Below are positions 1 to 64,000 of a stretch of DNA of 64,000 nucleotides, piece after piece; position 1 is the stretch's first letter; every line of letters starts with the position of its first letter. The translations under genes and the position numbers were made by a program. The notes below the pieces were generated by a model. That model did not search any database, was not told the origin of the DNA, and saw only the letters and a list, made by a program, of their open reading frames with translations. The stretch is from an uncultured Thermococci archaeon (GTDB lineage: Archaea > CAYQAE01 > CAYVLA01). Location: NCBI GenBank assembly GCA_964549615.1, contig CAZJVP010000090.1:17418-81417 (forward strand), read 5' to 3'.

Positions 1-1064
1 TCCTTGAGCGCCATCAACTGATCCGACAACGATCTGAACATCTCCTCGGTTTCCTGCAGCCTCGATAGCGCGTCAGGGTAGGCCTGCTCGAGGTAGAGCT
101 GCTCGGCGTTCCTCTCCACAAGGCCAATCTCTACAAGGCTTCTCTCGGCGGGAGAAATCCGAGCGCCGAACTTCTCAACAAACTCCATCAGGCTAATCGC
201 AAGCGCCCGCCTCGTGAAGTAATTGTGGAACCTCGTTCGGATGTCGTGCATGAGATCGAGGTCCTCGGGGATCTTTGCGCCAGCGTTGAGGAAGTTCATG
301 TTGACCACGTAATCCGGGTAGAATCGCCAGTCATACATTACTGAAGTGCCCCACGCTGGCGTCCAATCCGGCGTGTGGGCGAGACCCGAACCTTCCCCGT
401 ACTGCCAGTAGACCAGGACGGGGTGCTTTGGCTCGGCCGCCATCTGCAGGAGAATCTTGGCTCCCTCCTTGGGCTCAACGACGTTCATCCCGCCGAACGG
501 CGGCATCGTGTTCCACGGCAGCGACCTAACGAAGGGGTCATCCGGATAGTTGGCCACCACCTTGAAGCTGATCTCGTAAGTCTTTCCATCAACGCACTCC
601 ACAGGCAACGCCTCCTCTACGGACGAACCCTTCCATGTGGGATAGCCTTTCCCCCCGAAGGCCTCGATTCCCCCGACCATCATGAGGCCCATCCCCGTCT
701 TCTCGACGCCGCGCTTGAACCACTCCAGCTGATCGGCCCTGTACAGCCCCCGGTTGGTATCGCTGAGAATGATCAGATCGTAGGAAGTGGTGAGGTCATC
801 GAAGGTTCTCGGCATGTAAACCCTCATGAACTGGCGCAGCTGGCGATCGTTGTAGGTGCCTATGTGGGCATAGGTCGCGGGGATGGGCGTCCCGGTGAAG
901 GACGGCTCCTCCATCATGTAGGTGTAGGGGGTTGGACCCCATGCATCGCCGATGTAGAGGATCCTGATCCTGTTGGTTACCGGATCCCTGCGGACATCGC
1001 GGCCGCATGCTCCTGGGATCTGGGCAGTTATCAAAACCAGGACAACAGCGCATGCGGCTCTCAT
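1..1064 (-). CDS. Membrane-anchored paralog family protein, copy 1 (3' end runs off the window)
   Basis: Manual translation from ATG 1064: MRAACAVVLVLITAQIPG...DPVTNRIRILYIGD...RVYMPRTFDDLTTSYDLIILSD...EFVEKFGA; same motifs as the other copies. Missing from the ORF track because there is no stop inside the window. Confidence 0.85.
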   Translation of the reverse strand, partial: MRAACAVVLVLITAQIPGACGRDVRRDPVTNRIRILYIGDAWGPTPYTYMMEEPSFTGTPIPATYAHIGTYNDRQLRQFMRVYMPRTFDDLTTSYDLIILSDTNRGLYRADQLEWFKRGVEKTGMGLMMVGGIEAFGGKGYPTWKGSSVEEALPVECVDGKTYEISFKVVANYPDDPFVRSLPWNTMPPFGGMNVVEPKEGAKILLQMAAEPKHPVLVYWQYGEGSGLAHTPDWTPAWGTSVMYDWRFYPDYVVNMNFLNAGAKIPEDLDLMHDIRTRFHNYFTRRALAISLMEFVEKFGARISPAERSLVEIGLVERNAEQLYLEQAYPDALSRLQETEEMFRSLSDQLMALK

Positions 1065-1189
1065 TCTGTAAGTACCGTTTCGGGCCCACGATAAAAAACC
1101 TACGTTCCTGCCTGGAACTGCCCACCCGGACATCGTCGCGGCCGGCCTGTTGTCCAGACGCCACATCACTCCCCAACCGATCGAGACCT

Positions 1190-2059
1190 TCAACCTCGCC
1201 GAAGTCCCAGCAGTCTTACAGCATTCTCACGTGCTATCTTCCTAAAGACCCTCCTATCGATGTCCCCCGAGTCCTTCAACTCGAGCAGGAGATCAACCAA
1301 CGGGGTTGGATTGTCCGGCGCACAGATGTCCAGGCCGAAGAGGAGCCGGTCCTCGAACTCGTTGAGGAAGCGCACGGCATTCTCCTTGTCCCTAGCAAGG
1401 GCATTGTAGCCGCTCCGCGCCGATAGATCCCCGTAGAGGTTTGGGTAACGCCTCATCAACCTCTGCACCGCGCCCTCCTGCCTGACTGGGTAGCTGGGAT
1501 ATCCCTTCCTATCCTCAGGCTTTCTAAGTCTGGCGATCTCGGCCCAGAACGGGGGCCCGTGGCCGAGGAAGATGAGATTAGGGAATGCCCTCAGGCAATG
1601 CTCAAGCTGCGGAAGTCCCGGTTCGTCGTACAGGCCGTATGCACAACCTATCCGCGTTGCCATGTCGAATGTTAGAGGCAAGCCAACATTTTCGACCCAC
1701 CTGAAGAGATTCTGCACCATCGGGTGCAGGAAGGGCATGTTGGGCATGACCTCGCCAACCCCCTTGCAACCGCAATCGCGGTAGTGCCTGAGCAGCTCAC
1801 CGAGGGGAGCATCCACGGAATTGGTCATGGCGCGAGGATCCAGGTTGCAGAACGGGATGAAACGCCCGCCGGATGTTTCGGCGATCTCGAGTACTTCTTC
1901 GTTGGATTGGGGGAGGTAGACCTCGGGGCTGACCAGGGGCAGAAGGACGGCGCGCTCCACACCGATCGCGTCGTAGCGTTCAACCAACTGGCTGGGCGTG
2001 CAGAAGTTGCGCGGCCCAACTCGCCTGTAGGCATGGGCGTGGATATCGATGAACACCAT
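1190..2059 (-). CDS. Amidohydrolase family 2 metallohydrolase
   Basis: N-terminal IDIHAH metal motif, GVGE, LYGDLS, LLFGLD, KIARENA; GGAGG-like RBS before ATG 2059. Confidence 0.85.
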   Translation of the reverse strand: MVFIDIHAHAYRRVGPRNFCTPSQLVERYDAIGVERAVLLPLVSPEVYLPQSNEEVLEIAETSGGRFIPFCNLDPRAMTNSVDAPLGELLRHYRDCGCKGVGEVMPNMPFLHPMVQNLFRWVENVGLPLTFDMATRIGCAYGLYDEPGLPQLEHCLRAFPNLIFLGHGPPFWAEIARLRKPEDRKGYPSYPVRQEGAVQRLMRRYPNLYGDLSARSGYNALARDKENAVRFLNEFEDRLLFGLDICAPDNPTPLVDLLLELKDSGDIDRRVFRKIARENAVRLLGLRRG

Positions 2060-2298
2060 CGTCCTCCCTCGCAGGCCCTTGGCTAACAACCTCTAATAGT
2101 TTTGGCCGGCAAGACCTGCCGAGGCCTTCTGCAAGACGCCCGTGAGCCGCAGAACGATAGCCCTCACCCCGGCCGATCACCATCGAAGCATGAAAGTCGA
2201 CGGTCACGGCGTTTCGTCCACGGGACGGAGAACAACGCAGCTGCGGCCTTGCATCAAGCATGAGACCCGGCCGTCACGCCAGCCGTACGCCTAGCACA

Positions 2299-3501
2299 TC
2301 ACTCAACCGCCCTCGTCATCCCAACCTCCCTGTAGAGGGCTCTCCTCACCATCAGCCACCAGACAAGTGTCCCCGCCATGGTGGCGGTGGCCGACACAAC
2401 GCACCACTCCGCCACGTGCACCCACAGCAGTGCCTCCTTCTTGACCTTCATCATCTCCGCCTCCAGCACCGGATACTGTTTCAGCACGTCCTCGAGCATG
2501 TCGGCCGCGGCCACCGGGTCGTTGTCCGTGACGTAGGCCTCCCGTGCTTCCTTAACCTTCTCCTCCAAGGCATCGAACTTGCGCTCGACGACGTTCACCT
2601 TCCCGCCGAAGCTCTCTATGAACTCCAACGTCGAAGCCGTGATGATCTTCCTGATCCTGGTCTCAACGAAGAGCTTCCTGGCCCTGTGCGCTGCGTCAAG
2701 ATCCCCCGGCACCGGCTCGTCCGCGACGAAGAGCACCTGGTTGTAGACGAGATCCGGCCCGTACTCCCAGACCCTCACCTCATTCCGCATGTTGTCCCAG
2801 CCGTGGTCTATCTGGAGGGTGTTCCCCCTGCCGAACTTCCCGGTCACGACGGCCGGCGTGCCCCTTCCTCTCCACTCGGCATCCACGACGCTCCCGGGCC
2901 TGGGAAACAGGTCACCTTGGTGGCCCGAGTTTATCGGTATCTCCTCGATGCCAGGCAGGTTGAAGATCGGATCCCTCCTTAGAATCTTGTAGTATGTCCT
3001 GCCCTTGTTCGCCGGGATGTCGGTGGATAAGTCCACCTCGGCCGGGAAGGCCTGGTAGAGGGTTGTCTTCATCCACATGTCCATGTAGTTGGAGCCGGCG
3101 CCCCAGTTGGCAAATTCGATGAGTCCTAAGCCCAGGCCAACCTCCTCGACGGCCCGCCTGAAGTTCTGTATGTGGGAGCCTTCAAGCGCCAACGGGCCGA
3201 AATCTTCGAACATCATCGCGTCGTATCCCTCCGCAAGGGCCTTGAAGGTTCGAGGGATGTAGAGGCGCGTGAGCCTCTTTGCCTCGGAAAGCTGGATGTG
3301 CTGGGTCGAGCAGGGCACTATGGCCAGGTCGAACCTCGGCTCCGCGGCCAGCCAGTCAAGGAAAACCGTATTCCAGAAGTAGTACTCGCCAAGGAAAAGG
3401 ACCCTTATCCGGCCCGTTCCGGGTTCCACGCGACAATCAACCGGCGAGAAGTTCACGGTTGCAAGAAGCAGAAGGAGAATGGTGCCGGTCCGAGAAAGCA
3501 C
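2299..3501 (-). CDS. Membrane-anchored paralog family protein, copy 2
   Basis: Signal peptide, GRIRVLFLGE, RLYIPRTF, EFIESFGG, C-terminal ALLWVHVAEW-TM-WLMVRRALYR. Confidence 0.85.
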   Translation of the reverse strand: MLSRTGTILLLLLATVNFSPVDCRVEPGTGRIRVLFLGEYYFWNTVFLDWLAAEPRFDLAIVPCSTQHIQLSEAKRLTRLYIPRTFKALAEGYDAMMFEDFGPLALEGSHIQNFRRAVEEVGLGLGLIEFANWGAGSNYMDMWMKTTLYQAFPAEVDLSTDIPANKGRTYYKILRRDPIFNLPGIEEIPINSGHQGDLFPRPGSVVDAEWRGRGTPAVVTGKFGRGNTLQIDHGWDNMRNEVRVWEYGPDLVYNQVLFVADEPVPGDLDAAHRARKLFVETRIRKIITASTLEFIESFGGKVNVVERKFDALEEKVKEAREAYVTDNDPVAAADMLEDVLKQYPVLEAEMMKVKKEALLWVHVAEWCVVSATATMAGTLVWWLMVRRALYREVGMTRAVE

Positions 3502-3900
3502 GGGCGGGGCTTGAGGCAGAGTAATTTATGGATTTCTTCGCCCTTGCTCATCGGCGGGGAATCTGAAGTAAGCTCCCTTCACCTGACGGTGCCCACCAAG
3601 CACGCACCTCGGACCGATGATTGATCCGGACCCTTTACCCGCGGTCCCTAGAATACCTTACGATCGCTTTGCCACATCGCCCGAAAGGGCCGATTCGCCG
3701 GACGCTGAATCGTGGCAAAATCCATGGATCTTTCGCGGCAACGAGACATGGAGGCAACCTAGCGCCGACGGCGGAATTGGTTTCCCAGGTCGTACGGTGG
3801 ATCACAGGCGCGGATCCGTTTGCACTCACCAAACAAAATAAATGGGATGATGCCTAGCGCGTAAGCGATCCTTCAGCTCACCCAACACCCGGAGATCACA

Positions 3901-5145
3901 ATGAATTCAGGCGGTTCGGCCCACCTCGCGACAGGAAGGGATCTTTCCCTAGCCTCCCGGTGCGGGCTAGCTCTCATCACATTCGCGCTCCTCGCATCAC
4001 CGTTTGTCACCCATTCAAGGACTGACCCCGACACGGGAAGGATAAGGGTCATCTTCCTCGGCGAAGTCAAGCCTGCGCAGTTCCCTTTCCCCTCTTGGAT
4101 AGAGGCCGAGCCCAAGTTCACGCTGCGGCGCGTTCCATGCGACATAGAATGGTTCTCGGAAACTGATGCCCGTAGGTTCGCCCGCCTATATCTACCGAGG
4201 ACCTATAAGGACCTAGTAGACCACTACGATGCCATCATCTTCGAGGACTTCACGCTGAGAATCCTTCCGGAAGGGACCTTGGAGAGGTTCCAGAAGGCCA
4301 TAGGCGAGGATGGCCTTGGAATCGCCTTGGTCGAATACGTCTACTGGTCCGGCAACCTGAACGAGATCGACAGGTGGATGCAGTCAAGCTTTTACGATGT
4401 GTTTGCTGCGGATGTGGTCTTCGGGAGCGCCACCGACGTTGGGCGAAGGTTCTACGAGGTGTTGAGAAAGGAGCCCATCTTCGGCGTACCTGATATCTCA
4501 AAATGGGCTATGAACGGCGCAAGCCACGGAGACCTCAGGGCAAGGGAGGGCGCAACCGTGGAAGCAATCTGGAGCCAGAGGAAGACGGAGGCCGTCGTCA
4601 CGCGCAGCTACGGCAAGGGCTCGGTCATACAGATATCCCACGGTTGGGACAACATCCCGTCCGAAACCGTCATCGGGTATGAGTACCTTCCGGACCTGAT
4701 CTTCAACGAGCTCTTCTTCACGGCAAAGGTTGCCCCTCCCGAGGACCTTGCCATGGTCCACACGATCAGGGTCGATCTCATCCAGATTGCCCAGAGAAGG
4801 GAGTCTGCGGTCGCGCTTCTGGATTTCGTTGACAGGTTCGGAGCGAACACTGCAAGGTTGGAGAGAATGCTTGGAGACCTTGACGGTGTGGTCAAGCAGG
4901 CGGAGAAGGATTATATCCTGTCAAGGTATGCCGAAGCACAGGAAGCCCTCCAACGGGCGACCGAGGGATACGCCCGGTTCTCCGATTCCGCGGTTGACCT
5001 GAAGAACCGTGCCATGCTTTGGATCTATGTCATCGAATGGATCACCGTTGCGGCTACCCTCATGATCTGCTTGGAAGCCGTCTGGATCCTCATGGTAAGG
5101 AGAAGGCTCTACAGGGCGGTGCACGTAACAAGGGCGGTCGGCTAG
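3901..5145 (+). CDS. Membrane-anchored paralog family protein, copy 3
   Basis: Signal peptide, DPDTGRIRVIFLGE, RLYLPRTY, DFVDRFGAN, AMLWIYVIEW-TM-LMVRRRLYR. Confidence 0.85.
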   Translation: MNSGGSAHLATGRDLSLASRCGLALITFALLASPFVTHSRTDPDTGRIRVIFLGEVKPAQFPFPSWIEAEPKFTLRRVPCDIEWFSETDARRFARLYLPRTYKDLVDHYDAIIFEDFTLRILPEGTLERFQKAIGEDGLGIALVEYVYWSGNLNEIDRWMQSSFYDVFAADVVFGSATDVGRRFYEVLRKEPIFGVPDISKWAMNGASHGDLRAREGATVEAIWSQRKTEAVVTRSYGKGSVIQISHGWDNIPSETVIGYEYLPDLIFNELFFTAKVAPPEDLAMVHTIRVDLIQIAQRRESAVALLDFVDRFGANTARLERMLGDLDGVVKQAEKDYILSRYAEAQEALQRATEGYARFSDSAVDLKNRAMLWIYVIEWITVAATLMICLEAVWILMVRRRLYRAVHVTRAVG

Positions 5146-5180
5146 GCCCGTCGCCTGCCGAGAGGAAGCGACCAAAGCAC

Positions 5181-6737
5181 TCAACGTCTCTGCGTCACGC
5201 GCCCTGATGGGTTCGTCTCTTGCGCTCCAAGGCCTTCCACAGGCGAGGCCTCGTCCAACCATCGGTTCAGTTTCGCCTCGTGCTCGGCCGACCATCCAAC
5301 GTAGCAGTTGGCCATTATCTCCTCGTAGGTGGTTGCCGGATTGTCAGCGGTTCGGCTGTAGCTGGCGTCGGAAAACTCGCCTGCCACGGCCCTCCTGCGC
5401 CACTCCCTGAACGCCTGTCGATTGTAAAGCATGCAGCGGCGGTGAACCTCCTCATAGTCCACGATCGCCCTGAGCTCCCGATCCATGGTCTCGACGACAT
5501 CCCTTTTCGCGCTGCTCATGTTCCGGATCTCATCCGGGTCCTCGGCCAGGTTGAAGAGCTGGGGCGGGTAGCCTGGATATGCCACGTACTTCCAGTCGCC
5601 CTTGCGCAGCATGAACATGGTGGTGTTTGTGGACTCGCCCGTGTGCAAGGCAAGCGCCCAGTTGCGGCTCTTCAGGGTTTCGCCTCGAGCCAGTGGCAAG
5701 AGAGATTCGCCGTCCAGGTTGCCTGGCGTCGGGAGACCGGCCATCTCGGCCACCGTGGGGAATATGTCTATCAAGGATACGATGTTATCGATCGTCCGAC
5801 CCTTTATGACGCCTGGCCCAACTATGACCAGCGGCACTCGGGAGGAGCCCTCGTACATGCTCATCTTGTACCAGCTTCGGTGCTCCAGCGCAAGCTCGCC
5901 GTGGTCGCTTGTGAAGATGAAGTAGGTGTTGTCCCACAGGCCCAAGTCGTCCATCATCGCGACCATGTCGCCCACCATGGCATCCGCCTCGGCGCACATC
6001 GCGTAGTATGCCGCGCGGAAAACCTTCACGATCTCAGGCGCGAACCCGTGCCTCCAATTCTTGTTGATCCGCTGATACTCCATCACAGGGTGAACTTCCT
6101 CGTCCGCCGGAGGAACCCTAACCTCGTCAAGGTCAACCCGCTCCATCCAGTACGAGGTCGTGCGGTACGGTGGATGGACGGCGGACGTTGAGATGTAGAG
6201 GAAGAAAGGTTCCTCTCGACCCGCGTGAGCGGAGAGAAAATCCTTGGCCCTGGCGACCTTCTGCCAGTCTGCCTTCCAGGCGTTCCTCTCCTTCGTCGCG
6301 ATGGAAAGATCCTGGTCTCCCCGACCGTAGACCGGCAGGCGGATGTCAGCCGGACCGGTCCACGCCGTGACGCGGGCGACGTGGCTGTGGCCGCCCGACC
6401 TATAGTCGCTCTTGCCCAGCCCTATGTCTCTATAGTCCTCCGCTGCGAAGCGGTAGCCCGCTTCGTGAAGCAGGTCCATCAGCGTCCTCTCGCCCGGCTC
6501 AAGCCCCTTATGGTTGTTCCAACTCTCGCAGTGATGGGTGTAGCGACCGGACCACATATTGGCCCGGGACGGGCAGCATAGGGGATGGCTACAGTAGGTG
6601 TGACGGAACAGCACGCCCCTGGAGGCAAGGGCATCGATGTTTGGGGTGGCACGACGCATGGCGGGATGTCCCATGCATCCAAGCGCCCGGCCGTCCCAGC
6701 TCTCTGCATGGAAGAACACGAAGTTCGGCCTCGGCAT
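5181..6737 (-). CDS. Sulfatase (Cys-type, choline-sulfatase-like)
   Basis: MPRPNFVFF start, LCCPSR (CxPxR formylglycine motif), FTSDHG, KMSMYEGSSRVPL, LFNLAEDPDE. Confidence 0.9.
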   Translation of the reverse strand: MPRPNFVFFHAESWDGRALGCMGHPAMRRATPNIDALASRGVLFRHTYCSHPLCCPSRANMWSGRYTHHCESWNNHKGLEPGERTLMDLLHEAGYRFAAEDYRDIGLGKSDYRSGGHSHVARVTAWTGPADIRLPVYGRGDQDLSIATKERNAWKADWQKVARAKDFLSAHAGREEPFFLYISTSAVHPPYRTTSYWMERVDLDEVRVPPADEEVHPVMEYQRINKNWRHGFAPEIVKVFRAAYYAMCAEADAMVGDMVAMMDDLGLWDNTYFIFTSDHGELALEHRSWYKMSMYEGSSRVPLVIVGPGVIKGRTIDNIVSLIDIFPTVAEMAGLPTPGNLDGESLLPLARGETLKSRNWALALHTGESTNTTMFMLRKGDWKYVAYPGYPPQLFNLAEDPDEIRNMSSAKRDVVETMDRELRAIVDYEEVHRRCMLYNRQAFREWRRRAVAGEFSDASYSRTADNPATTYEEIMANCYVGWSAEHEAKLNRWLDEASPVEGLGAQETNPSGRVTQRR

Positions 6738-6983
6738 CGGCTGCTGGGATTCCCTAGGGTGAAAAAATGTATGGTTCCACCCACGGCAATGGCTCTTGGT
6801 TCCGCGGGAAAATGCTCGCATGAGGAAGCTCAAGAGTTCCGTGTCGCGCGTTGGTTGGCTCGCCGGCCTAGGGGAGGAGTGACCGGACTTTGCTCGCTCC
6901 GCCCAGCGGGTGCATCGGCCCCCGTCTTCCCGGGAAAGAGGAAAGAGGCCAAAGTTAAAAGGCACTTCGTCGTATGGTGGAGC

Positions 6984-8246
6984 ATGGCGCACAAGATGCA
7001 AGCTGCGCCTCCCCGGGCTATGAGGCAGGCCCTACGTCGAGTTGCGTTGTGCCTGCTGTTTCTAACAGTCCCAACGGCCTGGAGCCTGGAGGACGGCAGA
7101 ATCGGGATGCTTTACGTGGGGTGCGTGGCGCGCTCCATGCCGTACTGGCTGATGAGGTCGGATCCACTCTTCCGAACAACCTTCGTCCAGGCGACGATCC
7201 GCGACTTCATGCTCTTCGGACCGATGCCGGCGCCGACCATTGAGGATCTGAACAGGCTGGTCAGGCTGTACATGCCCAGGACTTACGACGACGTCGTGGC
7301 GAACTATGACGTCATCGTGTTCTTCGAGGCCAACGTCCAAGCTGTTGCGAATCACATAGACAAACTAGCCCGGGCCGTCTCCGAGGGAGGGCTCGGCATG
7401 GTTATGACCGGGGGCTGGCAGTCGTTCGGGGGCGCCACCGGCTACCCGCCGTGGGGCGTGACGGCGATCGGCCCGCTCCTCCCAACCGAGGACGTCGTTG
7501 GAGCTTGGCACGACTCCCCCCAGCACCGCATCATCATAGACAAACCGGACAATGAGTTCATCAGAAGCCTGCCCTGGGACCTCAGCGACCCAGCCCTGTA
7601 CGGCTCGGTATGGGACCACAACCTTCTCAAGGTGAGGCCAGGGGCCGAGCAGCTTGCGCACGTCGTCTCGCCCGGATGCGATGCCCCACTGATGGTCACA
7701 TGGAGGCTTGAGGGCGGCCCCAGGACCTTCTCCCTAGCGAGCGAGGGCGGCTGGCGGCTGTTCTCCATGGCGAAGTGGAGGTACGACTACGATTTCTGCA
7801 GCAATCTGATGATCTACCTCGACGACCGGCCAGTCCCGCAGGACATCGCGCTCGTCCAAGCCGTCAGACACAAGATCTTCGAGGTGGCGACCAGACGATC
7901 CATGATAGTGTCCCTGCTTGATTTTTGCGAGTCGTTTGGGGCGAACACGCAGAAGATTACGAGCAAGCTGATGGAGATCGACCGGGTGGCCGTCGAGGCC
8001 CTACCTCAGTATCTCCACCTCAACTTCGAGGGCGCGCTAGAGACCTACAAGACGGCGGCCAGGATGATCGAGAACCTTGAGGGCGAAGCCATGAAGCTTA
8101 AGGACAGGGCCCTCATGTGGATCTACGTCATCGAGTGGTTGGCCGTCACGGGCACCATGCTGGTATGCGGCATAGCGCTGTGGTCGCTGATGGTTCGCCG
8201 AAGGCTGTACCGGCAGGTTCGATATACAAGGCTTGCAGCACGCTGA
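6984..8246 (+). CDS. Membrane-anchored paralog family protein, copy 4
   Basis: GRIGMLYVG, RLYMPRTY, GLGMVMTGGWQSFGG, DFCESFGAN, ALMWIYVIEW-TM-LMVRRRLYR; TATA-like TTAAAA at 6955-6960; start could also be 6996 or 7020. Confidence 0.85.
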   Translation: MAHKMQAAPPRAMRQALRRVALCLLFLTVPTAWSLEDGRIGMLYVGCVARSMPYWLMRSDPLFRTTFVQATIRDFMLFGPMPAPTIEDLNRLVRLYMPRTYDDVVANYDVIVFFEANVQAVANHIDKLARAVSEGGLGMVMTGGWQSFGGATGYPPWGVTAIGPLLPTEDVVGAWHDSPQHRIIIDKPDNEFIRSLPWDLSDPALYGSVWDHNLLKVRPGAEQLAHVVSPGCDAPLMVTWRLEGGPRTFSLASEGGWRLFSMAKWRYDYDFCSNLMIYLDDRPVPQDIALVQAVRHKIFEVATRRSMIVSLLDFCESFGANTQKITSKLMEIDRVAVEALPQYLHLNFEGALETYKTAARMIENLEGEAMKLKDRALMWIYVIEWLAVTGTMLVCGIALWSLMVRRRLYRQVRYTRLAAR

Positions 8247-8316
8247 GGATCTCGCCCGGACAGGCGCACAAGCCCAACTCCGCCGCGGCCGCAAGGCTAG
8301 GCGCAATGCACGGCCG

Positions 8317-9183
8317 TCAGCGGACAACCGAAAAGAAGTGCGTAAAGAAAGCGTCGGGATCGACCTCCACGGCAACCTCGTGCCTTGGGGCCGACCCCCC
8401 ACGTACGAAGGTCGTTAATCCCCGAAGCTCCTCCCTCTCGAGTTCCACCTGGACCGTGCCGGTCTCGAATCTGCAGATCCCATCATGGAATATCGTTGCG
8501 GCCGCGAGCGGGTCGTGGAACGTGATTGCCTTGTTTTCCGCAAACCAGACCTCCGCGAAATCCAGCACGGGCCCCAATGCCCTAGAGCGAAACCTCCTTC
8601 TGGCCTCCTCCGCCTCCATGGTGACCTTCGTTGTCACATCGAGGCCCACGGAGCGATGCATCCTTAGCCTCGCGCCATACACGATCGACGAAGCCTCAGG
8701 ATCGCAGCCTGCGTTCCACTCAATGCGCCTCTCCCCGAAGAGGCCGCACATGCTCACCACCCCCCTCAGCAGGAAGGGTATCTCGGGATCGCGGCGGAAC
8801 AGGGCACCGACGTTTGTGAGGGGCCCGATCGTGACCAAGATCACCTCCTCCGGATGCTCGTGGACGGTTCGTCTCACAAAACCGACGGCCCGCCCCCGTG
8901 GGAAGCCCTGAGCATGATCCCAGCCCTCCAGGGCTGCGGCCTGCGGTGCTTTCGTCTGTTTTTGAGGAACGGCAAGGGGGACCTCGAAGCCGGGGAAGAT
9001 CGGGACATCCCTGCCGAAGGCCCTGCATATGGCGCTTGCAAGCATCGCCCTCTTCTCTGCCTCTCCCGTCACGGTCGTTATCCCCAGCAGGTCGCATTCC
9101 GGCTGTGAGAGAAGATACGCTAGACAGACCGCATCGTCGATGTCGGATCCGATGTCTGTGTCGAGCAGGATCTTGACCGCCAT
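8317..9183 (-). CDS. Inosine/uridine-preferring nucleoside hydrolase
   Basis: ILLDTDIGSDIDDA (DxDxxxDD), IGPLTN, EWN, HDPLAA motifs. Confidence 0.92.
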   Translation of the reverse strand: MAVKILLDTDIGSDIDDAVCLAYLLSQPECDLLGITTVTGEAEKRAMLASAICRAFGRDVPIFPGFEVPLAVPQKQTKAPQAAALEGWDHAQGFPRGRAVGFVRRTVHEHPEEVILVTIGPLTNVGALFRRDPEIPFLLRGVVSMCGLFGERRIEWNAGCDPEASSIVYGARLRMHRSVGLDVTTKVTMEAEEARRRFRSRALGPVLDFAEVWFAENKAITFHDPLAAATIFHDGICRFETGTVQVELEREELRGLTTFVRGGSAPRHEVAVEVDPDAFFTHFFSVVR

Positions 9184-9355
9184 GTAGGCTTTCCTTATCA
9201 ACGGATGGTTGGTCCATGGGTTTGCGGTAGCCTGAAATATTGCATTCTAGCGAAGCCTGGGGATCTTGTTGGGCGATGACCGGTCAGCCTGGAGACACCC
9301 GGACGATCGTGGACGTTGGATGGGCGCAGACAGATGGACACATGGGCTCGGCAGA

Positions 9356-9387
9356 TAGATGGTAGATGGGGTAGATGGTAGATGGGG
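9356..9387. repeat. Tandem repeat (TAGATGGTAGATGGGG)x2 in a divergent promoter region
   Basis: Read directly: four TAGATGG units at 9356, 9363, 9372 and 9379, just before TTTTAT at ~9394. Confidence 0.85.
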
Positions 9388-9434
9388 AAAGTCTTTTATC
9401 CCGACCACATGACGCCGCGACCGGGCCAGGGCCC

Positions 9435-11048
9435 ATGCCACGGGAGGGTTTCGTTGCGGAGGCCAAGCGGAAGCTGCTAGTTGCCCTCAGGATGCTGGGC
9501 GGCGAGAGACCTGCCAAGGCTTTCCCTGGCACCGAAAAGAAGATTGGGGAGATTATTCTTGAGGCCCGGGGCATCCGCAAGGTCTTCCCGGGCGTAATCG
9601 CCAACGACGGGGTCGACCTCGTCGTCAGGGCAGGCGAGATACACGCCCTGCTAGGTGAGAACGGGGCGGGCAAGACGACCCTAGTCAAGATCCTCTACGG
9701 CGTCTACTCGCCGGACGAGGGGGAGATAAGACTAGGGGGCCGGCCGGTGAAGATCGGGTCACCCAGGGATGCAAGGGACCTCGGCATAGGAATGGTTCAC
9801 CAGCATTTCATGCTCTCCGAGCCCAACACGGTTGCGGAGAACGTGGCGCTTGGCCTGCCGGAGGGACGAATCCTCCTTCCCGAGGAGGAAGTCAAGAGGC
9901 GGATCAAGGATTTCTCGGGCGTGTACGGACTGAGCGTCGACCCACAGGCGAAGGTCTGGCAGCTATCCGCCGGGGAGAAGCAAAAGATCGAAATACTCAA
10001 GGCCCTCATGGCAGGCGCAAGGCTGCTCATCCTGGACGAGCCGACGGCCGTTCTCACGCCTCTCGAGACCGAGGAGCTTTTCTCCGCGCTCAGGCTGATG
10101 GCCAAACAGGGCAAGGCGGTCATCTTCATAACGCACAAGCTCGACGAGGTACTGTCCGTGGCGGACTGCGTCACCGTCCTCAGGAAGGGCAAGGTCGTGG
10201 GCCACGTCAGGACACCGGACACTGATCGCACGCAGTTGGCCAACATGATGGTTGGCGCTGAGATCGCGCCCTCGAAGAGGCCGCCTGCCACCACGGGAGA
10301 GGTGGTGCTTGAAGTCATCGGACTGTCGGTAGTGGGCGATCGAGGGAACCAGGCATGTCGAGACCTGACCTTCAGCGTACGGGCTGGAGAGATACTGGGG
10401 ATCGCAGGAGTGGCTGGAAATGGCCAGCGAGAGCTCGTGGAGGCGCTGGCCGGGATCAGAAGCGTAGCATCGGGCTCCGTGAGGATCCTAGGTCGGGACG
10501 TCACCAACCAGGGGCCCAGGACCATCGCGAACCTTGGCGTGGCTTACATTCCAGAGGACAGGATAGGCATGGGAATCGTTCCCGACATGACCGTCAAGGA
10601 GAATCTAATTCTACGGAAGTACTGGCAGCCCGAGTTCTCGAGCGGAATGGTCCTGGATCGGAGCGCCATTGAGGGCTACGCTCGCGAGATGATACAAGCC
10701 TACGACATCATGACGCCAAGCCCGGACACCGTTGCCCGAAAGCTTTCGGGCGGAAACATACAGAGGCTGATCCTTGCTAGGGAAACCTCCGGCCGCCCCA
10801 GGCTCATCATAGCCTCCCATCCGACCTCCGGGCTCGACGTCAAGGCCACCAGCGACATCCGGGCCAGACTGCTCCAAGCGGCGAGCGACGGTTCGGCCAT
10901 ATTGTTGGACTCCGAGGACCTGGAGGAGATATTCGAACTCAGCGACAGGATCGCGGTCATCGTCAGAGGAGAGTTCGTGGGCATCGTCCCCAGGTCGGAG
11001 GCGACCGTCGAGAAGATAGGCCTGATGATGGGAGGGGCGAAGGCGTGA
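9435..11048 (+). CDS. Nucleoside/sugar ABC transporter ATP-binding protein (two ATPase domains)
   Basis: GENGAGKT Walker A, LSAGEKQ, LLILDEPT, second domain GVAGNGQ and LSGGNIQ; start uncertain. Confidence 0.9.
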   Translation: MPREGFVAEAKRKLLVALRMLGGERPAKAFPGTEKKIGEIILEARGIRKVFPGVIANDGVDLVVRAGEIHALLGENGAGKTTLVKILYGVYSPDEGEIRLGGRPVKIGSPRDARDLGIGMVHQHFMLSEPNTVAENVALGLPEGRILLPEEEVKRRIKDFSGVYGLSVDPQAKVWQLSAGEKQKIEILKALMAGARLLILDEPTAVLTPLETEELFSALRLMAKQGKAVIFITHKLDEVLSVADCVTVLRKGKVVGHVRTPDTDRTQLANMMVGAEIAPSKRPPATTGEVVLEVIGLSVVGDRGNQACRDLTFSVRAGEILGIAGVAGNGQRELVEALAGIRSVASGSVRILGRDVTNQGPRTIANLGVAYIPEDRIGMGIVPDMTVKENLILRKYWQPEFSSGMVLDRSAIEGYAREMIQAYDIMTPSPDTVARKLSGGNIQRLILARETSGRPRLIIASHPTSGLDVKATSDIRARLLQAASDGSAILLDSEDLEEIFELSDRIAVIVRGEFVGIVPRSEATVEKIGLMMGGAKA

Positions 11049-12142
11049 ACCCGCTTGCGGGAATCCGACGCGGAATCCCAAGGATCTCGGTGCAGAAGAG
11101 GCGGGAGCCCCTCACCTCGAGGCAGGGTTTCGTGCTCATGCTCTCGGCCGTTGCCGCGGGCATCCTGCTTGGGGGACTGATGTTCAGCCTCGTGGGCGTG
11201 AGTCCCCTATACGCCTACGGCAAGATCCTTCAGGGATCCTTTGGCAGCCCCCAGGGCTGGAAGGAGATAGGGAGGAAGTGTATCCCGTTGATGATGGCCG
11301 GCGTGGGCCTCGTGATAGCGTTCAGGGCGGTCTTCTGGAACATAGGAGCCGAGGGCCAAATGCTCGTCGGAGCCGTCGGTGCGACTTGGATCGCCCTGAG
11401 CTTCAAGGACGCGCCATCCTGGCTCCTGTTGCCGAGCATGTTCGCGATCGGCCTTGCCTTCGGCGCCCTTTTTTGCATAATCCCGGCCGTCCTGCGGTCC
11501 AAGTTCAACGTGAACGAAGTCATAACCACCCTCATGCTCAACTACATCGCGATGCAACTCGTGTCCTACCTGATCGACGGGCCGTGGAAGGGCAAGACCC
11601 AGCATGGATACCCGTACACCGACCCGTTCGTGGAGGCCGCCCGCATCCCTCGGATCCCCGGCACATACATCCACTATCCGACCCTCATCATGGCCGTCGT
11701 CGCGTGTATCGTGCTATACCATTTCCTAGAGAGGACGAAGGCAGGCTACGAAATCAAGGTTACCGGTTACACTTCACGGGCGGCACAGTACGCAGGGATA
11801 AGCTACACGAGAACCTTGCTGATAGTAGGCCTCATCAGCGGCGGGCTGGCCGGCGCAGCGGGGGTCGGGGAGGTCGCCGGCGTCCACGGCAGGTTGATGT
11901 ACCCGTACTACATCTCCGGCGGATACGGATTCACTGCCATCATCGTTGCCTGGCTAGCAAGGCTCCATCCCGCCGGGGTGATCGTCTCAAGCATGTTCGT
12001 GTCAGCCATCTTGGTGGGCGGCGACGCGATGCGCCTGAGGGTTCCGCTCGCATCGGTGAACATCTTCACGGGGCTTATCCTTCTGATGCTCGTCAGCACC
12101 GAGATCCTACGCACGCATTCCATCAAAGTGACCTGGGGGTGA
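11045..12142 (+). CDS. Nucleoside ABC transporter permease
   Basis: WNIGAEGQ, NEVITTLMLNY, GYGFTAIIVAWL; GTGA overlap with the ATPase. Confidence 0.9.
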   Translation: MNPLAGIRRGIPRISVQKRREPLTSRQGFVLMLSAVAAGILLGGLMFSLVGVSPLYAYGKILQGSFGSPQGWKEIGRKCIPLMMAGVGLVIAFRAVFWNIGAEGQMLVGAVGATWIALSFKDAPSWLLLPSMFAIGLAFGALFCIIPAVLRSKFNVNEVITTLMLNYIAMQLVSYLIDGPWKGKTQHGYPYTDPFVEAARIPRIPGTYIHYPTLIMAVVACIVLYHFLERTKAGYEIKVTGYTSRAAQYAGISYTRTLLIVGLISGGLAGAAGVGEVAGVHGRLMYPYYISGGYGFTAIIVAWLARLHPAGVIVSSMFVSAILVGGDAMRLRVPLASVNIFTGLILLMLVSTEILRTHSIKVTWG

Positions 12143-12169
12143 AACGGCACGACACTCCTTGATCAGGCG

Positions 12170-13078
12170 TTGTTCATTCTTCACAGGACGGTTGCCTTCG
12201 GGACGCCGCTTCTGCTGGCCACGCTGGGCGAGATCGTCGCAGAGCGGTCCGGGGTTCTCAACCTAGGGGTGGAGGGGATGATGTCCGTGGGAGCGATAAC
12301 CGCCTTCGCCACATCGATCGTCACGGGCAACCCTTGGGCCGGCGTGCTCGTCGGTGCCATCTGCGTCGGCTTCCTCTCGCTGCTCCACTCCTTCGCCAGC
12401 ATCAACCTGAGGGCCAACCAGGTGGTCTCGGGCCTCGCGCTGACCATGCTCGGCCTTGGGATCAGCGGCCTTCTCGGGAAGCGCTACGTGGGTATGCCGC
12501 CCGGCGGCACCATAAAAGCCATGAGGCTACCCGTCCTCAGCAGGATCCCGATCCTGGGCGATATCTTCTTCAATCAGGATGCGCTGGTGTATCTCTCGAT
12601 CGCGCTCGCACTGCTCATCTGGTTTGTCCTCTCCAAGACTAGGATCGGCCTCAACATAAGGGTGGTCGGGGAGAATCCGGCGGCCGCGGATGTGTCGGGA
12701 ATCAGCGTCTATGGCATTCGCCACCTGTGCGTCTTCGTCGGAGGGCTTCTCGCTGGGGTTGCGGGGGCCTACCTTTCCCTGGTCTACATACCTTCGTGGA
12801 CCGAGGGGATGACGGGTGGCCGCGGGTGGATAGTCATCGGGCTCACGATCTTCGCCTTCTGGAGCCCCCTGCGGGCCATCGTTTGCTCCTACATCTTCGG
12901 GCTCTTCTACGTTCTTCCTTACAGCCTGCAGCCCCTGGGAATACACGTGAGCATCCTGCAGTCGATGCCCTATATCGTCACCATTCTTTCCCTTGTGGCA
13001 ATATCGAGAGAGTCGTTGAGGAAACGCATGGGCGCACCGCAGGCCCTCTCCAAGGCCTACGTCCGTGAGGAGATCTGA
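12170..13078 (+). CDS. Nucleoside ABC transporter permease
   Basis: ERSGVLNLGVEGMM, GENPAAAD, GRGWI motifs. Confidence 0.9.
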   Translation: MFILHRTVAFGTPLLLATLGEIVAERSGVLNLGVEGMMSVGAITAFATSIVTGNPWAGVLVGAICVGFLSLLHSFASINLRANQVVSGLALTMLGLGISGLLGKRYVGMPPGGTIKAMRLPVLSRIPILGDIFFNQDALVYLSIALALLIWFVLSKTRIGLNIRVVGENPAAADVSGISVYGIRHLCVFVGGLLAGVAGAYLSLVYIPSWTEGMTGGRGWIVIGLTIFAFWSPLRAIVCSYIFGLFYVLPYSLQPLGIHVSILQSMPYIVTILSLVAISRESLRKRMGAPQALSKAYVREEI

Positions 13079-13315
13079 CCTCATTCGCCGCCTGAAAGGG
13101 TGGCAAGCCAGAAGCAACGGAACGAGTGCGGGGCCCCACTTCCCCAAGCCCTCTTCGCGGGCCTTCTCTTAGCGACTGGTCCGTGCCCGTCGTTGTCAAT
13201 ATCGTCCTTGACCTCAAGGTCCTGGGGGGTAGGGAGGGGAATGTGACGCCGGAAATCTTTTTCAACCGGGAAACGACTCAATCGGACGGCGCTAAGCGCC
13301 CCAGGAGAGGGTTTA

Positions 13316-14512
13316 GTGGGTGAAAAGCTCAACTATGTGATAGTGGCCGTCGTCGTGGCCGTGATCGCCGTGGTAGCTACCTACTACCTCGCGCCTGGGA
13401 AAGCTGCCAAGAACGTCACCGAGATGAAGAAGGTCAAGGCTGGCTTCATCTACGTTGGACCGATCGGAGACCTGGGATGGACGAACGCGCACGACAGGGC
13501 AAGGAGAATCGTCGACGAGAAATTCGACTGGCTCGAAACGGTGTACATCGAATCGGTGCCAATCGACCAGACGGGGGCGATGATCGACAGGCTGATCAAC
13601 GACGAGAAGTGCGACATCATCTTCACCACGAGCTTCGACTTCATGGAGCCAACCGTCGAAGCTGCAAAGAACCACCCTTCAACGGTGTTCATGCACTGTT
13701 CCGGCTACAAGACTGCGGAGAACCTTGGAGTCTACTTCGCCGACTTCTACCAGCTCTACTACCTCAATGGTCTGATGGCAGGGGCACTCACCAAGACAGG
13801 CAAACTGGGCTACGTCGGTGCACACCCGATTCCCGAGGTGCTGCGCCACATCAACGCGTTCGCCATTGGAGCCAAGGAGGTCAACCCCAACGCCAAGGTC
13901 TACGTGCGCTGGATCAACAACTGGTACGATCCGACGAAGGCCAAGGAGGCGGCGAACGCCCTAGTGGGTGAGGGCTGCGACGTCCTTGCCTTCACGGAGG
14001 ACTCGGCAACCGTGGTTCAGGAGGCTGAGAGGTTCACCAACGAGGGCAAGCAGGTGTACTCCTTCAGCCACTACAGCCCGATGGGGAACTTCGGAAACAA
14101 CTCGTGCGTCAGCGGCCAGCTGGTCCACTGGGAGGACCTCTACGAGATCATATTGCAGCGGTTCTACACGGGTACGTGGGACAACCGTGCCTACGACTAC
14201 CTGCTCTCAGAGGGAGGCGTCGAACTCGGTGCTAGGTTCGGGGAACCCATCAATCCCAAGTTCATCCCCGACCTCAAGGCAAAGAAAGTGAACGACCGAC
14301 TGCTTGGCGAGATAAGCGTCTATGACCTTGTCATGAAGAGAATCGAGCAGATGAAACAGACCTCGGTCGCCTTCGATCCTTTCACAGGGCCCATCTACGA
14401 CCAGAACGGGAACCTCAAGTTCAGGGATGGCGAGAGGGCTAGCTATGCCGCCCTCTACGGAGCCGACATGAACTGGTTCGTCGACAACGTCGTGGGCAGC
14501 CCAAGCGGCTAG
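13316..14512 (+). CDS. BMP family ABC substrate-binding protein (purine nucleoside type)
   Basis: N-terminal TM anchor, GFIYVGPIGDLGWT, INAFAIGA, WYDPTKAKEAA. Confidence 0.9.
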   Translation: MGEKLNYVIVAVVVAVIAVVATYYLAPGKAAKNVTEMKKVKAGFIYVGPIGDLGWTNAHDRARRIVDEKFDWLETVYIESVPIDQTGAMIDRLINDEKCDIIFTTSFDFMEPTVEAAKNHPSTVFMHCSGYKTAENLGVYFADFYQLYYLNGLMAGALTKTGKLGYVGAHPIPEVLRHINAFAIGAKEVNPNAKVYVRWINNWYDPTKAKEAANALVGEGCDVLAFTEDSATVVQEAERFTNEGKQVYSFSHYSPMGNFGNNSCVSGQLVHWEDLYEIILQRFYTGTWDNRAYDYLLSEGGVELGARFGEPINPKFIPDLKAKKVNDRLLGEISVYDLVMKRIEQMKQTSVAFDPFTGPIYDQNGNLKFRDGERASYAALYGADMNWFVDNVVGSPSG

Positions 14513-14537
14513 AGCTTTCCCAGAAAGAACATAGGCT

Positions 14538-14570
14538 GGGCGGCCAAGACCGCCCCTCTTTTTTTCGTTT
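14538..14570 (+). terminator. Hairpin plus T-tract terminator after the ABC operon
   Basis: GGGCGG-ccaaga-CCGCCC followed by ctcTTTTTTT. Confidence 0.7.
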
Positions 14571-14791
14571 CCCCTATGCCCATCCGCATGGAGCTGCGGC
14601 GTCAAGGAATCGGCCGGCTTTTTCCCTCATCGGCGATCGATCGCGATCAGCCACGCGTCCCGCGGCTTGAACCGCAGGCCAAACCGGCAAGGATCCCGAC
14701 CAGGGCTGGGCCGCCGAAGGCAGGCCCGCGAGCGATGCGCAGCACGTGACCCTGAGGCGCGTGGGATACAATTTTCAGGCCTGCCCAAAAC

Positions 14792-15106
14792 GTGGAAGCG
14801 TTGCCCGAGCAGGACGCAGCGAACCGGATCGAGGCGGCCATCCGAAGGGAGAGGCGGCCCTTGAGGCTGTCTGAACTCAGGAAGTTGCTGGGACTGGACC
14901 GTTCCGAGTCCGGTCGCCTACTCCGAATACTAAGGGAGGACGGCAGGTTCTATAGGGTCGGGTCCTCCTGGCACGCAAGGGGAGCCCCTCTCAAGATCAC
15001 GGTCAGGTTCTGCCCGAACTGCGGCTGGAAGGCGGTCAAGTATGGAGGGGGCTTCTATCGCTGCCCGAACTGCCAGATCAGGTTCCACTTCACATGGCTG
15101 GCTTGA
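14792..15106 (+). CDS. Small wHTH plus zinc-ribbon protein
   Basis: Helical N-terminus LRLSELRKLLGLDRSE, then CPNC...CPNC. Confidence 0.6.
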   Translation: MEALPEQDAANRIEAAIRRERRPLRLSELRKLLGLDRSESGRLLRILREDGRFYRVGSSWHARGAPLKITVRFCPNCGWKAVKYGGGFYRCPNCQIRFHFTWLA

Positions 15107-15114
15107 TGGCCGGC

Positions 15115-15711
15115 TCAGCTCCCGGCCCCGTAAACGATGAAGAGGAAAGTCTCCACGCCGGCGGCCACGATGAGGAGCAGCAACACGATCAAGAATGAGC
15201 CCAGGACCTTTCTCAGGTCAGACACAAGGATTCTGGTCGGCGCCTCGCCCTCGCCCTTCATCCAGTACCGTACGACGAGGAAGGCATCGCTTCCCAGAAG
15301 GAACCCGAACGATCCCGCCAAGAAGGTCGCTGGGAGTTCGAATGCGCCGTGGGGAAGGATGGCAGTCAGAAAGTTGAGAACCGGCTTCTCCGATCTGGCA
15401 AGGACGATGCCCAATGGCAGCCCGTTCACCAGTAATATGAAGGCGGGGGGTATCCCGAAAACGATGCCCCCGAAGGCCATCAGCACGCATATCGAGAGAT
15501 TGTGAACCAGTATCTTTGAGAAGATCCTGCCCGGCCCCCGTGTGTTTTCGAAGTCCGCCTGCATCCTCTCCGCCACGATATGGTGAAGCCTGTCAGCGAG
15601 GGCGGGCTTCAAAGTGTCGATCATGACCCCCGCGACAAACCCGACCAGGTATAGGCCGATCGCTGCGAGGATCATTTTCTTCCTCAGGGCGGTCTTTCTT
15701 CCCACAGACAT
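15115..15711 (-). CDS. SpoIIM/DUF95 family membrane protein
   Basis: ILVHN, NGLPLG, ILPHGAFELPA, VAAGVE signature; start uncertain (15711 or 15674). Confidence 0.85.
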   Translation of the reverse strand: MSVGRKTALRKKMILAAIGLYLVGFVAGVMIDTLKPALADRLHHIVAERMQADFENTRGPGRIFSKILVHNLSICVLMAFGGIVFGIPPAFILLVNGLPLGIVLARSEKPVLNFLTAILPHGAFELPATFLAGSFGFLLGSDAFLVVRYWMKGEGEAPTRILVSDLRKVLGSFLIVLLLLIVAAGVETFLFIVYGAGS

Positions 15712-15821
15712 TCCAATGGTCGCCAGATTTTGAAATAGATATTCCCAACGATGCAATCTATTTCAGAATTCCCACAATCTATTCTTTGGGAATGTCGCGA
15801 GGAAATCGCAACCGTCTGAGC

Positions 15822-15838
15822 AAAAAAGCTATTTATAC
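15822..15838 (+). promoter_or_regulatory. Archaeal BRE/TATA promoter upstream of the putative ncRNA and dnaG
   Basis: AAAAAAGCTATTTATA: purine-rich BRE followed by TTTATA at 15832-15837. Confidence 0.65.
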
Positions 15839-15864
15839 CCGCCACGGATAACTATAATGCTACA

Positions 15865-16410
15865 CGTCATTGGGTCCCACGGAGAGTAACTGGTGAATCC
15901 CGAGCGATGATCCGTCGGACAACCCCGCGTAGCAACAGGGAACGCTGACACGACCCTCCGCGAGGACACCTGGGCAGAGGGAGGATCGACCGCACGAGGA
16001 AGCCCGGGGGTTAGTGCCGAGGGGTACAGGCGCTCCCACGCCGGGGAGGCGGCGTAGCAAGAGGTGTATAGGGAGGTTCGCAAGAGTCAAGGTAATCTCG
16101 ACTCGGATCACTTATCGAATCGGGTAAGGGAGGATGAAATCGAACTCAAGATAACCTTGGGGCGCAAGAGGGACATCGAAGGGATCGGTGCCGCTGATCT
16201 TTGGCCGTACTCCGCATATCTTCACGGATGGAATGGTTGGGTAGTCACAGGACACGTGGCCTGCGCTTAGGACGCTCATCGATATCGATGCTACGGGGAC
16301 TCGTGAGCGCGCACATCCGGGCGGGGATCATGCGGCAATTCCTGAGATCTCCCGAGCAGCGCTGAGAAAGCCTCCTTCTGTCGTTTCGTCTCCGAGCCGG
16401 GATTACGATA
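15865..16410 (+). ncRNA. Putative large structured RNA or 5' leader upstream of dnaG (family not recognised)
   Basis: No credible ORF; promoter upstream; long-range complementarities (15872-78/16296-302, 15896-902/16398-404, 15907-13/16325-31) and several local hairpins. Confidence 0.55.
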
Positions 16411-16425
16411 TGGGAAGTGGTGATA

Positions 16426-17595
16426 ATGGCGATGGAAAAACGCAAGGAAGGCGAAGGGCAACCTGAAACGACCACCACGAAGTATGAGATTTACGCTCAG
16501 ATCGAAACCGACGGGGTCGTTGAGAAGCCCGATGTCATAGGCGCCATCTTCGGCCAAACGGAAGGCCTTCTCGGGGACGACCTGGACCTCAGGGAGCTCC
16601 TCAAGACTGGGCGCATCGGGAGGATAGAGGCGGAAATAACCTCAAGGGGCGGGAAGTCGACGGGCATCATACGACTGCCCAGCAGCTTGGACAAGATAGA
16701 AACTGCAATACTGGCGGCGTCCCTCGAAACCGTGGACAGGGTTGGCCCGTGCGAGGCCCGGATAAACGTCCTTCGCATCGAGGACGTGAGGGCCGCCAAG
16801 AGGAGGGTGCTCGTGGAACGTGCCAAGGCGATACTGAGCAACCTCTTCGAGGACGTTGCGATAGACACCAGCGAGATCAGCAGCGAGATAAAGCAATCCT
16901 TCAAGGTCGGGGAGATCACCAAGTATGGACCTGAGAACCTTCCCGCTGGGCCGAGCGTGGAGGAGTCGGACTCGCTCATAATTGTGGAGGGAAGGGCAGA
17001 CGTCCTAAACCTTCTGAAGAGCGGGATCAAGAACTGCATCGCGGTCGAGGGCACCAACATACCGAAGACGGTCGCGGAGCTTTCCAAGAAGAAGACCACG
17101 ATAGCCTTCGTAGACGGGGACAGGGGAGGCGAGCTGATCCTGAGGGAGCTATTGCAGGTCGGCCACGTTGACTACATCGCACAGGCCCCGCCGGGCAAGA
17201 GCGTCGAGGACATGACGCGCAAGGAGATAATCACCGCCCTGAAGAACAGGATCACCGTCGACCAGTATATGTCCCAGCGGGAGAAGAAGAGGATTGATCA
17301 GAGCCCGGAGATGCAGAAGTTCAGGGAACTGCTCCGGTCGATTCAAGGGACCAGGAAGTCCAAGCTTCTGGACGGCGAGCTGAACCCGATCGGAGAGGTG
17401 GACGTCTCGAACCTGATTGACAGCTTCAAGGGTTCGCAGGGAGTGGTCGCGGTGGTGTTGGATGGGATCATCACGCAGAGGCTCATAGATGTGGCTGCGG
17501 ATGCCAACGTTCGCTACCTGGTCGGGGTCAAGATCGGCAACGTGACGAAGAAGCCGCCCAACCTGAGGATCCTGTCCCAGCGGGACCTTTCCTAG
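16426..17595 (+). CDS. dnaG: Archaeal DnaG-like primase / exosome-associated subunit
   Basis: GVVEKPDVIGAIFGQTEGLLG, LETVDRVGPC, TOPRIM motifs IIVEGRADV and DGDRGG; GGTGA RBS at 16419-23. Confidence 0.96.
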   Translation: MAMEKRKEGEGQPETTTTKYEIYAQIETDGVVEKPDVIGAIFGQTEGLLGDDLDLRELLKTGRIGRIEAEITSRGGKSTGIIRLPSSLDKIETAILAASLETVDRVGPCEARINVLRIEDVRAAKRRVLVERAKAILSNLFEDVAIDTSEISSEIKQSFKVGEITKYGPENLPAGPSVEESDSLIIVEGRADVLNLLKSGIKNCIAVEGTNIPKTVAELSKKKTTIAFVDGDRGGELILRELLQVGHVDYIAQAPPGKSVEDMTRKEIITALKNRITVDQYMSQREKKRIDQSPEMQKFRELLRSIQGTRKSKLLDGELNPIGEVDVSNLIDSFKGSQGVVAVVLDGIITQRLIDVAADANVRYLVGVKIGNVTKKPPNLRILSQRDLS

Positions 17596-17737
17596 GTTCC
17601 TGAGGCGCGCCGGGAGCGGGAAAGCCGGCTGAACCGCTGAAAATATTTATAATGCGCGGTGGGCTATTTGCTGCAGGGGCCGCTGCTGCTGGAGCTACAA
17701 TCCGCGATTCCGGCCGGCGGCATCCGGGTTGATTCTC

Positions 17738-18442
17738 ATGCCCATGAGGCCATTCAGGTGTTATCGCAGGCTCGAGCCTAGGCCGTATGCCAGACGGGAT
17801 TTCGTCAAGGGGGTGCCTGGCTCCAAGATCGTGACCTTCGACATGGGAGGAAGGATCGAGAAGTTTCCGGTTAAGGTCACGCTGTACGCGGCTGAAGGCG
17901 TGCAGATTCGCCATAATGCGCTCGAGGCCTCCAGAGTCATGGCGAACAGGTATCTTCTCAAGGCTCTCGGGAAGTACGACTATCATCTCAAGGTTCAAAC
18001 AGTGCCTCACCACATCCTAAGGGAGAACGCCATGGCAACCGGCGCGGGGGCCGACAGGTATCAGACCGGCATGCGCGAATCCTTCGGGCGGCCCATTGGC
18101 TACGCCGCGCGGGTCAAGCGGGGACAGCCGATCATGACGGTATGGGTGTACTCCGGAAGGGAAAAGGAAGCCCGGGAAGCACTGCGCAGGGCGAAGATGA
18201 AGCTCCCAATGAAGTGCCGCATGGGGGTCGAGTACGTCCAGGTCGACACTTCGAGGCTGGCGAGGATAGCCGAGCTGGAGCGCTTGGAGAGCGAGCGGGA
18301 GGCCAGGCGGGCTGCCGAGGAGGCGGCAAAGGCAGAGGCCGCTGCGAAGATGGCCGTTGAGGCGGCAGAGGGCGGAAAGGTCGAGGAAAACAAGGAGGCC
18401 GAGGCGGGGAAACGCGCGAGAGCGTCCAAGGAAGAAGCCTAG
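17738..18442 (+). CDS. rpl10e: 50S ribosomal protein L10e (uL16) with C-terminal extension
   Basis: RPFRCYR, QIRHNALEASR, RENAMATGAGADRYQTGMRESFGRP, ALRRAKMKLP. Confidence 0.96.
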   Translation: MPMRPFRCYRRLEPRPYARRDFVKGVPGSKIVTFDMGGRIEKFPVKVTLYAAEGVQIRHNALEASRVMANRYLLKALGKYDYHLKVQTVPHHILRENAMATGAGADRYQTGMRESFGRPIGYAARVKRGQPIMTVWVYSGREKEAREALRRAKMKLPMKCRMGVEYVQVDTSRLARIAELERLESEREARRAAEEAAKAEAAAKMAVEAAEGGKVEENKEAEAGKRARASKEEA

Positions 18443-19368
18443 GGAGCCGGGCTTGAGTTCTGCTTCTTGAAAACGATCTGCCTAGCCCTTTTCATGACCT
18501 CCTCAAACACCGCCGCCACGGTCTGCTCCACGGTAATGCTTTCGATGATGATGGTTCCCTCCTCCTTTGCCCTAGAGATGAGGTACTCCTGTATCGTCCT
18601 TATCTTGGGGAACTCGTCAAGATAGCTCTGCACCGGCCTCTTGGTCACGAGCGATTCCGAGCGCATGAACATCCTACTGCGGTGCTGCTCCTCGTCGCTA
18701 GCAGTTAGCACAACCAACACCACGTTGGGTCTATCCATTATCTCGCGCCTGAGGAAGCCTGGGACGAGGTGGACGCCTTCCAGGATCAGGCTCAAACCCT
18801 CCCTCAGCGCCCTCTCTATGACCGCCTCCACCCCCACCAGCACGTACTTGGCGTGCTCCTCAAACCCTGTTATGGTTCGGTCCTCCCCAGGCGCAATGGG
18901 CGTCCTTATTGCCTTCCAGGCCGTGTAGGAAGAAAGGTGCAGGGTGGGCATTAGCTCCGGCGAGATGATCTTTCTCATGACCTCCCTGACGGCATCGGTG
19001 CCTATGACGTGCATGATGCCGAGCCGCGCGGCCAACTGGGCGGCCGTCGTCGATTTCCCGACGCCGGTCGCGCCGCTGATGAGGATCACCATGGGCTCGC
19101 GCCCGTGCTGCACCTGCCTCCAGGTGATGTATCTCTCCGCCCCCTCCTCCCCTACCAAGGCCAGGATGTTCTGTCGCGCTAGCTCCCTGATCTCGGTCCT
19201 TCTCACCCGGGTCCGCCCCTCGCTGATCAGGTGCGCCTCTATGTTTCTGGCGATTCTGTTAGCCGCTTCCGGATCTATGCCGGCGGCGGTGAGCGATTGG
19301 GCGAGGATTCCCTTAGAGAAAGGAGCTACATGTCCTGCCGATTCGACGAGTATGATAGGGGTTCCCAA
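18439..19368 (-). CDS. pgk2: 2-phosphoglycerate kinase
   Basis: ATP-cone N-terminus PFSKGILAQSL, P-loop GATGVGKST, TDAVREVMR, LEGVHLVPG. Confidence 0.88.
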   Translation of the reverse strand: MGTPIILVESAGHVAPFSKGILAQSLTAAGIDPEAANRIARNIEAHLISEGRTRVRRTEIRELARQNILALVGEEGAERYITWRQVQHGREPMVILISGATGVGKSTTAAQLAARLGIMHVIGTDAVREVMRKIISPELMPTLHLSSYTAWKAIRTPIAPGEDRTITGFEEHAKYVLVGVEAVIERALREGLSLILEGVHLVPGFLRREIMDRPNVVLVVLTASDEEQHRSRMFMRSESLVTKRPVQSYLDEFPKIRTIQEYLISRAKEEGTIIIESITVEQTVAAVFEEVMKRARQIVFKKQNSSPAP

Positions 19369-19443
19369 GTTACATCCTCTTGGCCGGTAGGCGCAGGACC
19401 GTACGTATCTGCTTGCGGGAATATAAAGGGTTGGGTCCCTGAC

Positions 19444-20652
19444 CTAGACCCTCATTGCGTCGATGGCGGGCATCGGCTCCCCGCCAAGGTAACTGATCAG
19501 GGCCCCGCCAGCGAGGCTCACGTAGGAGAACTGTTCGTACGTGAAGCCAAGCTTTTGTATCGAATCCACCGTGCTGCCGCCGCCCAGCAGGGAGAATGCC
19601 TTCGACTTTGTCATCGCCGCGTATATCTCCTTCGTGCCCAGGTTGAACTGGGGGTCCTCGTACACCCCCGCCGGCCCGTTCATCACGATCGTCTTCGCCT
19701 TCATTATCAAGTCGGTGTAGAGCTTTATCGTCTTTGACCCAATGTCGAATATCTCCAGATCGGTCGGAAGGCTCGATACATCGATGTCCACCCTCTTGCC
19801 TTCCCTTGAGGCCGCCACGTCGACAGGCGTCACGATCTTCTTGCCGTGTCCTGCAATCAGATCCTTGGCCTTTGGGACGAAGCCCAGGAAGCCCTTTGCG
19901 GCGAAGAACTTCTGATCCTTTGGGCCGGTGTCGACTCCTTTGGCAAGGAGGAATATCCTGCCTATCACGCCGCACGTCAAGACGGTGTCTATGCTGCCCC
20001 TCTCAAGCCCGTGCGCCATCACCTTGAATGCCTCGTCAGGCTTCAGGCCTCCCAGGATGTAAAGGCAAGGCTTCTCGGGGTTCTCCATTGCCTTTGACAG
20101 GGACGAGATCTCTCTCTCCATCGTCCTTCCCAGAGCCTTAGGAAGCTTGACGGCAAAGCCCACGAGCGATGCTTGCGACCTGTGAGCGGCGGAGAAGGCG
20201 TCGTTGACGAAGAGGTCGATCAACGGGGAGAGCTTCCTCACCAGGAAGCTCTCGGCGTGCTGCTCGGGAGTCCGATTGAGCGTCTCCTCCGCAAGGAACC
20301 TGACGTTCTCCAGCAGGAGGATCTCGCCGCTCTTGAGTTCGTTGATCGCCTTCCTTGCGGCGGGCCCGAACACATCGTCTATGAACTTCACCTTCCTGCC
20401 GGTACATTCCGAGAGCAGCTTGGCATGGTGCTGCAGGGAAGTGAAGTCCTCATCGCCCGCCCTGCCCTGGTGGGCCATCACCACGGTCTTCGCGCCCTTC
20501 TTGGAGAGTTCCTTCAGCGTCTCTGCTGCCGCCTGTATCCGCTCGCTCATCTGAGGAACGCCCTCATCATCAAGGGTCGTGTTGATGTCGATTCTCACAA
20601 GCACCGTCTTCTTGGAGACATCGTAGTCATCGAGGGTCTTGAATCCTTTCAA
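19444..20652 (-). CDS. pgk: Phosphoglycerate kinase
   Basis: VRIDIN, AHQGR, LLENVRF, NDAFSAAHR, NGPAGVYE, SLAGGA. Confidence 0.97.
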   Translation of the reverse strand: MKGFKTLDDYDVSKKTVLVRIDINTTLDDEGVPQMSERIQAAAETLKELSKKGAKTVVMAHQGRAGDEDFTSLQHHAKLLSECTGRKVKFIDDVFGPAARKAINELKSGEILLLENVRFLAEETLNRTPEQHAESFLVRKLSPLIDLFVNDAFSAAHRSQASLVGFAVKLPKALGRTMEREISSLSKAMENPEKPCLYILGGLKPDEAFKVMAHGLERGSIDTVLTCGVIGRIFLLAKGVDTGPKDQKFFAAKGFLGFVPKAKDLIAGHGKKIVTPVDVAASREGKRVDIDVSSLPTDLEIFDIGSKTIKLYTDLIMKAKTIVMNGPAGVYEDPQFNLGTKEIYAAMTKSKAFSLLGGGSTVDSIQKLGFTYEQFSYVSLAGGALISYLGGEPMPAIDAMRV

Positions 20653-20753
20653 GCCAATCCACCTTGCCGCTGGACGCCCAAAATTAGCTGTTGGAGAGGA
20701 CGAGTTGGGCGCTCGAATTACATATAAATAGTTTGCAGGTCGGGCCGGTCGAG

Positions 20754-21251
20754 ATGATGGTGGGCCTGATCAGCGACACCCACGACAACCTCCCGATGGT
20801 CGACAAGGCGCTGCGCCTCTTCAAGAGCGAAGGGGTGGAATGCGTGCTTCATGCCGGGGATTGGGTTGCTCCTTTCACGGCGAAGAAGTTCGGCCAGTAC
20901 GCGGGAAAGCTCTTCGGAAGCTACGGCAACAACGATGGAGAGGTTCTCGGGCTCTCGAAGGTCTTCAGGGAAATGGATGCCGTGGTCAGAGGGGAGCTCA
21001 CGGAGCTTGAGCTTGACGGCGATCGGGTGGCCGTCATACATGGAACCTACCCGGCCCTCGTGGATGCCGTGGTTGGCTCCGGGAGATTCTCCACGGTGGT
21101 ATCCGGGCACTCCCACATGCCTGTCATCGAGAGAAAGGGCGACGTGCTGTGGGTCAACCCAGGGGAGGCATGTGGCTACCTCTACGGCCGCCCAACGGTC
21201 GCGTTGCTGGATACGGCTGATCGCAAAGCGAAGATTTGCGACCTGCAATGA
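20754..21251 (+). CDS. Metallophosphoesterase (YfcE/MJ0936 family)
   Basis: SDTHDN, HAGD, GNND, HG, GHSH, NPGE; TATAAATA at 20723-30. Confidence 0.9.
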   Translation: MMVGLISDTHDNLPMVDKALRLFKSEGVECVLHAGDWVAPFTAKKFGQYAGKLFGSYGNNDGEVLGLSKVFREMDAVVRGELTELELDGDRVAVIHGTYPALVDAVVGSGRFSTVVSGHSHMPVIERKGDVLWVNPGEACGYLYGRPTVALLDTADRKAKICDLQ

Positions 21252-21279
21252 GGCTCCGGTCTGTTCGTGGCGGGGCACC

Positions 21280-22644
21280 ATGGAGAAAAAGGAGATAGTG
21301 AACAAGTTCCTGGATAAGGGGATACTCCTCCAGCCAGAGGCCCTTGAGAAGGCCTTGAGGCTGCCGCCCGAAGTATTGGACGGCGTAATCTCGGATCTCG
21401 TAGCACGCGGGATCGAGGTTGCGCGGGAGGCGGACTTGGAGCCAACCATGCTGCCCAGGCCCGAAGCCTCGGCGGCCGAGATCGAGATCCTCCAGGAGGT
21501 CAGTGGAACCTACTCTGATTCACGGATAGACTACCTGAAGCACTTCCAGAATAGATTCGATCGACTGGCGTCCTTGGTGAGGAAAAGATCCGGCTTCGAG
21601 GCGAGCCGAAGCATCGCCGAGATCAGATCGGGCGGTCCCGGGAGCGTGACCACCGTAGGGATGATATGCGACCGAGCTTTCACGTCGGCTGGACACATGG
21701 CCCTCATGGTGGAGGACGGCACGGGCCGCATGAGGGTGCTTGTACCGAGTAACCAGCCTGCGATGCAGACGGCCAGGACCCTGGTGCTGGATGAGGTGAT
21801 CGGGATCAAGGGAAGCTATGAGCCGGGAAAGAAGATCCTTGTTGCGAGGGAGATAACATCGCCAGATATCGAAGAACAGAACGGGCCCCTAGCCGCGCAA
21901 AGGGTCTACGCCGTCTTCTTGTCCGACATCCACTTTGGCAGCGAGGACTTCATGTCCGAGGCATTTTCCGCATTCGTGAACTGGCTGGCCGGGGGCTCCG
22001 CCGACGCCGATCTCAGGCAGATTGCCGCGTTGACCCGCTACGTGGTCATCTGCGGCGACCTCATCCAAGGGGGTTCGGATATTCTGGACAAGTACGCGCG
22101 TTTGGCCTCCGTCCTCCGTGCAATACCGCAAAACGTCCTGATACTGGCAATACCCGGGGAGCAGGATGCCGCGGGCATGCTCGAGCCGCAACAAGGATTC
22201 CTCGAGGAAGCACTGAAGGCCTTCTCGGGGCTCAAGAACTTCCGCCACGCGAGCAACCCGTGTATGGCCCGTCTTGCCGGGGTGCCGGTGTTGCTCTACC
22301 ACGGAAGATCGCTGGAGGACTGGGCATCGGCCCTGGGGATCCACCAGCCGTGTGAGCTGCTGAGGCAGATGATGGTGAAGAGGCACATGGCCCCGATTTA
22401 TGGATCAGCGGTGCCGCTGGCACCCGTGGGTAGGGATCCCTTCCTGATCGGGGAGGTCCCCCGCATCTTTCAGGCGGGCCACACACATAGGAAATGCTCA
22501 TCGAGTTACAAGGGAGTTCTGCTCCTCAGCTCTCCTTCCTGGAAGGCGTCCGACAGGGAGGCGGGAGCCGGCACGGTGTACCTGGTGGATCTCTCCAACC
22601 TGGAAAGCAGGGAGATCAGTTTCGTCGGAGAACGGCGCTCGTGA
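21280..22644 (+). CDS. DNA polymerase D small subunit DP1-like, with altered catalytic motifs
   Basis: HFQNRF, OB-fold EDGTG...LDEVIGIKG, SDIHFGS, YHGRS, RHMAPIYG, GHTH. Confidence 0.85.
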   Translation: MEKKEIVNKFLDKGILLQPEALEKALRLPPEVLDGVISDLVARGIEVAREADLEPTMLPRPEASAAEIEILQEVSGTYSDSRIDYLKHFQNRFDRLASLVRKRSGFEASRSIAEIRSGGPGSVTTVGMICDRAFTSAGHMALMVEDGTGRMRVLVPSNQPAMQTARTLVLDEVIGIKGSYEPGKKILVAREITSPDIEEQNGPLAAQRVYAVFLSDIHFGSEDFMSEAFSAFVNWLAGGSADADLRQIAALTRYVVICGDLIQGGSDILDKYARLASVLRAIPQNVLILAIPGEQDAAGMLEPQQGFLEEALKAFSGLKNFRHASNPCMARLAGVPVLLYHGRSLEDWASALGIHQPCELLRQMMVKRHMAPIYGSAVPLAPVGRDPFLIGEVPRIFQAGHTHRKCSSSYKGVLLLSSPSWKASDREAGAGTVYLVDLSNLESREISFVGERRS

Positions 22645-23932
22645 TTTCCTCTACCTTCGCTCTCTCTTCTCTTCCGGTCGTCATGTCTCGAAGCGTTACC
22701 AGCCCTTCCTTGAGGTCCTGTCTGCCGACGATTATGGCGTACTTGTGGCCGGCCCTGTTTGCTGACTCTAGGCTTTTCCCAAGCTTCCTTCCCGTGACGT
22801 CCACCACAGCGGCCACCCCGGATCGTCTCAGGCGCGAAGCGATGGCCATCGCGTCGGGCATCTCTTCCTCCGATACCGGGCAGACACATGCAGTCGGAAC
22901 GAATGCCAAATCCTTAGGAAGAAGGCCCTTGGATTCGAGGGAGATTATAAGCCGCGCGGTGCCTCCGGCGCAACCGACCGCTGGGCAATCGCGGCCGTAT
23001 ATTCCGACGAGTCCATCGAACCTCCCGCCGCCGAAAACCGCTCCCAGATCCCTGTCCCCTGTGTCGAAGCACTCGAAGACGAAGCCGGTGTAGTAGTCGA
23101 GCCCCCTGACCAAGCTCAGATCGAAGACGATCCTGTCCAATCCCATCGATCTTTCAAGGATCCTGCCTATCCGCTCCATCCTATCGATGGCCGGACAGTT
23201 CTTGATCTTTGGGTGGCTCCTCAGGAGCTCGCAGACCTGGAATAACCCTCCCCTCACCGAACAGAACTCAAAGACCTCGTCAACCGCGGAAGTGCTCAGG
23301 CCCAGCTCCTTCAGCTGCCTGCGCATCTCATCCTGGGAGATCTTACCCTTCTTGTCCATAATCCTCAAGACCTCGGCTCTATCTATCCCTTGGTCCAATG
23401 TGCGCAGGAAAGCATCAAGGATCTGCCTGTCGTTGACCAAGATCTCGTAGCTCGACAACCCCAACGACTCCATGAGTCGACAGCCCAGCTCCACGACTTC
23501 CGCGTCAGCCGCAGGGTTCTGCGTCCCAAAAATCTCCACGTCCCACTGCTCCACGGATCGATATCGGCCATACTGCGGTTCATCGTAGCGCCATACGTTG
23601 GAGATCGCCGCAAGCCGGATCGGCTTGGGCCAGTCCGGGTTGCTCGCAACCATCCTTGCCATGCCCACTGTTAGATCGAAGCGCAGCGCGAGGCGTCGCC
23701 CACCCTTGTCCTCGAAGGCGTATATCTCCTTCTCTATCGCCGGACCTGCCTTCGCGAATATCGTCTCTATCTTCTCTATGTGCGTGGGCTCGACGAGGCT
23801 GTAGCCGAAGAGCCTCAGCATGCGCCTCAGCCTGTCGTACACGTAGTCCCTCTTTGCCATTGCCTCGGGAGTGATATCCCTCATTCCCCTTGGCGGTGTG
23901 AACTTGGCTTTTCTGTCCTTCTTCGTCGGCAC
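22616..23932 (-). CDS. hisS: Histidine--tRNA ligase
   Basis: PRGMRD, LRFDLT, WRYDEPQYGRYR, VRGLDYYTG, GGGRFD. Confidence 0.96.
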   Translation of the reverse strand: MPTKKDRKAKFTPPRGMRDITPEAMAKRDYVYDRLRRMLRLFGYSLVEPTHIEKIETIFAKAGPAIEKEIYAFEDKGGRRLALRFDLTVGMARMVASNPDWPKPIRLAAISNVWRYDEPQYGRYRSVEQWDVEIFGTQNPAADAEVVELGCRLMESLGLSSYEILVNDRQILDAFLRTLDQGIDRAEVLRIMDKKGKISQDEMRRQLKELGLSTSAVDEVFEFCSVRGGLFQVCELLRSHPKIKNCPAIDRMERIGRILERSMGLDRIVFDLSLVRGLDYYTGFVFECFDTGDRDLGAVFGGGRFDGLVGIYGRDCPAVGCAGGTARLIISLESKGLLPKDLAFVPTACVCPVSEEEMPDAMAIASRLRRSGVAAVVDVTGRKLGKSLESANRAGHKYAIIVGRQDLKEGLVTLRDMTTGREERAKVEEITSAVLRRN

Positions 23933-24045
23933 GCCCAGTCAACTCCAGGCAGAGGGCACGCAGCGATTAGGGAAGAGTCAACCGGCCCGTTTGATATCTG
24001 TTTCTCGCAACGGCCACGATCGGGGGTGACCGACGGCCGGGTTCA

Positions 24046-25257
24046 TCAGGGTCTGAACCACGAGATCTCGTAATAATCGTTCTCTCTTCCTTCGAGCTTT
24101 ATCTTTCTCGTCAGATAGTAGCTTATGTCGGTCTCCCTGTCGACCACGGCGATGAGGAGCCGCAAACCCTTCCTCTCGGCCTCCCTGAGCGCGCTGCCGA
24201 ACTCTAGCCCGCTCATGCGGAGGGTCTCGGGAATCGTGATGCACAAGAATGTGGGCTGGTTCTTGCCAGGCTCCTCAACCCCGTCTTTCGTTCTGTGGTA
24301 GAGGAGGAGATCGGCCCTCTCCGTCTCATCGTAGTCGTCCTTCGACATCCCGGGGACGCCGAGTATGAAGGTCTTCCGCACGCTCTGGGAGAGCCGAATG
24401 ATCCTGCCCCACTCGCTCATGAGCATGCTGTAGGATTTGGGGAAGACGTGCAGGATGTGCTTGGAATGCACCCACTTATCTTTTCCAGTGCCGGCCCCCG
24501 GGAAGTAGATCCTGAAATGCGCGCCGAACTTGAAGCCGGTCTTCACGATGTAACCTGACATCCTCCAGTCCTCGTAGACCTCCAAGAGATCCGCCATCCC
24601 CGGATGCCTGATCAAGGCGAATTCCAGCAAGGCCTGGCAGGATATCTGTTCGCCGCTTGAAGCATCCACGACCTTGACGGAGTTGGGGTACTGCCTTGCG
24701 AGGTGAAGGGTCTCGATGAGGTCAAGCGAGAGGTTCTTCCCCGCCTTTTCCTGCTTGTACTTGCCGAGCTGTCCGATCCAGCTCTCATAGTACAGCTTCT
24801 CCGCTGCGTCCTGATCGAAGATCATCGACATTTCGGCCTCGCGAAAGAAGTAGCAGGTGACTTGGGGGATTTCCGGCAGCCTAACTCTCTCGGTCGGGTA
24901 TGAGATCGATTCGGACTTTCGGCAGCTGAGCTTCTTGGGGGCCCTATCCATCTCGACCGGGTAGACCCCCCTGTCCCTCCAATCACGGTAGACGATATAC
25001 TTCGGCAGAATCTCCGGATCACGCCGTACCTCTTCGAGCAGGAGTTCGCCGAACGAGATCTCCCTTCCTGCCTCGATCAGCCTGAAGTTCCTGCGCTCAA
25101 TGAGGTACAGCACCTCTATGGGGGAGAGGCGACCCTTCTCGTCGCCGAAGTGCTTCTCCCTGAGCAGCGTGGCGCCCTCGCCGGGCTGAGGAACCGTCAC
25201 CCCCTTTGACCTGATGAGGATCGCTTCCGGCTCGCTCGCCTCGCACTCACCGCTCAT
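24046..25257 (-). CDS. endA: tRNA splicing endonuclease, probably three-unit (epsilon2-like)
   Basis: LSPIEVLYL...VYRDWR unit; catalytic KTGFKFGAHFRIY...HSK, SVRK; C-terminal IAVVDRETDISYY and ISWFRP. Confidence 0.88.
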   Translation of the reverse strand: MSGECEASEPEAILIRSKGVTVPQPGEGATLLREKHFGDEKGRLSPIEVLYLIERRNFRLIEAGREISFGELLLEEVRRDPEILPKYIVYRDWRDRGVYPVEMDRAPKKLSCRKSESISYPTERVRLPEIPQVTCYFFREAEMSMIFDQDAAEKLYYESWIGQLGKYKQEKAGKNLSLDLIETLHLARQYPNSVKVVDASSGEQISCQALLEFALIRHPGMADLLEVYEDWRMSGYIVKTGFKFGAHFRIYFPGAGTGKDKWVHSKHILHVFPKSYSMLMSEWGRIIRLSQSVRKTFILGVPGMSKDDYDETERADLLLYHRTKDGVEEPGKNQPTFLCITIPETLRMSGLEFGSALREAERKGLRLLIAVVDRETDISYYLTRKIKLEGRENDYYEISWFRP

Positions 25258-25380
25258 AGTTCAGGCAAAAAATTTATGTTGCGCTTTAAAGATATCCCTT
25301 CGGGCTAAGCGTTGGTTCCCAAGAAACGTGACGGCAGCGCCACCGCGCAAACCCTCGTGGCGAAGCGAACCCTCGATCCG

Positions 25381-25860
25381 ATGGATGCGCTGACTGAGGA
25401 GAACCGCATGGTTCTAACCTTCTTTGCCTCGGAGATCGCGAGGTTCCTCGAGGCGGGAATCAACAGGCGGTTGGAAGATATCGAGTACCGGATCCGAGAG
25501 ATGCCGCTGAGGAACGTGGCAAGCGAGGACGCGAAGGTCGTCAGGGAGATACTCCGGCTCTTCTCCAGATACAAGCTGTTCAGGATCCTGCGGGCCCTCG
25601 CCGCGTTCGCATCGGAGGACCGCGAGTTCACGAAGAACAGCCTGATACGTGTCGCCGGCGTGGGTCAAGGATTCCGCCGGGATGGGCTGGACAGGCTCAT
25701 CGACGTCCTATGTTCCAGGGGGCTTCTTCTCGAAGTTGGAAAACGGGGAAGGGGCATCGTGTTCTGCGCAACCGGCATCGGAAAGGAATTCCTGCGCCTC
25801 TACGTTCCGAAGACCACCCCTCAATCGAGTCCTTTGCCCGACGACGGGGGACGGGGATAA
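25381..25860 (+). CDS. Hypothetical protein with C-terminal winged-helix-like region
   Basis: FTKNSLIRVAGV...LIDVLCSRGLL...FCATGIGKEFL; TAATG coupling to npdG; start uncertain. Confidence 0.55.
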   Translation: MDALTEENRMVLTFFASEIARFLEAGINRRLEDIEYRIREMPLRNVASEDAKVVREILRLFSRYKLFRILRALAAFASEDREFTKNSLIRVAGVGQGFRRDGLDRLIDVLCSRGLLLEVGKRGRGIVFCATGIGKEFLRLYVPKTTPQSSPLPDDGGRG

Positions 25861-26519
25861 TGAGGATAGCTTTGGTGGGAGGCACGGGGGCCCTCGGCAC
25901 GGGACTCGCCGCAAGATGGGGCGAGAAACACGATGTTCTGCTGGGTTCCAGGAGCTACGACCGAGCAAAGATGGCAAGCGACAAGGTGAGATCGATGATG
26001 GCCGATCAGAATATCAAGGTCAATGTGGAACCGCAAGAGAACTACCACGCACTCGTCAAGTCCGAGGTCGTCGTCCTATGCATCGCATACGAGCAGGCCT
26101 TGGCCACGGTCAGGCAGTTGATGGCCGGGTTCAAGGACCAGGTGGTCATATCTCCGCTGAGCCCCATGATGCCGACCAACGATGCTTTTCAGTACGTCAG
26201 GCCCGTGGAGGGGTCGGCCGCGATGCAGCTACGCCGGCTTCTTCCGCGGGATGTCGAGCTTGTCTCAGCCTTCCAAGGACTTCCGGCATCCAAACTGCTC
26301 GACGTGCGGAGGACCATCAATTTCGACGTCCCCGTGTTCACGGACTCCGGGGCAGCGCGCAAGAAGGCCTTCGACCTTATCAGGGACATCAAGTATCTCA
26401 GGCCGTTGAACGGAGGGCCGCTGGAGTTGGCCCACCTGGGGGAGATGATGGGCCCGCTTTGGAGAAGCATAGGTTCCCTCAACAAGATGAAGGACCCGTC
26501 GTTTAAGTTCCTGGAGTAA
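25860..26519 (+). CDS. npdG: F420-dependent NADP oxidoreductase
   Basis: MRIALVGGTGALGTGLA, LGSR, GSAA, VSAF, GPLE. Confidence 0.85.
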   Translation: MRIALVGGTGALGTGLAARWGEKHDVLLGSRSYDRAKMASDKVRSMMADQNIKVNVEPQENYHALVKSEVVVLCIAYEQALATVRQLMAGFKDQVVISPLSPMMPTNDAFQYVRPVEGSAAMQLRRLLPRDVELVSAFQGLPASKLLDVRRTINFDVPVFTDSGAARKKAFDLIRDIKYLRPLNGGPLELAHLGEMMGPLWRSIGSLNKMKDPSFKFLE

Positions 26520-26579
26520 GGAGAGTCTCCAGAATACATTTAACGCAACCGCCAACCGACGCACTTCGAAGGGACCAAG

Positions 26580-27800
26580 TTGATCAAGGTCGCCAAGTTC
26601 GGCGGCACGAGCATAGGGACGCCCGCCAGGCTTCGCCGCGCGGCAAGATCGATCCAGAAGCAGGTGGCAAGGGGCGACCAACTCGTTGTGGTTGTCTCGG
26701 CAATGGGACAAACGACAGACCAGCTCCTACGCCTGGTCGGGGATCTGAAGGTCAACCTTCCCGACATGGCCATCGACGAGATCCTGTCGATGGGGGAGAG
26801 GCTGAGCGCGAGGCTGCTCTGGGCCCTGCTGGACGCGGCCGGCGTGAATTCGGTTTTCCTCGATCCCTCCATGCCGGAATGGCCAATAGTCACCGACAGC
26901 AACTTCCGCAAGGCAAAGGTCGATCTCAAACGCACCCTGCAGAGGTGCAAACGCTACCTTCTTCCCCTCGTCAGGAGCGGGTGCGTTCCGGTCATCTGCG
27001 GGTTTCTCGGCAGGGATCGGGAGGGCAGGACCACGACGCTGGGTAGGGGCGCGAGCGATCGCACGGCATTCCTGCTGGGGTACTGTCTGAATGCTGACGA
27101 GGTCATCATCGTCACCGACGTGGACGGCGTCATGTCGGCCGATCCGAGGATCGTAAGGGATGCAAGGTTGATCAGGTCAATCAAGTTCGAAGAACTCTGG
27201 AACCTGAGCGTGGGGGGCGCGCAGGTCCTGGAGTGGGGTGCCCTCAGCTTCAAACTGCCCAATCAGAGGGCAAAGATCATACACTACAGAAGAGGCGATC
27301 TGGATTCAGGAGGAACTGAGATATTGGGTTCGCCAAGTTCGGATCTGCGCGTGTCGCTCCACGACCGCCCCGTGACCTCGGTCACGGTCGTCGGCGAGCG
27401 CATGAGCCAAGTACCCGGCCTGCTTGCCCGCTTCTCCGAGGCACTGGCCACCGCCGATATCAACGTCGTCGGCGTGAGCACCGGCAGTTGGTCGATCAGC
27501 TTCTTCGTCGAAAGCGATCGGAGCGAGTCAGCGGTGAAAGCGCTGCACAGCGTGATCTCGGGCCCTGCAAAGGCGGTGACGAGCGGCGAGCGGTGCGCCA
27601 TGATAACCATCGCGGGCGGCAAGCTCATCTATACGCCGGGGATCATCGCGAGGGCACTTCTCCCGCTCGCGCAGAGCAACGTGAACGTCGTTGAGGTTTC
27701 GACGAGCAAGGCGGAGATCACCGTTTTCGTGAAATGGGCTGACCGGAATACAGCCCTTCGGCTCGTCGAAGATTCCTGTTCCAAGGTCGATCTTTCCTAG
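26580..27800 (+). CDS. lysC: Aspartate kinase
   Basis: KFGGTS, VVSAMGQTTD, GERLS, TTLGRG, TDVDGVMSADPR, two ACT domains. Confidence 0.93.
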   Translation: MIKVAKFGGTSIGTPARLRRAARSIQKQVARGDQLVVVVSAMGQTTDQLLRLVGDLKVNLPDMAIDEILSMGERLSARLLWALLDAAGVNSVFLDPSMPEWPIVTDSNFRKAKVDLKRTLQRCKRYLLPLVRSGCVPVICGFLGRDREGRTTTLGRGASDRTAFLLGYCLNADEVIIVTDVDGVMSADPRIVRDARLIRSIKFEELWNLSVGGAQVLEWGALSFKLPNQRAKIIHYRRGDLDSGGTEILGSPSSDLRVSLHDRPVTSVTVVGERMSQVPGLLARFSEALATADINVVGVSTGSWSISFFVESDRSESAVKALHSVISGPAKAVTSGERCAMITIAGGKLIYTPGIIARALLPLAQSNVNVVEVSTSKAEITVFVKWADRNTALRLVEDSCSKVDLS

Positions 27801-27821
27801 GAAGTCGGCGCCCGCCGGACT

Positions 27822-29063
27822 TCACAGGCGCCTCGTCTGGATCGAGTCCTCACGAAAGCTGGTTCTACCCACGTCCCTATACAGGGCACGTTGAAACATG
27901 AGAGTCCAGACCGCCACGCCCACGACAAGCGAGACCCCCGTCACAGCCAGCCATTCGGAGACGTACACCCAAAGAAGCGCGTCCCTCTTAACCTGCTCGG
28001 CCACCGCCTCAGCCTCGGCCATCAGGTCGAGCGCTGACTTCGCCTCTCCCAAGGCCTGGGCGAACTCCTGCTGAAGATACAGGTCGGCGGCCTTCCTCTG
28101 CGCCTCCTCGCATTGCCGCAGGACGACGAGAACCCTTCTCGGGTTCGCGCCGAAGCCCTCAACGAAGTCCAAGAGACCGGCGACCAGCATCCTTCGAAAC
28201 CCCAAGCTTGCAAAGGCCGCCCTGACATCGTGAACCATCCTATAGTCCTGCGGCACGGCCCTCTTCGAGCAGTACAGCATTAGGTTGGTGACGAAGTCAG
28301 GGAGGAACTCCCACTGCAGGAAGAGAACGCCTCCTCCCGGCGTCCAGTCGCCGGTCATGGCGAAGACCCGGCCATTCCCATCGTAGTCCCACACGGAGAA
28401 GAAGGGATTCTGCCAGCCGACGTAGCGACCCCGGTCGATCGTGCTGATGGCTAGGACATCGCTTCCATCTTTCGGCATGACGACGTTGCAGGCATAGTTC
28501 TGCAGGAACGGAAGATCCGGGCGCCACGGCAGGCTCCCGATGAACTCGTTCCCCATGTCAACGATCCTTGTAGGACCACCCTCGTAGACCCCCCTGATGG
28601 TTGCCACGGGCAGCACATCCCCCACGGGGGTTGGCCCCCACTCCGGGTGCTGTCCGTTTGTGCCGTAGGTCTCGTGCCCCCCGACCATGACAAGGCCCAT
28701 GCCGGACTCGGACACCGCCCTCTTGAACCAGACCAGTTGGTCCCCAGAGAAGCTGGCAACATTGGAATCGCTTATGATCAGCACGTCGTACGTCCCTACG
28801 AGTTCCTCGTAGGAACGGGGCATGTAGACCCGAATGGCTCGCAGGATGTCCTTCTGCGAAATGCCGGCATAGTGGTCACGGGAGGCTTGGACGGGCGTGA
28901 CGGCCAGAAACGGTTCAACCCTCATGTGGATGTACGGAGTTTGCCCAGGGTACGGGTCTCCCGTATAGAGAACTCTGACCTTGGACGGATCTTGAGCGGC
29001 TGCTACGCCCCAGGTCAAGGCGCAGACGGCGATGAGGCCGTTCAGAAGCGCGAAGCGACCCAT
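27822..29063 (-). CDS. Membrane-anchored paralog family protein, copy 5
   Basis: Signal peptide, KVRVLYTGD, RVYMPRSY, GMGLVMVGGHETYG, DFVEGFGAN, ALLWVYVSEW-TM-LMFQRALYR. Confidence 0.85.
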   Translation of the reverse strand: MGRFALLNGLIAVCALTWGVAAAQDPSKVRVLYTGDPYPGQTPYIHMRVEPFLAVTPVQASRDHYAGISQKDILRAIRVYMPRSYEELVGTYDVLIISDSNVASFSGDQLVWFKRAVSESGMGLVMVGGHETYGTNGQHPEWGPTPVGDVLPVATIRGVYEGGPTRIVDMGNEFIGSLPWRPDLPFLQNYACNVVMPKDGSDVLAISTIDRGRYVGWQNPFFSVWDYDGNGRVFAMTGDWTPGGGVLFLQWEFLPDFVTNLMLYCSKRAVPQDYRMVHDVRAAFASLGFRRMLVAGLLDFVEGFGANPRRVLVVLRQCEEAQRKAADLYLQQEFAQALGEAKSALDLMAEAEAVAEQVKRDALLWVYVSEWLAVTGVSLVVGVAVWTLMFQRALYRDVGRTSFREDSIQTRRL

Positions 29064-29148
29064 TAGGACCCCTAGCCAAGCAAGAAGTGCTCGCCGCCAC
29101 GGGCTTAAATGTGGCCCACCGGCGCTCCCGGCCGGTGGGCTTGAGAAC

Positions 29149-31392
29149 CTACAGGTAGGAACCGGGCTCCTCCCTCGTCGGCTTCTCCTTCTTCGCGATC
29201 TCCATCGCCGACCGCCTGAACCTCTTCGAGAGGGCCATATAGCTCTCGAGCTCCTCCGGCGACATGGGCTGAATCTTGGACATCGCCTTCTCGAAGTGCT
29301 CCGCCGTCACCACCGCCTTGGACAGCCCATCCTTGTCCATCTTGCCCCCGGAGGAAACGTACTGCCTGATCGCCAGCATCACGGCTTCGTTGCAGATGGC
29401 CGCGATGTCCGCGCCGGTGTAGTTCTCGGTCTTCCTAGCCAGCTGCTTGAGGTCGACATCCGGCGCGAGCGGTTTGCCCCTCGTGTGGATCTTGAATATC
29501 TCCAGCCTCGCTTCCTCGTCCGGCGGCGGAATGTAGATTGCCCGGTCGAACCTGCCCGGCCTGAGCAGGGCTGGATCGATTATGTCAGGACGGTTGCTGG
29601 CCGCAATCACGGTGACGTCGTTCAGGTCCTCCAATCCGTCTATCTCGGTCAGGAACTGGCTTATCACCCGCTCCGTCACGTTGGAGTCACCGAACATGCG
29701 CCCGCGCACGGGCACGATCGAGTCTATCTCGTCGAAGAATATGATGCACGGAGCTGCCATCTTTGCTTTCCTGAACGTCTCCCTCACCGCCTTCTCGCTT
29801 TCGCCCACCCACTTGGACAGGAACTCCGGCCCCTTCACGCTTATGAAGTTGGCCTCGCTTTCCGTCGCCACCGCCTTGGCCAACAGGGTCTTACCCGTCC
29901 CGGGCGGGCCGTAGAGCAGGATCCCCTTGGGCGGCCTTGCATTCATGTGCGAGAACAAGTCGCGGTACTTGAGCGGCCACTCCACCGATTCCCTCAACTC
30001 CTGCTTCGCCTCCGCGAGGCCGCCGATGTCCGACCAGTGGACGTTGGGGCTCTCCACCAGGACTTCCCTCAGAGCCGACGGCTCCATCTCCCTGAGGGCA
30101 CAGAAGAAGTCCTCCTTGGTCACCCTCAGGCTGTCAAGGACCTCGGCCGGGATGCTCTCGGCCTCTAGGTCGATCTTCGGCAGTGCCCTCCGGATCGCCC
30201 TCATCGCGGCCTCCTTGGCGAGCGCCGCCAGGTCGGCACCAGTGAAGCCGTGGGTGACGTCAGCCAGCGCCTGAAGGTCGACCCCGTCCAGCGGCATCCC
30301 CCTGGTGTGTATCATGAGTATCTCGTGCCTGCCGCTTCTATCGGGTATCCCTATCTCTATCTCCCTGTCAAACCTCCCGGGCCTTCTCAGTGCGGGGTCT
30401 AGGGCATTCGGCCTGTTGGTAGCACCTATGACGACCACTTTGCCCCGCGCCTCAAGGCCGTCCATGAGGGCCAAAAGCTGGGCCACGACCCGCCTCTCGA
30501 CCTCCCCCGTCACCTCCTCTCGCTTGGGCGCGATGGAGTCTATCTCGTCGATGAAAACGATGCTGGGGGCGTTCTCTTGGGCCTGTTTGAAGATCTCCCT
30601 CAGGTTCTCCTCGCTTTGGCCGTAGTATTTGCTCATTATCTCCGGTCCGCTCAGGCTGTAGAAGTTAGAGCTCGTTTCCCCCGCGACGGCCTTGGCCAGG
30701 AGGGTCTTCCCGGTGCCGGGCGGTCCGTGAAGGAGCACTCCCTTGGGCGCCTCGACCCCGAGCTTTTCGAAGAGCTCCGGATGCCGCAGGGGTAGCTCTA
30801 TCATTTCCCTCACCTTCTGGATCTCGTCGCCGAGCCCCCCGATGTCCTCGTAGGTCACCCTAGGCACTCCGGCGAGGACCTGCGGAGCCGGCTTCTCGCT
30901 TATCGTGACCGTGGTGTTATCCGTGATCATCACGGCCGGTCCCGCAGGCTTGGTCGATACGACGGCTAGGTTGATCTTGTTGCCCATTATTGCAAGCTCT
31001 ATGATATCCCCCTTGGTCACGACCCTCCCTTCCAAGAGCCTCGCAATGTAGGGCTCTGCATTGCGAATGCGAAGAGGCTCGGTCGGGGCAAACCCGATGG
31101 ACTCGGCCTCATGTGCCTCCGCAAGCTTGACAGTGACCTTCTCGTCTATGGACACCCCGGCATTTCGACGCGTAACCGCATCGATCCTAACCGTGCCCGT
31201 GCTGACATCCTCCAGATAGCCGGGCCAGGATATTGCATAGGTCGTCCTCTTCCCCTGGATGGACACCACGTCCCCCGACGTGAGTTTGAGTCTCTCCGCG
31301 ATCTGCGGGTCGATCCTCGCTATACCCTTGCCGACGTCTCTCTGTCGAGCATCGGCAACCCTAAGAACTGCCGAATTCTGCGGCTGCGCCAT
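29149..31392 (-). CDS. cdc48: CDC48/VAT AAA+ ATPase
   Basis: Two AAA modules ([27 protein letters not shown]) and N-domain [11 protein letters not shown]. Confidence 0.96.
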
Positions 31393-31393
31393 T

Positions 31394-32011
31394 TCACAAT
31401 TCCTCCTCCGAAATCACGTTCATTTCCCGGAGCCTCGTTAGCACGTTCCTGACCATCTCCTCTCTCAGACCGAGACTCCTCGAGACATCTGAAAGCGTGA
31501 AGTGCTCATGAGCCAGGATGTAGTGTAGCACCTCTCTCTCCTCGTAGTCGCTGAACAGATTCTGCACGATCTGTCTCGCCCTCCACAAGTGCTCTTCCTT
31601 GTCCCGTATGAGGTCCAGCATCTGCTTGTCCACCATCGAGATCTGCCGGTTTATCTCGGTCAGGCTCTCCCGAAGCTTCATGAGGTCCTGCGGATTTGCG
31701 TTCTGAGCAGGCCGGGCTTCGTTATCCTTGTGCTCGTCTGAAAGCTCTCCGATCCTTGCCTCGAAAAGGCTGGGCGTCATGTCCAACCGCAAAGATATTC
31801 GCTTGGCCGCCACGTAGCACTTGCGGGCCGGGCCCATCTTGCTCTCCGTTCTCGTACAGCGGACGATCCCGTGCTTCTCGAGGAGGTCGAGGTGCTTCAT
31901 CACGGCCTGCACGCTGAGCCTGAGCTCTTTGGCGAGTTGGAGTGGATAGTGCGGCTCTACAGCGAGCCTCCAGAGTATCCTCCTCCGCGTCGGGTTCTCC
32001 AACAACATCAA
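31394..32011 (-). CDS. ArsR-family HTH heat-shock regulator (HSR1/Phr-like)
   Basis: [10 protein letters not shown]...[11 protein letters not shown]...GPARKCY wHTH plus coiled coil; lies between hsp20 and cdc48; start approximate. Confidence 0.8.
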
Positions 32012-32090
32012 AAGGTCGTCAAGCTCGGGCAGAAGAGATACCTCCTCGAGAAAAAGGAGAGGCCCCTTCGCGTGAAGGGGCGAATCGAGA

Positions 32091-32684
32091 CTACTCGATC
32101 TCGATCTTCTTGCCCTTCCTGGCGGGGCCGGACTTCTCTAGGACCACCTCAAGAACTCCGTTGTTGTACTTGGCCTTCGCGGATTCCGGCTTCACTGTAA
32201 CCGGGAGGTCTATGTCCTTGTAGTACTTCCTCTTCTCTGTGTCAACCCTGATGCCCAGGCTGTTCTCGGTGGTTTCCAGATTGATGTCGCTCTTATCGAC
32301 CCCGGGCAGCTCTGCCGTCACTATGACTTGCTTATCGGTCTCTTGCACGTCAACCAACGGCTCCCTCCCGCCTGGCAGGCCCTCTCTCATCCCAGATGCG
32401 ATCCCCCTTATGTTGCCGAATTCCTCGATGTGGGGAATCCCATCCGGGCCCATACGCATCGACCATCCATAGACGTAGGGCCCGCCCTCCTCGGGCGACT
32501 TCAACTCGCCCCTTCGAGCCTTCTCGAAGAGACGGTTCATCTCCTCCCTCATCTGCCTCATGCTCTCGTCGAACTCTCTGAAGAAATCGCTCCTGTCAAA
32601 GAAGCTCCTGCCAAAGAACTCATCCTCTATCCAATCAAACGGGTCCCGCCTTCGGGGCCTTCTTGTCCACCAAGACATCCCCAT
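32091..32684 (-). CDS. hsp20: Small heat shock protein
   Basis: GPYVYGWSM...EFGN, REPLVDV, AELPGV, AKYNNGVLEV; GAGGTG RBS. Confidence 0.95.
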   Translation of the reverse strand: MGMSWWTRRPRRRDPFDWIEDEFFGRSFFDRSDFFREFDESMRQMREEMNRLFEKARRGELKSPEEGGPYVYGWSMRMGPDGIPHIEEFGNIRGIASGMREGLPGGREPLVDVQETDKQVIVTAELPGVDKSDINLETTENSLGIRVDTEKRKYYKDIDLPVTVKPESAKAKYNNGVLEVVLEKSGPARKGKKIEIE

Positions 32685-32754
32685 CACCTCTCCTTCTTTT
32701 TTTGAGGTCGTGCTTGACGGTTGGCCCAAGCGGCCGCAGGCAATGCAGCCCCCT

Positions 32755-32798
32755 GGTTATCAACCTGAAGTTAATAACTGCCGAGGTAATATAAAAAC
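32755..32798 (-). promoter_or_regulatory. hsp20 operon promoter with operator-like inverted repeats
   Basis: TTTTTATA on the minus strand at ~32790-97; GGTT-ATC-AACC (32755-65), AGTTA-A-TAACT (32769-79), AAC-N5-GTT (32762-72). Confidence 0.6.
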
Positions 32799-32881
32799 TT
32801 AACGCTTCAGCGCCTTCGGAGCCAATCTGCTGCAAATACCGGCATAGCAACCGCTTTATCCGGGCCGTCCAACGCCCGGGC

Positions 32882-33757
32882 GTGGGTTTCCCACGCGAGC
32901 GCCCGGCCATCAAGCCATCCGTGGCCCTGTCCATCAGCGTCGCCTCGGCATCGACGGCCGCAATACTCATCCGTCTTACGTCCGCACGCCCGCTCGCGAT
33001 CGCGGCCCTCAGGATGAGCTTCGCAGCGCTGTTGTTGCTTCCCTTCCTTGGAGTCGAAGGTGTTCGCCGGTTGACCATGCTCGATCGGAGGGACGCGAGA
33101 GCACTTCTGGCCATAGGGTTCTGCCTGGCCATGCACTTTGCTCTCTGGGTCACCTCGTTGCGATACACGTCGGTTGCGGCATCTGTTCTCATGGTTTCGA
33201 CGTCGCCCATCTTCGTCGCGCTCTTTGGTAGAATGCTTCTGCGCGAGAGAATTGCCTCGATGGCGGCAGTGGGAATAGCGCTGGCGATCGCGGGAATGGC
33301 GTCGATCGTCCTATCCCGCGGCGCGCTGCCGGGAGATCTTCGGGGCACAACGATGTCCATCCTCGCGGCAGTAGCGGTGTCCGGGTACCTCATCGGGGGA
33401 AGGAGGCTTCGGCAGAGGGTCGCACTGGTCACCTACGCCTTCTGCGTCTACGCCGCGGCCGCCATGGTCCTCCTCATCATGGCCGCCTTCACCGGGGCAA
33501 AGCTCGTTGGCCTGCGGCCCAGGGATTATGCAATGCTCATCCTGCTGGGCATCGTCCCAAGCCATCTCGGCCACACGCTCTACAACTACCTGCTGAGGTA
33601 TCTCGACGCAAAGGTAATCGCCGTGTCGACTCTGGGGGAGCCGCTTCTCTCCTCGCTGCTCGCCTACGCGATCTTGGGCGAGTCGCCGGGGGCCGCGATG
33701 TTCCTCGGGGCACCGTTGGTTCTTCTTGGCATCTACCTCACGGCAAAGGCAAGCTAG
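32882..33757 (+). CDS. EamA/DMT family transporter
   Basis: About ten hydrophobic segments, HFALWVTSLRYTSVA, GHTLYNYLL, LGEP. Confidence 0.9.
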   Translation: MGFPRERPAIKPSVALSISVASASTAAILIRLTSARPLAIAALRMSFAALLLLPFLGVEGVRRLTMLDRRDARALLAIGFCLAMHFALWVTSLRYTSVAASVLMVSTSPIFVALFGRMLLRERIASMAAVGIALAIAGMASIVLSRGALPGDLRGTTMSILAAVAVSGYLIGGRRLRQRVALVTYAFCVYAAAAMVLLIMAAFTGAKLVGLRPRDYAMLILLGIVPSHLGHTLYNYLLRYLDAKVIAVSTLGEPLLSSLLAYAILGESPGAAMFLGAPLVLLGIYLTAKAS

Positions 33758-33780
33758 GGGCGTCGAGCTGCCCTTTGCTT

Positions 33781-35907
33781 TCACGCATCTTTCCCAACCT
33801 CGGCAAGGATCGGGTCAAGCGGACGAAGGATGAGCTCCCCATCGCTTGCCTGTTCGGACAGGAGATCGTGGATCGTGACGGCAGGGCCCTCGGGAAGCGT
33901 CCACCTGACCGTCAGATCGCGCCGAAGCAGGTTGACTGCGTTAAGCAGCCATCGGTCGCCCAGACGGACGTCGAGCCACTCGACGCCCCATGCGATCTCA
34001 CCGGATGAATCTGCGGGGAAGATCGCAGGCCGCCCCAAATGTCTAAGCAGAAACGAGCGCAGCTTCCGAGGATCCAGCCCGGCCTTAATCGTCGGAGCCC
34101 TGGCGAGGGCTGAGGCAACGCTTGCTGGAAGCGGCCTGTCATGCTCGTCGAACTCTGGGGCGTCACCTACGACGATCAGCTTGCCTCCCCTCCTGGTGAA
34201 CTCGGCAAGCGTCTTGCCGACCTCGCCCTCGACGTGATGCGCGTTCGTCACGATCAGAACCGGAAGCATCCCCGGTCCCGGAACCGCCCCGGCTGCGACG
34301 AAGCCTATCCTTCTTCCGGTGAAGTTGAGTGCCTCGTAGACCTTCTTCAGCTCGGTGAGATGGGCATCGTCGTAAACGATCGACGCGATCGAGTACACGA
34401 GTCCGACGGCCGGCCGCACCCCTTGAAGGGCGGTTACCTCTTCCGAGAACCGCATGAGGTCCAGAGAAGTCTCGCCAACCGCCCGAACGCATAGGGGCCG
34501 GTGCATTATGCTCCCGGCAAAATCGCTTGCCTCATCGTAGGTCCTCTCCCAGACCCATATGGTCGTCGCGCACTGCCCGTGGATGGCGCCCTGCCAGAGG
34601 GCGGTCCTGACGTGCTTCCAAGGGATCCTTTCCCGTTCCCTATCCTTGATGATGTGGTTCTCGCTGTTGAATACGGGCCTGTTGGCAAAGGAGCGAAGAA
34701 GGTCGTAGAACATGTTCTGCGTGAGCCATTCCTGGGCATACTCATCCCCTTCATGTCTGTACATGCACCAGCAGTCGTTGCCATTGACCTGTAAGAGTTG
34801 GCAGAACAGCCGAGGGTCAACGCCGTTAGCGATCGCCCGACGGTCGAAGATGGTGGGCATGATCTTGGCGTGGACGGCTATCTCGGGCGCAATACCATGC
34901 ACGATCTGGGCCATCCAACGATGCCAGTCTGCGAACCGTTCCTGGTTGAACACACACCACTCATAGTACAGCGGGGTTGGCTGGACGCAACGCCAGTCCG
35001 GGATCGGGAACGCTTCGAAGCTTGGGGCGTCCGTGCGAAGCTTCTCCCTTGCCTCCTTTAGGTTTCCTCCGAAGGCTTTCTGCAGGTGCGCGGCCCAAAG
35101 GGATCTTGTGTACCGATCTTCCGCGCATGTTCGGTAGATGGGCTCGTTCGTAAGGCAGATGCTGTGAAGGGCCGGCTTGTCCTTCACCCTCGAAATGACC
35201 AACCTGATGTGCCGAGCAATCACGTCGCGGGCCTCGGGCGCATCTATGCAGAACTTGATGAATCCCCCTTCGCACCTTGACAGATGTGGGTATTGCCTGA
35301 ACGCCCATTCCGGGAAGTAGTGAGGAGACAAGAGGAGGCATATCGAGACGTTGTGCTCGGCCGCGCGGTCAAAAGTCTCAAGGACCCCCTCAAGCCTTCG
35401 GGTCTCCATTTCCTTCGGCCCGACGACGGTCGAGCTGGGGCCGATCTCGATCTGGATGACGTTGACCCCGTACTCATCGAACTTGGGAAGATCCCTCCTC
35501 ACCTGATCGAAATGTCCGTATCCCGTGAATATGATCGGGGAGATCTCGTTGCTGCCGTCCGGCCACCTACGCATAGCCTGGAAATGCCCGTCCCGAACCG
35601 CGATCTTGGAGGTCCGGAACTTGGGAACCGTTGGAGGAGTTGAGCGCCCGTCAAGAAAGGCGCGGATCTGGGACCTTGCATCGGCCAAGATCCAAAAGAG
35701 CTCTTCGGCTGTTGTCTGGGCCCTAGAGAACTCGCCGTGAGAGAGGTCCTGAAGCCCGTATGGGATGAAGTCCTTCAGGACCCTCAGAGCTAGCTTCTGG
35801 TAGGCAAGGTTGAGGCCATTTTGCTCAAGGTGGGCGAGCTCGCGCTCCAGATCGTTTGTCTCCCTTTGCAGGCGGGCGAACTGTTCGGGTAGATCTCCTG
35901 TCGCCAT
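33781..35907 (-). CDS. GH42-like beta-galactosidase family glycoside hydrolase
   Basis: SPHYFPEW, LTNEP (acid/base), FNSENH (nucleophile-like), trimerisation-like C-domain. Confidence 0.65.
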   Translation of the reverse strand: MATGDLPEQFARLQRETNDLERELAHLEQNGLNLAYQKLALRVLKDFIPYGLQDLSHGEFSRAQTTAEELFWILADARSQIRAFLDGRSTPPTVPKFRTSKIAVRDGHFQAMRRWPDGSNEISPIIFTGYGHFDQVRRDLPKFDEYGVNVIQIEIGPSSTVVGPKEMETRRLEGVLETFDRAAEHNVSICLLLSPHYFPEWAFRQYPHLSRCEGGFIKFCIDAPEARDVIARHIRLVISRVKDKPALHSICLTNEPIYRTCAEDRYTRSLWAAHLQKAFGGNLKEAREKLRTDAPSFEAFPIPDWRCVQPTPLYYEWCVFNQERFADWHRWMAQIVHGIAPEIAVHAKIMPTIFDRRAIANGVDPRLFCQLLQVNGNDCWCMYRHEGDEYAQEWLTQNMFYDLLRSFANRPVFNSENHIIKDRERERIPWKHVRTALWQGAIHGQCATTIWVWERTYDEASDFAGSIMHRPLCVRAVGETSLDLMRFSEEVTALQGVRPAVGLVYSIASIVYDDAHLTELKKVYEALNFTGRRIGFVAAGAVPGPGMLPVLIVTNAHHVEGEVGKTLAEFTRRGGKLIVVGDAPEFDEHDRPLPASVASALARAPTIKAGLDPRKLRSFLLRHLGRPAIFPADSSGEIAWGVEWLDVRLGDRWLLNAVNLLRRDLTVRWTLPEGPAVTIHDLLSEQASDGELILRPLDPILAEVGKDA

Positions 35908-35924
35908 GGTTTTCGGGTCAACCC

Positions 35925-37529
35925 TTAGGGCCTGTTATATTGATTTGGCAAACCGGTAGGGGGATCGCAGTTCTGGGCCCCTTCCTTGTCGCAGAGACCT
36001 CTCGCATATATGCGAACATCCCTCAGAGATCCCTTGAAGTAGTCGTGCTCCCCGAATCCTATCATCAAGGGTCTAGAGTTGGTTACGTTCACCCTCCGGC
36101 TCCCGAGCTTCTCACGGGCGACGGTCCTTCCGTTCACCAGCAGGCAGAGCTCCCGCGACCGTCTTACGGCAACGATGTGCTGCCAACCGGCCTTAAGCTC
36201 CCAGTCGTGCGTCACGCAGCACCCGGCAGTCAGGGAGTGAACATGGCCGGAGGGGAGGGTCCCGCAGAACAATTTCCCTCTGAACACCGCCATCGACCAT
36301 GCCCTCCTGTATTTGACGCCCGGCGTGGCATCCAGCTGGCCCACGTCCACCCAATCGCGCCCGCCGTCGTACCTGTAGACGCGGGCCGAGGGCAGGGTCC
36401 CTGCGTATAGCTTCCCGTTGAAAACAGCCATCCCCATGACCTCCATTTCCTCGCCCAGCCTGCCGCAGTCCTGCCATCCATCCCCGGACATTCTGAACAC
36501 CCTCCCGGAGGGCCAGGTGCCCACGCAAAGGCTTCCGCGGTGTATGGCAAACGAATAGGTCTGAGTGTTCCCAGGAGGAGTCCCGCAATCGGACCAAGAG
36601 GAGCCACCCTCGTAGCGGTAGACGCCGCCTCGCTCGGCGTCCCAACCTGACCCGTATAGGTGTCCGCGGTACACGGTGAGCGCTTCGACCCGACCGCCGG
36701 GGTTCCCGCAGTCCGTCCACTCCCTTGCTGCCTCATACCTGAACAGGCCGGCAGGAGCGTACATGGACGAGGCGTAGAGCCTGCCGGAGAACACGGCGAG
36801 CCCACCGATCGCCTCGCCCCGGCCGACCTTGCCACAGTCGGTCCAACTCCTTCCGCCCTCGTAGCGAAAGACCCTTCCCCCGGGCGTCATATTCTCTGAC
36901 TCAGGCAATGCCGACCCGGATGAGCGGTAGTGGGACGCAGCAGCATACAGCTTCCCATCGTACACGGCCAAAGATGTGATGGCGTTGCTCGGATGAGGGC
37001 TTCCGCAGTCGATCCAGGTCGTCCTGCCGGCGTAGCGATAGACGTGTCCGCGTTGCTCCTCACCGATCTCGAACGTGCCGGCGTACAGCCCGCCCCGGTA
37101 CACGCACAGGGACCAGACTAGGACGGCTTGGCCTGGACGCCCGCAGTCAGCCCACTTCGGTGCTAGACCGGCATCGACTCCGAAGAAGAGGTTCCTGTAG
37201 TTTGGCTGGGACGAGACCACGCCATGGAGGTTCAGAATCGAAATGTTGAATCCCGTCCGCGACTCGGGGTCGTACTTGGTAAGGATGTCCCCCAACGCGT
37301 CATCCAGCTTGGCGTCGGTATGAACCCAAGCGGCGATGGAGAACTCGCCTTCACCCAGGTGCAGGAACGCGTCATCCGGAACCTCGACGTAGGAGTCGAC
37401 GCCGGTGAACCTGGCGCCACTAGGAGCCAATTCGACCCCACGGCAAACCCCGTGGTTATCATTACCTGAGGAATCCTTGCAATCGCCCTGCAGCCTCCAC
37501 CGGCCAACCATATCGTCTTCCAAGTCCAT
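35925..37529 (-). CDS. LamG-like domain protein with internal beta-propeller repeats
   Basis: FSIAAWV, WQHIVAV...LLVNG and FKGSLRDVRIY (LamG) flanking repeats of LAVYxGxLYAG...VYRYEGG..WxDCG. Confidence 0.7.
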   Translation of the reverse strand: MDLEDDMVGRWRLQGDCKDSSGNDNHGVCRGVELAPSGARFTGVDSYVEVPDDAFLHLGEGEFSIAAWVHTDAKLDDALGDILTKYDPESRTGFNISILNLHGVVSSQPNYRNLFFGVDAGLAPKWADCGRPGQAVLVWSLCVYRGGLYAGTFEIGEEQRGHVYRYAGRTTWIDCGSPHPSNAITSLAVYDGKLYAAASHYRSSGSALPESENMTPGGRVFRYEGGRSWTDCGKVGRGEAIGGLAVFSGRLYASSMYAPAGLFRYEAAREWTDCGNPGGRVEALTVYRGHLYGSGWDAERGGVYRYEGGSSWSDCGTPPGNTQTYSFAIHRGSLCVGTWPSGRVFRMSGDGWQDCGRLGEEMEVMGMAVFNGKLYAGTLPSARVYRYDGGRDWVDVGQLDATPGVKYRRAWSMAVFRGKLFCGTLPSGHVHSLTAGCCVTHDWELKAGWQHIVAVRRSRELCLLVNGRTVAREKLGSRRVNVTNSRPLMIGFGEHDYFKGSLRDVRIYARGLCDKEGAQNCDPPTGLPNQYNRP

Positions 37530-37663
37530 CGCAGCTCACCCGGTATTGCCCCCGGCTTCTTCCATCGAGGAACTCTGCGCGAACGATGAACACAGCCTTT
37601 CGGGATGGCCATGCCGACGCGGCCAACCCTGATCCCCACCTCGGACGAAACGCGGGATCATGC

Positions 37664-38083
37664 CTAGAACACTTGAACGTTGACCAAGGTCGGCAACTTG
37701 CGCTTGAGCCTCTGGACTTCATAACCATAAAGGTAGCTGCGCGGTTCTATCTCCAAGATGCCGAAGATGATCTTGGACTGCTTCCTTTCCATTTCGCCTC
37801 CCGCGTCCACCCCGATCAGTTGGTAGAAATCCGATCCTAGTTGCTGGGCTGGCGCTAGGTAGATGGGAAGCGAGAGGCCTTGAAGTTCATCCTTGCCCAG
37901 GAGTGCCACCACCTTGTCGAGATCCCTTCGATCGACCGCGAACTCGGTTCCGTCCCTGGATGTGAAATGAGGCTTTGGCTCGCCGAGGAGAACCAAGATC
38001 GGCTTGGCCAACGGCATCGAAAGCCTTGAGCGACGCCTCTCAAACTCGATGGCCTTCTGGAGCTTCTCGAATCCTTCGCCCAC
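37664..38083 (-). CDS. DUF61-like archaeal protein
   Basis: LLGEPKPHFTSRDG, LSLPI, YLYGYEVQRLKRKLPT; GTG start at 38083. Confidence 0.65.
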   Translation of the reverse strand: MGEGFEKLQKAIEFERRRSRLSMPLAKPILVLLGEPKPHFTSRDGTEFAVDRRDLDKVVALLGKDELQGLSLPIYLAPAQQLGSDFYQLIGVDAGGEMERKQSKIIFGILEIEPRSYLYGYEVQRLKRKLPTLVNVQVF

Positions 38084-38343
38084 ATCGATCGCTCGTCTCC
38101 GGCAAAGATAACTTTCGCTCAAGCGCGGCCAAGCTCGGCGACATCCATTCCGGCATCTGACCCGGCTTCCTTCCGCCTCATAACCAAGGTGGCGCAGTGA
38201 CGGACGCGGCAAGGGCGGGCAGACATCGCAGGCCTTCCCAGGGACACGAGGCGCGAGGTCGATGGCGGCAGCGTGCCCGCCACGATGTGGCCGATTGGAG
38301 CACATTATTCTTTAACGCATCCGCTCTGCTGTAGCTGAGGCCA

Positions 38344-39078
38344 ATGCGCGGAAGACTGAGACTTGGGGACTACCTCGCGCCTACAACGGTTGACTGGCCG
38401 GGAAAATGCGCGATGATAGTGTGGTTTGCCGGCTGCAACTTCAGGTGCCCCTACTGCCAGAATGCGAGCATCGTCCCCCCGGGGTCGGGTAGGGATTGTC
38501 CAATTGACGAGCTTAAGTCCGCGATAGACGAAAACGTGATCTGGATCGACGGCGTGGTCTTCTCAGGCGGCGAGCCTACGCTGCAGGAACGGGCCCTCAT
38601 GGAGCTCTCAGCCCACGTGAAGGAGAAAAAAAGGGGCGTTTTGGTGGACACCAATGGGTCAAGGCCTACAGTGTTGGAGACGATGCTGAACGAGGGCTTG
38701 GTAGACCACGTGAGCCTGGATCTGAAGGCGTCCCCGGAGAGGTACCCGCAGGTGACGGGCGCAGTCGAGGGTGCGGCTGCGAGGGTCCTGGAATCGCTCG
38801 AGCTGTCGCTCGAATCGAAGGCCGTCACCGAGGTCCGGACGACGGTGGTTCCCGGGCTGGTGGGCGCGAAGGACATAGAGTCGATCGCAAAGCTGGCGAA
38901 GGAGTGCGACGTGTACTACCTCCAACAGTTCCGTCCCGAGGGCGACCTACTCGACAAGTCCCTCGTGTCGGTGAGACCTCCCACGCACAGGGAGCTGGTC
39001 CGGCTCGGAGCGATCGCCAAGAGGTACGTCGCCAAGGTGGGCGTCAAGACCAGGGAGTTCGGGGTGCAGTACATCTAG
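38344..39078 (+). CDS. Anaerobic ribonucleotide reductase activating-type radical SAM protein
   Basis: VDWPGK...GCNFRCPYCQN, FSGGEPTLQ, DTNGS, EVRTTVVP, YYLQQFRP. Confidence 0.85.
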   Translation: MRGRLRLGDYLAPTTVDWPGKCAMIVWFAGCNFRCPYCQNASIVPPGSGRDCPIDELKSAIDENVIWIDGVVFSGGEPTLQERALMELSAHVKEKKRGVLVDTNGSRPTVLETMLNEGLVDHVSLDLKASPERYPQVTGAVEGAAARVLESLELSLESKAVTEVRTTVVPGLVGAKDIESIAKLAKECDVYYLQQFRPEGDLLDKSLVSVRPPTHRELVRLGAIAKRYVAKVGVKTREFGVQYI

Positions 39079-39142
39079 GCTTCCAAGGGCCACAGCAGGC
39101 CCATGCCAAACGCTTTTCTGTAACCAGCGATTTCCCTTACCC

Positions 39143-40189
39143 ATGCCGAGGCTGAGAACAAATGAGGTCGTATTCCCGATCAGCGAGTCGAATCCCAGGA
39201 ATGGGGAGGGGGACATCGCAGAGCTCAAGGACGGGCGGCTCCTCCTGGCGTACACGGAGTTCTACGGGGGCAGCGCGGACGGTTCGGCGGCAAGGATTTC
39301 GGGCAGGATCTCGGAGGACGGGGGATTCACCTGGGGCCCACCCTTCGTGCTTCAGCCCAACGTCGGAAGGCTGAACGTCATGTCCGTCAGCTTGGAGCGT
39401 CTGAGCTCGGGCGACCTCGGCTTCCTCTACCTTGTGAAAAATGGTCCTGACGACTGCAAGGCCTACCTCCGGAAGTCAAGCGACGACGGCGCCAACTGGT
39501 CCGAGCCCGTCTGTGCCACCCCTGAGAGGGGATACCACGTGGTGAACAACGACAGGCTGGTGGAGCTGTCGGGGGGCCGGCTCATCGTCCCGGCGTGCAG
39601 CTTCCCCGAGGGAATCCAAGTGTGGCGGAACTGGGCCACGGTTTTCTACTCGGACGATGGCGGCCACAGTTGGCAGAGATCGGTCTCGGAGCTGGCCGTT
39701 GAGGGATCCAAGTCGGGCATGCAGGAACCCGGGGTGGTCGAGCTGAAGGACGGGAGCCTGCTCATGTTCATGAGGTGCGACCTCGGGTACATCTACCAGT
39801 CCAGATCCTTCGACGGCGGGCTGACGTGGTCTGAGCCCCGTCCCACCCAACTCCGCGCGCCGGTCTCCCCGAGTACCCTGAAGAGGATTCCATCGACAGG
39901 CGACCTTCTAGTGATCTGGAACAACCGGGAGAACGCCCCAGAATCGGAGCCATTCTCCCGCAGGACGCCCTTGACCTCGGCCATCTCCCAGGACGAGGGC
40001 GCGAGCTGGGGTCATTTCCGGGATGTTGAATCGGACCGAACCAGAACCTACTGCTACACGAGCGTCACCTTCGTTGGTGAGAGGGCCCTCCTATCGTACT
40101 ACATCTCTGAAAGGCTGCCGCAGGGCGAGAGGGTCCTAGCATCGCTCAAGGTGAAGATCTTGGATCAGAGCTGGTTTTACGGCAGCTGA
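39143..40189 (+). CDS. Sialidase-like BNR/Asp-box protein
   Basis: Asp-boxes SEDGGFTW, SSDDGANW, SDDGGHSW, SFDGGLTW, SQDEGASW. Confidence 0.85.
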   Translation: MPRLRTNEVVFPISESNPRNGEGDIAELKDGRLLLAYTEFYGGSADGSAARISGRISEDGGFTWGPPFVLQPNVGRLNVMSVSLERLSSGDLGFLYLVKNGPDDCKAYLRKSSDDGANWSEPVCATPERGYHVVNNDRLVELSGGRLIVPACSFPEGIQVWRNWATVFYSDDGGHSWQRSVSELAVEGSKSGMQEPGVVELKDGSLLMFMRCDLGYIYQSRSFDGGLTWSEPRPTQLRAPVSPSTLKRIPSTGDLLVIWNNRENAPESEPFSRRTPLTSAISQDEGASWGHFRDVESDRTRTYCYTSVTFVGERALLSYYISERLPQGERVLASLKVKILDQSWFYGS

Positions 40190-40239
40190 GGCCATGCCCG
40201 CCTTGGCGCAGTTGGCACTGCATGATCGGACATGCACGG

Positions 40240-41379
40240 TCAGAGTAATCTCTCGTAGTCCCGGAGACGATGGAAGGTAATGTAGTTCGCATCGTGGAAG
40301 TTGTGCGCAACCTCGAAGGCTGTTCTGACGAGGATGAGGATGTCGCTTCCGTCGAAGACCCAGTCGGGGTACTGGAAGCCGATCTTGCACCCTTTGCCTA
40401 CCCTCCTTTCGTCTTCCTGGACATACAGCAACACGGCTCGGCGTTTCCAAGAGACCAGATCCTGGGACGAGGAGAGAACAAGCACGTTGCGTTGCCACGG
40501 GTTCCGACGCACGAACACCTCGTTGGAGATCATCAGGTAACTACCGGTCGTCGCGTCAAACCTTATGACGAACTTTGACATACCTCCCGGAAGATCCACG
40601 AACCCCGTCCGCGGGCCGAAGCTGAGAGTCGCCCCGTCCTCGGAGACCTTGGTCACGGCCGCCTTGTTCGCGACGGGGACGGAGTTGACTCTCATCACGT
40701 TCCAGATCTGGTCATCGGGGGCCCGGACCACATTCCCCTCAAGCCACCCGGCCCTGCAGGGGCTAAACTCGGGAGGATCGCCGTCGCGGTCGTACGGAAG
40801 CTTGTTGGTCATCTTCCATGACGAAGCCCGGAGCAGGTCGGACTCGGCATCGGCCGAGATGACGGCGGCGTGGAAGCCGGGCCAACGGCCAAGCACGTTG
40901 TCCTCGAAGGCCCGCCAGATCCGTCCGCGATGCTCGAGCACGGGCACAGGAGCGCAGTGGTAGTTCGGCGCCTTCCGCCCCGGTCCGCCCCGGAACAGGA
41001 GACCCGAGCTTTCATCCACCGAGTCGGTCCAATTCCAACCCCCGTCCTTTGACCGGCGGATCACTATGTCGCCGTCATGGGCGGAACACCCCAAGAGGTA
41101 GTTGCAGCCCCGGTAGGTGAAGAGCGAGGACCAGAACGCTCTCCTTATCTCGACGACGGGATTCCATGTTAGTCCGCCGTCCTCCGAGCGGCAGATCCTC
41201 GAGACGAACTCCCTGCGGAACCGGTCCCTCGGGCTGCAAGGGCCGAAGAAGTCATGTGAGGCGATGATGTCGCCATCCTCTGCCAAGGCTAGGCTGGGGC
41301 TTCCGAGGTAGACCCGTGAATCGGCAGGGCTGTACGCGACGACGTGCTCCAGCGGGTTCTCAAACACGGGTTTGAACAC
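40240..41379 (-). CDS. Sialidase-like BNR/Asp-box protein
   Basis: YLGSPS, SEDGGLTW, SKDGGWNW, WLEGN, FQYPDW, NFHDANY. Confidence 0.75.
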   Translation of the reverse strand: MFKPVFENPLEHVVAYSPADSRVYLGSPSLALAEDGDIIASHDFFGPCSPRDRFRREFVSRICRSEDGGLTWNPVVEIRRAFWSSLFTYRGCNYLLGCSAHDGDIVIRRSKDGGWNWTDSVDESSGLLFRGGPGRKAPNYHCAPVPVLEHRGRIWRAFEDNVLGRWPGFHAAVISADAESDLLRASSWKMTNKLPYDRDGDPPEFSPCRAGWLEGNVVRAPDDQIWNVMRVNSVPVANKAAVTKVSEDGATLSFGPRTGFVDLPGGMSKFVIRFDATTGSYLMISNEVFVRRNPWQRNVLVLSSSQDLVSWKRRAVLLYVQEDERRVGKGCKIGFQYPDWVFDGSDILILVRTAFEVAHNFHDANYITFHRLRDYERLL

Positions 41380-41762
41380 TCACGGAACCTGCCCTGCATT
41401 CGGTCAACTTATCCTGAGAGGCGCGAGGGCGACTAGGGCGAATAAAGATTTGTTTCTTGCTCCGGGTCGGGTCCGCACGATACTAGGCAAGATATAGTTG
41501 GTCCTGCAGCCCTCAGAGAGTCCCCCTGTCCGAGCTTTGGAGAATAACCTCCTGGACGTCGCTTCCATCTTCATCCACCTGCTCCCTAAATGCGGGTTTC
41601 AGCTTATCCGGCTTATAGGCGGAGCTCTTACTGACAAGCGTTACCGGTCGGAGGTCGGAAGCGTCTCAGGCGCATGCCGGGACATCCGGGTGGAGCTGTT
41701 CGACAGCCGCCGGTTCGAGGGAAGATATGTAAGAGGTGCGCGAGGGGCTCATCAGAGGAAGC

Positions 41763-44066
41763 ATGTTCACGGTCCAGAACGAATACCTCTCTTTGGCCTT
41801 CGACGAAGACGGCGGACTTCGCCGAATCACCAACCTCCTCATCCCGGACGAATGTCTGAAGGGAGGCTTGCCTGGGTCAATGCCCTTCCGCGTATACGCC
41901 GATCCGGTCAAGGAGTTCGAGATCTCGATGAACGACCGGTACCAACTTCTCTTCGAGGATCCATCCAAGACGAGCCGTGCGATCATCCAGCCGGGTAACT
42001 CCCGATTGGTGCACTGCCGCGGAAAACGCGGGCTGTCTCTGGAATACGAGTCGGAAGGGCTTCTCGCAACGTTGCAAGCGGTGCCCGGCAGAAACAGGCC
42101 GTCATGCGATCTTGGCCTCACGCTCGAGAATCGCGGCACGGAAACGAGGGAACTCATGGTGAGCTTTCCGTACCTTGACGGCGTGCGGCCCGGGCCCGAT
42201 CCCCCAAGGAACCTCGCCACCGCAATGGATCAGGCCGGGGTCGTGGTGCCAGCATGGGCACGTCCTGGCGGCGTGTTGGGCGAGGGGAACCAGATGTCGA
42301 TGCAGTGGCACACAATCTGGGATCCGCTGACTCGTAGCGCCTTAGGCATCATTATCATGGATCCGGACGTCCGCCCCAAGCGGCTCATCCTGAAGGAGCC
42401 CAGCATCGAGATCAACTACTTTCCCCCGTTTAGCCTCGGACCAGGGCAGTCGCTCAGCCTGCCGCGCGTCAGGATCTTGGCATACAAAGGTGACTGGCGT
42501 CGCGCGGCACGGGCCTATCGCCGGTGGTTTGGGCGGGCCTTCGCCTGCGCTGAACCGCCCACATGGTTCCGCCGCTCGGACGGCTGCACGGGAAGGCACT
42601 TCAAGAAAGGCGGCCCAGGCATCGAGCCGGACTACCCAGGACAGTTCGCACTCGAAAGCTTCCGGGAGCTACCGCTCGTGCACCTGAAGGTTCCGGTGGA
42701 CATCACGGAGTATGCGTTCTTCAGCCGGGGTTCCATGCTACATGGCGTCCACACCGACGGCGACAACGTCGTGCGCGAGGACATGGGAGGAGCTCAAGCA
42801 ATGCGGGAAGGCATTGCCGCCGTACACCGCCTCGGACTTCATGTCATGCTCTATGTCGAGGGCTACATCGTACATGGCGAGAGCGACCTCGCGAAGTCTG
42901 GCCGAGTCCAAAGATGGGCCGTTATGCACAGAGACGGGAGCATTGACGGGCCGTATACCAGGCAAGGGTTCCTTCACATGTGCCCCGGCTGCAACGAGTG
43001 GCAGGACCATCTTGCGCAAACGGTTTCGCGGTTGCTGCGGGAGACGGGTGCTGACGGCGTGCGCCTAGACTCGCTCGGGTTCTACTATCTGCCTTGCTAC
43101 AATCCCGCACACTCACATGAGACGCCCTTCGGCTACAACGGGTGGATCAAGCAGCTTCTTGCCAAGGTGCGGAAGGCCGCGCTTGAGGTGAACCCGGATG
43201 CCCTTCTGACCACCGAGGGGCCGGCGGATTGGTACAGCCAGTGGTTCCACGGGGCCCTCACCGCAAGATGCCCCCGAGAGCTTCCCCTCATGAGGCTCGC
43301 CGCTGGGCCCTATCGTCCCTACGCTTACAGTGCCACGGGTGCCGTTTGGGGCTCGATATCCGGTTTCGCGGGTGGCGGTTGCAGCGGACCGGAACTCGCG
43401 CAGCTCGACGCCAACTGGCTCTGCGCCCGCTTCCCGGTGCACGAAGCCCTCGTGTGGGGCGATGTGTGCGATGATCCGATGACCTCGGATCCGCACGTGG
43501 TCGCAAGGCTGTTCAGAGGGAAAGGGTACTGGGCGCTCGTGGCGGTGCGGCCCGAGTGCAAAGACCCATTTCTGTGGCCTCCGGGCACGGGCCTTTCACG
43601 CGAACACCCTCGCTACACGATCACGATCACCGGCCTCACCACGGGGCCCGAGGACGCCGTGGTCTGCAACATAGAGACGCTCGAATGGTCCGCGGTGGAC
43701 CTCGAAGCCCGAGACGGAGGCGTAACCCTGAGCTTGGACGCAAACTGGGCCTTGGACGCAAACTGGGCCTTGGTTATCCTGCGGGAGCGCGGAGGCCCCG
43801 GTGTCGCGGGGATGGGGGCCCTTCCAGCACTTCGTCCCAGTCAGTCTGCCGAGATCGAGGTCCTCGCGCTCGCCTCAGGAGCTAGACGGCAAACCTGCGG
43901 CCGGGTCTCGGTCACGGCCCCGGGGCTGGAGGTAAGGCCGGCCAGGACGACCATGCCGGGGCACGCGACGATAACCGTGCCTTCGAACGCCCCGCCCGGC
44001 AACTACGCCGTCATGCTGCGCGGGAAGGGGATTCTTGGCGCTAAGAGGTTTCTCGTGGTTCGGTGA
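41763..44066 (+). CDS. Putative glycoside hydrolase (TIM-barrel, DUF6259-like)
   Basis: HRLGLHVMLYVEG, MCPG..WQDHL, ADGVRLDSLG...CYNPAH.H, LTTEG; start 41736 or 41763. Confidence 0.6.
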   Translation: MFTVQNEYLSLAFDEDGGLRRITNLLIPDECLKGGLPGSMPFRVYADPVKEFEISMNDRYQLLFEDPSKTSRAIIQPGNSRLVHCRGKRGLSLEYESEGLLATLQAVPGRNRPSCDLGLTLENRGTETRELMVSFPYLDGVRPGPDPPRNLATAMDQAGVVVPAWARPGGVLGEGNQMSMQWHTIWDPLTRSALGIIIMDPDVRPKRLILKEPSIEINYFPPFSLGPGQSLSLPRVRILAYKGDWRRAARAYRRWFGRAFACAEPPTWFRRSDGCTGRHFKKGGPGIEPDYPGQFALESFRELPLVHLKVPVDITEYAFFSRGSMLHGVHTDGDNVVREDMGGAQAMREGIAAVHRLGLHVMLYVEGYIVHGESDLAKSGRVQRWAVMHRDGSIDGPYTRQGFLHMCPGCNEWQDHLAQTVSRLLRETGADGVRLDSLGFYYLPCYNPAHSHETPFGYNGWIKQLLAKVRKAALEVNPDALLTTEGPADWYSQWFHGALTARCPRELPLMRLAAGPYRPYAYSATGAVWGSISGFAGGGCSGPELAQLDANWLCARFPVHEALVWGDVCDDPMTSDPHVVARLFRGKGYWALVAVRPECKDPFLWPPGTGLSREHPRYTITITGLTTGPEDAVVCNIETLEWSAVDLEARDGGVTLSLDANWALDANWALVILRERGGPGVAGMGALPALRPSQSAEIEVLALASGARRQTCGRVSVTAPGLEVRPARTTMPGHATITVPSNAPPGNYAVMLRGKGILGAKRFLVVR
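43733..43773 (+). repeat. Perfect in-frame 18-bp tandem duplication CTTGGACGCAAACTGGGC
   Basis: Units at 43733-50 and 43751-68 plus partial CTTGG; encodes LDANWA-LDANWA. Confidence 0.9.
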
Positions 44067-45421
44067 TCGAGGACAGTTCAAATCCAGCTCGACACATCTA
44101 TAAGTCGAGGCTCTTGCCAACCTTCCCCTTGCCTTCGGATGACGATCTTGTCTCAGAACGTGAAACGAGACGTTCCTTCGTGCTCGGCGTCGTGAACGGT
44201 GCGCTGTTCAACCTCGGATCAACGTTCATCGAGCCCACCACCGTCCTAGCGCTCTTCATAGCCGCGGTCACTGGCTCAGATGCCTTCGTCGGTCTCATCG
44301 CGGCCGTCTCATCCCTGGGTGCATTGCTTCCGCAGATAATCATGGCAAGCAGGGCGGCAGGCGCGAGCAGGAAGATGACGTACTATCACCTCTCTTTCGC
44401 GATAAGGGCCTTTGCGTTGCTCGGCATGGTGCTCGCCGTCGGACTAGCAAGCGGGCTTGGAGTCTTGGTCGCAACGGTCGTCATACTGACTTTCGCGATC
44501 TACAGCCTCGGGGGAGGGTTGGCCTACATTCCGTTCATGGAGATCGTCGGCAACACCCTGCGGCCCAGCCAGCGGAGTAGTTTCTTTGCCTATAGGTCAT
44601 TCTTCGGAGGGATACTGGCCATGGCGGGAGGATACGTGGTCAAGATGATACTCTCCTCCCCGGCAATTGCATTCCCCCAGAACTACCTGCTTCTCTTCAC
44701 GGTCGGATCGATCTTTGCATTCGTCGCCATGCTTTCCTTCGCACTCGTTCATGAGCCCGTTGTTCTGCAGGCGTCCCGGCGCGTTCCGCTGAGGGAAACA
44801 TTGAGGGGTGCGAGAGCGATCGTCATTGAGGACGGCGTGTACAGGAGGTATCTGGCGGTCAGGTGCGTGTTAACCATCGCCGGAATCTCCGGGCCCTTCT
44901 ACGTCCTGCATGCCATCAGGGGACTCGGCCTCAACGAATCGACGGTGGGGGTCCTCATAATGTCGATGACCGCCGGGGGAGTGATTTCGAACCTTGCTTG
45001 GGGCAGAATAGGCGACACCAAGGGGACCAAAGTTGTGATGCTCGCGGGGGCCGTCCTGCTGGCCTCGGCCCCCCTCACCGCACTGCTGTCGCAATACCTG
45101 GGGGCAGCCGCTAGCTCCGTGATGACCTTCCTTCTCCTAGGACTCGCGAACGCAGGCATCTACATCGGCGTCACGAACTACCTCCTGGATCACTCCGATC
45201 CGGCCAGACGCCCCGTCTATATGGGTTTGACCCAGTTGGTCGTTGGGCTGTTCGGCGTGGCGCCATTGATCGGGGGTTTCGTATCGCAGGCAATGGGATA
45301 TGAAGCCCTTTTCGCGGTCTCCATCGCCAGCGCCTTGACTGCAGCCCTGATGACGCTGTCTTTGCCCGAGCCGCGGAGGATCGCGGAGACCAGGTTCAGA
45401 ACCCAGGTCAAGTACTTCTGA
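44063..45421 (+). CDS. MFS transporter
   Basis: About twelve TM segments, WGRIGDTKG motif A-like loop. Confidence 0.85.
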   Translation: MIEDSSNPARHIYKSRLLPTFPLPSDDDLVSERETRRSFVLGVVNGALFNLGSTFIEPTTVLALFIAAVTGSDAFVGLIAAVSSLGALLPQIIMASRAAGASRKMTYYHLSFAIRAFALLGMVLAVGLASGLGVLVATVVILTFAIYSLGGGLAYIPFMEIVGNTLRPSQRSSFFAYRSFFGGILAMAGGYVVKMILSSPAIAFPQNYLLLFTVGSIFAFVAMLSFALVHEPVVLQASRRVPLRETLRGARAIVIEDGVYRRYLAVRCVLTIAGISGPFYVLHAIRGLGLNESTVGVLIMSMTAGGVISNLAWGRIGDTKGTKVVMLAGAVLLASAPLTALLSQYLGAAASSVMTFLLLGLANAGIYIGVTNYLLDHSDPARRPVYMGLTQLVVGLFGVAPLIGGFVSQAMGYEALFAVSIASALTAALMTLSLPEPRRIAETRFRTQVKYF

Positions 45422-45574
45422 CCGGACCGCGAGCTCCGGCTGCGTTCCGCAGCTACGGGATGGCCGGGGACAGGCAGTGCGGTCGTCTAGGAACACAGTT
45501 AAAAGGGGGCCCGCTCGGGGGCCTGCGTGCTTGGGTGCTTTTTTCCTAGGCACAAGATAGGAGAGTAAAAAATA

Positions 45575-45745
45575 ATGAGTTCCGAAAGGAGACCCAGCTT
45601 CGACAGGGGCCCCAGAGAGATGCACAAGGCAACCTGTTCTGACTGTGGAAAGGAGTGCGAAGTTCCGTTCAAGCCGACGGAAGGTCGTCCCGTCTACTGC
45701 CAGGACTGCTACCAGAAGCGCAGGGGCCCGAGACGAAGGTACTAG
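45575..45745 (+). CDS. Small CxxC-x17-CxxC zinc-finger protein (56 aa; below the ORF-track cutoff)
   Basis: MSSERRPSFDRGPREMHKATCSDCGKECEVPFKPTEGRPVYCQDCYQKRRGPRRRY*. Confidence 0.9.
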   Translation: MSSERRPSFDRGPREMHKATCSDCGKECEVPFKPTEGRPVYCQDCYQKRRGPRRRY

Positions 45746-45767
45746 GGATCTATAAAACACACTGGAC

Positions 45768-45932
45768 ACGGCGATCTCACCTTCCTGATCTTGCCTTAAG
45801 GTCCTGCAAGGAAAGCAGGTCCATGCGACAGCTCTGGCGCAACGTCAGGGATCAATGGTTCGCTGGGCTCTCGACTTCCGCTGGACGGAAAGCCGCAAGT
45901 CGCTTGCGGTAGGGACTCGCCGTAACTTTTTC
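45768..45932 (+). ncRNA. Putative structured RNA element (multi-hairpin) followed by a T-tract
   Basis: Closing stem ACGGCGA(45768-74)/TCGCCGT(45917-23) encloses four hairpins; TTTTT follows. Confidence 0.4.
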
Positions 45933-46118
45933 TACCGTCACCATTAGACCTAGGACTAGGCTTTCGAGGACCGGCCGGTCCCGCCAAGCCAAACAGGACC
46001 TCGAACTGGCCAACTTTGACGATCTGGACGGCCGCAAGAGAAACGCAAGCGGTGCCAACTGCCAACCGGCCATAAACTTAAGAAAGTTGAGACCAACCGG
46101 GGCGCGGAGACTTGCTGT

Positions 46119-46466
46119 ATGGTTTACTGCACTAAGTGCGGCGCGAAGAACGACGAGCGCGCCCAAGTTTGCGCGAGTTGCGGCCAGAGCCTTTACCCGG
46201 CTCGGGGGCGACCTGCTGCTAGGCACGACGAGGAGTGTTTCGGGCCACGGCGGGAGATGGAAGAGGAATGCTTCGGAGTGCCCCGAGGGGGAGCTGTTTT
46301 CGCCATACTCATGGGCTTGGCGGTGATCGTGATCGGGGTCGCCTACCTTTTGGGTCAGTACTACGGTTGGTCCATAGATGTGTGGAAGAGCCTGGGCCCC
46401 TCGATCCTCATAGTCATCGGCATACTCATCGTGGTAGGTGCCCTCTACCGGGCTAGAGAGCGCTGA
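46119..46466 (+). CDS. Zinc-ribbon membrane protein
   Basis: MVYCTKCGAKN...CASCG, EEECFG repeated twice, two TM helices. Confidence 0.8.
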   Translation: MVYCTKCGAKNDERAQVCASCGQSLYPARGRPAARHDEECFGPRREMEEECFGVPRGGAVFAILMGLAVIVIGVAYLLGQYYGWSIDVWKSLGPSILIVIGILIVVGALYRARER

Positions 46467-47172
46467 GGTACCGCCTTCCGCCACAGGGCGCAGTGCAGGC
46501 TCCACAGGTACGTTCGTGGTCCCAGCCGGCAAGGGCGATCCTGGTCATTATCCAGAACCCGATCAACACCAAGAGGAAAAGGTCAAGTCCCAGGCTCTGG
46601 CCCATCTCATCGGCCTTGGCGAGGACTAGGAAGGCCCCGAACGCAAACCACGCATTTGCGGGGAGGCGGGCCCTTCGGCCAAGTTTGAGCGGCCAGAACT
46701 GAAGCAGGCCGACCGCTACCCCGAGCGCACCCAGCCAGAACGGAAGAAGGCTTCCGCGCCAAACGTGGAGGTCGCCAAAAAAGTAGAGAATTGCCCCACC
46801 GAATGCCGCAATGCCGCCGCCGGACAGGCCCACGCAGCCAGCGCAGAAGACCCTGCCCCGGATCGATATCACGTGCCTCTGGAAGGGACTGCATGCGGGA
46901 TGATGGCCCATTATCCCAAAACCCCATCCCACCTCGCTGCTTCGAGCGGTCGGGCTCCCAGCTTGCCCGAAGCCCATCATTCTGGAACATTGTCTGGGGC
47001 GCAATGCCGCGACCGTTCCCAGAAGGCACACGGCCGAGAAGGTCAGGCCGATCAGGGTTTTCCTTTGGATATCGTCCGTGGGCGCTGGCGAGCCGACGAC
47101 GGCGCATGCCGAGACGGCTAGGCCAAACAGGGACACGGCGACCAGAAATCTGCTCAGAGCGACGTTCGACAT
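46453..47172 (-). CDS. Cys/His-containing integral membrane protein
   Basis: Several TM helices with HHPAC, FCAGC and C-terminal HERTCGACTAPC. Confidence 0.65.
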   Translation of the reverse strand: MSNVALSRFLVAVSLFGLAVSACAVVGSPAPTDDIQRKTLIGLTFSAVCLLGTVAALRPRQCSRMMGFGQAGSPTARSSEVGWGFGIMGHHPACSPFQRHVISIRGRVFCAGCVGLSGGGIAAFGGAILYFFGDLHVWRGSLLPFWLGALGVAVGLLQFWPLKLGRRARLPANAWFAFGAFLVLAKADEMGQSLGLDLFLLVLIGFWIMTRIALAGWDHERTCGACTAPCGGRRYLSAL

Positions 47173-47182
47173 GGGGCACAGC

Positions 47183-48610
47183 TCACGTGAAAAGGCTTCT
47201 CAGTTCCCCCAGGAGCCCCTGCCCAGCGAGGTACCTGTAGGTGCGTCTCTTGATCTTGTTTCGGGAGAAAAGGCCCTTCACCCTTCTCGGAAGCGAGCCA
47301 TAGTAGCTTCGATAGCAATCGTATAGCTCCCGTTGGACCTCGTTCCGGGTCAGCGCCTCGGTGGGCATTATGGCGTGTACCATATCGTATTTCGCCCAGT
47401 TCTCCTCCTCTATCCAGCCGTTTCGTTTGGCAGTTTCGTAAAGCTGGGTTCCGGGGAATGGGGTGAGTATCATGAAGATGGCGAGATCGGGATCGGCATC
47501 CTGGACGAAGCCGATCAGCCTCGAAATGGTCTGCGAGGTGTCCTTCCTTTCCCCGATGATGAACGTGGCCTGGGCGAATATGTCGCTCCTCTTCAACAGA
47601 TCCATGGCCTTCAGCCCATCGTCGGGTCGTATCCCCTTTCCGAACGACTCAAGGGTCCGCGGGTTCCCGCTCTCAAGCCCGGCCAGCACCCACATGTTGC
47701 CTGCCCTTCGCATCGCAGGCAAAAGGTCGTGGTGCCTGACGACGTCATCCGCCCGGGCCTGCACAAACCACATGATCTCATCCGAGAGGCCTCGCCGGGT
47801 TATCTCGCTGCAAAGCTCCCTTGTCCGCTCCCCCAAGCCAAAGTTGTCGTCGACGAGCCAGATGAATTTCGTTCCGAAGTTGTTGAGGCAGTACTCCATC
47901 TCGTCCGCAATGCGTTTCGGCGATTTCGCCCGGTGCGCCCCCGCCCAGTGTCGCCACTGTGAGCAGAAGGTGCATCGATGTAGGCATCCCCTCGAACCCT
48001 CGATCAGGGCATAGCCCGCACCCGAGCCCACCATCATCCTGAAGTGGTATTTGTGCACGACGTCCCGGACGAAGTGATACCCGGGCAGTGGGAGCCCGTC
48101 CAGGTCTTGGATCAGCTCCCTGCCAGGGTTGTGAACGATGGCTCCATCATGTCGGAACGAGATGCCGCGGATTCCGGCAAGCGACGACCGATCGTCCAGG
48201 GCCCGTGCGAGTTCCAACAGGGTCCTTTCTCCCTCCCCCCTGACGATGACGTCTATCTCGGGGTAGGCCTGCAGGCTCTCATGGGACAATGCCGTGAAGT
48301 GCTGGCCGCCCGCCACGGTTAGGATATCGGGGTTGACGCTCTTGGCGAGCTCCAAGGTTCGCAGGACGGTGTACACGTTGCATGTGGAAAGACAGCTGGG
48401 AGCCACCAGGTCGGGTCGGAAAGCTTCGATCCGTGCCTCGAGGCCTTTCCAGTCGAGTTGCTCCGCCTGGCAGTCGACCACCGCGATCTCGGCCTCCCTC
48501 ATGTAGGCCTCCAGGTAGGCCGCCAGCTGGAGAATCCCAAGGGGCGGAGGAAGGTACTCGCCCATCACGAACCATGTCTCCCTCGGCGGCTCCACGAAAA
48601 GAATTCGCAT
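47183..48610 (-). CDS. Cobalamin-binding (class B) radical SAM protein
   Basis: PPLGILQLAAYL, GGQHFT, VRGEGE (B12 domain); SRGCLHRCTFC; GLESG, TPFPGT. Confidence 0.9.
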   Translation of the reverse strand: MRILFVEPPRETWFVMGEYLPPPLGILQLAAYLEAYMREAEIAVVDCQAEQLDWKGLEARIEAFRPDLVAPSCLSTCNVYTVLRTLELAKSVNPDILTVAGGQHFTALSHESLQAYPEIDVIVRGEGERTLLELARALDDRSSLAGIRGISFRHDGAIVHNPGRELIQDLDGLPLPGYHFVRDVVHKYHFRMMVGSGAGYALIEGSRGCLHRCTFCSQWRHWAGAHRAKSPKRIADEMEYCLNNFGTKFIWLVDDNFGLGERTRELCSEITRRGLSDEIMWFVQARADDVVRHHDLLPAMRRAGNMWVLAGLESGNPRTLESFGKGIRPDDGLKAMDLLKRSDIFAQATFIIGERKDTSQTISRLIGFVQDADPDLAIFMILTPFPGTQLYETAKRNGWIEEENWAKYDMVHAIMPTEALTRNEVQRELYDCYRSYYGSLPRRVKGLFSRNKIKRRTYRYLAGQGLLGELRSLFT

Positions 48611-48801
48611 CGGCCTAATCCTTCCCCATCGGGCCCTCTTTCCGCACCGAGGTCAAAAAGGATATGGTCTTGTGTTTCGGAGGTAGCTGGCAACCTTCGC
48701 CGAAGCTCCCCCCAGGCCTCCCGCCCTTGGTCCCTTCCCACCCGTCTTCTCCCTTTCCGGAATCCTTTTATGCCACCGGCGAAGCGGGCTAGCACGGTGG
48801 T

Positions 48802-49176
48802 GTGTTGGCTAACGAGGACCAGATCCTGGAGGAGCTGAAGCAGATCAGAACGCTCTTGACGCCGAAGCCTGCGCCCCCCGCGGCCCCGCCGAAGGGGATG
48901 TGGGCTGAATTCATCGACTTCCTCTCCAAGTACAAGGTCATGGGGTTGGCGGTCGCGTTCATCATGGGCTTATACCTAGGTGCCCTGGTCAAGGCGCTCG
49001 TTGATGACTTCATAATGCCCATAATCGAGTACGCGGTGCCGGATGTGAGCTGGGAGGAGTTCCTCATCGGCAAGTTCCGCGTGGGCCACTTCGTCGGCGC
49101 GCTCATCACCTTCGTGATAGTTGCGTTCGTGATATTCCTGCTTGTGAGGTTGGTCAGAAGGTGGGGCATAGAGTAG
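48802..49176 (+). CDS. mscL: Large-conductance mechanosensitive channel family protein
   Basis: EFIDFL.KYKVMGLAVAFIMG...LVDDFIMPII...GHFVGALITFVIVAFVIF. Confidence 0.88.
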   Translation: MLANEDQILEELKQIRTLLTPKPAPPAAPPKGMWAEFIDFLSKYKVMGLAVAFIMGLYLGALVKALVDDFIMPIIEYAVPDVSWEEFLIGKFRVGHFVGALITFVIVAFVIFLLVRLVRRWGIE

Positions 49177-49226
49177 TCCGGCCCCAAACCTCAAGCCGAT
49201 CCTGACGAGCCCCGGTCCCTCTGGGC

Positions 49227-51653
49227 CTACAAAGTCCAACATAGCTCCCAGCGGGTTCGGGGGCCCTTGGACACAACGGGGATCGCGAGCGATCCGTTGG
49301 CCCCAGGAAGCGGGTGAACTAGCTGCTCGTCCACCTTGGCCGTGGCGCGCGCGTTCGGGGGCCCAACTACCACGATGTAGCCCTGCTGGCCAGCTGGCCT
49401 GTTCAACTCCCCCGTGAGGGTCCCAGAGGAATCCCAGACCACGTTGCTCAGCTCGACGCCCCCGCTTTGATGGAACGTGGTCCCTACCACCCAGGGATGC
49501 ACTCTGGCCTTCCGCATGATCAAGAGCTTGACGGCCGGGCCGAAGTAGCTGATCTTCAAAGTACCCTTGGCCGCTGCGACTACGAGGGACTGCGCATCGC
49601 CAGGATGGACATAGCCGTTGACGCCCTCCTTCCTCGAGCAGACATCGCCCAGGAACTGTCCGGACCAGAACTCGTAGGCCCAGTACCTTCCACGCGCTTC
49701 AAGCCCGACGCGCCGCAAAGGCAGGTGGAAGGTGGTGATGCTGGGTCTGCCCTCGGAGTCCAGAGGCGCATCGTAGCTGAAGAGGGCGATCAGGTGCCAC
49801 TCATCCCAGCTTGACGAAACGGGCAGATGCCAGATCCTAGATCCGATCTGAACCGGTGACTCCACGCTCGTGGCCGGCTGTCCTCGGCACGAGGCCTCGT
49901 ACTCCAGGTGCGAAACGCGGACGGGCTCGAAGAGATCCACCGGACGCGCCGCGATGCCGAGGGGCGGAAGGGCGGCCAACAGTATTTGCCAGCGGTCCTC
50001 TGGCAGAAGGGTAAGGTCGTCCCCGATGTCCACCTGGCCGCCGCTCATGAAGGTCGCGGTCGCCCTCAGGCGGGCCTCCTCGATCGTGCCTGGCGGGCCG
50101 ACGCATAGGCAAGAGGGCTGTATGATTCCCCACCTGCGATGCTTGAAGAGGTGCCCTGCCAAGTTAAGGCCGTAGTTCTGCCGGTGATGCTGCCAGCCGA
50201 CGTACCCCGTGTTGCCCGTGTCGTTACAGGCGTAAAGAAGAGGGAAGCTTCCTGTGCCAGGTAGCTCCGGCCCGGAACAGTTGAGCAGGAGTGCCTCGGG
50301 GTCAACCGCCTGCATCTCCTCCCTCATTATGCGCATCCCAACTCGCGATGCCTCGCTTCCCCCTCCCGCCACAATGCTTGAGTCCCATCTATCGCGGAGG
50401 GCTCCATCGCTGGCCACCCCGAGGAAGTCAGCCTTGAGATACCGAACTCCCCTGTTTGCCAAGCCGCGGATCTTCTCCCTCAACCACCTCTGCGCATCCG
50501 GGTTTGTCAGGTCCAAGGCAAAGATCCTTCCATGGGGTTCCCAGAACCACTCACCCCTGGAGAGGGGCTTCTCCCCCTTCCCGCCGAGCAGCCAGTCAGG
50601 GTGTTCCCGGAAGATGGGATCAAACTCACTGATGCTGAAGGGCGCGGTCCAAACACCAAGCTTGAGGCCAAGCTCACGCAGGCGATCCGCCAGCCAAGCG
50701 AGGCCGTGAGGGAATTGGTCGTTCTCCTCAAACGCGCAGGGGAGATGGCCTCTCTGCCACCCGAGGTCCAGCTGCATTATGCTTAGGCCGAGCGGTTTGA
50801 GCCTTTCTGCCGCGATCTTTGCGTTCGCGAGGACACGCTGCTCGCTCACACCGAGGCGATGAGGATACCAGCTGCACCAGGAAACGGGGATGTCTGAGAT
50901 CGGCCTGACTTTGTGGCGACGTCCAACGACATCCGCATAACGCTCGAGCAGTCTCCAGGGATCCCGCCCCGCCAGCAGCACGACCTCCTCAAGGGTTATC
51001 CTCTCCCTCGGCTGTACGAGCAGGTCGCCGCCGTCAAAACCTATCGACCACGAATGCGGCTGGTATCCCAGCCGCTCTTCGGTGACGATCTGCCCCCTCC
51101 ATCTTTCCTCGGTCAGAAAGCCGACGCACAAGGCCGTCCCCGAATCAAGGTCAAAGCTCAGCCAGCAGGTGTCGGATGAGTGACGGGAAGGCCTAGCATC
51201 CTTGCCGCCCGCCGTCGCGGAGCCCAACCACCTGACCCTGGCCCAGTAGTTCCCCTGTTCATAGATGCGCGTCGAACGCGGACTCCGCGAGAGCCTGACC
51301 CGCATCTTGTCCCCGAGAACCGGGCCCAGGATCTGAACGTGATTCAGACGAAGACCTCGCCCCGACAGGTTTGTGAGTTCGCTACGCAGCAAGAAACCAG
51401 CATTCTCGACAGCCGAGAACTCCTGCACGAGGCGTACCCTTGCGGGCGCGAACTCGGTTTGCACTGCAATGCCCAGGCATGCGTCATCACGTTCCGTGAT
51501 ACGGTCGGTGACAGCAAGCCTGCGGCCGTCCACAATCAGACCTGGAGCCAGCGGCCCGACCCTGAGGCTCGCGCTCAGAGGTGAACTGATTACGATGCCG
51601 CTACGCTTGGACCGGCAGGTCAACCTGAGCCCTCCATGCGCGACGTCTAACAC
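49227..51653 (-). CDS. Alpha-galactosidase-like glycoside hydrolase (GH36)
   Basis: SWCSWY, QLDLGWQ, FPHGL, GVWTAPF, LDLTNPDA, YLKADF. Confidence 0.8.
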   Translation of the reverse strand: MLDVAHGGLRLTCRSKRSGIVISSPLSASLRVGPLAPGLIVDGRRLAVTDRITERDDACLGIAVQTEFAPARVRLVQEFSAVENAGFLLRSELTNLSGRGLRLNHVQILGPVLGDKMRVRLSRSPRSTRIYEQGNYWARVRWLGSATAGGKDARPSRHSSDTCWLSFDLDSGTALCVGFLTEERWRGQIVTEERLGYQPHSWSIGFDGGDLLVQPRERITLEEVVLLAGRDPWRLLERYADVVGRRHKVRPISDIPVSWCSWYPHRLGVSEQRVLANAKIAAERLKPLGLSIMQLDLGWQRGHLPCAFEENDQFPHGLAWLADRLRELGLKLGVWTAPFSISEFDPIFREHPDWLLGGKGEKPLSRGEWFWEPHGRIFALDLTNPDAQRWLREKIRGLANRGVRYLKADFLGVASDGALRDRWDSSIVAGGGSEASRVGMRIMREEMQAVDPEALLLNCSGPELPGTGSFPLLYACNDTGNTGYVGWQHHRQNYGLNLAGHLFKHRRWGIIQPSCLCVGPPGTIEEARLRATATFMSGGQVDIGDDLTLLPEDRWQILLAALPPLGIAARPVDLFEPVRVSHLEYEASCRGQPATSVESPVQIGSRIWHLPVSSSWDEWHLIALFSYDAPLDSEGRPSITTFHLPLRRVGLEARGRYWAYEFWSGQFLGDVCSRKEGVNGYVHPGDAQSLVVAAAKGTLKISYFGPAVKLLIMRKARVHPWVVGTTFHQSGGVELSNVVWDSSGTLTGELNRPAGQQGYIVVVGPPNARATAKVDEQLVHPLPGANGSLAIPVVSKGPRTRWELCWTL

Positions 51654-51919
51654 CTATCTCACCACACCTGATGCGGAACCGACGACTGATCCGACCTGAC
51701 GGGCTTCGCGTCGACGCAGACCTTGAAGGATTTATCGGGGACGTCCGGGAACATCCCGAGCCCTGGATGCATCGCAAGATGGAGCAAGAAAGCCTTTTCT
51801 GCGGCCGCGAAGGAAGCATCGAGCTTGGAAGCCAGGAAGTCGGCCGCATCGGCCCAGCTTCCTAGAGCATCTCCTTCAGAATAGAAGATGGTGAGAACCG
51901 TCAAGGATGCTGGTTCAGG

Positions 51920-53158
51920 ATGATCTCCGTACTGGTCCTCTTGGTCGTGTTCGCGCTGATTGCAGCAAGGCGAGTAGGCAGCGTCAGGCTTCAGATATGG
52001 CAGGTTATGCTGTTGGGCGCCGTGGCGGTTCTGGCGACAGGCCAGATCTCTCCTGAGGCTGCCGTGCGGGCCATAAACCTGGATGTGATGTTCTTCCTCT
52101 TCGGGATGTTCGTAGTCGGGGAAGCGCTCGAAGAGAGCGGATACCTCTCCCATCTTTCCCACAGGATGTTCAGGAAAGCGAAATCCTTCGACGCCCTGAT
52201 CCTCATAATCCTGTTCGGCATGGGGATCCCTTCCGCGTTCCTGATGAACGATACGTTGGCAATAATCGGAACGCCGGTGGTCCTCTCGCTCGCAATCAGG
52301 AATCGCATGCGGCCCCAGGTCCTGCTTCTTGCCCTTGCCTTCTCGGTGACGACAGGCAGCGCGATGAGCCCCATAGGCAACCCGCAGAACCTCCTGATCG
52401 CCATCGGGGCAAGGGTCGCCAATCCCTTCGTGACCTTCTTCAGATTCCTGGCCATGCCAACGATGGTCAACCTTCTTGTGGCCTACCTCATGCTGCGGCT
52501 CTTCTACGGCAAGCACCTTCGGGGCAAGCCGGTTGAAAGCTTCCCTGAGCCGATGAGGGATCCCGGGCTCGCCAAGCTTTCCCAAGTCTCCCTGATCTTG
52601 CTTGTGGTCCTGACAGGAGCCAAGATCGCGACGGCACTCCTGAACGTTGATATCGACTACAGGCTGACCTACATAGCGATTGCCTCGGCGGCCCCTATCA
52701 TCCTGCTGAGCCCTTCCAGACTGAGGCTGGTGAGGAACATCGACTGGCACACGCTGATCTTCTTCGCCTCGATGTTCGTCCTGATGGAGAGCGTGTGGGA
52801 CTCTGGCTTCTTCCAAAACCTCATCGGCGCGCTGAACGTAGACCTCAGCTCGGTGGGCATGATCCTAATCGTCAGCGTCCTGCTGAGCCAGTTCATCTCG
52901 AACGTGCCGCTCGTCGCGCTGTATCTGCCATTGCTCATCGAGTCCGGAGTCTCAACGAAGGCGACCATGGCCTTGGCTGCTGGGAGCACCATCGCGGGCA
53001 ATCTCGCGATCCTGGGCGCCGCCAGCAACGTGATCATAATACAGAACGCGGAGAAGAGATCCGGCGAGACCGTGTCGTTTTTCGAGTTTGTGAGGATCGG
53101 ACTGCCCCTAACTGCGGTCAACGTCCTCGTCTACTGGATGTTCTTTGCGGCCAGCTGA
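51920..53158 (+). CDS. ArsB/NhaD/citrate (SLC13-like) transporter
   Basis: SAFLMND, SPIGNPQN, SQFISNVP, STIAGN...GAASN. Confidence 0.85.
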   Translation: MISVLVLLVVFALIAARRVGSVRLQIWQVMLLGAVAVLATGQISPEAAVRAINLDVMFFLFGMFVVGEALEESGYLSHLSHRMFRKAKSFDALILIILFGMGIPSAFLMNDTLAIIGTPVVLSLAIRNRMRPQVLLLALAFSVTTGSAMSPIGNPQNLLIAIGARVANPFVTFFRFLAMPTMVNLLVAYLMLRLFYGKHLRGKPVESFPEPMRDPGLAKLSQVSLILLVVLTGAKIATALLNVDIDYRLTYIAIASAAPIILLSPSRLRLVRNIDWHTLIFFASMFVLMESVWDSGFFQNLIGALNVDLSSVGMILIVSVLLSQFISNVPLVALYLPLLIESGVSTKATMALAAGSTIAGNLAILGAASNVIIIQNAEKRSGETVSFFEFVRIGLPLTAVNVLVYWMFFAAS

Positions 53159-53319
53159 TCGGCTCCAGCACCCCGCAGAGACCGGGTGAGACCCCAACAT
53201 CCTTCCGAGAGTGCGAAGCTGGGATTCGAGGGTCTGAGGCGAAGCACGTTGCGATCCAGATGTGCCCGTCCGTCAACGCATTTTTATGGCACGGTTTGAC
53301 CGACAAGCTCGGAGGCAAG

Positions 53320-53964
53320 ATGATGGTTCACATCCAACCACCCCTCACTGTGCCCAAGGACGCCATCGTCCTGTTCAATGGCAAGGACCTTCGAAACTGG
53401 CGCACTCGAAAGGGCGAACCGGCTGGCTGGGAGGTCTCGAAGGGGGTAATGACGGTCGTGAAAGGGACGGGCGACATCGCCACCGACATGAAGTTCACCG
53501 ACTTCTTCCTCCACCTAGAGTGGATGGAGCCCGACATGCCGGAGGCGAAGGGGCAGGCCAAGGGGAACAGCGGCGTGTACCTTCAGGGACGCTACGAGAT
53601 CCAGGTCCTGGACTCCTACGGCATCGAGATCCCTGGAAAGGGGGATTGCGGCGCGATATATGACCAGTTTGCGCCGCTTGTCAACGCATGCAAGCCGCCG
53701 CTTCAGTGGCAAACCTATGATGTGGCGTTCCGTGCACCACGGTTTGACGATTCGGGAAAAGTCCTGAGCCAGGCGCGGGTGACGGTCTTCCAGAACGGCA
53801 TACTGATACACAACAACGTCGAGGTGCTCGGCCCCACGGGCGGCGCCATGGACACCAACATCGCCGAGCCGGGACCGCTCCTGCTCCAGGACCACGGGAA
53901 CCCGGTTAAGTATCGCAACATCTGGATCGTACCGCTTCCCTTGAAGGGATCAGACAAGTACTGA
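53320..53964 (+). CDS. DUF1080 (3-keto-disaccharide hydrolase) family protein
   Basis: LFNGKDL..W, LHLEW, GNSGVY..YEIQVLD, LQDHG..V.YRNIWI; GGAGG RBS. Confidence 0.9.
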   Translation: MMVHIQPPLTVPKDAIVLFNGKDLRNWRTRKGEPAGWEVSKGVMTVVKGTGDIATDMKFTDFFLHLEWMEPDMPEAKGQAKGNSGVYLQGRYEIQVLDSYGIEIPGKGDCGAIYDQFAPLVNACKPPLQWQTYDVAFRAPRFDDSGKVLSQARVTVFQNGILIHNNVEVLGPTGGAMDTNIAEPGPLLLQDHGNPVKYRNIWIVPLPLKGSDKY

Positions 53965-54161
53965 ATCACCTGCCGTCTGGTCCACATCAACCGGCTCCGA
54001 TCCGGCGCCGGGCCTTGCAATCCCCCGTACGCCGGCCCAGTCAGCGTGGATCGGCGCGGGAAGAAGACCGCCTCTCCATCCTCTCATCCAGCCGAGTGCC
54101 ATCGAGAAGCTCCTCCGCGTTCCCCCGTGTGAGATAACCGTTTTATCGCCAAACTGACCAT

Positions 54162-54917
54162 TTGCCTGCCGTGGAGTCCCCTCGGCGAATGGCGCTTGAC
54201 AAGCAGCTGAGGAGGCAATCGCTGTGGCTCCGGGATTCCTACATCTGGCTGCTCAGCGCGAAGGTCGCCCAAGGGAGAAGCGGGATGTCCGCACTCGACG
54301 TCGGGTGCGGCCCGGGCTTCGTCATGGAGATTCTGGGAAAGTTGTTCGCCGTCACCGGAGTCGATACGGATGAAGATATGGTCAGGGCATGCAGGGCGAA
54401 GGACCTGAGCGTTCAGAAGGCCTCCGCGTACCGGCTGCCGTACCGGGATTGTTCCTTCGACATCGTCTACTGCTCATTCCTGCTGCTATGGCTCAAGGAG
54501 CCTTCGAAGGCACTGGAGGAGATGTCACGGGTTTCGAAGGCGCACGTGCTGTGCCTAGGGGAGCCCGATCTTGGGGCGCGCATCGATCATCCCGAAAGCC
54601 TCGCAGGGCTGGGTCCCCTGCTTGTGGAAGGGATGAGGAAGCAAGGCGCAGATCCGTTCATGGGCAGGAAGCTCAGGCAGCTCTTCAAGCGATGCGGCCT
54701 CATGGTCGAGGTGGGCGTCCACCCGGGAGTGTGGGACATAACCAAGCTGAGGCAGGAGTACGAGGACGAGTGGAGATACATCGAGTCCACCGCAACGACT
54801 GCATCGGATGACCAGATGCGCAGGCTTCGCGAGGCATGGCGGGAGGCCCTCTCCGCGAGGACGCTGTTCCAATACAACCCCATCTTCTATGCGCTCGGGC
54901 GCAAGCGCTGGGCCTAG
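54162..54917 (+). CDS. Class I SAM-dependent methyltransferase
   Basis: ALDVGCGPG, GVD, LPYRDCSFDIV; start may be 54189. Confidence 0.85.
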   Translation: MPAVESPRRMALDKQLRRQSLWLRDSYIWLLSAKVAQGRSGMSALDVGCGPGFVMEILGKLFAVTGVDTDEDMVRACRAKDLSVQKASAYRLPYRDCSFDIVYCSFLLLWLKEPSKALEEMSRVSKAHVLCLGEPDLGARIDHPESLAGLGPLLVEGMRKQGADPFMGRKLRQLFKRCGLMVEVGVHPGVWDITKLRQEYEDEWRYIESTATTASDDQMRRLREAWREALSARTLFQYNPIFYALGRKRWA

Positions 54918-54919
54918 CC

Positions 54920-56272
54920 CTACATGTTTGAGTGCCTGTCCAGACAAAGATAGTCCTCGCGCTCATGCGCGAGTGGGCACCCGCCACCGCACACGTCGGC
55001 CAGGTTGCACGTCCTGCATTTCTCCGGCAGGTACCCGCGGCTGCGAAGCCGTCTGCACAGCTCGTGGTTCCATATCCTGTCCCACGGATCGGTGAGAATA
55101 TTGCCCAGGGATTGATAGTAACTTTGGCAGGGCAGCACGGTGCCGTCCGGCTCCACGGCCATGTTGAGCGAACAGGCAGTGCACTGCTTGATGCCGAGGC
55201 CGAGGTTGATCGGGTTGAAGTTGCAGTATGGCGTCGGGGTGTACCACGTCAGCTTGACGCCGGCCTCCTCGGTCATCGCCATGATGTTGACCAACAGCGA
55301 CTCGAGCTCCTCATAGGCGATGCTCCTAGCACCCTTGCCCTTGCCTGATCGGATGAGGCCGTTGAAAGCGATGTTCTTCACGCCCAACCCGATCAGGAAT
55401 CGGCACGTCTCCTCCAGATCCTCGTAGTTCTCCCTCAGTATTGTCGTGTTCGTGGCAAAGTAGAAGTCCTCCTTGACGGCGGCCTTGATGCCCTCGACGG
55501 TCTGCTTCCAAGCACCCGCGGATCCGCAGAGGGCGTCGTGGACGCTCTGCCTGTAGGAGAGGAGGGTGACTTGAGCATGGTCGAGTCCGGCCGCGATTAG
55601 ATCACGGAGGTATCCCTCCTTTGCAAGCTTCCTCCCGTTGCTTATCAGGCCCGTCACCTGACCGTGCTCCTCTGACCTCGCGATCAGCTGCCGGAGGTGG
55701 GGCGAAAGGGTGGGCTCACCGCCGGTAAAGACGATGTGGGGGACCCCGATCTCCCAGGTTCTGTCGATGACCTTCAGCCAACCGGCCAGGTCAAGCTCCT
55801 TGACCGCCCGGTTCTCGTTGTAACAATGTGCGCAGCTGTTTTCGCACCGGTACGTCAGGGCAAGATCCATCCTGTAAGGCGAGGGAAGGTCATCGGCACC
55901 GATCGTCGGCGTTTCCGCAGGAGTCTGCTTGATCACGTCCGCCTGCCCGCGGAGGAATCCCAGAAGCTGGCTCCTCAGGTCGTTGTAGTGTCGCCTGGCG
56001 GTTGCCTCGTCGAGCTTCCTGTACCGGGAGAGCATGTACTTGGCCATCCTTGCCTCGTCCCATCCCTCCAGCAGGCCGCGCACATAGTCCAGCGCGGTGC
56101 CGTTTAGGAAGAGGAGCTTTGAGGCATCGATCATCAGGACCCCCTTCCTTCGGCTGTCGACCCTGAGGTGGAAGCGGTGGCGCGCAAGCTCGCCCTTGCC
56201 ATCGAACTTATAGGTGCCCGCCCTGAGCTCCTTCTCCGTCCGCAGGCCAAACGCCGCTTTGAGGCGCGTCAT
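54920..56272 (-). CDS. Radical SAM/SPASM protein with PqqD/RRE-like N-terminal domain
   Basis: CENSCAHC (CxxxCxxC), FTGGEP, SNG; SPASM CTAC...DGTVLPC...CRTC-x5-CGGGC; ATG 56272 overlaps the upstream stop (ATGA). Confidence 0.9.
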   Translation of the reverse strand: MTRLKAAFGLRTEKELRAGTYKFDGKGELARHRFHLRVDSRRKGVLMIDASKLLFLNGTALDYVRGLLEGWDEARMAKYMLSRYRKLDEATARRHYNDLRSQLLGFLRGQADVIKQTPAETPTIGADDLPSPYRMDLALTYRCENSCAHCYNENRAVKELDLAGWLKVIDRTWEIGVPHIVFTGGEPTLSPHLRQLIARSEEHGQVTGLISNGRKLAKEGYLRDLIAAGLDHAQVTLLSYRQSVHDALCGSAGAWKQTVEGIKAAVKEDFYFATNTTILRENYEDLEETCRFLIGLGVKNIAFNGLIRSGKGKGARSIAYEELESLLVNIMAMTEEAGVKLTWYTPTPYCNFNPINLGLGIKQCTACSLNMAVEPDGTVLPCQSYYQSLGNILTDPWDRIWNHELCRRLRSRGYLPEKCRTCNLADVCGGGCPLAHEREDYLCLDRHSNM

Positions 56273-57912
56273 CTGCCGCCCCCCGCACATGCGCACGCAC
56301 AGGCGCAGGCGCACGCGCAACCCCCTCCGAAGCCACCGCCGATGCCGCCTCCCCAGTACCCGGCCCGGGATCCTGCGCCCGCGGCCGGCCGCGCCGAAAG
56401 GGGGTTGGTGACCCTTGCGACATCCGTCGCAAGAGACCTCATGTTCGAGACCATGTTCCTGCTGCTGGTTCTGAGCCTGGAGACGTATCCTCTGGCCAGG
56501 GACCGGGCGTCGCCGGGCTCGGCTCGACCTCCTGGCCGAGAGGCGGGTTGCCAGACGTATGCGAACCCGCGCATCCGCCCGGGATACCTCCTGTCGAGCA
56601 TCATCCAATCGTTGTTCGTCTCAAGCTCCCGTGCGAAATCCTCGGGGGTATTCGCGGCCTTGACCTGCTTCCACGCCTTCTCGCAGATCGAGCGGTAGTA
56701 TTCCCTTGTATCCTCATACGAGAACCCCCTGAGCTTCTTCTTCACGCTCTCTATCAGTCTCACCAGCCCGGCCTTAAGTGCGGGGGAGGCCAACCTTCCG
56801 TCCGGCCCGATTGCCTTCAGGTAGTCGGTCTCATACTCATAGTCCCCAGCCTCGGCAAGCTTCTTGAGCCGCATTGGCCTTTCGTCGGAGATTATCTGGA
56901 TCTTGCCCTTCCTTACCAATCCGTAGAGGATCATGGTTGCGACGACTGCAAGCGGCCTTTCCAGAACGATGGCCGCCTCAACGGCGGTGAGATCCCGTCT
57001 GGGACCGGCGCCCTGCTGTGAGACCTCGGGCTCGAAATAGTCCATCATGGCTTTCCGCCCGCTGTGGATGGCCAGGGCGAAGAACGTGGTCACCAGGCCC
57101 GCGATGAGGATGACCGGAAGCAACAGAACGAGGAGCTCTCCGGCCGAGTGGAGGAACTCAACCAGCTTTTCGAGGAGGCCGTACTTGTAGTACCTATCCA
57201 CGAAGGCCTTGGGGAAAGCGACGCCCACATCGTAGACCCCCTGCGCCTGTTGGCGGGGGTCGACGTTTGAGCGGGTCCAAGACGCAACTATCCGCCCGGT
57301 CGCCGGGTCATATTCCACCGAATCCCACGGGTGGTCCTCTAGGTACACGGCCCCGTTGCCGTCGAAGCCCTCGGGGAACAAGACCCTGACCTTCAATTCC
57401 CCCGTGTTTCCTCTCTGGTAGTCCGGATCGAAATTGGTTGGCCTGAACCTGATCCCCGCCGTGCCCTTGACCAACTTGTTATCGTAGACCATGTGCGGGT
57501 TGTTTATCTGCAACCGGACCGTGAAGGGGGTTCCAGCAGAGATGGCTGCTTGGATGGCCGGCGTGAACTCAACCGCAACGCCGACGCCCACGTACGGCGA
57601 CTTGCGGATCTCTCGCGGCTGATACTGATTGCTGCCGATCGTTATGCTCGCCCTAGCTGACCCTATGTCGTAGTGGCGGTTGGGCAGCCCTATGTCAACG
57701 CCAGTGAGGGCGCCGAAGTTTGCCAGTTCGATCGTATAGTCGATGTCCACGCTGCCGTCCTTGAGGATCCAGACATCGACATGTTCCCTCCTGACCTCGA
57801 AATCCAAGCCGTCGTAGCCTGAAACGAGGGGCACCCCAATGCTCGTCACAAGCAGCAGCGCGAGAGTCAGCGGTCCTAGGTCCGGGCAATGCCGCAAACG
57901 TACCTTCGCCAT
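56269..57912 (-). CDS. DUF2207-like membrane protein with Gly-flanked (Cys-Ala)6 C-terminal tail
   Basis: Signal peptide, VDVWILKDGSVDIDYTI, central TM helix, LTAVEAAIVL...LYGLVRKGKI, ends WGGGIGGGFGGGCACACACACACAGGGR. Confidence 0.8.
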   Translation of the reverse strand: MAKVRLRHCPDLGPLTLALLLVTSIGVPLVSGYDGLDFEVRREHVDVWILKDGSVDIDYTIELANFGALTGVDIGLPNRHYDIGSARASITIGSNQYQPREIRKSPYVGVGVAVEFTPAIQAAISAGTPFTVRLQINNPHMVYDNKLVKGTAGIRFRPTNFDPDYQRGNTGELKVRVLFPEGFDGNGAVYLEDHPWDSVEYDPATGRIVASWTRSNVDPRQQAQGVYDVGVAFPKAFVDRYYKYGLLEKLVEFLHSAGELLVLLLPVILIAGLVTTFFALAIHSGRKAMMDYFEPEVSQQGAGPRRDLTAVEAAIVLERPLAVVATMILYGLVRKGKIQIISDERPMRLKKLAEAGDYEYETDYLKAIGPDGRLASPALKAGLVRLIESVKKKLRGFSYEDTREYYRSICEKAWKQVKAANTPEDFARELETNNDWMMLDRRYPGRMRGFAYVWQPASRPGGRAEPGDARSLARGYVSRLRTSSRNMVSNMRSLATDVARVTNPLSARPAAGAGSRAGYWGGGIGGGFGGGCACACACACACAGGGR

Positions 57913-57922
57913 ACCCTCCGCC

Positions 57923-58285
57923 TCACCACTTGGGTTCTTCCTCCAAGGCGTAGGCCGAGCCGCAGTACGGGCACTTCACCATGATCCCTCCCTTTACCAC
58001 GGTCAAGTCCTTCTCCTGCAGGACTGCCCCGCAGGACTTGCAGGCCAGCTTGCGCTCTCTGAACTCACCCGACCCGCCCATGGTCACATGGAACTCTTGC
58101 CTGATCGGTCTCTTCGCCTCCACCCTTGTGCTCGCGTAGATGTACCCCAGCAGGGCGAAGGCGATCAGGATCATCACGGTCCCTGTCAGGATGTTCTCCG
58201 CCTGACCCGCGACCAAGAATATCGAGCCCAACATCACCAAGCAGAGTGCAACGAAGATGACGACCAGCTTGAGCGCATCATGCAC
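57923..58285 (-). CDS. Small two-TM protein with C-terminal zinc ribbon
   Basis: Two hydrophobic helices, CKSCG...CPYCG, ends EEEPKW; 10 bp before the next gene. Confidence 0.8.
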   Translation of the reverse strand: MHDALKLVVIFVALCLVMLGSIFLVAGQAENILTGTVMILIAFALLGYIYASTRVEAKRPIRQEFHVTMGGSGEFRERKLACKSCGAVLQEKDLTVVKGGIMVKCPYCGSAYALEEEPKW

Positions 58286-58421
58286 GAAACTGACTCCCCT
58301 GACTGTCGGGGGGCTTAGGCCTAAAAAGGTGACCTTGCCACCGATTTTTCAGAGAGGCCTGTCGCGAGAGGCTGGCATGGTCTCGGCCCATCCGGCATGG
58401 CGTCGATGCTGAGGATTGGCT

Positions 58422-58700
58422 TCAGAGGCTCCGATAGGCCTGGCTGCGGTGGACCAACTCGGTCACCAAGACAGTGGTGCCCTCGACTGCGAAGATCACT
58501 CTGTATTCGCCGACCCTCATCCTGTAGAGTGGTGTCCTGCCCTCGGGCACCCTGAGCTTTCTGATATCGGAACCCGGCTTGGAGATCGAAGGGTTCTCTC
58601 TCAACTGGCGGATGGCCGCTAGGATCCTGCTCCTGGTGGAAGAGTCAAGCTGGGAGAGTCCCTTCAGGACGTCTCCATGGACGAGGACATTGAAGCTCAC
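58422..58700 (-). CDS. RelE/ParE family toxin
   Basis: RILAAIRQLRENP, DIRKL, YRMRVGEYRVIF, HRSQAY; GTGA overlap with the antitoxin. Confidence 0.88.
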   Translation of the reverse strand: MSFNVLVHGDVLKGLSQLDSSTRSRILAAIRQLRENPSISKPGSDIRKLRVPEGRTPLYRMRVGEYRVIFAVEGTTVLVTELVHRSQAYRSL

Positions 58701-58891
58701 TCTATCTCTTCCAGGGGGACGAACCTGGTGCGGTCCTCGAGTTTTGCATATTGCCTTTCCACGAACTCCACCCAACGTACCTGTGAGACCAGCCGGCGGA
58801 GGATCTGGTCGTATGTTTCCCCCTTCTTGCCGAGCGCCTTCAGGATCTCGCGCGTGTCCTTGGTCACAGGTATCGTTGTCATTTCTCCCAT
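58697..58891 (-). CDS. Antitoxin (archaeal RHH-like)
   Basis: MTTIPVTKDTREILKALGKKGETYDQILRRL...FVPLEEIE, directly upstream of the RelE-like toxin. Confidence 0.82.
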   Translation of the reverse strand: MGEMTTIPVTKDTREILKALGKKGETYDQILRRLVSQVRWVEFVERQYAKLEDRTRFVPLEEIE

Positions 58892-58913
58892 CGTCTTCCC
58901 CTGAAACAGACGT

Positions 58914-58946
58914 TAATGATTTCCATTAGATCTTATAACTGTTATA
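58914..58946 (-). promoter_or_regulatory. TA promoter with two palindromes
   Basis: TAATG-ATTTC-CATTA (58914-28) and TATAAC-T-GTTATA (58934-46). Confidence 0.6.
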
Positions 58947-59848
58947 TGGGTCGCGGAGCGTCCCGATGCAACTGAGCCACTCTCCTTCCGAGCTCGGTAT
59001 CCCTAGGTCCGGCAACGGTTCCACCCGGGTCAGATGCCGGAGCTGTGTTCGTAGGCTTCTGGGATCGCCTGGTGAAGACCGCGCGCGCGGTGGCGATTGC
59101 ACCCGCCGCCGATGCGATGTCCACAAGCAGGGTGTAGGCCATGGCTCTATTTCGTTGTCTGTTCAGTGCCTGCTCCCTCGTTTCCCTTCTGACATCGGCG
59201 AGCTCCCCTCCGAGGTAGGTGGAGCCTTCGTCCATCCCCAGTTTCAGCGTGTCTCGCCTTCGAAGGGCCCGAAGACGTAGACCAAGCAGCGAGTCAACAG
59301 CTGTCTGACCTCAGGAATGCTCCAGGAATGGTTGGACCAATTCAGGTCCCTATCGTACCGGCCGGTGGCGTCAATGTGTCTAAGGCCAACGAAGTACACC
59401 GATCGTCCTGACTTTCGCTAATACAACAGGACCGAGGGCACATCGCCCGACTGGGTCGCCGTCGTCGAGGCGTAGAGCACCGTGACGTTTCCCTCCTCGG
59501 GCATCCACCATCTTTCTTCGGGTATTGGGTCCTTGAAGACCAGTCCTGCGTCCGGCAGGTCAAGAAGCTCGAGGGACTGGGCATTGATGGTGTGGTTTGC
59601 GTACTTCACGTGGGTGTGTCCTAAGGTGGTGACCTTGCCCCGGACTATCTTCCCCGGGATGACCCTGGTGATCTCCGGGGGAATACGTCCCTTGAGATCC
59701 GGTCGGCAGTCCTCCCTCAGTGCCAGATTCCAGGTTCAGGGAAGATCGAAGTAGTTTTCCCGTCTACCGAGGGCGCCGACCACCTTCCCCGTGCGTGGAA
59801 ATGGCGTGGGAAGGACACTTCATACCCTGCTGAGGCCAAGGGCATCCA
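58942..59848 (-). pseudogene. Probable degraded gene remnants
   Basis: ATG directly after the upstream stop closes after 9 codons; protein-like fragments follow in shifting frames (KYANHT...VLLY; TM plus basic tail AGAIATARAVFTRRSQK). Confidence 0.35.
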
Positions 59849-59849
59849 T

Positions 59850-61094
59850 TTATTCCTCGACGTGCGCGAGCCTCGTGGTTTCCAGGTCCTTGTAGAAGTG
59901 CCTCCTGACCATGAGGAGCCACAGGAAGAAACCGCAGATCATGGATGTCCCGGACACCGCCAGATACTCGGTCAGGTAGACCCAGAAGAGGGCTTTACCT
60001 CTGAGTTCGGTTGACTTGGATGTGATGCCCACCAGGCCTTCGAGGGCCTCTTTCATTCTCTCAAGGGACCCCTCGTAGTTGCCCTTCATGTAGAGCGTGT
60101 TGGCCTCGTTCCTCTTTCTCTCCAGCTTGTCGAGCAAAGCGTAGGGGGGGTGTTGGCCCCGAACCTGTCGATGAAGTCCATCATGGACACCATCATGTTC
60201 TTCTGCTCGCAGAAGGCGATGAGGCTCGCCCTTATGGTGTGGCCGAGCTCGAGGTCCTCCGGCACAGGCACATCGGCCGGGAAGTAGATCCTGTTGAGGA
60301 TGAAGTCGACGTGATACTTCCAGTCCCTGATGGCGGGATTTGCGAACATGAAATCCATGATCGGCAGGCAAAGGGTGACGCCCGCCCCATGCCGTGTGGA
60401 GACTAGGCATCCTCGCCGCCCGCCTTCCATTTGGCGTGGACCAGGGCGCCGGGGCGCGCCGCTATGAGGCCTGCTCCTCTGCCGCCTGAAAAACCGATGG
60501 GCTGCTTCTCGAAGTCGGGGAGGTTGACGACGGGAGTCCTCGCCGCGACCGTTAGCCCAAGCCCAGCCTTTGATGACTGCTCGATGAAGACGTCCATCGG
60601 CCACGCCTTGTAGATCACGGAATTCATCCAGTCCTCCGGCCTGTTGCAGTAGAGCATTGGGTCGGTGAGACAGGGCTGCCAGCCCATGTGTACTAGTACG
60701 AGCCCCAGGCCGTCCTCGTAGATCGAGTCATGGATCCAGTTCTGCTGCTCGTCGCTGAAGACCCAGGGCGGCGAGAACATGAGCTGGATCACATCCACGC
60801 CCGAGCTGAGGCGTTCCTTGGTTCTTGGGAAGCTGATGCGCGCCCGTCTTCGGACCTCCTCAGCCGGGAGACCGTTCGAGCTCTCGATGCTTGCGACCAG
60901 AAGTATCCTCGGGTCGGACCTGATGATGCTGACGGCATACTCGTGCAGGGCCTGCCACTGGTTGCCGACTGCGATGAGCCTTATCCTGTCCGTCGACGGG
61001 TCGTCTTGCAGACGGACGAGTACTGTGACGCGGCAAGGAGAAGCAGCTTAACGGTCAGGGCAAGGGTCTGCGGACGGCCCAGGTGGTTTGCCAT
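59850..61094 (-). pseudogene. Membrane-anchored paralog family, copy 6, with three frameshifts
   Basis: Signal peptide from ATG 61094 / DPSTDRIRLI...RISFPRT...EDA / LVSTRHG...DFIDRFGAN / ALFWVYLTEY-TM-LMVRRHFYK in successive frames; shifts near 61000-61040, 60405 and the G7 run at 60144-50. Confidence 0.8.
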
Positions 61095-61163
61095 GTCGTT
61101 GGGCCCTGGGGCTGTCTTTGAAAGATATGACCCCACGGCCGAAATCCCTGACCCGTCGGCACT

Positions 61164-63896
61164 TCAATCGATCCGGACATTTGCGAAAGCCCTTACGACC
61201 ACGGGGCCCAGAATCCCCGAGGGCTGAGGCTGGACTGCCTTCTCACCTGGGGGCGGGAACCTCCTGCCGTACTTGCGCTCCAGTTCCGAGTAGTCCGGGT
61301 CGGGGAGCTCAAGCACCTTGTTGATGAGAAGGTTGGAGACCTCGACCCGCAGCAAGTTGTCGCCCTTGCGAGCGTATCTTGTGATATCCAGCTTGTACGG
61401 CGGAGCCCAGAGCCTTGCGGCAAGCTTGCCGTTGACGCGCACAGTTGCGACCTCCCTCACATCTCCCAAGTCGAGCTCAAGCCCGATGCCGCGCGCCAGG
61501 TATTCCTTCGGCAGGTTGAAGGTAGTTCTGTAGATGCCCGGGCCGGAGTAGCCTTTGGCCTCGGGGATCTCGGTCCATGAGCACAGCTTGTCAAGCCTTC
61601 GTGACTTCAAGCGACCTTCAATGGTCAAAGCCCATCCAGCGATGTCAAGGCTTGGGGGTATCTCCTTCACTCGGAGTCTCCGGCTACGCCCATCGTGATC
61701 CTTCACCACGTGACTGCCCGGCCGATCAGCCCTGGCTACCAACCCGCCGACGGGCGACCTCTCAACTATGGGCAGGTCCGAGCGCAGCAGGTGGAACTGC
61801 GGCCTTGCCTTGCGGAAGGCGATGAGGTGGGACCCGTAGGGTGCAAACCGCAGCGATAGCGTGGTCCTGGCGCCCATGGGCCGGTACACGCAGCACTGCT
61901 TCCGTTGGCCGCTCTGAGGATCGATCAGATACGGAACCCGCCCGTTGACGCGGAAGGTTATGTCCAGGGTCTTTTCTAGATCGGAGGAGTTGCTCAGGAA
62001 GTAGATCTCCTCTCCCGGACATGCGCGGTGGATGAACAGCACGCTGGGATCGGGGCTGGGGAGCTCGACGTCTGGCTCCACCAACCTCCGCAGGATCGCG
62101 CTGATCTCCTTCTCGGACTCGGCGACCGCCGGCGAGAGCGTGCCGGCCATCGCACTCATCCTCTCCAACTCTGCTCGAAGCGAAGCCATCTCGGATGCGC
62201 TCCTCTGGTCTCCCGGCGGGTGGGGCGCAGCGGTTGGAAGCCTGCTGACGAAGACGATCGGTACCTTGTGCTTGGCCAGCTCTAGGAGTTTCCTCATGGC
62301 CTCTATAGCGATGTAGTCAACTTGGGGGACGAGAAGCAGGCGATACTTGAGCCCGGAGACCACCAGGACCCCGTCGCGCGCCTCGGACCTGAGAAGGATC
62401 TCATCGTTGGCGATGTCGAAGTCGTTCCCCGCGGCCCAGACGACATCGGGCAATGAGCCGAGCTGCTGGATGAGGCGGGTGAGCGTCGTGGGCTTTGATT
62501 CGTTAGTCATCTTGCACCAGATGTCGGCAAGGGAGGTGTAGATGAGGACGTCAGCGGTCGAGATCCCCCTGTGCAGTTCCCGGCAAAGGCGGGCGTTGCG
62601 CGCGTTGAGGAACTTTACGTATGGCCACCACGTGTTGTTCTGGTTGATCTGGGTCTCGGCGTAGAACGCCCATCCCGGCGACCCGATGCTCCTAGGCGAA
62701 TAGGGGAATCCGTGGTAGATGAGATGGTTGACGCCGTGGCAGAACAGCCTGTCGGCGACGACCTTCAGCATCCTGGGATTGACCAAGAACCTAGGCCTTC
62801 TGAGATAGGTATAGGTCTCGCAGGAGACATCGGTTCTTCCGTAGAGGTGGGCAGCGGAGGAGGCAATCTTCGGGATCTTGGTGATGAGGGGGCTATCGGC
62901 CGACCAGCCCAGCTCGGACTCGCACTCTGGGATGTCCAGTTCCCCGTAGCACTTGATTATGTCTGCAGGCTCCTCGCCATGGGCCTGGATCCTGCAGTAG
63001 GCTCCCTTGGCGTGGCACCATTCCTGCATGGCCATCATGTAGTCTTCCAAGGTCAGCTCGGAGAGCGTCCTCCAGTAGTCGTAACGGAGTCCCGCCGAGA
63101 TGTCCGGCACCTCGCTGTCAAGGGCGGGCAGGTAGGGAAGCAGCTCGTACCCCCTCCTACGGCGGAACTCCTCGGGGAGGCGCTCAGTCCAGTTGGAGCC
63201 GAACACCTCCCAGCTGTCGGAGAAGAAGCACCTGGTCTTGCCCTTTGTGGCGCGAGCAAGCTTCTCGCCGACCTCGCGGAAGTGCGTCTCCATGGCCTTG
63301 CGCGAATAGTGGTCCAGAACCCAACCCTCGGCGCCGACCGTGGCCCGTTTGACCATCATCCGGGTGTAGCTAGTCGCGTAACGGACTATCCTCCAGTTGC
63401 CCGCCGGCGCGGTCCACTGCTGAACCGCCCTGGGCTTGAGCAGATCCACCGCCCTCTCCAGATCCAGACGACCCCGGTCAATCGGGGCGGCCTTCAGGAG
63501 GATGACCTCCTCGTCTTGCTCTAGGGGTTTGTCTTTGCTATCCCATGTCTGGCCCTCGGCAAGGTCCCAGAAGTCGTACCTGATCTTGCGCGCCGCCTCC
63601 TCCTTTGGGACGTGCGGCCCGCCGAATGGCCAACCGCTGCCCAGCGTGACGTCAACTGTCAGCCCAAGACGGGTGGCCGTGTCCGCCGCAAAGCTCACCA
63701 TCTCGAGGAACTCTTCGGAGAGCCATGGCAAGTTGCGGGTTTCGTCCGCGCTTAAAGGGTAGACCGGCTGTAACTCGATGCCCCCGAAGCCGCACCTCCT
63801 CATCTCCCGGAGTTGGTATTCGATCTCGGCCTTCTCGACGGCGCCTCCGAACCACCACCATCGAGCGAACGGCTTGTACCTGGACAGTCGCCTCAT
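61164..63896 (-). CDS. GH106-like (alpha-L-rhamnosidase) glycoside hydrolase
   Basis: PFARWWWFG, GFGGIE, TLGSGWPFGGP, LDHYS, FSDSWE, IPECE, ASSAAHLYG, LDLGDV...PSGILGPV. Confidence 0.82.
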   Translation of the reverse strand: MRRLSRYKPFARWWWFGGAVEKAEIEYQLREMRRCGFGGIELQPVYPLSADETRNLPWLSEEFLEMVSFAADTATRLGLTVDVTLGSGWPFGGPHVPKEEAARKIRYDFWDLAEGQTWDSKDKPLEQDEEVILLKAAPIDRGRLDLERAVDLLKPRAVQQWTAPAGNWRIVRYATSYTRMMVKRATVGAEGWVLDHYSRKAMETHFREVGEKLARATKGKTRCFFSDSWEVFGSNWTERLPEEFRRRRGYELLPYLPALDSEVPDISAGLRYDYWRTLSELTLEDYMMAMQEWCHAKGAYCRIQAHGEEPADIIKCYGELDIPECESELGWSADSPLITKIPKIASSAAHLYGRTDVSCETYTYLRRPRFLVNPRMLKVVADRLFCHGVNHLIYHGFPYSPRSIGSPGWAFYAETQINQNNTWWPYVKFLNARNARLCRELHRGISTADVLIYTSLADIWCKMTNESKPTTLTRLIQQLGSLPDVVWAAGNDFDIANDEILLRSEARDGVLVVSGLKYRLLLVPQVDYIAIEAMRKLLELAKHKVPIVFVSRLPTAAPHPPGDQRSASEMASLRAELERMSAMAGTLSPAVAESEKEISAILRRLVEPDVELPSPDPSVLFIHRACPGEEIYFLSNSSDLEKTLDITFRVNGRVPYLIDPQSGQRKQCCVYRPMGARTTLSLRFAPYGSHLIAFRKARPQFHLLRSDLPIVERSPVGGLVARADRPGSHVVKDHDGRSRRLRVKEIPPSLDIAGWALTIEGRLKSRRLDKLCSWTEIPEAKGYSGPGIYRTTFNLPKEYLARGIGLELDLGDVREVATVRVNGKLAARLWAPPYKLDITRYARKGDNLLRVEVSNLLINKVLELPDPDYSELERKYGRRFPPPGEKAVQPQPSGILGPVVVRAFANVRID

Positions 63897-64000
63897 ATGT
63901 CCGTTCCTTCTCCCTGCAACATCTTCCCTGCCTGAAAGCATCGTGACCGCTCGAAGGTACACCAAATGCGATCAGATCGGTTGGCCAATCGACGCGACGC

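Follow-up and report, generated by a model that had tools for sequence, protein, structure and literature searches.

What lies directly upstream of archaeal dnaG in the window, by which is meant the whole stretch of 64,000 nucleotides analysed here from an uncultured Thermococci archaeon (genome G000)? The gap between a SpoIIM-family gene and dnaG is 660 nt long (15757–16416) and contains, as was already noted in a preliminary description of this DNA, no convincing ORF in G000. In that description the gap was assigned to one structured non-coding RNA of about 550 nt that begins just after a BRE/TATA element. The promoter is indeed present and the RNA begins where it was said to begin, but it measures about 180 nt instead of 550 nt: the gap consists of three parts, a promoter, a structured RNA of 179 nt (15859–16037) and a decayed DUF167 (yggU) pseudogene (Table 1), and conservation across relatives is restricted to about 15821–16150. 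What was described does exist, but most of it is ordinary: the first third of the supposed 550-nt RNA is a pseudouridine-guide RNA of a known archaeal family, though in an unusual two-hairpin form, and the remainder is a wrecked small protein gene. The RNA is linked to dnaG by its position; the neighbour that is conserved is DUF167, with a Toprim protein or DnaG coming next in several lineages. We regard it as highly probable that 15859–16037 encodes a trans-acting two-hairpin H/ACA guide, a divergent orthologue of HgcG/Pab40, and that the rest is a degraded DUF167 gene and the upstream region of dnaG. HgcG (RF00064) is a three-motif archaeal H/ACA guide sRNA that also goes by the names Pab40 (P. 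abyssi), Pf7 (P. furiosus) and Afu4 (A. fulgidus).

Table 1. Features in and around the gap upstream of dnaG (window coordinates; 8/8 refers to the aligned sequences or loci)
Feature	Position	Strand	Details and evidence
SpoIIM-family gene	15115–15756	−	
Palindrome TCGCGA, 5′ of promoter	15795–15800		Nearly invariant; TCGCAA in one of 8 aligned loci
BRE (A-rich) and TATA box of sRNA promoter	15822–15837	+	TATA TATTTATA at 15830–37; kept in 8/8 loci
H/ACA hairpin A (aligns to HgcG motif 2)	15859–15937	+	RNAalifold, pair counts; R1 alignments to motif 2 of L030, L031, L033
Hairpin A lower stem	15859–66 with 15926–33	+	
Hairpin A pocket	15867–76 (5′ strand); 15919–25 (3′ strand)	+	Guides GGUC 15873–76 and AACCC 15921–25
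Hairpin A upper stem	15877–83 with 15911–18	+	
Hairpin A K-turn	15884–85 with 15909–10 (tandem G.A)	+	3-nt bulge 15906–08; apical stem-loop 15886–15905
Hairpin A ACA box	15935–37	+	Invariant, 8/8
P4 5′ strand	15938–15946	+	GGGAACGCU, directly 3′ of first ACA
H/ACA hairpin B (aligns to HgcG motif 3)	15954–16028	+	Alignment, covariation, R1 alignments
Hairpin B lower stem	15954–62 with 16015–23	+	
Hairpin B pocket	15963–68 (5′ strand); 16009–14 (3′ strand)	+	AGGACA and GGUUAG, both invariant, 8/8
Hairpin B upper stem	15969–75 with 16002–08	+	
Hairpin B K-turn	15977–78 with 15999–16000 (tandem G.A)	+	A.A 15976/16001; bulge 15996–98; apical stem-loop 15979–95
Hairpin B ACA box	16026–28	+	Invariant, 8/8
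P4 3′ strand	16029–16037	+	GGCGCUCCC
DUF167 (yggU) remnant, pseudogene	16064–16270	+	Against intact relatives: 1-nt deletion near 16100, 2-nt deletion near 16158
dnaG (archaeal DnaG primase/exosome subunit)	16417–17595	+	NCBIfam NF003108, 519 bits (cut-off 300); Pfam Toprim domain; preceded by GGTGAT ribosome-binding site

The 179-nt RNA is present in all four genomes of its family and in four further distinct metagenome contigs, the latter found with a pattern scan whose six matches represent four distinct additional loci. By blastn the identity is 75–79% in 3/3 other genomes of the family, and none of 37 genomes outside the family gives a match. In the alignment of these eight sequences 49 pairs are formed, with 97.4% of the cells paired (RNAalifold, pair counts), and six of the pairs are compensatory versus 1.6 in shuffles, a value reached by none of 500 shuffles. 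When other archaeal families are included (17 rows), 38 of the 49 pairs are compensatory versus 16.3 ± 2.8 in shuffles and 94.4% of the cells are paired versus 76.8%, counts of covariation that are to be read with the restriction that this alignment was fitted to the model. In the same alignment the helix designated P4 shows changes on both sides in 8/8 pairs, with 96.2% of its cells paired; it is also formed, from a different sequence, in locus L033. The fold of the RNA of about 180 nt is supported by covariation; 3′ of about 16150 nothing can be aligned.

Stretch 15859–16037 consists of two H/ACA guide hairpins, and K-turn, pocket and ACA box are present in both. According to the accessible part of one paper (PMC4652768), archaeal H/ACA RNAs have a lower stem of 7–9 bp, a K-turn about 10 layers above the pocket and an ACA 14–16 nt away. 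Both hairpins show the layout of lower stem, internal-loop pocket and upper stem, the lower stems comprising 8 and 9 positions, and both have invariant GA/GA pairs together with a 3-nt bulge, the K-turns having been identified by eye rather than with a tool. A hand count gives a stack of 10 layers for hairpin B, measured from the pair that closes the pocket up to the second G.A pair, and likewise 10 for hairpin A if C15876-G15918 is taken as the closing pair. The ACA is 16 nt away from the closing pair in A, within the published 14–16 nt, and 17 nt away in B, one beyond it (again counted by hand). The ACA of hairpin B sits between two helices, with P4 directly after it, which is atypical for an ACA bound by Cbf5. 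Other ways of reading the elements were tried and rejected. One of them makes P4 the lower stem of hairpin B and turns the junction into its pocket, but the "pocket" so defined varies, and the three nucleotides that follow P4 (ACG, ACA, ACC or CCC) are unconserved. A C/D-box reading of CGAUGA and CUGA was dismissed by eye; CUGA is conserved neither in G000 nor in G002. RNase P RNA and SRP RNA are both encoded elsewhere in the genome (C46, 174.5 bits, and C72, 186.1 bits, respectively).

To which family do the hairpins belong? In the preliminary description a strong match to a known Rfam family was to count against its reading. At gathering scores the whole window is without a match; the 5′ part, however, ties to RF00064 via an intermediate sequence, which goes part of the way towards that outcome. 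The Rfam HgcG model gives no match on 15700–16500 at E ≤ 10 and none in the four genomes of the family at E ≤ 1e-3, the gathering threshold of 77 bits being reached nowhere there; the E-value mode on 15700–16500 yields noise (mir-232, E 0.1; Pistol, E 0.64). Since the Rfam model finds nothing in this family, membership in HgcG rests on an intermediate sequence and on a model of our own, R1, which was built solely from the family of the window RNA. In the genome G004 from a sister family the RNA in the same slot matches the Rfam HgcG model with 50.6 bits (E 4.9e-13), a significant score although it is below the 77-bit threshold. R1 finds this RNA with 12.2 bits (E 0.013) in an alignment that partly mis-pairs the motifs, and we therefore rely on the stronger matches of R1. 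With HgcG loci of other archaea R1 matches 12 places in 10 of 16 loci at E < 1, the scores being 42.9 bits (E 7e-9) for L033, 42.1 bits for L031, 35.7 bits for L030 and 29.8 bits for L029; the similarity is reciprocal in that L029 and L030 both pass the Rfam HgcG threshold. As judged from these sequence profiles, the window RNA is a divergent orthologue of HgcG/Pab40/Pf7/Afu4. A literature search on HgcG gave only unrelated papers among the matches listed.

The pockets of both hairpins are complementary to 23S rRNA. For hairpin B, scored over all U residues of 23S rRNA and of the available parts of 16S rRNA, the best site is 23S U2009 in the loop of helix 69, with 4 bp plus 7 bp and one bulged rRNA A, and motif 3 of the G004 copy points to the same helix-69 site with 14 bp, the next best site scoring 7.5. 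This agrees with the literature: in the accessible part of PMC2377435, the target of Pab40 motif 3 is U2016 in stem-loop 69, the 23S site of motif 3 of HgcG having been assigned in vitro and that of motif 2 predicted. For the guides of hairpin A a GGGUU-UA-GACC site ranks first of 442–527 U sites in G001, G002, G003 and G004, with 9–10 bp. In the 23S rRNA of G000 this site reads GGGUUUAAACC; one rRNA substitution breaks one pair, the site falls short of the pairing rule and U2040 (3 + 7 bp) ranks first instead. The GGGUU-UA-GACC site, for which 2–3 guide nucleotides have to stay unpaired where the 3′ strand of the hairpin A pocket begins at its top, agrees with the motif 2 guides of a Thermococcales-type copy (L026, read by hand) and is presumably equivalent to position 2678 of P. 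abyssi. A bipartite complement of hairpin A to 23S 1111–1135 (6 + 7 bp, 7-nt spacer, found by hand) was set aside as non-canonical. It should be noted that the first target scans, which required the pairing to run uninterrupted from the pocket's top, gave nothing for either hairpin and later ones only weak sites. The looser rules, with one irregularity and up to three unpaired guide nucleotides, were chosen after the data had been seen, and the target ranks are therefore supportive rather than a blind test. Between the stem of helix 69 in the rRNA and the RNA that guides its modification there is apparent co-evolution.

According to the reading preferred here, a small trans-acting H/ACA-box guide RNA would be transcribed from the BRE/TATA element and fold into two guide hairpins, each of which would bind L7Ae at its K-turn and Cbf5-Nop10-Gar1 at its lower stem and ACA box. 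Each internal-loop pocket would base-pair with the 23S rRNA sequences that flank a uridine, and this uridine would be converted to pseudouridine, hairpin B directing modification of the helix-69 loop (U2009 in G000) and hairpin A that of the GGGUU-UA-GACC site in domain V (U2679). Motifs 2 and 3 of HgcG would thus have been kept and motif 1 be missing, and in the added helix the sequence that links the two motifs would be paired with the 3′ tail. The grounds demonstrated here are conservation, a covarying fold, the K-turn, ACA and pocket anatomy, profile-level homology, synteny and guide-target complementarity; assembly of an RNP and pseudouridylation itself are expected from them.

The ends of this RNA can be placed approximately. 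The centre of the TATA box lies about 26 nt 5′ of G15859, to which the TATA-to-start spacing rule of archaeal promoters was applied, and the 3′ end is probably at 16029–16037 or a few nucleotides beyond; the exact ends we infer. Metatranscriptome coverage, also proposed in the preliminary description, exists as contigs from the RNA libraries of three studies, which span 15880–16021, 15880–16036 and 15880–16046, not the 550-nt stretch, and cover nothing else. Such contigs are unable to prove transcription, and the absence of cover beyond 15880–16046 is not evidence; we take them as a hint of expression. That all three begin at 15880 and not at the predicted 5′ end, 15859, counts against the reading preferred here. 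Adapter-like loose ends in X1 suggest a short insert.

What, then, follows the RNA? In the window tblastn finds only fragments of DUF167, in two frames (E 0.016 and 2.4); the GKAN motif is lost, the 3′ half of the remnant is unalignable, and elsewhere in the G000 genome no DUF167 was found at E ≤ 1. In the same slot of G001, G002 and G003 there are intact DUF167 ORFs of 91–92 aa (Pfam matches), and in loci L016 and L018 DUF167 aligns over 85–90 aa in a single frame (tblastn), so that the frame is uninterrupted at 5/8 distinct loci. The gene has decayed in the sublineage of G000, L014 and L019, yet the RNA is highly conserved there. Outside the family DUF167 and/or a Toprim protein or DnaG is found directly 3′ of 8/17 HgcG loci; tblastn with four DUF167 queries missed the DUF167 ORFs of L030 and L033, both of which were found by ORF listing and Pfam. 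In the relatives there is no terminator between the sRNA and DUF167. Since only 7–27 nt separate the two, the sRNA may originate as the 5′ end of an mRNA precursor from which it is released.

From this gene order a further proposal can be derived, which we put forward tentatively and consider doubtful: in several archaeal lineages an HgcG-type sRNA would form the 5′ portion of one transcript with DUF167, often together with a small Toprim protein or DnaG; DUF167 and the Toprim or DnaG-exosome nuclease would act on the RNA or RNP, for example in its release or trimming from the mRNA, and P4 would be a processing or stabilising signal. If true, this would be the first functional context for the DUF167/YggU family, the function of which is unknown, and an instance in which the leader of an mRNA gives rise to an archaeal H/ACA guide. 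Certain archaeal small RNAs, e.g., C/D-box sRNAs in UTRs, are known to occupy one transcript together with the adjacent mRNA; we know of no described case of an H/ACA sRNA that does so. The literature on DUF167 shows no linkage to an archaeal sRNA in the titles and abstracts of the matches listed.

The lack of a terminator also makes a 5′-leader role possible, i.e., the conserved 180 nt could be mainly a cis-acting element, such as a riboswitch or a protein-binding structure, that controls translation or stability of a DUF167-dnaG mRNA. Co-transcription with DUF167 is likely, several archaeal families show the same adjacency, and a GUAGC by the start codon could, by eye, compete for the 5′ GCUAC, although not in L003. 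We nevertheless hold this explanation to be improbable: the RNA has the full H/ACA anatomy, its profile relates it to a guide RNA that has been characterised biochemically, its pockets are invariant and complementary to rRNA, it is still highly conserved where DUF167 has decayed, and the RNA-library contigs stop short of the downstream region (weak evidence).

There remains the single RNA of about 550 nt (15865–16410), with long-range pairings and a pseudoknot, ribozyme-sized or associated with DnaG and the exosome, in which we place practically no credence. The absence of an ORF across the whole gap in G000 would fit such an RNA, and the complementary heptamers quoted for it do exist at their positions. 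Exact inverted repeats of 7 nt with a separation of 100 nt or more, however, number 5 versus 7.7 ± 3.4 in 300 dinucleotide shuffles, 243 of which reach the observed count, and the 3′ partners of both long-range pairings (16296–302 and 16398–404) fall in a part of the gap that aligns with none of the relatives. The fold of 556 nt is no better than that of shuffles (z −0.49 for the plus strand, −0.56 for the minus strand). With the poor folding energy, chance-level repeats, unalignable 3′ partners and the limited range of conservation, the region is not one unit of 550 nt. Moreover, the DUF167 frame runs uninterrupted through the same position at 5/8 distinct loci, so that a conserved ORF, which at the outset was to count against a large RNA, exists in relatives for the 3′ half, and the RNA-library contigs end at 16021–16046. 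A ribozyme-sized novelty, a DnaG-bound RNA and an autoregulatory leader are accordingly unsupported, the RNA being a divergent guide of the HgcG/Pab40 type. That the conserved stretch is a small protein gene, sense or antisense, is almost certainly wrong: antisense ORFs of 83–97 aa occur in G000 and G001 (in the window 83–84 aa, 15829–16083 and 15860–16111), but in none of the 8 sequences is any sense frame free of stops, all three antisense frames of L004, L014 and L019 contain stops, the alignment gaps are all 1–2 nt long, and substitutions follow the paired RNA columns.

The Rfam HgcG model, whose seed comes from few lineages, misses clear orthologues in this deep uncultured archaeal lineage, so that little can be concluded about novelty there from a missing Rfam hit. 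The GTDB phylum of these genomes holds only five species genomes. Modestly new are the two-motif form of HgcG with an added helix that buries the second ACA box, the apparent co-evolution of the helix-69 stem with its guide, and the gene order HgcG-DUF167-Toprim/DnaG, which recurs across archaeal families and hints at the function of DUF167. The current understanding of H/ACA RNPs is not overturned by these points.

How does the window RNA compare with known systems? With C/D-box sRNAs in UTRs it would share, if co-transcribed with DUF167, the release from an mRNA. HgcF/Pab35 (RF00058) and HgcE/Pab105 (RF00060) have, as far as the accessible parts of PMC2377435 and PMC4652768 go, the same H/ACA architecture and guide pseudouridylation of rRNA; neither family appeared in the Rfam scans, and their published targets differ. 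From HgcG itself the window RNA differs in several respects. It has two tandem motifs rather than three, motif 1, which in Pab40 points to 23S 2588, being absent; there is no room for it, since the promoter abuts the first hairpin, whereas the G004 copy has all three motifs. The extra helix P4 encloses motif 3, so that its ACA comes to lie inside an internal loop, and motif 2 bears a true K-turn with an apical stem-loop. Other features are shared with HgcG. Each motif is a hairpin with pocket, K-turn and ACA box, motif 2 being matched by hairpin A and motif 3 by hairpin B; the GGGUU-U-A site in domain V is the target indicated for motif 2 and the helix-69 loop that for motif 3; and DUF167 and Toprim or DnaG lie downstream in several lineages. 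Finally, the first nucleotide of the first hairpin is apparently also the transcription start of the window RNA, as is reported for the transcript of Pab40, which also has a 3′ extension (PMC4652768, accessible part).

The gap between the SpoIIM-family gene and dnaG contains a predicted 179-nt H/ACA guide sRNA for pseudouridylation (15859-16037), which we assign to the HgcG/Pab40 family as a form with two motifs only. The preliminary description had placed here, upstream of dnaG, a structured RNA of about 550 nt (15865-16410), thought to be ribozyme-sized, DnaG-associated or an autoregulatory leader. A real RNA, conserved and structured, is indeed present, but only at the start of that stretch, and it would be a guide rather than a ribozyme-like or DnaG-bound RNA. 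The comparison with Rfam that had been proposed gave no match at the gathering score anywhere in the 64-kb window and, when 15700-16500 was searched by E-value, noise only. RNase P RNA and SRP RNA, both encoded elsewhere in the same genome (G000), were ruled out as identities.

By blastn all three other genomes of the GTDB family contain the stretch and none of 37 genomes beyond that family does; the identity of 75-79% is restricted to about 15821-16150. Within G000 the stretch is single-copy. Metagenome contigs yielded six matches in a pattern scan, four of them distinct new sequences. The gene order in all loci is SpoIIM-like gene (minus), conserved element, then dnaG (plus). It should be noted that the GTDB phylum of this lineage comprises only five species genomes and that NCBI titles these genomes 'Candidatus Hadarchaeota' MAGs. 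RNAalifold, applied to the eight distinct sequences, gives two domains with G15859 as the first base, and an archaeal TATA box at 15830-37 should place the transcription start exactly there. About 22 nt upstream of the BRE lies the palindrome TCGCGA (15795-15800), kept in the eight aligned loci (in one as TCGCAA), which might bind a regulator or belong to the divergent promoter of the SpoIIM-like gene. The eight-sequence alignment has 97.4% of its cells paired and compensatory changes in 6 of 49 pairs, versus 1.6 ± 1.0 after column shuffling (0 of 500 shuffles reach the observed value) and 0-2 in slid controls. Every indel in the element is 1-2 nt long, and no conserved reading frame was found in it, stops being present in all three sense frames in 8/8 sequences and in all three antisense frames in 3/8.

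The decisive lead to the RNA class is a GC-rich island (L025:1154-1433) upstream of a DUF167 gene in G004, the AT-rich fifth genome of the phylum and a member of its other family. This island matches Rfam HgcG (RF00064, 'Pab40', H/ACA sRNA) with 50.6 bits (E 4.9e-13). A covariance model (R1) made solely from the eight sequences of the window's family also recognises it, with a weak score (12.2 bits, E 0.013 in 4.7 kb). In the sample of relatives, 15 of the 41 genomes match HgcG at E ≤ 1e-3, five of them above the Rfam cut-off. When 16 HgcG loci (49 kb) were searched with R1, filters off, 12 matches at E < 1 were obtained in 10 loci, the best being L033 (42.9 bits, E 7e-9), L031 (42.1), L030 (35.7) and L029 (29.8). 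In these alignments hairpin A falls on HgcG motif 2 and the inner hairpin B on motif 3; the likeness to motif 2 extends to the sequence, the window and L030 alike reading UUGGGUCCC..GAGAGU..GAAUCC..CGAUGA..CAACCC. R1 was also used, filters off, to align the family loci with nine HgcG loci of other families (84 kb). In this 17-row alignment, which leans towards structure because it was fitted to the model, 38 of the 49 pairs are compensatory (16.3 ± 2.8 in shuffles, 12-21 in slid controls) and 94.4% of the cells are paired versus 76.8% in shuffles.

The pocket of hairpin B does not vary on either strand across the eight sequences. According to one published account (PMC4652768), the lower stems of H/ACA RNAs measure 7-9 bp, the ACA stands 14-16 nt from the closing pair, and a 'GA stem' is productive with 10 layers. 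Counted by hand, the GA stem of hairpin B comprises 10 layers and its lower stem nine positions, and its ACA distance of 17 nt is one above that range; for hairpin A the count is 10 layers and an ACA distance of 16 nt, provided that C15876-G15918 is the closing pair. Helix P4 encloses the second H/ACA motif, so that the second ACA lies inside an internal loop. Covariation is seen in 8/8 of its pairs in the 17-row alignment, and in L033, a locus of another family, the helix is formed from unrelated sequence (L033:1706-1807). The published descriptions of Pab40 on which we draw make no mention of a helix enclosing the second motif.

Features of the region between the SpoIIM-family gene and dnaG
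Feature	Coordinates	Strand	Remarks
SpoIIM-family gene	15115-15756	minus	Pfam PF01944, E 5e-26
Gap between SpoIIM-family gene and dnaG	15757-16416		660 nt
Hairpin A lower stem	15859-66 / 15926-33
Hairpin A pocket	15867-76 (5' strand); 15919-25 (3' strand)
Hairpin A upper stem	15877-83 / 15911-18
Hairpin A tandem G.A	15884-85 / 15909-10
Hairpin A apical stem-loop	15886-15905
Hairpin A 3-nt bulge	15906-08
Hairpin A ACA box	15935-37
Helix P4	15938-46 / 16029-37		linker after first ACA pairs with tail after second ACA
Hairpin B lower stem	15954-62 / 16015-23
Hairpin B pocket	15963-68 (5' strand); 16009-14 (3' strand)		AGGACA; GGUUAG
Hairpin B upper stem	15969-75 / 16002-08
Hairpin B tandem G.A	15977-78 / 15999-16000
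Hairpin B apical stem-loop	15979-95
Hairpin B 3-nt bulge	15996-98
Hairpin B ACA box	16026-28
DUF167/yggU pseudogene	16064-16270		remnant of ORF intact in relatives
Archaeal dnaG	16417-17595	plus	NCBIfam NF003108, 519 bits vs cut-off 300

Targets were sought at every U in the G000 23S rRNA (contig C46) and 16S parts, by rules that were loosened after the first strict scans had given no sites. For the hairpin B guides U2009 in the helix-69 loop ranks first, the site GGGGAUAAC-UA-UGAUCCUC pairing over 4 bp + 7 bp with one bulged A. The motif 3 guides of G004 fit the equivalent site with 5 + 9 bp (score 14; next of 527 U sites 7.5), and motif 3 of the three-motif Pab40 is described as directing modification of 23S U2016 in stem-loop 69 (PMC2377435). 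In the helix-69 stem the window's family has A-U in all four of its genomes (GGGGAUAAC..UGAUCCUC; L043:2982 region, L048-L051) and the sister family (G004) has G-C; the hairpin B 5' guide differs accordingly, GAGGACA in the former versus GAGGGUCA in the latter, as if guide and target had partly co-evolved. The hairpin A guides, GGUC + AACCC, place GGGUU-UA-GACC first of 442-527 U sites (9-10 bp) in G004 and in G001, G002 and G003, the other genomes of the family; the guides of L026, a Thermococcales-type copy, also fit this site by hand reading. It is probably equivalent to P. abyssi 2678, the motif 2 target expected in Afu4 and Pf7 (PMC2377435). Beside the predicted pseudouridylation site, at position 2681, the G000 23S rRNA (C46; L043:3651 region) reads GGGUUUAAACC versus GGGUUUAGACC in G001-G004; this costs hairpin A one guide pair, and in G000 the first rank goes to U2040. 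The weakened pairing is confined to G000, where the change may be genuine or stem from the assembly. The 16S rRNA gene of G000 is split over two contig ends (C46:41-678 and C78:1-672), and on C78 the model is matched in three separate segments (model positions 4-496, 528-592 and 614-674), perhaps through small insertions or locally divergent sequence. Contig C46 also carries the RNase P RNA gene (C46:5546-5886, minus), about 1.5 kb downstream of the 23S rRNA gene.

Between element and dnaG, G001, G002 and G003 carry a DUF167/YggU ORF of 91-92 aa (PF02594, E 1e-16 to 5e-19; also matching TIGR00251), and the corresponding stretch of the metagenome loci L016 and L018 can be aligned with these proteins for 85-90 aa without a change of frame. 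In the window the ORF is broken: compared with the intact relatives, one nucleotide is missing near 16100 and two near 16158. The GKAN motif has disappeared, the distal half is unalignable, and tblastn of DUF167 on the window returns only fragments (E 0.016 and 2.4), which lie in two frames. Among the metagenome loci L014 and L019 are closest to the window; they share its first frameshift and carry premature stops. Since G000 has no other DUF167 copy at E ≤ 1, this sublineage has lost DUF167. The earlier impression that 16060-16410 holds no convincing ORF is thus correct for the window, where the frame is broken, but it results from pseudogene decay of a gene intact in G001, G002 and G003. The sequences quoted for the 550-nt RNA are present at their coordinates. 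Taken as one unit, however, that stretch has a minimum free energy within chance (z -0.49 and -0.56 on the two strands versus dinucleotide shuffles), perfect long-range 7-mer complements number 5 versus 7.7 ± 3.4 in 300 shuffles, and both proposed long-range helices have their 3' partners in sequence to which no relative can be aligned.

Metatranscriptomes of three studies, one run from each, contributed one short contig apiece (15880-16021, 15880-16036 and 15880-16046), none covering the flanks. They fit a stable small RNA ending near 16037-46, a weak hint only, as contigs can neither show ends nor prove transcription. All three begin exactly at 15880, 21 nt inside the predicted sRNA; contig assembly at a site that varies among strains, or genuine processing of the RNA at this point, could account for this.

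In 8 of the 17 HgcG loci of other archaeal families the genes directly downstream of the sRNA encode DUF167, a small Toprim protein (alone or after DUF167) or DnaG: DUF167 in L030, L031, L032, L033, L037 and L038 (with a small Toprim protein after it in L032 and L038), a small Toprim protein in L040 and full DnaG in L039. Neighbours identified in the other nine are Ham1/RdgB (L035), TRM5/TYW2 and PIN_5; in bacteria the Ham1/RdgB gene adjoins yggU. The RNA end and the DUF167 start are separated, where measured, by 7-27 nt without a T-run, and co-transcription of sRNA and DUF167 is likely because this gap is too short for a separate archaeal promoter. Compared with RF00064, the window sRNA falls short of the Rfam score and of the three-motif architecture, whereas in homology, target and synteny it agrees with the family.

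Follow-up and report, generated by a model that had tools for sequence, protein, structure and literature searches.

A conserved gene cassette pairing a Cys-Ala-tailed membrane protein with its own RRE-radical SAM-SPASM enzyme: a candidate RiPP-like maturation system

In the QhpD/QhpC, PQQ and mycofactocin systems, SPASM enzymes introduce crosslinks or otherwise remodel residues, either in a protein subunit or at a precursor's C-terminal end, and the substrates are soluble and small; the mycofactocin pathway is also said to include a methyltransferase. The partner of the radical SAM enzyme in the ACGX system is a short repeat peptide, its repeats lying in small peptides and not at the ends of membrane proteins. 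In Methanococcus voltae, CrpC, a radical SAM-SPASM enzyme carrying an RRE, forms thioethers in CrpA, a Cys-rich protein of 28.8 kDa that is described as having ten 17-residue repeats with C-X-X-Q/D motifs (PMC13692751, 2026). The discussion of the same paper names QHNDH as a protein with RiPP-like modifications (PMC13692751).

Here we analyse a cassette in a 64,000-nucleotide stretch of archaeal DNA (the window). On the minus strand, positions 54920-58285 encode, in order, a Zn-ribbon membrane protein, a membrane protein with a Cys-Ala tail (the tail protein) and an RRE-radical SAM-SPASM enzyme (rSAM) (Table 1). As a first-pass annotation of this DNA had claimed, the three genes are co-oriented and tightly linked: the Zn-ribbon stop is separated from the ATG of the tail-protein gene by a Shine-Dalgarno-like gap of 10 nt (ggcggagggt), and the tail-protein stop overlaps the rSAM start in the sequence ATGA. 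A methyltransferase gene is convergent with the rSAM gene, 2 bp away. No Pfam or NCBIfam model covers the tail protein, the rSAM clade or the motif at its curated cut-off, and the databases and literature searched yielded no description of such a tail/rSAM system, in line with the earlier remark that this is not a recognised characterised pathway.

Table 1. Features of the cassette and the adjoining methyltransferase gene, with positions in the window
Feature	Position	Strand	Extent	Basis or remark
Zn-ribbon membrane protein	57923..58285	minus	120 aa, GTG start	ORF and translation
Tail protein	56269..57912	minus	547 aa, single-pass membrane	translation
Predicted extracytoplasmic beta-sandwich domain	57211..57801	minus	residues 38-234	AF2 blocks mostly pLDDT >90
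Long helix with transmembrane segment	57040..57177	minus	residues 246-291	AF2 and sequence
Conserved juxtamembrane motif GAGPRRDLTAVEAAIVLERPL	56953..57015	minus	residues ~300-320	homolog alignment
Two helices and conserved ...VTxxTNPxP segment	56395..56508	minus	residues 469-506	directly before linker
(CA)6-GGGR tail, proposed substrate	56272..56319	minus	residues 532-547	
RRE-radical SAM-SPASM enzyme (rSAM)	54920..56272	minus	450 aa from ATG	
PqqD-like RRE domain, N-terminal	55952..56218	minus	residues 19-107	four strands, then three helices
CX3CX2C radical SAM cluster motif	55823..55846	minus	C143, C147, C150	
SPASM region, Cys for two auxiliary clusters	54977..55225	minus	residues 350-432	
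Class I SAM-dependent methyltransferase	54162..54917	plus	251 aa	Pfam Methyltransf_11, 70.3 bits

The tail protein ends in ...GGGIGGGFGGG-CACACACACACA-GGGR, and translation confirms the six alternating Cys between Gly linkers that had been noted at its C-terminus. The AF2 model (mean pLDDT 80.9), read together with the sequence, predicts from N to C a hydrophobic helix (signal or anchor), an outside beta-sandwich and a transmembrane (TM) helix, followed by a winged-helix-like and helical region in the cytoplasm, which leads through a disordered Gly-rich linker into the (CA)6-GGGR end. The C-terminal part is probably cytoplasmic, because basic residues (HSGRK) follow the TM helix (positive-inside rule). 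The signal peptide and topology claimed in the first-pass annotation are more weakly founded than stated there, coming from the sequence and the AF2 model. Foldseek matches the beta-sandwich domain to the oligosaccharyltransferase entries 8b6l_O, 6s7o_E and 6ezn_A and to N-terminal domains of M1 aminopeptidases, with E values of 1e-7 to 8e-11 but low TM-scores (~0.26). In an alignment of 31 homologs, columns of the juxtamembrane motif that vary little or not at all include G301, G303, R306, L308, T309 and A313. The pre-linker segment is modelled as helices 469-488 and 491-502, and the alignment gives it a nearly invariant P504 and the consensus TNPxP.

The most conserved part of the protein in this alignment is the tail. 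Its last ten residues, CACACAGGGR, are invariant in 31/31 aligned homologs, among which overall identity is 30-50%, and 74 tails with identical last ten residues in the related loci are encoded by 73 different 30-nt DNA strings in which all synonymous codons are used; the tail is therefore conserved far beyond chance. At the level of sequence, this pattern demonstrates purifying selection on the tail peptide. An in-frame Cys-repeat tail closes the ORF in 78/80 loci, the remaining two having a frameshift in the preceding G-run. Relatives of the tail protein number 70 in a homolog set and 1239 among cluster representatives at E<=0.001; among 138 further cluster representatives, 113 end in CxCxC..GGGR, and a further 13 carry a CxC tail that ends differently.

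The cassette is conserved in several archaeal and bacterial groups, where it pairs a Cys-Ala-tailed membrane protein with its own radical SAM enzyme. We compared 80 related loci, counting the rSAM only where at least 1.7 kb of room was available (73 loci) and the Zn-ribbon only where there was at least 500 bp (77 loci). In 69 of the 73 (7/7 Methanomassiliicoccales, 58/62 Chloroflexota, 4/4 Bathyarchaeia), the gene directly downstream of the tail gene, on its strand, encodes a full-length rSAM ortholog, a Zn-ribbon homolog lies directly upstream in 76 of the 77, and the order Zn-ribbon, tail protein, rSAM is common to all three groups. Four of the 73 loci have no full-length adjacent rSAM; for two of these exceptions (L078 and L071) whole genomes were searched, and both hold an rSAM ortholog elsewhere. 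Among 121 Methanomassiliicoccales-order genomes, 50 have either gene: 49 carry the tail protein, 48 an rSAM ortholog and 47 both, and all 47 pairs are adjacent. The one genome of the 48 with an rSAM ortholog and no tail protein shows a partial match, a 276-aa open frame covering profile positions 177-453. Synteny and co-occurrence, the checks that had been suggested for this pairing, both speak for it. In most loci a separate precursor gene would not fit: the median gaps are 30.5 and 17 nt, the latter between tail gene and rSAM, and 11 of the 69 tail-rSAM pairs overlap stop to start; the earlier observation that no free precursor peptide is visible extends to most cassettes.

A sister family carries a different Cys-repeat tail, usually with its own rSAM clade. 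All 14 weak-match Anaerolineae genomes (14/14) encode a DUF2207-type protein with an (ACHS)n/ACVHD repeat at its end, and in 10 of 13 loci with room the gene directly downstream encodes a distinct PqqD-rSAM-SPASM enzyme, 30-38% identical to the enzyme of this locus. The remaining three loci lack an adjacent rSAM, and a search at E<=1e-40 of four genomes whose locus showed none found no sister rSAM in two. The sister protein matches the tail protein of this locus at E ~1e-11 to 1e-14 and scores 25.2 bits with DUF2207, just over the cut-off of 24.4; in the juxtamembrane region, TIGR04222 gives sub-threshold scores for the Leptolinea ortholog (20.5 bits) and the sister family (34.2 bits; cut-off 43). 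The description of the tail protein as DUF2207-like holds only as a distant kinship, supported indirectly through this sister family and through the ESM Atlas, which lists DUF2207/DUF2207_C clusters (score 0.94). It does not hold as a Pfam assignment: the Pfam and NCBIfam searches with the tail protein gave zero matches at E<=0.1, the DUF2207 model included, and that model has no match in the genome of this locus at E<=10.

The rSAM matches Pfam Radical_SAM (79.9 bits) and SPASM (41.3 bits, at residues 364-423). The columns of C143, C147 and C150 hold Cys in 50/50 orthologs each, as do those of C364, C382, C419, C422, C428 and C432 in the SPASM region; C350 is Cys in 47/50, and a variable Cys stands at C367 (20/50) or C372 (34/50). 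Pfam PqqD matches 36 of 50 orthologs (best E 2.5e-9) and the rSAM of this locus not at all at E<=0.1, and the RRE predicted for the latter rests on these orthologs and on the AF2 model (mean pLDDT 81.9). The top structural match of the model is SuiB (5v1s_A; Z 26.4, rmsd 4.0, 375 aligned, model 22-446 against chain 4-439), and the alignment covers the N-terminal domain of SuiB, because the model aligns from residue 22 on; the RRE named in the first-pass annotation is supported by the orthologs and by the model. Other structural matches are SkfB (Z 25.2), CteB (Z 24.5), PqqE (Z 23.7) and anSME (Z 23.3), with the lipid rSAM GDGT-MAS (Z 19) and the cluster-building NifB (Z 16-17) scoring lower. 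In NCBIfam no model comes near its cut-off, and the best scores are equally low for the peptide enzyme PqqE (121 bits) and the tetrapyrrole enzymes NirJ2 (122) and AhbD (96). Clustering with a known non-peptide family, which would have spoken against a peptide substrate, is not seen, and the top structures are RiPP maturases.

The presence of NirJ2, AhbD and AhbC among the best NCBIfam matches, all far under their cut-offs, and of GDGT-MAS among the structural ones would fit a different substrate (a small peptide from another locus, a tetrapyrrole, a lipid or some other small molecule), with the membrane and Zn-ribbon proteins only anchoring or regulating the enzyme. We regard this as quite unlikely: most cassettes leave no space for a precursor gene, the invariant element is the tail and not the remainder of the protein, tail motif and rSAM clade change together in the sister system, and an rSAM ortholog occurs without the tail protein only in the single, partial case described above.

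Co-folding of the rSAM with the tail region, a check proposed at the outset, gave a score of 0.44 (runs of 0.44, 0.57 and 0.21) against 0.04 for the best control, a pass of a weak class in which errors outnumber correct calls except where the guess was already likely. In a calibration run without accompanying ligands and without the custom alignments used here, 116 of 157 solved complexes attained the mark, as did 2 of 215 mismatched pairs; passes at 0.60 or under make up 18 of the 157 solved complexes and both passing mismatches. The runs share at least 37% of contacts, with a partner pLDDT of at least 33 and a pLDDT of ~34 for the tail itself. The co-fold lends weak support to contact between enzyme and tail.

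The Zn-ribbon protein has two N-terminal hydrophobic helices (2-TM) and then a cytoplasmic CxxC...CxxC ribbon. Its four Cys together with E116, P118 and W120 are invariant in an alignment of 23 orthologs (C-terminal consensus EEPKW), and its zinc-ribbon matches in Pfam and NCBIfam are all sub-threshold. Gly- or Cys-rich low-complexity tails are more widespread in DUF2207/TIGR04222-type proteins, and the tail could therefore have a role independent of the enzyme, such as metal binding. It might itself bind metal or an iron-sulfur cluster through thiolates alternating along one face of a strand. In that case the rSAM would leave the tail unmodified and build, insert or repair a tail-held cluster or cofactor, or use the tail as a cluster or electron partner. 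The Zn-ribbon nature of the partner protein, a Cys- and His-rich sister tail (such a composition is typical for metal ligands) and the appearance of NifB among the structural matches, though only at the low Z given above, are in keeping with such a role, and the discussion of CrpA/CrpC raises metal binding as a likely role of the product (PMC13692751). We nevertheless consider it unlikely that this replaces modification of the tail: the enzyme carries a peptide-binding domain, the PqqD-like RRE, and its best structural matches are peptide maturases (Z 24-26), well over NifB. Moreover, metal binding and enzymatic crosslinking are not mutually exclusive.

The best NCBIfam match of the methyltransferase is the DVU_1556 family, at 56.5 bits far under the cut-off of 155. 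A homolog is present in 52 of the 80 loci and missing from 28 (blastp E<=1e-5), being adjacent and convergent in 7/7 Methanomassiliicoccales loci, mostly downstream and co-oriented in Chloroflexota, and absent at this threshold from 4/4 Bathyarchaeia loci; it is likely an accessory component of the cassette. Many Chloroflexota loci additionally contain a degenerate rSAM paralog (pseudo-rSAM), and only the Zn-ribbon, rSAM, pseudo-rSAM and methyltransferase families recur in many loci when neighbours are clustered. An accompanying methyltransferase, an extreme C-terminus so fixed that GGGR always forms the last four residues in the (CA)n clade, and the resemblance of the enzyme to PqqE, with sub-threshold matches to MftC, recall PQQ and mycofactocin, which are made from the ends of precursors. 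By this analogy the tail, once modified, would be cut off and set free as a small cofactor or peptide derived from Cys, the large protein serving as leader or scaffold. We find this very unlikely, as no conserved peptidase is found among the clustered neighbour families and a membrane protein of 547 aa whose outside domain is conserved would be an expensive single-use precursor.

Linking enzyme and tail through gene neighbourhood, co-occurrence and fold, we put at roughly 0.6 the probability that the conserved cassette serves maturation, its dedicated RRE-radical SAM-SPASM enzyme taking as substrate the cytoplasmic (CA)n-GGGR tail carried by the single-pass, DUF2207-related protein; most likely, the rSAM would modify the tail cysteines. 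The RiPP-like reading put forward at first is supported overall, each computationally testable part having come out favourably. We propose the following mechanism. First, the tail protein would be inserted so that the beta-sandwich faces outwards and the C-terminal half lies inside the cell. The RRE of the enzyme would then dock on the conserved helical/TNPxP segment that precedes the Gly-rich linker and that we propose as a leader-like docking element, and the linker would feed the tail into the active site, bringing a tail Cys near an auxiliary cluster. A 5'-deoxyadenosyl radical could abstract hydrogen from a neighbouring Ala or Gly, yielding crosslinks of the thioether type or a different modification centred on Cys, with the reaction recurring along the tail. 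Subsequently, the methyltransferase may methylate the tail. The Zn-ribbon membrane protein, as a third partner, may hold enzyme or tail at the membrane. Candidate roles of the finished protein are metal or redox sensing, or a structural one. Since the tail consists of Cys, Ala, Gly and Arg only, and the acceptor motif described for CrpA is C-X-X-Q/D (PMC13692751), the known thioether chemistry offers no obvious fit.

SuiB, SkfB, CteB and PqqE share with the rSAM the domain order RRE, radical SAM barrel and SPASM or twitch (Z 23.7-26.4), but are only 16-24% identical to it in sequence, and they act on free precursor peptides whose leaders can be cleaved off, whereas most cassettes here have no space for a separate peptide gene. 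The PQQ and mycofactocin enzymes are likewise distant, the rSAM scoring 121 bits with PqqE against a cut-off of 381 and 67 with MftC against 265. Proteins of the DUF2207 (PF09972/PF20990) and TIGR04222 families share the overall layout of the tail protein, which runs from an outside beta domain through a TM helix and a cytoplasmic region to a low-complexity tail; however, the tail protein matches neither model at E<=0.1, and the (CA)n-GGGR end with its fixed rSAM and Zn-ribbon partners lies outside these definitions, judged by model names. The ACGX system (TIGR04340, 'radical SAM/SPASM domain protein, ACGX system') also combines a Cys-repeat substrate candidate with an rSAM-SPASM, and the ACGX and sister ACHS repeats both have period four with Cys in the same place, but TIGR04340 scores 54.9 and 94.8 bits against a cut-off of 400. 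CrpC is assigned to TIGR04463 (PMC13692751), which is absent among the best 25 NCBIfam matches listed for the rSAM. The substrate candidate here is a 547-aa membrane protein with a 16-residue (CA)6-GGGR end, while the passages describing CrpA mention no membrane anchor (PMC13692751), and the filter described in that paper (at least 5% Cys above 250 aa) would miss the tail protein, in whose 547 residues the translation gives 7 Cys. What the CrpA/CrpC pair and this cassette have in common is that an rSAM-SPASM with a predicted RRE adjoins a Cys-repeat protein and not a short peptide, and that the Cys are C-terminal and repetitive (PMC13692751).

ORF calls and translations bore out the three minus-strand genes that the first-pass annotation had placed in the window: a Zn-ribbon membrane protein, a single-pass membrane protein whose C-terminus is a Cys-Ala repeat closed by GGGR (the tail protein and its tail), and an RRE-bearing radical SAM-SPASM enzyme (rSAM). 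The 10-nt gap between the first two genes contains a Shine-Dalgarno-like ggaggg, and the stop of the tail-protein gene and the start of the rSAM gene overlap in ATGA. Coordinates of these genes, of the methyltransferase gene beside them, of the segments of the tail-protein model and of genes in two related loci are collected in the table.

Genes of the cassette, segments of the AF2 model of the tail protein, and genes in a sister locus (L082) and in the Leptolinea sp. HRD-7 locus (L065)
Feature	Position	Strand	Description
Zn-ribbon protein	window 57923..58285	minus	120 aa, GTG start; two hydrophobic helices, then CxxC...CxxC
Tail protein	window 56269..57912	minus	547 aa, ends ...GGGIGGGFGGG-CACACACACACA-GGGR
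Radical SAM enzyme	window 54920..56272	minus	450 aa counted from ATG
Class I methyltransferase	window 54162..54917	plus	converges on rSAM gene, 2 bp between
Tail protein, N-terminal hydrophobic helix	residues 13-26		AF2
Tail protein, beta-sandwich	residues 38-234		AF2, confident
Tail protein, long helix holding the membrane span	residues 246-291		AF2
Tail protein, small helix/strand unit	residues 310-351		AF2
Tail protein, helical region	residues 359-453		AF2
Tail protein, two helices	residues 469-502		AF2
Tail protein, disordered end	residues 507-547		AF2
Sister cassette, DUF2207-type protein	L082:2386-4290
Sister cassette, PqqD-rSAM-SPASM	L082:4294-5706
Sister cassette, coiled-coil protein	L082:5722-6933		~400 aa
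Degenerate rSAM paralog, Leptolinea copy	L065:10017-11177		PqqD-like N-terminus, partial Radical_SAM match

A word-based search returned 70 homologs of the tail protein at 27-52% identity, none with a Pfam domain on record; the few that are named carry Methanomassiliicoccales, Thermoplasmata or Anaerolineales MAG labels. Almost every full-length homolog has a C-terminus of the form (CA)n...GGGR. When 31 full-length members, which share 30-50% identity with the query, were aligned (37% mean column identity), the final ten positions showed no variation from C-A-C-A-C-A-G-G-G-R. The family profile, run against 1.84 billion cluster representatives, recovered 1239 members at E ≤ 0.001; 809 of these pass E ≤ 1e-10, and 378 pass E ≤ 1e-30. 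Among 138 newly listed representatives, 113 end in CxCxC..GGGR, a further 13 carry a CxC tail that closes differently (e.g., GGAG), and 12 lack the tail by pattern; the last are mostly fragments of 283-486 aa, and one ends in CACAGGGR. The tail is a single run, H/G-(CA)5-6-GGGR, in Methanomassiliicoccales, takes the form CACACACAG-CACACAGGGR in Chloroflexota, and is built of three blocks, CVCACAxCACACACVSCACACAHGGAR, in Bathyarchaeia. Because 74 tails ending in CACACAGGGR are encoded by 73 distinct 30-nt strings, which draw on both Cys, all four Ala, all four Gly and six Arg codons, selection on the tail is, to judge from these coding sequences, at the level of the peptide and not of the DNA. 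The invariant last ten residues and the varied coding DNA also ruled out mere low complexity as an explanation of the tail. Six family members (P0195, P0201, P0202, P0207, P0214 and P0297; 766-948 aa) carry 230-340 extra residues at the N-terminus and a normal Cys-repeat tail; six N-terminally extended members of 711-948 aa, including P0195, P0201, P0207, P0214 and P0297, matched no Pfam family.

A scan of one genome per species yielded at least 604 pattern matches, at least 287 of them encoding a relative, and the best 80 loci were kept: 7 from Methanomassiliicoccales, 4 from Bathyarchaeia or unclassified archaea, and 69 from Chloroflexota or other bacteria, the complete genome of Leptolinea sp. 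HRD-7 among them. Within these best 80 of the 287 relatives among the matches listed, the Cys repeat forms the in-frame end of the ORF in 78. In the two others, L004 and L032, a frameshift in the G-run ahead of the tail leaves the motif out of frame. It is seen as an apparent single-base change (L004:8450-8760 and L032:8400-8700), which may reflect either a mistake in the assembly or a genuine pseudogene; the single 999-aa frame of L004 was accordingly rejected as a tail protein-rSAM fusion.

Among the best 80 of the 287 listed, 73 loci have room for an rSAM gene (at least 1.7 kb downstream), and 69 of these encode a full-length ortholog (at least 250 bits) immediately after the tail gene in the same orientation, bearing out for CACAC-tailed homologs the linkage on which the first-pass annotation had rested its proposal. 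The exceptions are an rSAM in pieces (L016), an N-terminal match only (L020), a degenerate paralog as neighbour (L071) and a locus without rSAM (L078); whole-genome searches found an ortholog elsewhere in the last two genomes, at 697 and 540 bits, respectively. In four of the seven loci that are shorter, the contig runs out within an rSAM gene, of which the start is seen. Likewise, the Zn-ribbon gene is directly upstream of the tail gene in 76 of 77 best-80 loci with room. By automatic start picks, the Zn-ribbon-to-tail gap has a median of 30.5 nt (at most 100 nt in 64 of 76) and the tail-to-rSAM gap a median of 17 nt (-10 to 100 nt in 62 of 69, with 11 overlaps). Because these gaps are short, most cassettes leave no room for a separate precursor-peptide gene, in agreement with the earlier remark that no free precursor is visible.

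The reverse question, whether the rSAM occurs without the tail protein, was addressed in 121 genomes sampled from the order around the L001 genome. Forty-nine of them encode the tail protein and 48 an rSAM ortholog (E ≤ 1e-100); the 47 that have both genes all carry the rSAM gene directly downstream on the same strand. The tail protein stood alone in two genomes, one of these matches being at a contig end, and the rSAM in one, as a partial match (276-aa open frame, profile positions 177-453). Neither gene was present in the remaining 71, and the pair has therefore been gained and lost together.

The genome that holds the window (3.2 Mb, 99.5% complete) is archaeal by its markers, with ribosomal protein S8e found and L20 not found. 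Class- and phylum-level searches around it took in five species genomes, a sample that says little on distribution; two carry the cassette, both in the genome's own genus. The nearest homologs of the window's cassette are labelled Methanomassiliicoccales or Thermoplasmata, and lateral acquisition is a reasonable reading of these sequences. Directly upstream of the cassette, a gene for a ParE-family toxin (117 aa) overlaps one for a 64-aa DUF7557 protein (window 58422-58891, minus strand), likely a toxin-antitoxin pair. A B12-binding radical SAM enzyme of 475 aa (window 47183-48610, minus strand) is encoded ~6 kb from the cassette, with no link to it seen. The flanks at window 49227-53964 and 61164-63965 resemble sugar metabolism and transport genes (a melibiase/GH31-like protein, a CitMHS transporter, a 3-keto-disaccharide hydrolase and a GH106 alpha-L-rhamnosidase); genes of this type are not kept beside the cassette in the other loci.

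Members of the radical SAM superfamily have a CX3CX2C motif, set in a partial TIM barrel, that holds the 4Fe-4S cluster by which SAM is cleaved. Residues 139-293 of the window's enzyme matched Radical_SAM (PF04055) at 79.9 bits against a cut-off of 29.5, all 50 orthologs compared keep the motif cysteines C143, C147 and C150, and the barrel aligned to solved radical SAM enzymes with Z above 20. SPASM domains hold ~7-8 cysteines, including a CX2CX5CX3C motif, for two auxiliary 4Fe-4S clusters. Here SPASM (PF13186) matched residues 364-423 at 41.3 bits (cut-off 21.5); the motif C419-x2-C422-x5-C428-x3-C432, together with C364 and C382, is Cys at every position in 50 of 50 orthologs, and further cysteines are C350 (47/50) and either C367 (20/50) or C372 (34/50), a set that suffices for two predicted auxiliary clusters.

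RRE/PqqD-like domains are winged-helix-like, with a three-stranded sheet and three helices, and bind the leader of the substrate. In the AF2 model of the enzyme (mean pLDDT 81.9, pTM 0.83), an N-terminal domain at residues 19-107 is composed of strands 19-24, 33-38, 44-48 and 52-56 and helices 58-68, 73-83 and 89-107. This domain falls within the alignment to SuiB, since residues 22-446 of the model align to residues 4-439 of the SuiB chain (VIA-align: Z 26.4, rmsd 4.0, 375 aligned). PqqD (PF05402) matched 36 of 50 orthologs (best E 2.5e-9) and, at E ≤ 0.1, not the window's own copy. The RRE named in the first-pass annotation is thus upheld by predicted fold, structural alignment and orthologs, as a PqqD-like domain with predicted leader binding. 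SkfB, SuiB, PqqE, BlsE and CteB took the top Foldseek ranks. Further VIA-align matches were SkfB (Z 25.2, model residues 32-437), CteB (Z 24.5), PqqE (Z 23.7) and anSME (Z 23.3), with viperin, MoaA, GDGT-MAS and NifB at lower Z or shorter coverage. None of the curated NCBIfam radical SAM families tested, which included PqqE, NirJ2, AhbD, AlbA, MftC, SkfB, StsB, ACGX and GeoRSP, was reached. The 25 best matches were all far under their cut-offs, led by NirJ2 (121.8 of 500 bits), PqqE (120.7 of 381), TIGR04053 (103 of 395) and AhbD (96 of 500); the AlbA alignment begins at residue 53. The Leptolinea and Bathyarchaeia orthologs were likewise far under all NCBIfam cut-offs. On the strength of its Pfam domains, cysteine set, structural matches and the PqqD matches in orthologs, the enzyme is classed, by sequence and model, as a peptide-maturase-type RRE-rSAM-SPASM enzyme of a clade without a curated name.

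The AF2 model of the tail protein has a mean pLDDT of 80.9 and a pTM of 0.49. Basic residues stand before its first helix and after the long helix, an arrangement that would put the beta-sandwich outside the cell and leave the C-terminal half within it, alongside the enzyme. Foldseek matched the beta-sandwich to chains of the oligosaccharyltransferase complex and to N-terminal domains of M1 aminopeptidases with good E-values and TM-scores of only ~0.26, low because the whole model comprises several domains. In the 31-member alignment, a juxtamembrane motif, GAGPRRDLTAVEAAIVLERPL, and a TNPxP just ahead of the Gly-rich linker are conserved.

A second tail class came to light in the class of Leptolinea, where the family profile gave 14 strong and 14 weak matches in 101 sampled genomes. 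The weak matches span the cytoplasmic half, and the loci of all 14 such genomes (L081-L094) were examined. Each encodes a protein of 570-634 aa with a different, almost invariant (ACHS)n/ACVHD tail, a Cys-His repeat of ~13 Cys with the final residues (R/S)(F/V). Thirteen loci have room for a downstream gene, and in 10 of them this gene encodes a sister PqqD-Radical_SAM-SPASM enzyme (PqqD 32.3 bits; 30-38% identical to the window's enzyme) and is followed by a gene for a ~400-aa coiled-coil protein. In the other three, where no rSAM adjoins the tail gene, the enzyme is encoded 7.5 kb off within the same contig in one genome and on a separate contig in another; the third has none at E ≤ 1e-40, nor was one found at this threshold in the genome whose contig stops right after the tail gene.

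The second tail class thus usually comes with its own rSAM clade, as expected if tail and enzyme are substrate and catalyst. An accidental neighbourhood is hard to reconcile with this pattern. That the rSAM acts on an unrelated substrate we consider quite improbable.

The sister system also bears on the description of the tail protein as DUF2207-like. Against Pfam and NCBIfam, the tail protein matched nothing at E ≤ 0.1. It is thus a member neither of DUF2207 (PF09972; cut-off 24.4 bits), a domain of unknown function in Pfam, nor of TIGR04222 (cut-off 43 bits), for which the Leptolinea ortholog scored 20.5 bits. The DUF2207 model also found nothing in the window genome at E ≤ 10 and nothing in five ortholog-bearing genomes at E ≤ 0.01. 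However, the sister protein of L082 matched DUF2207 at 25.2 bits, reached 34.2 bits for TIGR04222 and matched the window's tail protein at E 8e-12. In the ESM Atlas, DUF2207/DUF2207_C clusters lie at a score of 0.94 to the tail protein, and a Bathyarchaeota cluster with DUF2207 in 20% of its members lies at 0.97. Because the sister protein bridges the two and the ESM Atlas gives 0.94, distant kinship with DUF2207 is likely, although the Pfam model itself misses the tail protein and its orthologs.

A methyltransferase homolog (blastp E ≤ 1e-5; mostly 30-54% identity over nearly the full length) occurs in 52 of the best 80 loci, about ten of the misses being short contigs. It is adjacent and convergent in all seven Methanomassiliicoccales loci, as in the window, mostly downstream and co-oriented in Chloroflexota, and was not found in any of the four Bathyarchaeia loci at the same threshold. 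Most Chloroflexota loci have a second rSAM-like gene of ~385 aa between the rSAM and methyltransferase genes. In the Leptolinea copy, the PqqD-like N-terminus scored 22.6 bits (cut-off 23.4), and neither the CX3CX2C motif nor the SPASM cysteines were seen, for which reason the paralog is probably catalytically dead. It was not found in the archaeal loci, and no other gene family was conserved around the cassette in the loci compared. A link to the DVU_1556/DVU_1557 system was rejected, since scores were far under the cut-offs (methyltransferase 56.5 versus 155 bits, Zn-ribbon 16.8 versus 60 bits).

We put the probability that the rSAM modifies the tail at roughly 60%. In the mechanism proposed, the RRE would dock on the helical/TNPxP segment of the tail protein, and the Gly-rich linker would bring the tail into the active site. 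There the enzyme would carry out Cys-centred radical chemistry along the repeat, for which the nearest precedent is thioether linkage to Ala or Gly carbons. The methyltransferase might then add methyl groups, and the Zn-ribbon membrane protein may serve as a structural or recruiting partner. Co-folding of tail-protein residues 466-547 with the enzyme, to which three 4Fe-4S clusters and SAM were added as ligands, scored 0.44 (runs 0.44, 0.57 and 0.21) versus 0.04 for the best control. In a calibration made without ligands or these alignments, 116 of 157 solved complexes came up to this mark, as did 2 of 215 mismatched pairs; of those that came up to it, only 18 of the solved complexes, but both mismatches, did so at 0.60 or under. 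Between runs, 37% or more of the contacts agree, and the pLDDT of the partner is ~34. The co-folding suggested by the first-pass annotation thus beats its control but falls in a weak class, and gives a small push in favour of the enzyme-tail pairing.

What the modification would be is a separate matter. In sactipeptides and ranthipeptides, thioethers join a Cys sulfur to the alpha, beta or gamma carbon of an acceptor, at -2 Da per link. By analogy, the enzyme's likeness to CteB and SkfB and the Cys-rich tail are all that favours thioether-type maturation here, and thioethers specifically are a doubtful proposition. The same Cys-rich tail might instead have a metal or cluster role that the rSAM serves, which we hold to be unlikely. 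RiPPs arise from short precursors of leader and core, and the modified peptide is released by proteolysis. The RiPP-like label of the first-pass annotation fits as far as it describes a RiPP-like modification of a protein, but not as a RiPP proper: the candidate substrate is a 547-aa membrane protein, and no peptidase family is conserved among cassette neighbours across loci. Release of a tail-derived product is very improbable.

If the rSAM does modify the tail, we would tentatively go one step further, to a reading more likely wrong than right. Cys-repeat tails of DUF2207-superfamily membrane proteins, in at least two classes, (CA)n-GGGR and (ACHS)n, might become covalently crosslinked or metal-holding prosthetic modules that stay attached, made by a dedicated RRE-rSAM-SPASM enzyme with a Zn-ribbon partner, a methyltransferase and sometimes a dead rSAM paralog. 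Anchored to a protein, such a module would parallel the cofactors that derive from peptides, for example PQQ or mycofactocin, and in bacteria and archaea alike it would equip a receptor-like protein with a cytoplasmic end that is redox- or metal-active.

Small modified peptides are the main known products of RRE-bearing radical SAM-SPASM enzymes, and to our knowledge few examples act on whole proteins. Modification of the tail would add a new substrate class, the cytoplasmic tail of an integral membrane protein, and a core, (CA)n-GGGR, that is unusually simple and strictly conserved, together with two more fixed partners (the Zn-ribbon membrane protein and the methyltransferase) and a natural second version with another tail. 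It would also provide a first functional handle on the large DUF2207-type membrane-protein group. The system is common, with 1239 cluster representatives and a presence in ~40% of sampled genomes of one methanogen order; the (CA)n form occurs in 14 of 101 sampled Anaerolineae. Experiments may be feasible because the complete Leptolinea sp. HRD-7 genome carries the cassette; the other carriers seen are metagenome-assembled genomes. With its short repeats, the core makes an attractive model on which to establish the chemistry of this rSAM clade.

NCBIfam (June 2026) and Pfam hold no model that matches the tail protein, the Zn-ribbon protein or the rSAM clade at its curated cut-off. In the literature searched, combinations of a radical SAM enzyme with a Cys-Ala repeat, alternating cysteine or CxCxCxC brought up nothing relevant and one unrelated nematode preprint, and a SPASM enzyme with a membrane-protein C-terminal tail brought up only unrelated papers. 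Shorter motif strings matched nucleotide sequences, and EEPKW only an unrelated plant paper. The strings CACACAGGGR, CACACACAGGGR, CACACACACAGGGR, ACACAGGGR and TEEPKW had 0 occurrences in that literature, although the supplementary list of Cys-rich proteins in PMC13692751 could include relatives. That paper holds the closest published case: CrpC, an rSAM-SPASM enzyme with an RRE, puts thioethers on CrpA, a 28.8-kDa Cys-rich protein, and a whole-protein substrate for such an enzyme was reported only in 2026 (PMC13692751). CrpC is placed there in TIGR04463, whereas for the window's enzyme TIGR04463 was not among the best 25 of 67 NCBIfam families. CrpA also differs as a substrate from the window's tail protein, which the search filter of that paper would have missed (PMC13692751). 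Set beside CrpA/CrpC, RRE-rSAM-SPASM maturation aimed at a membrane-protein tail is apparently a new form of a known process.
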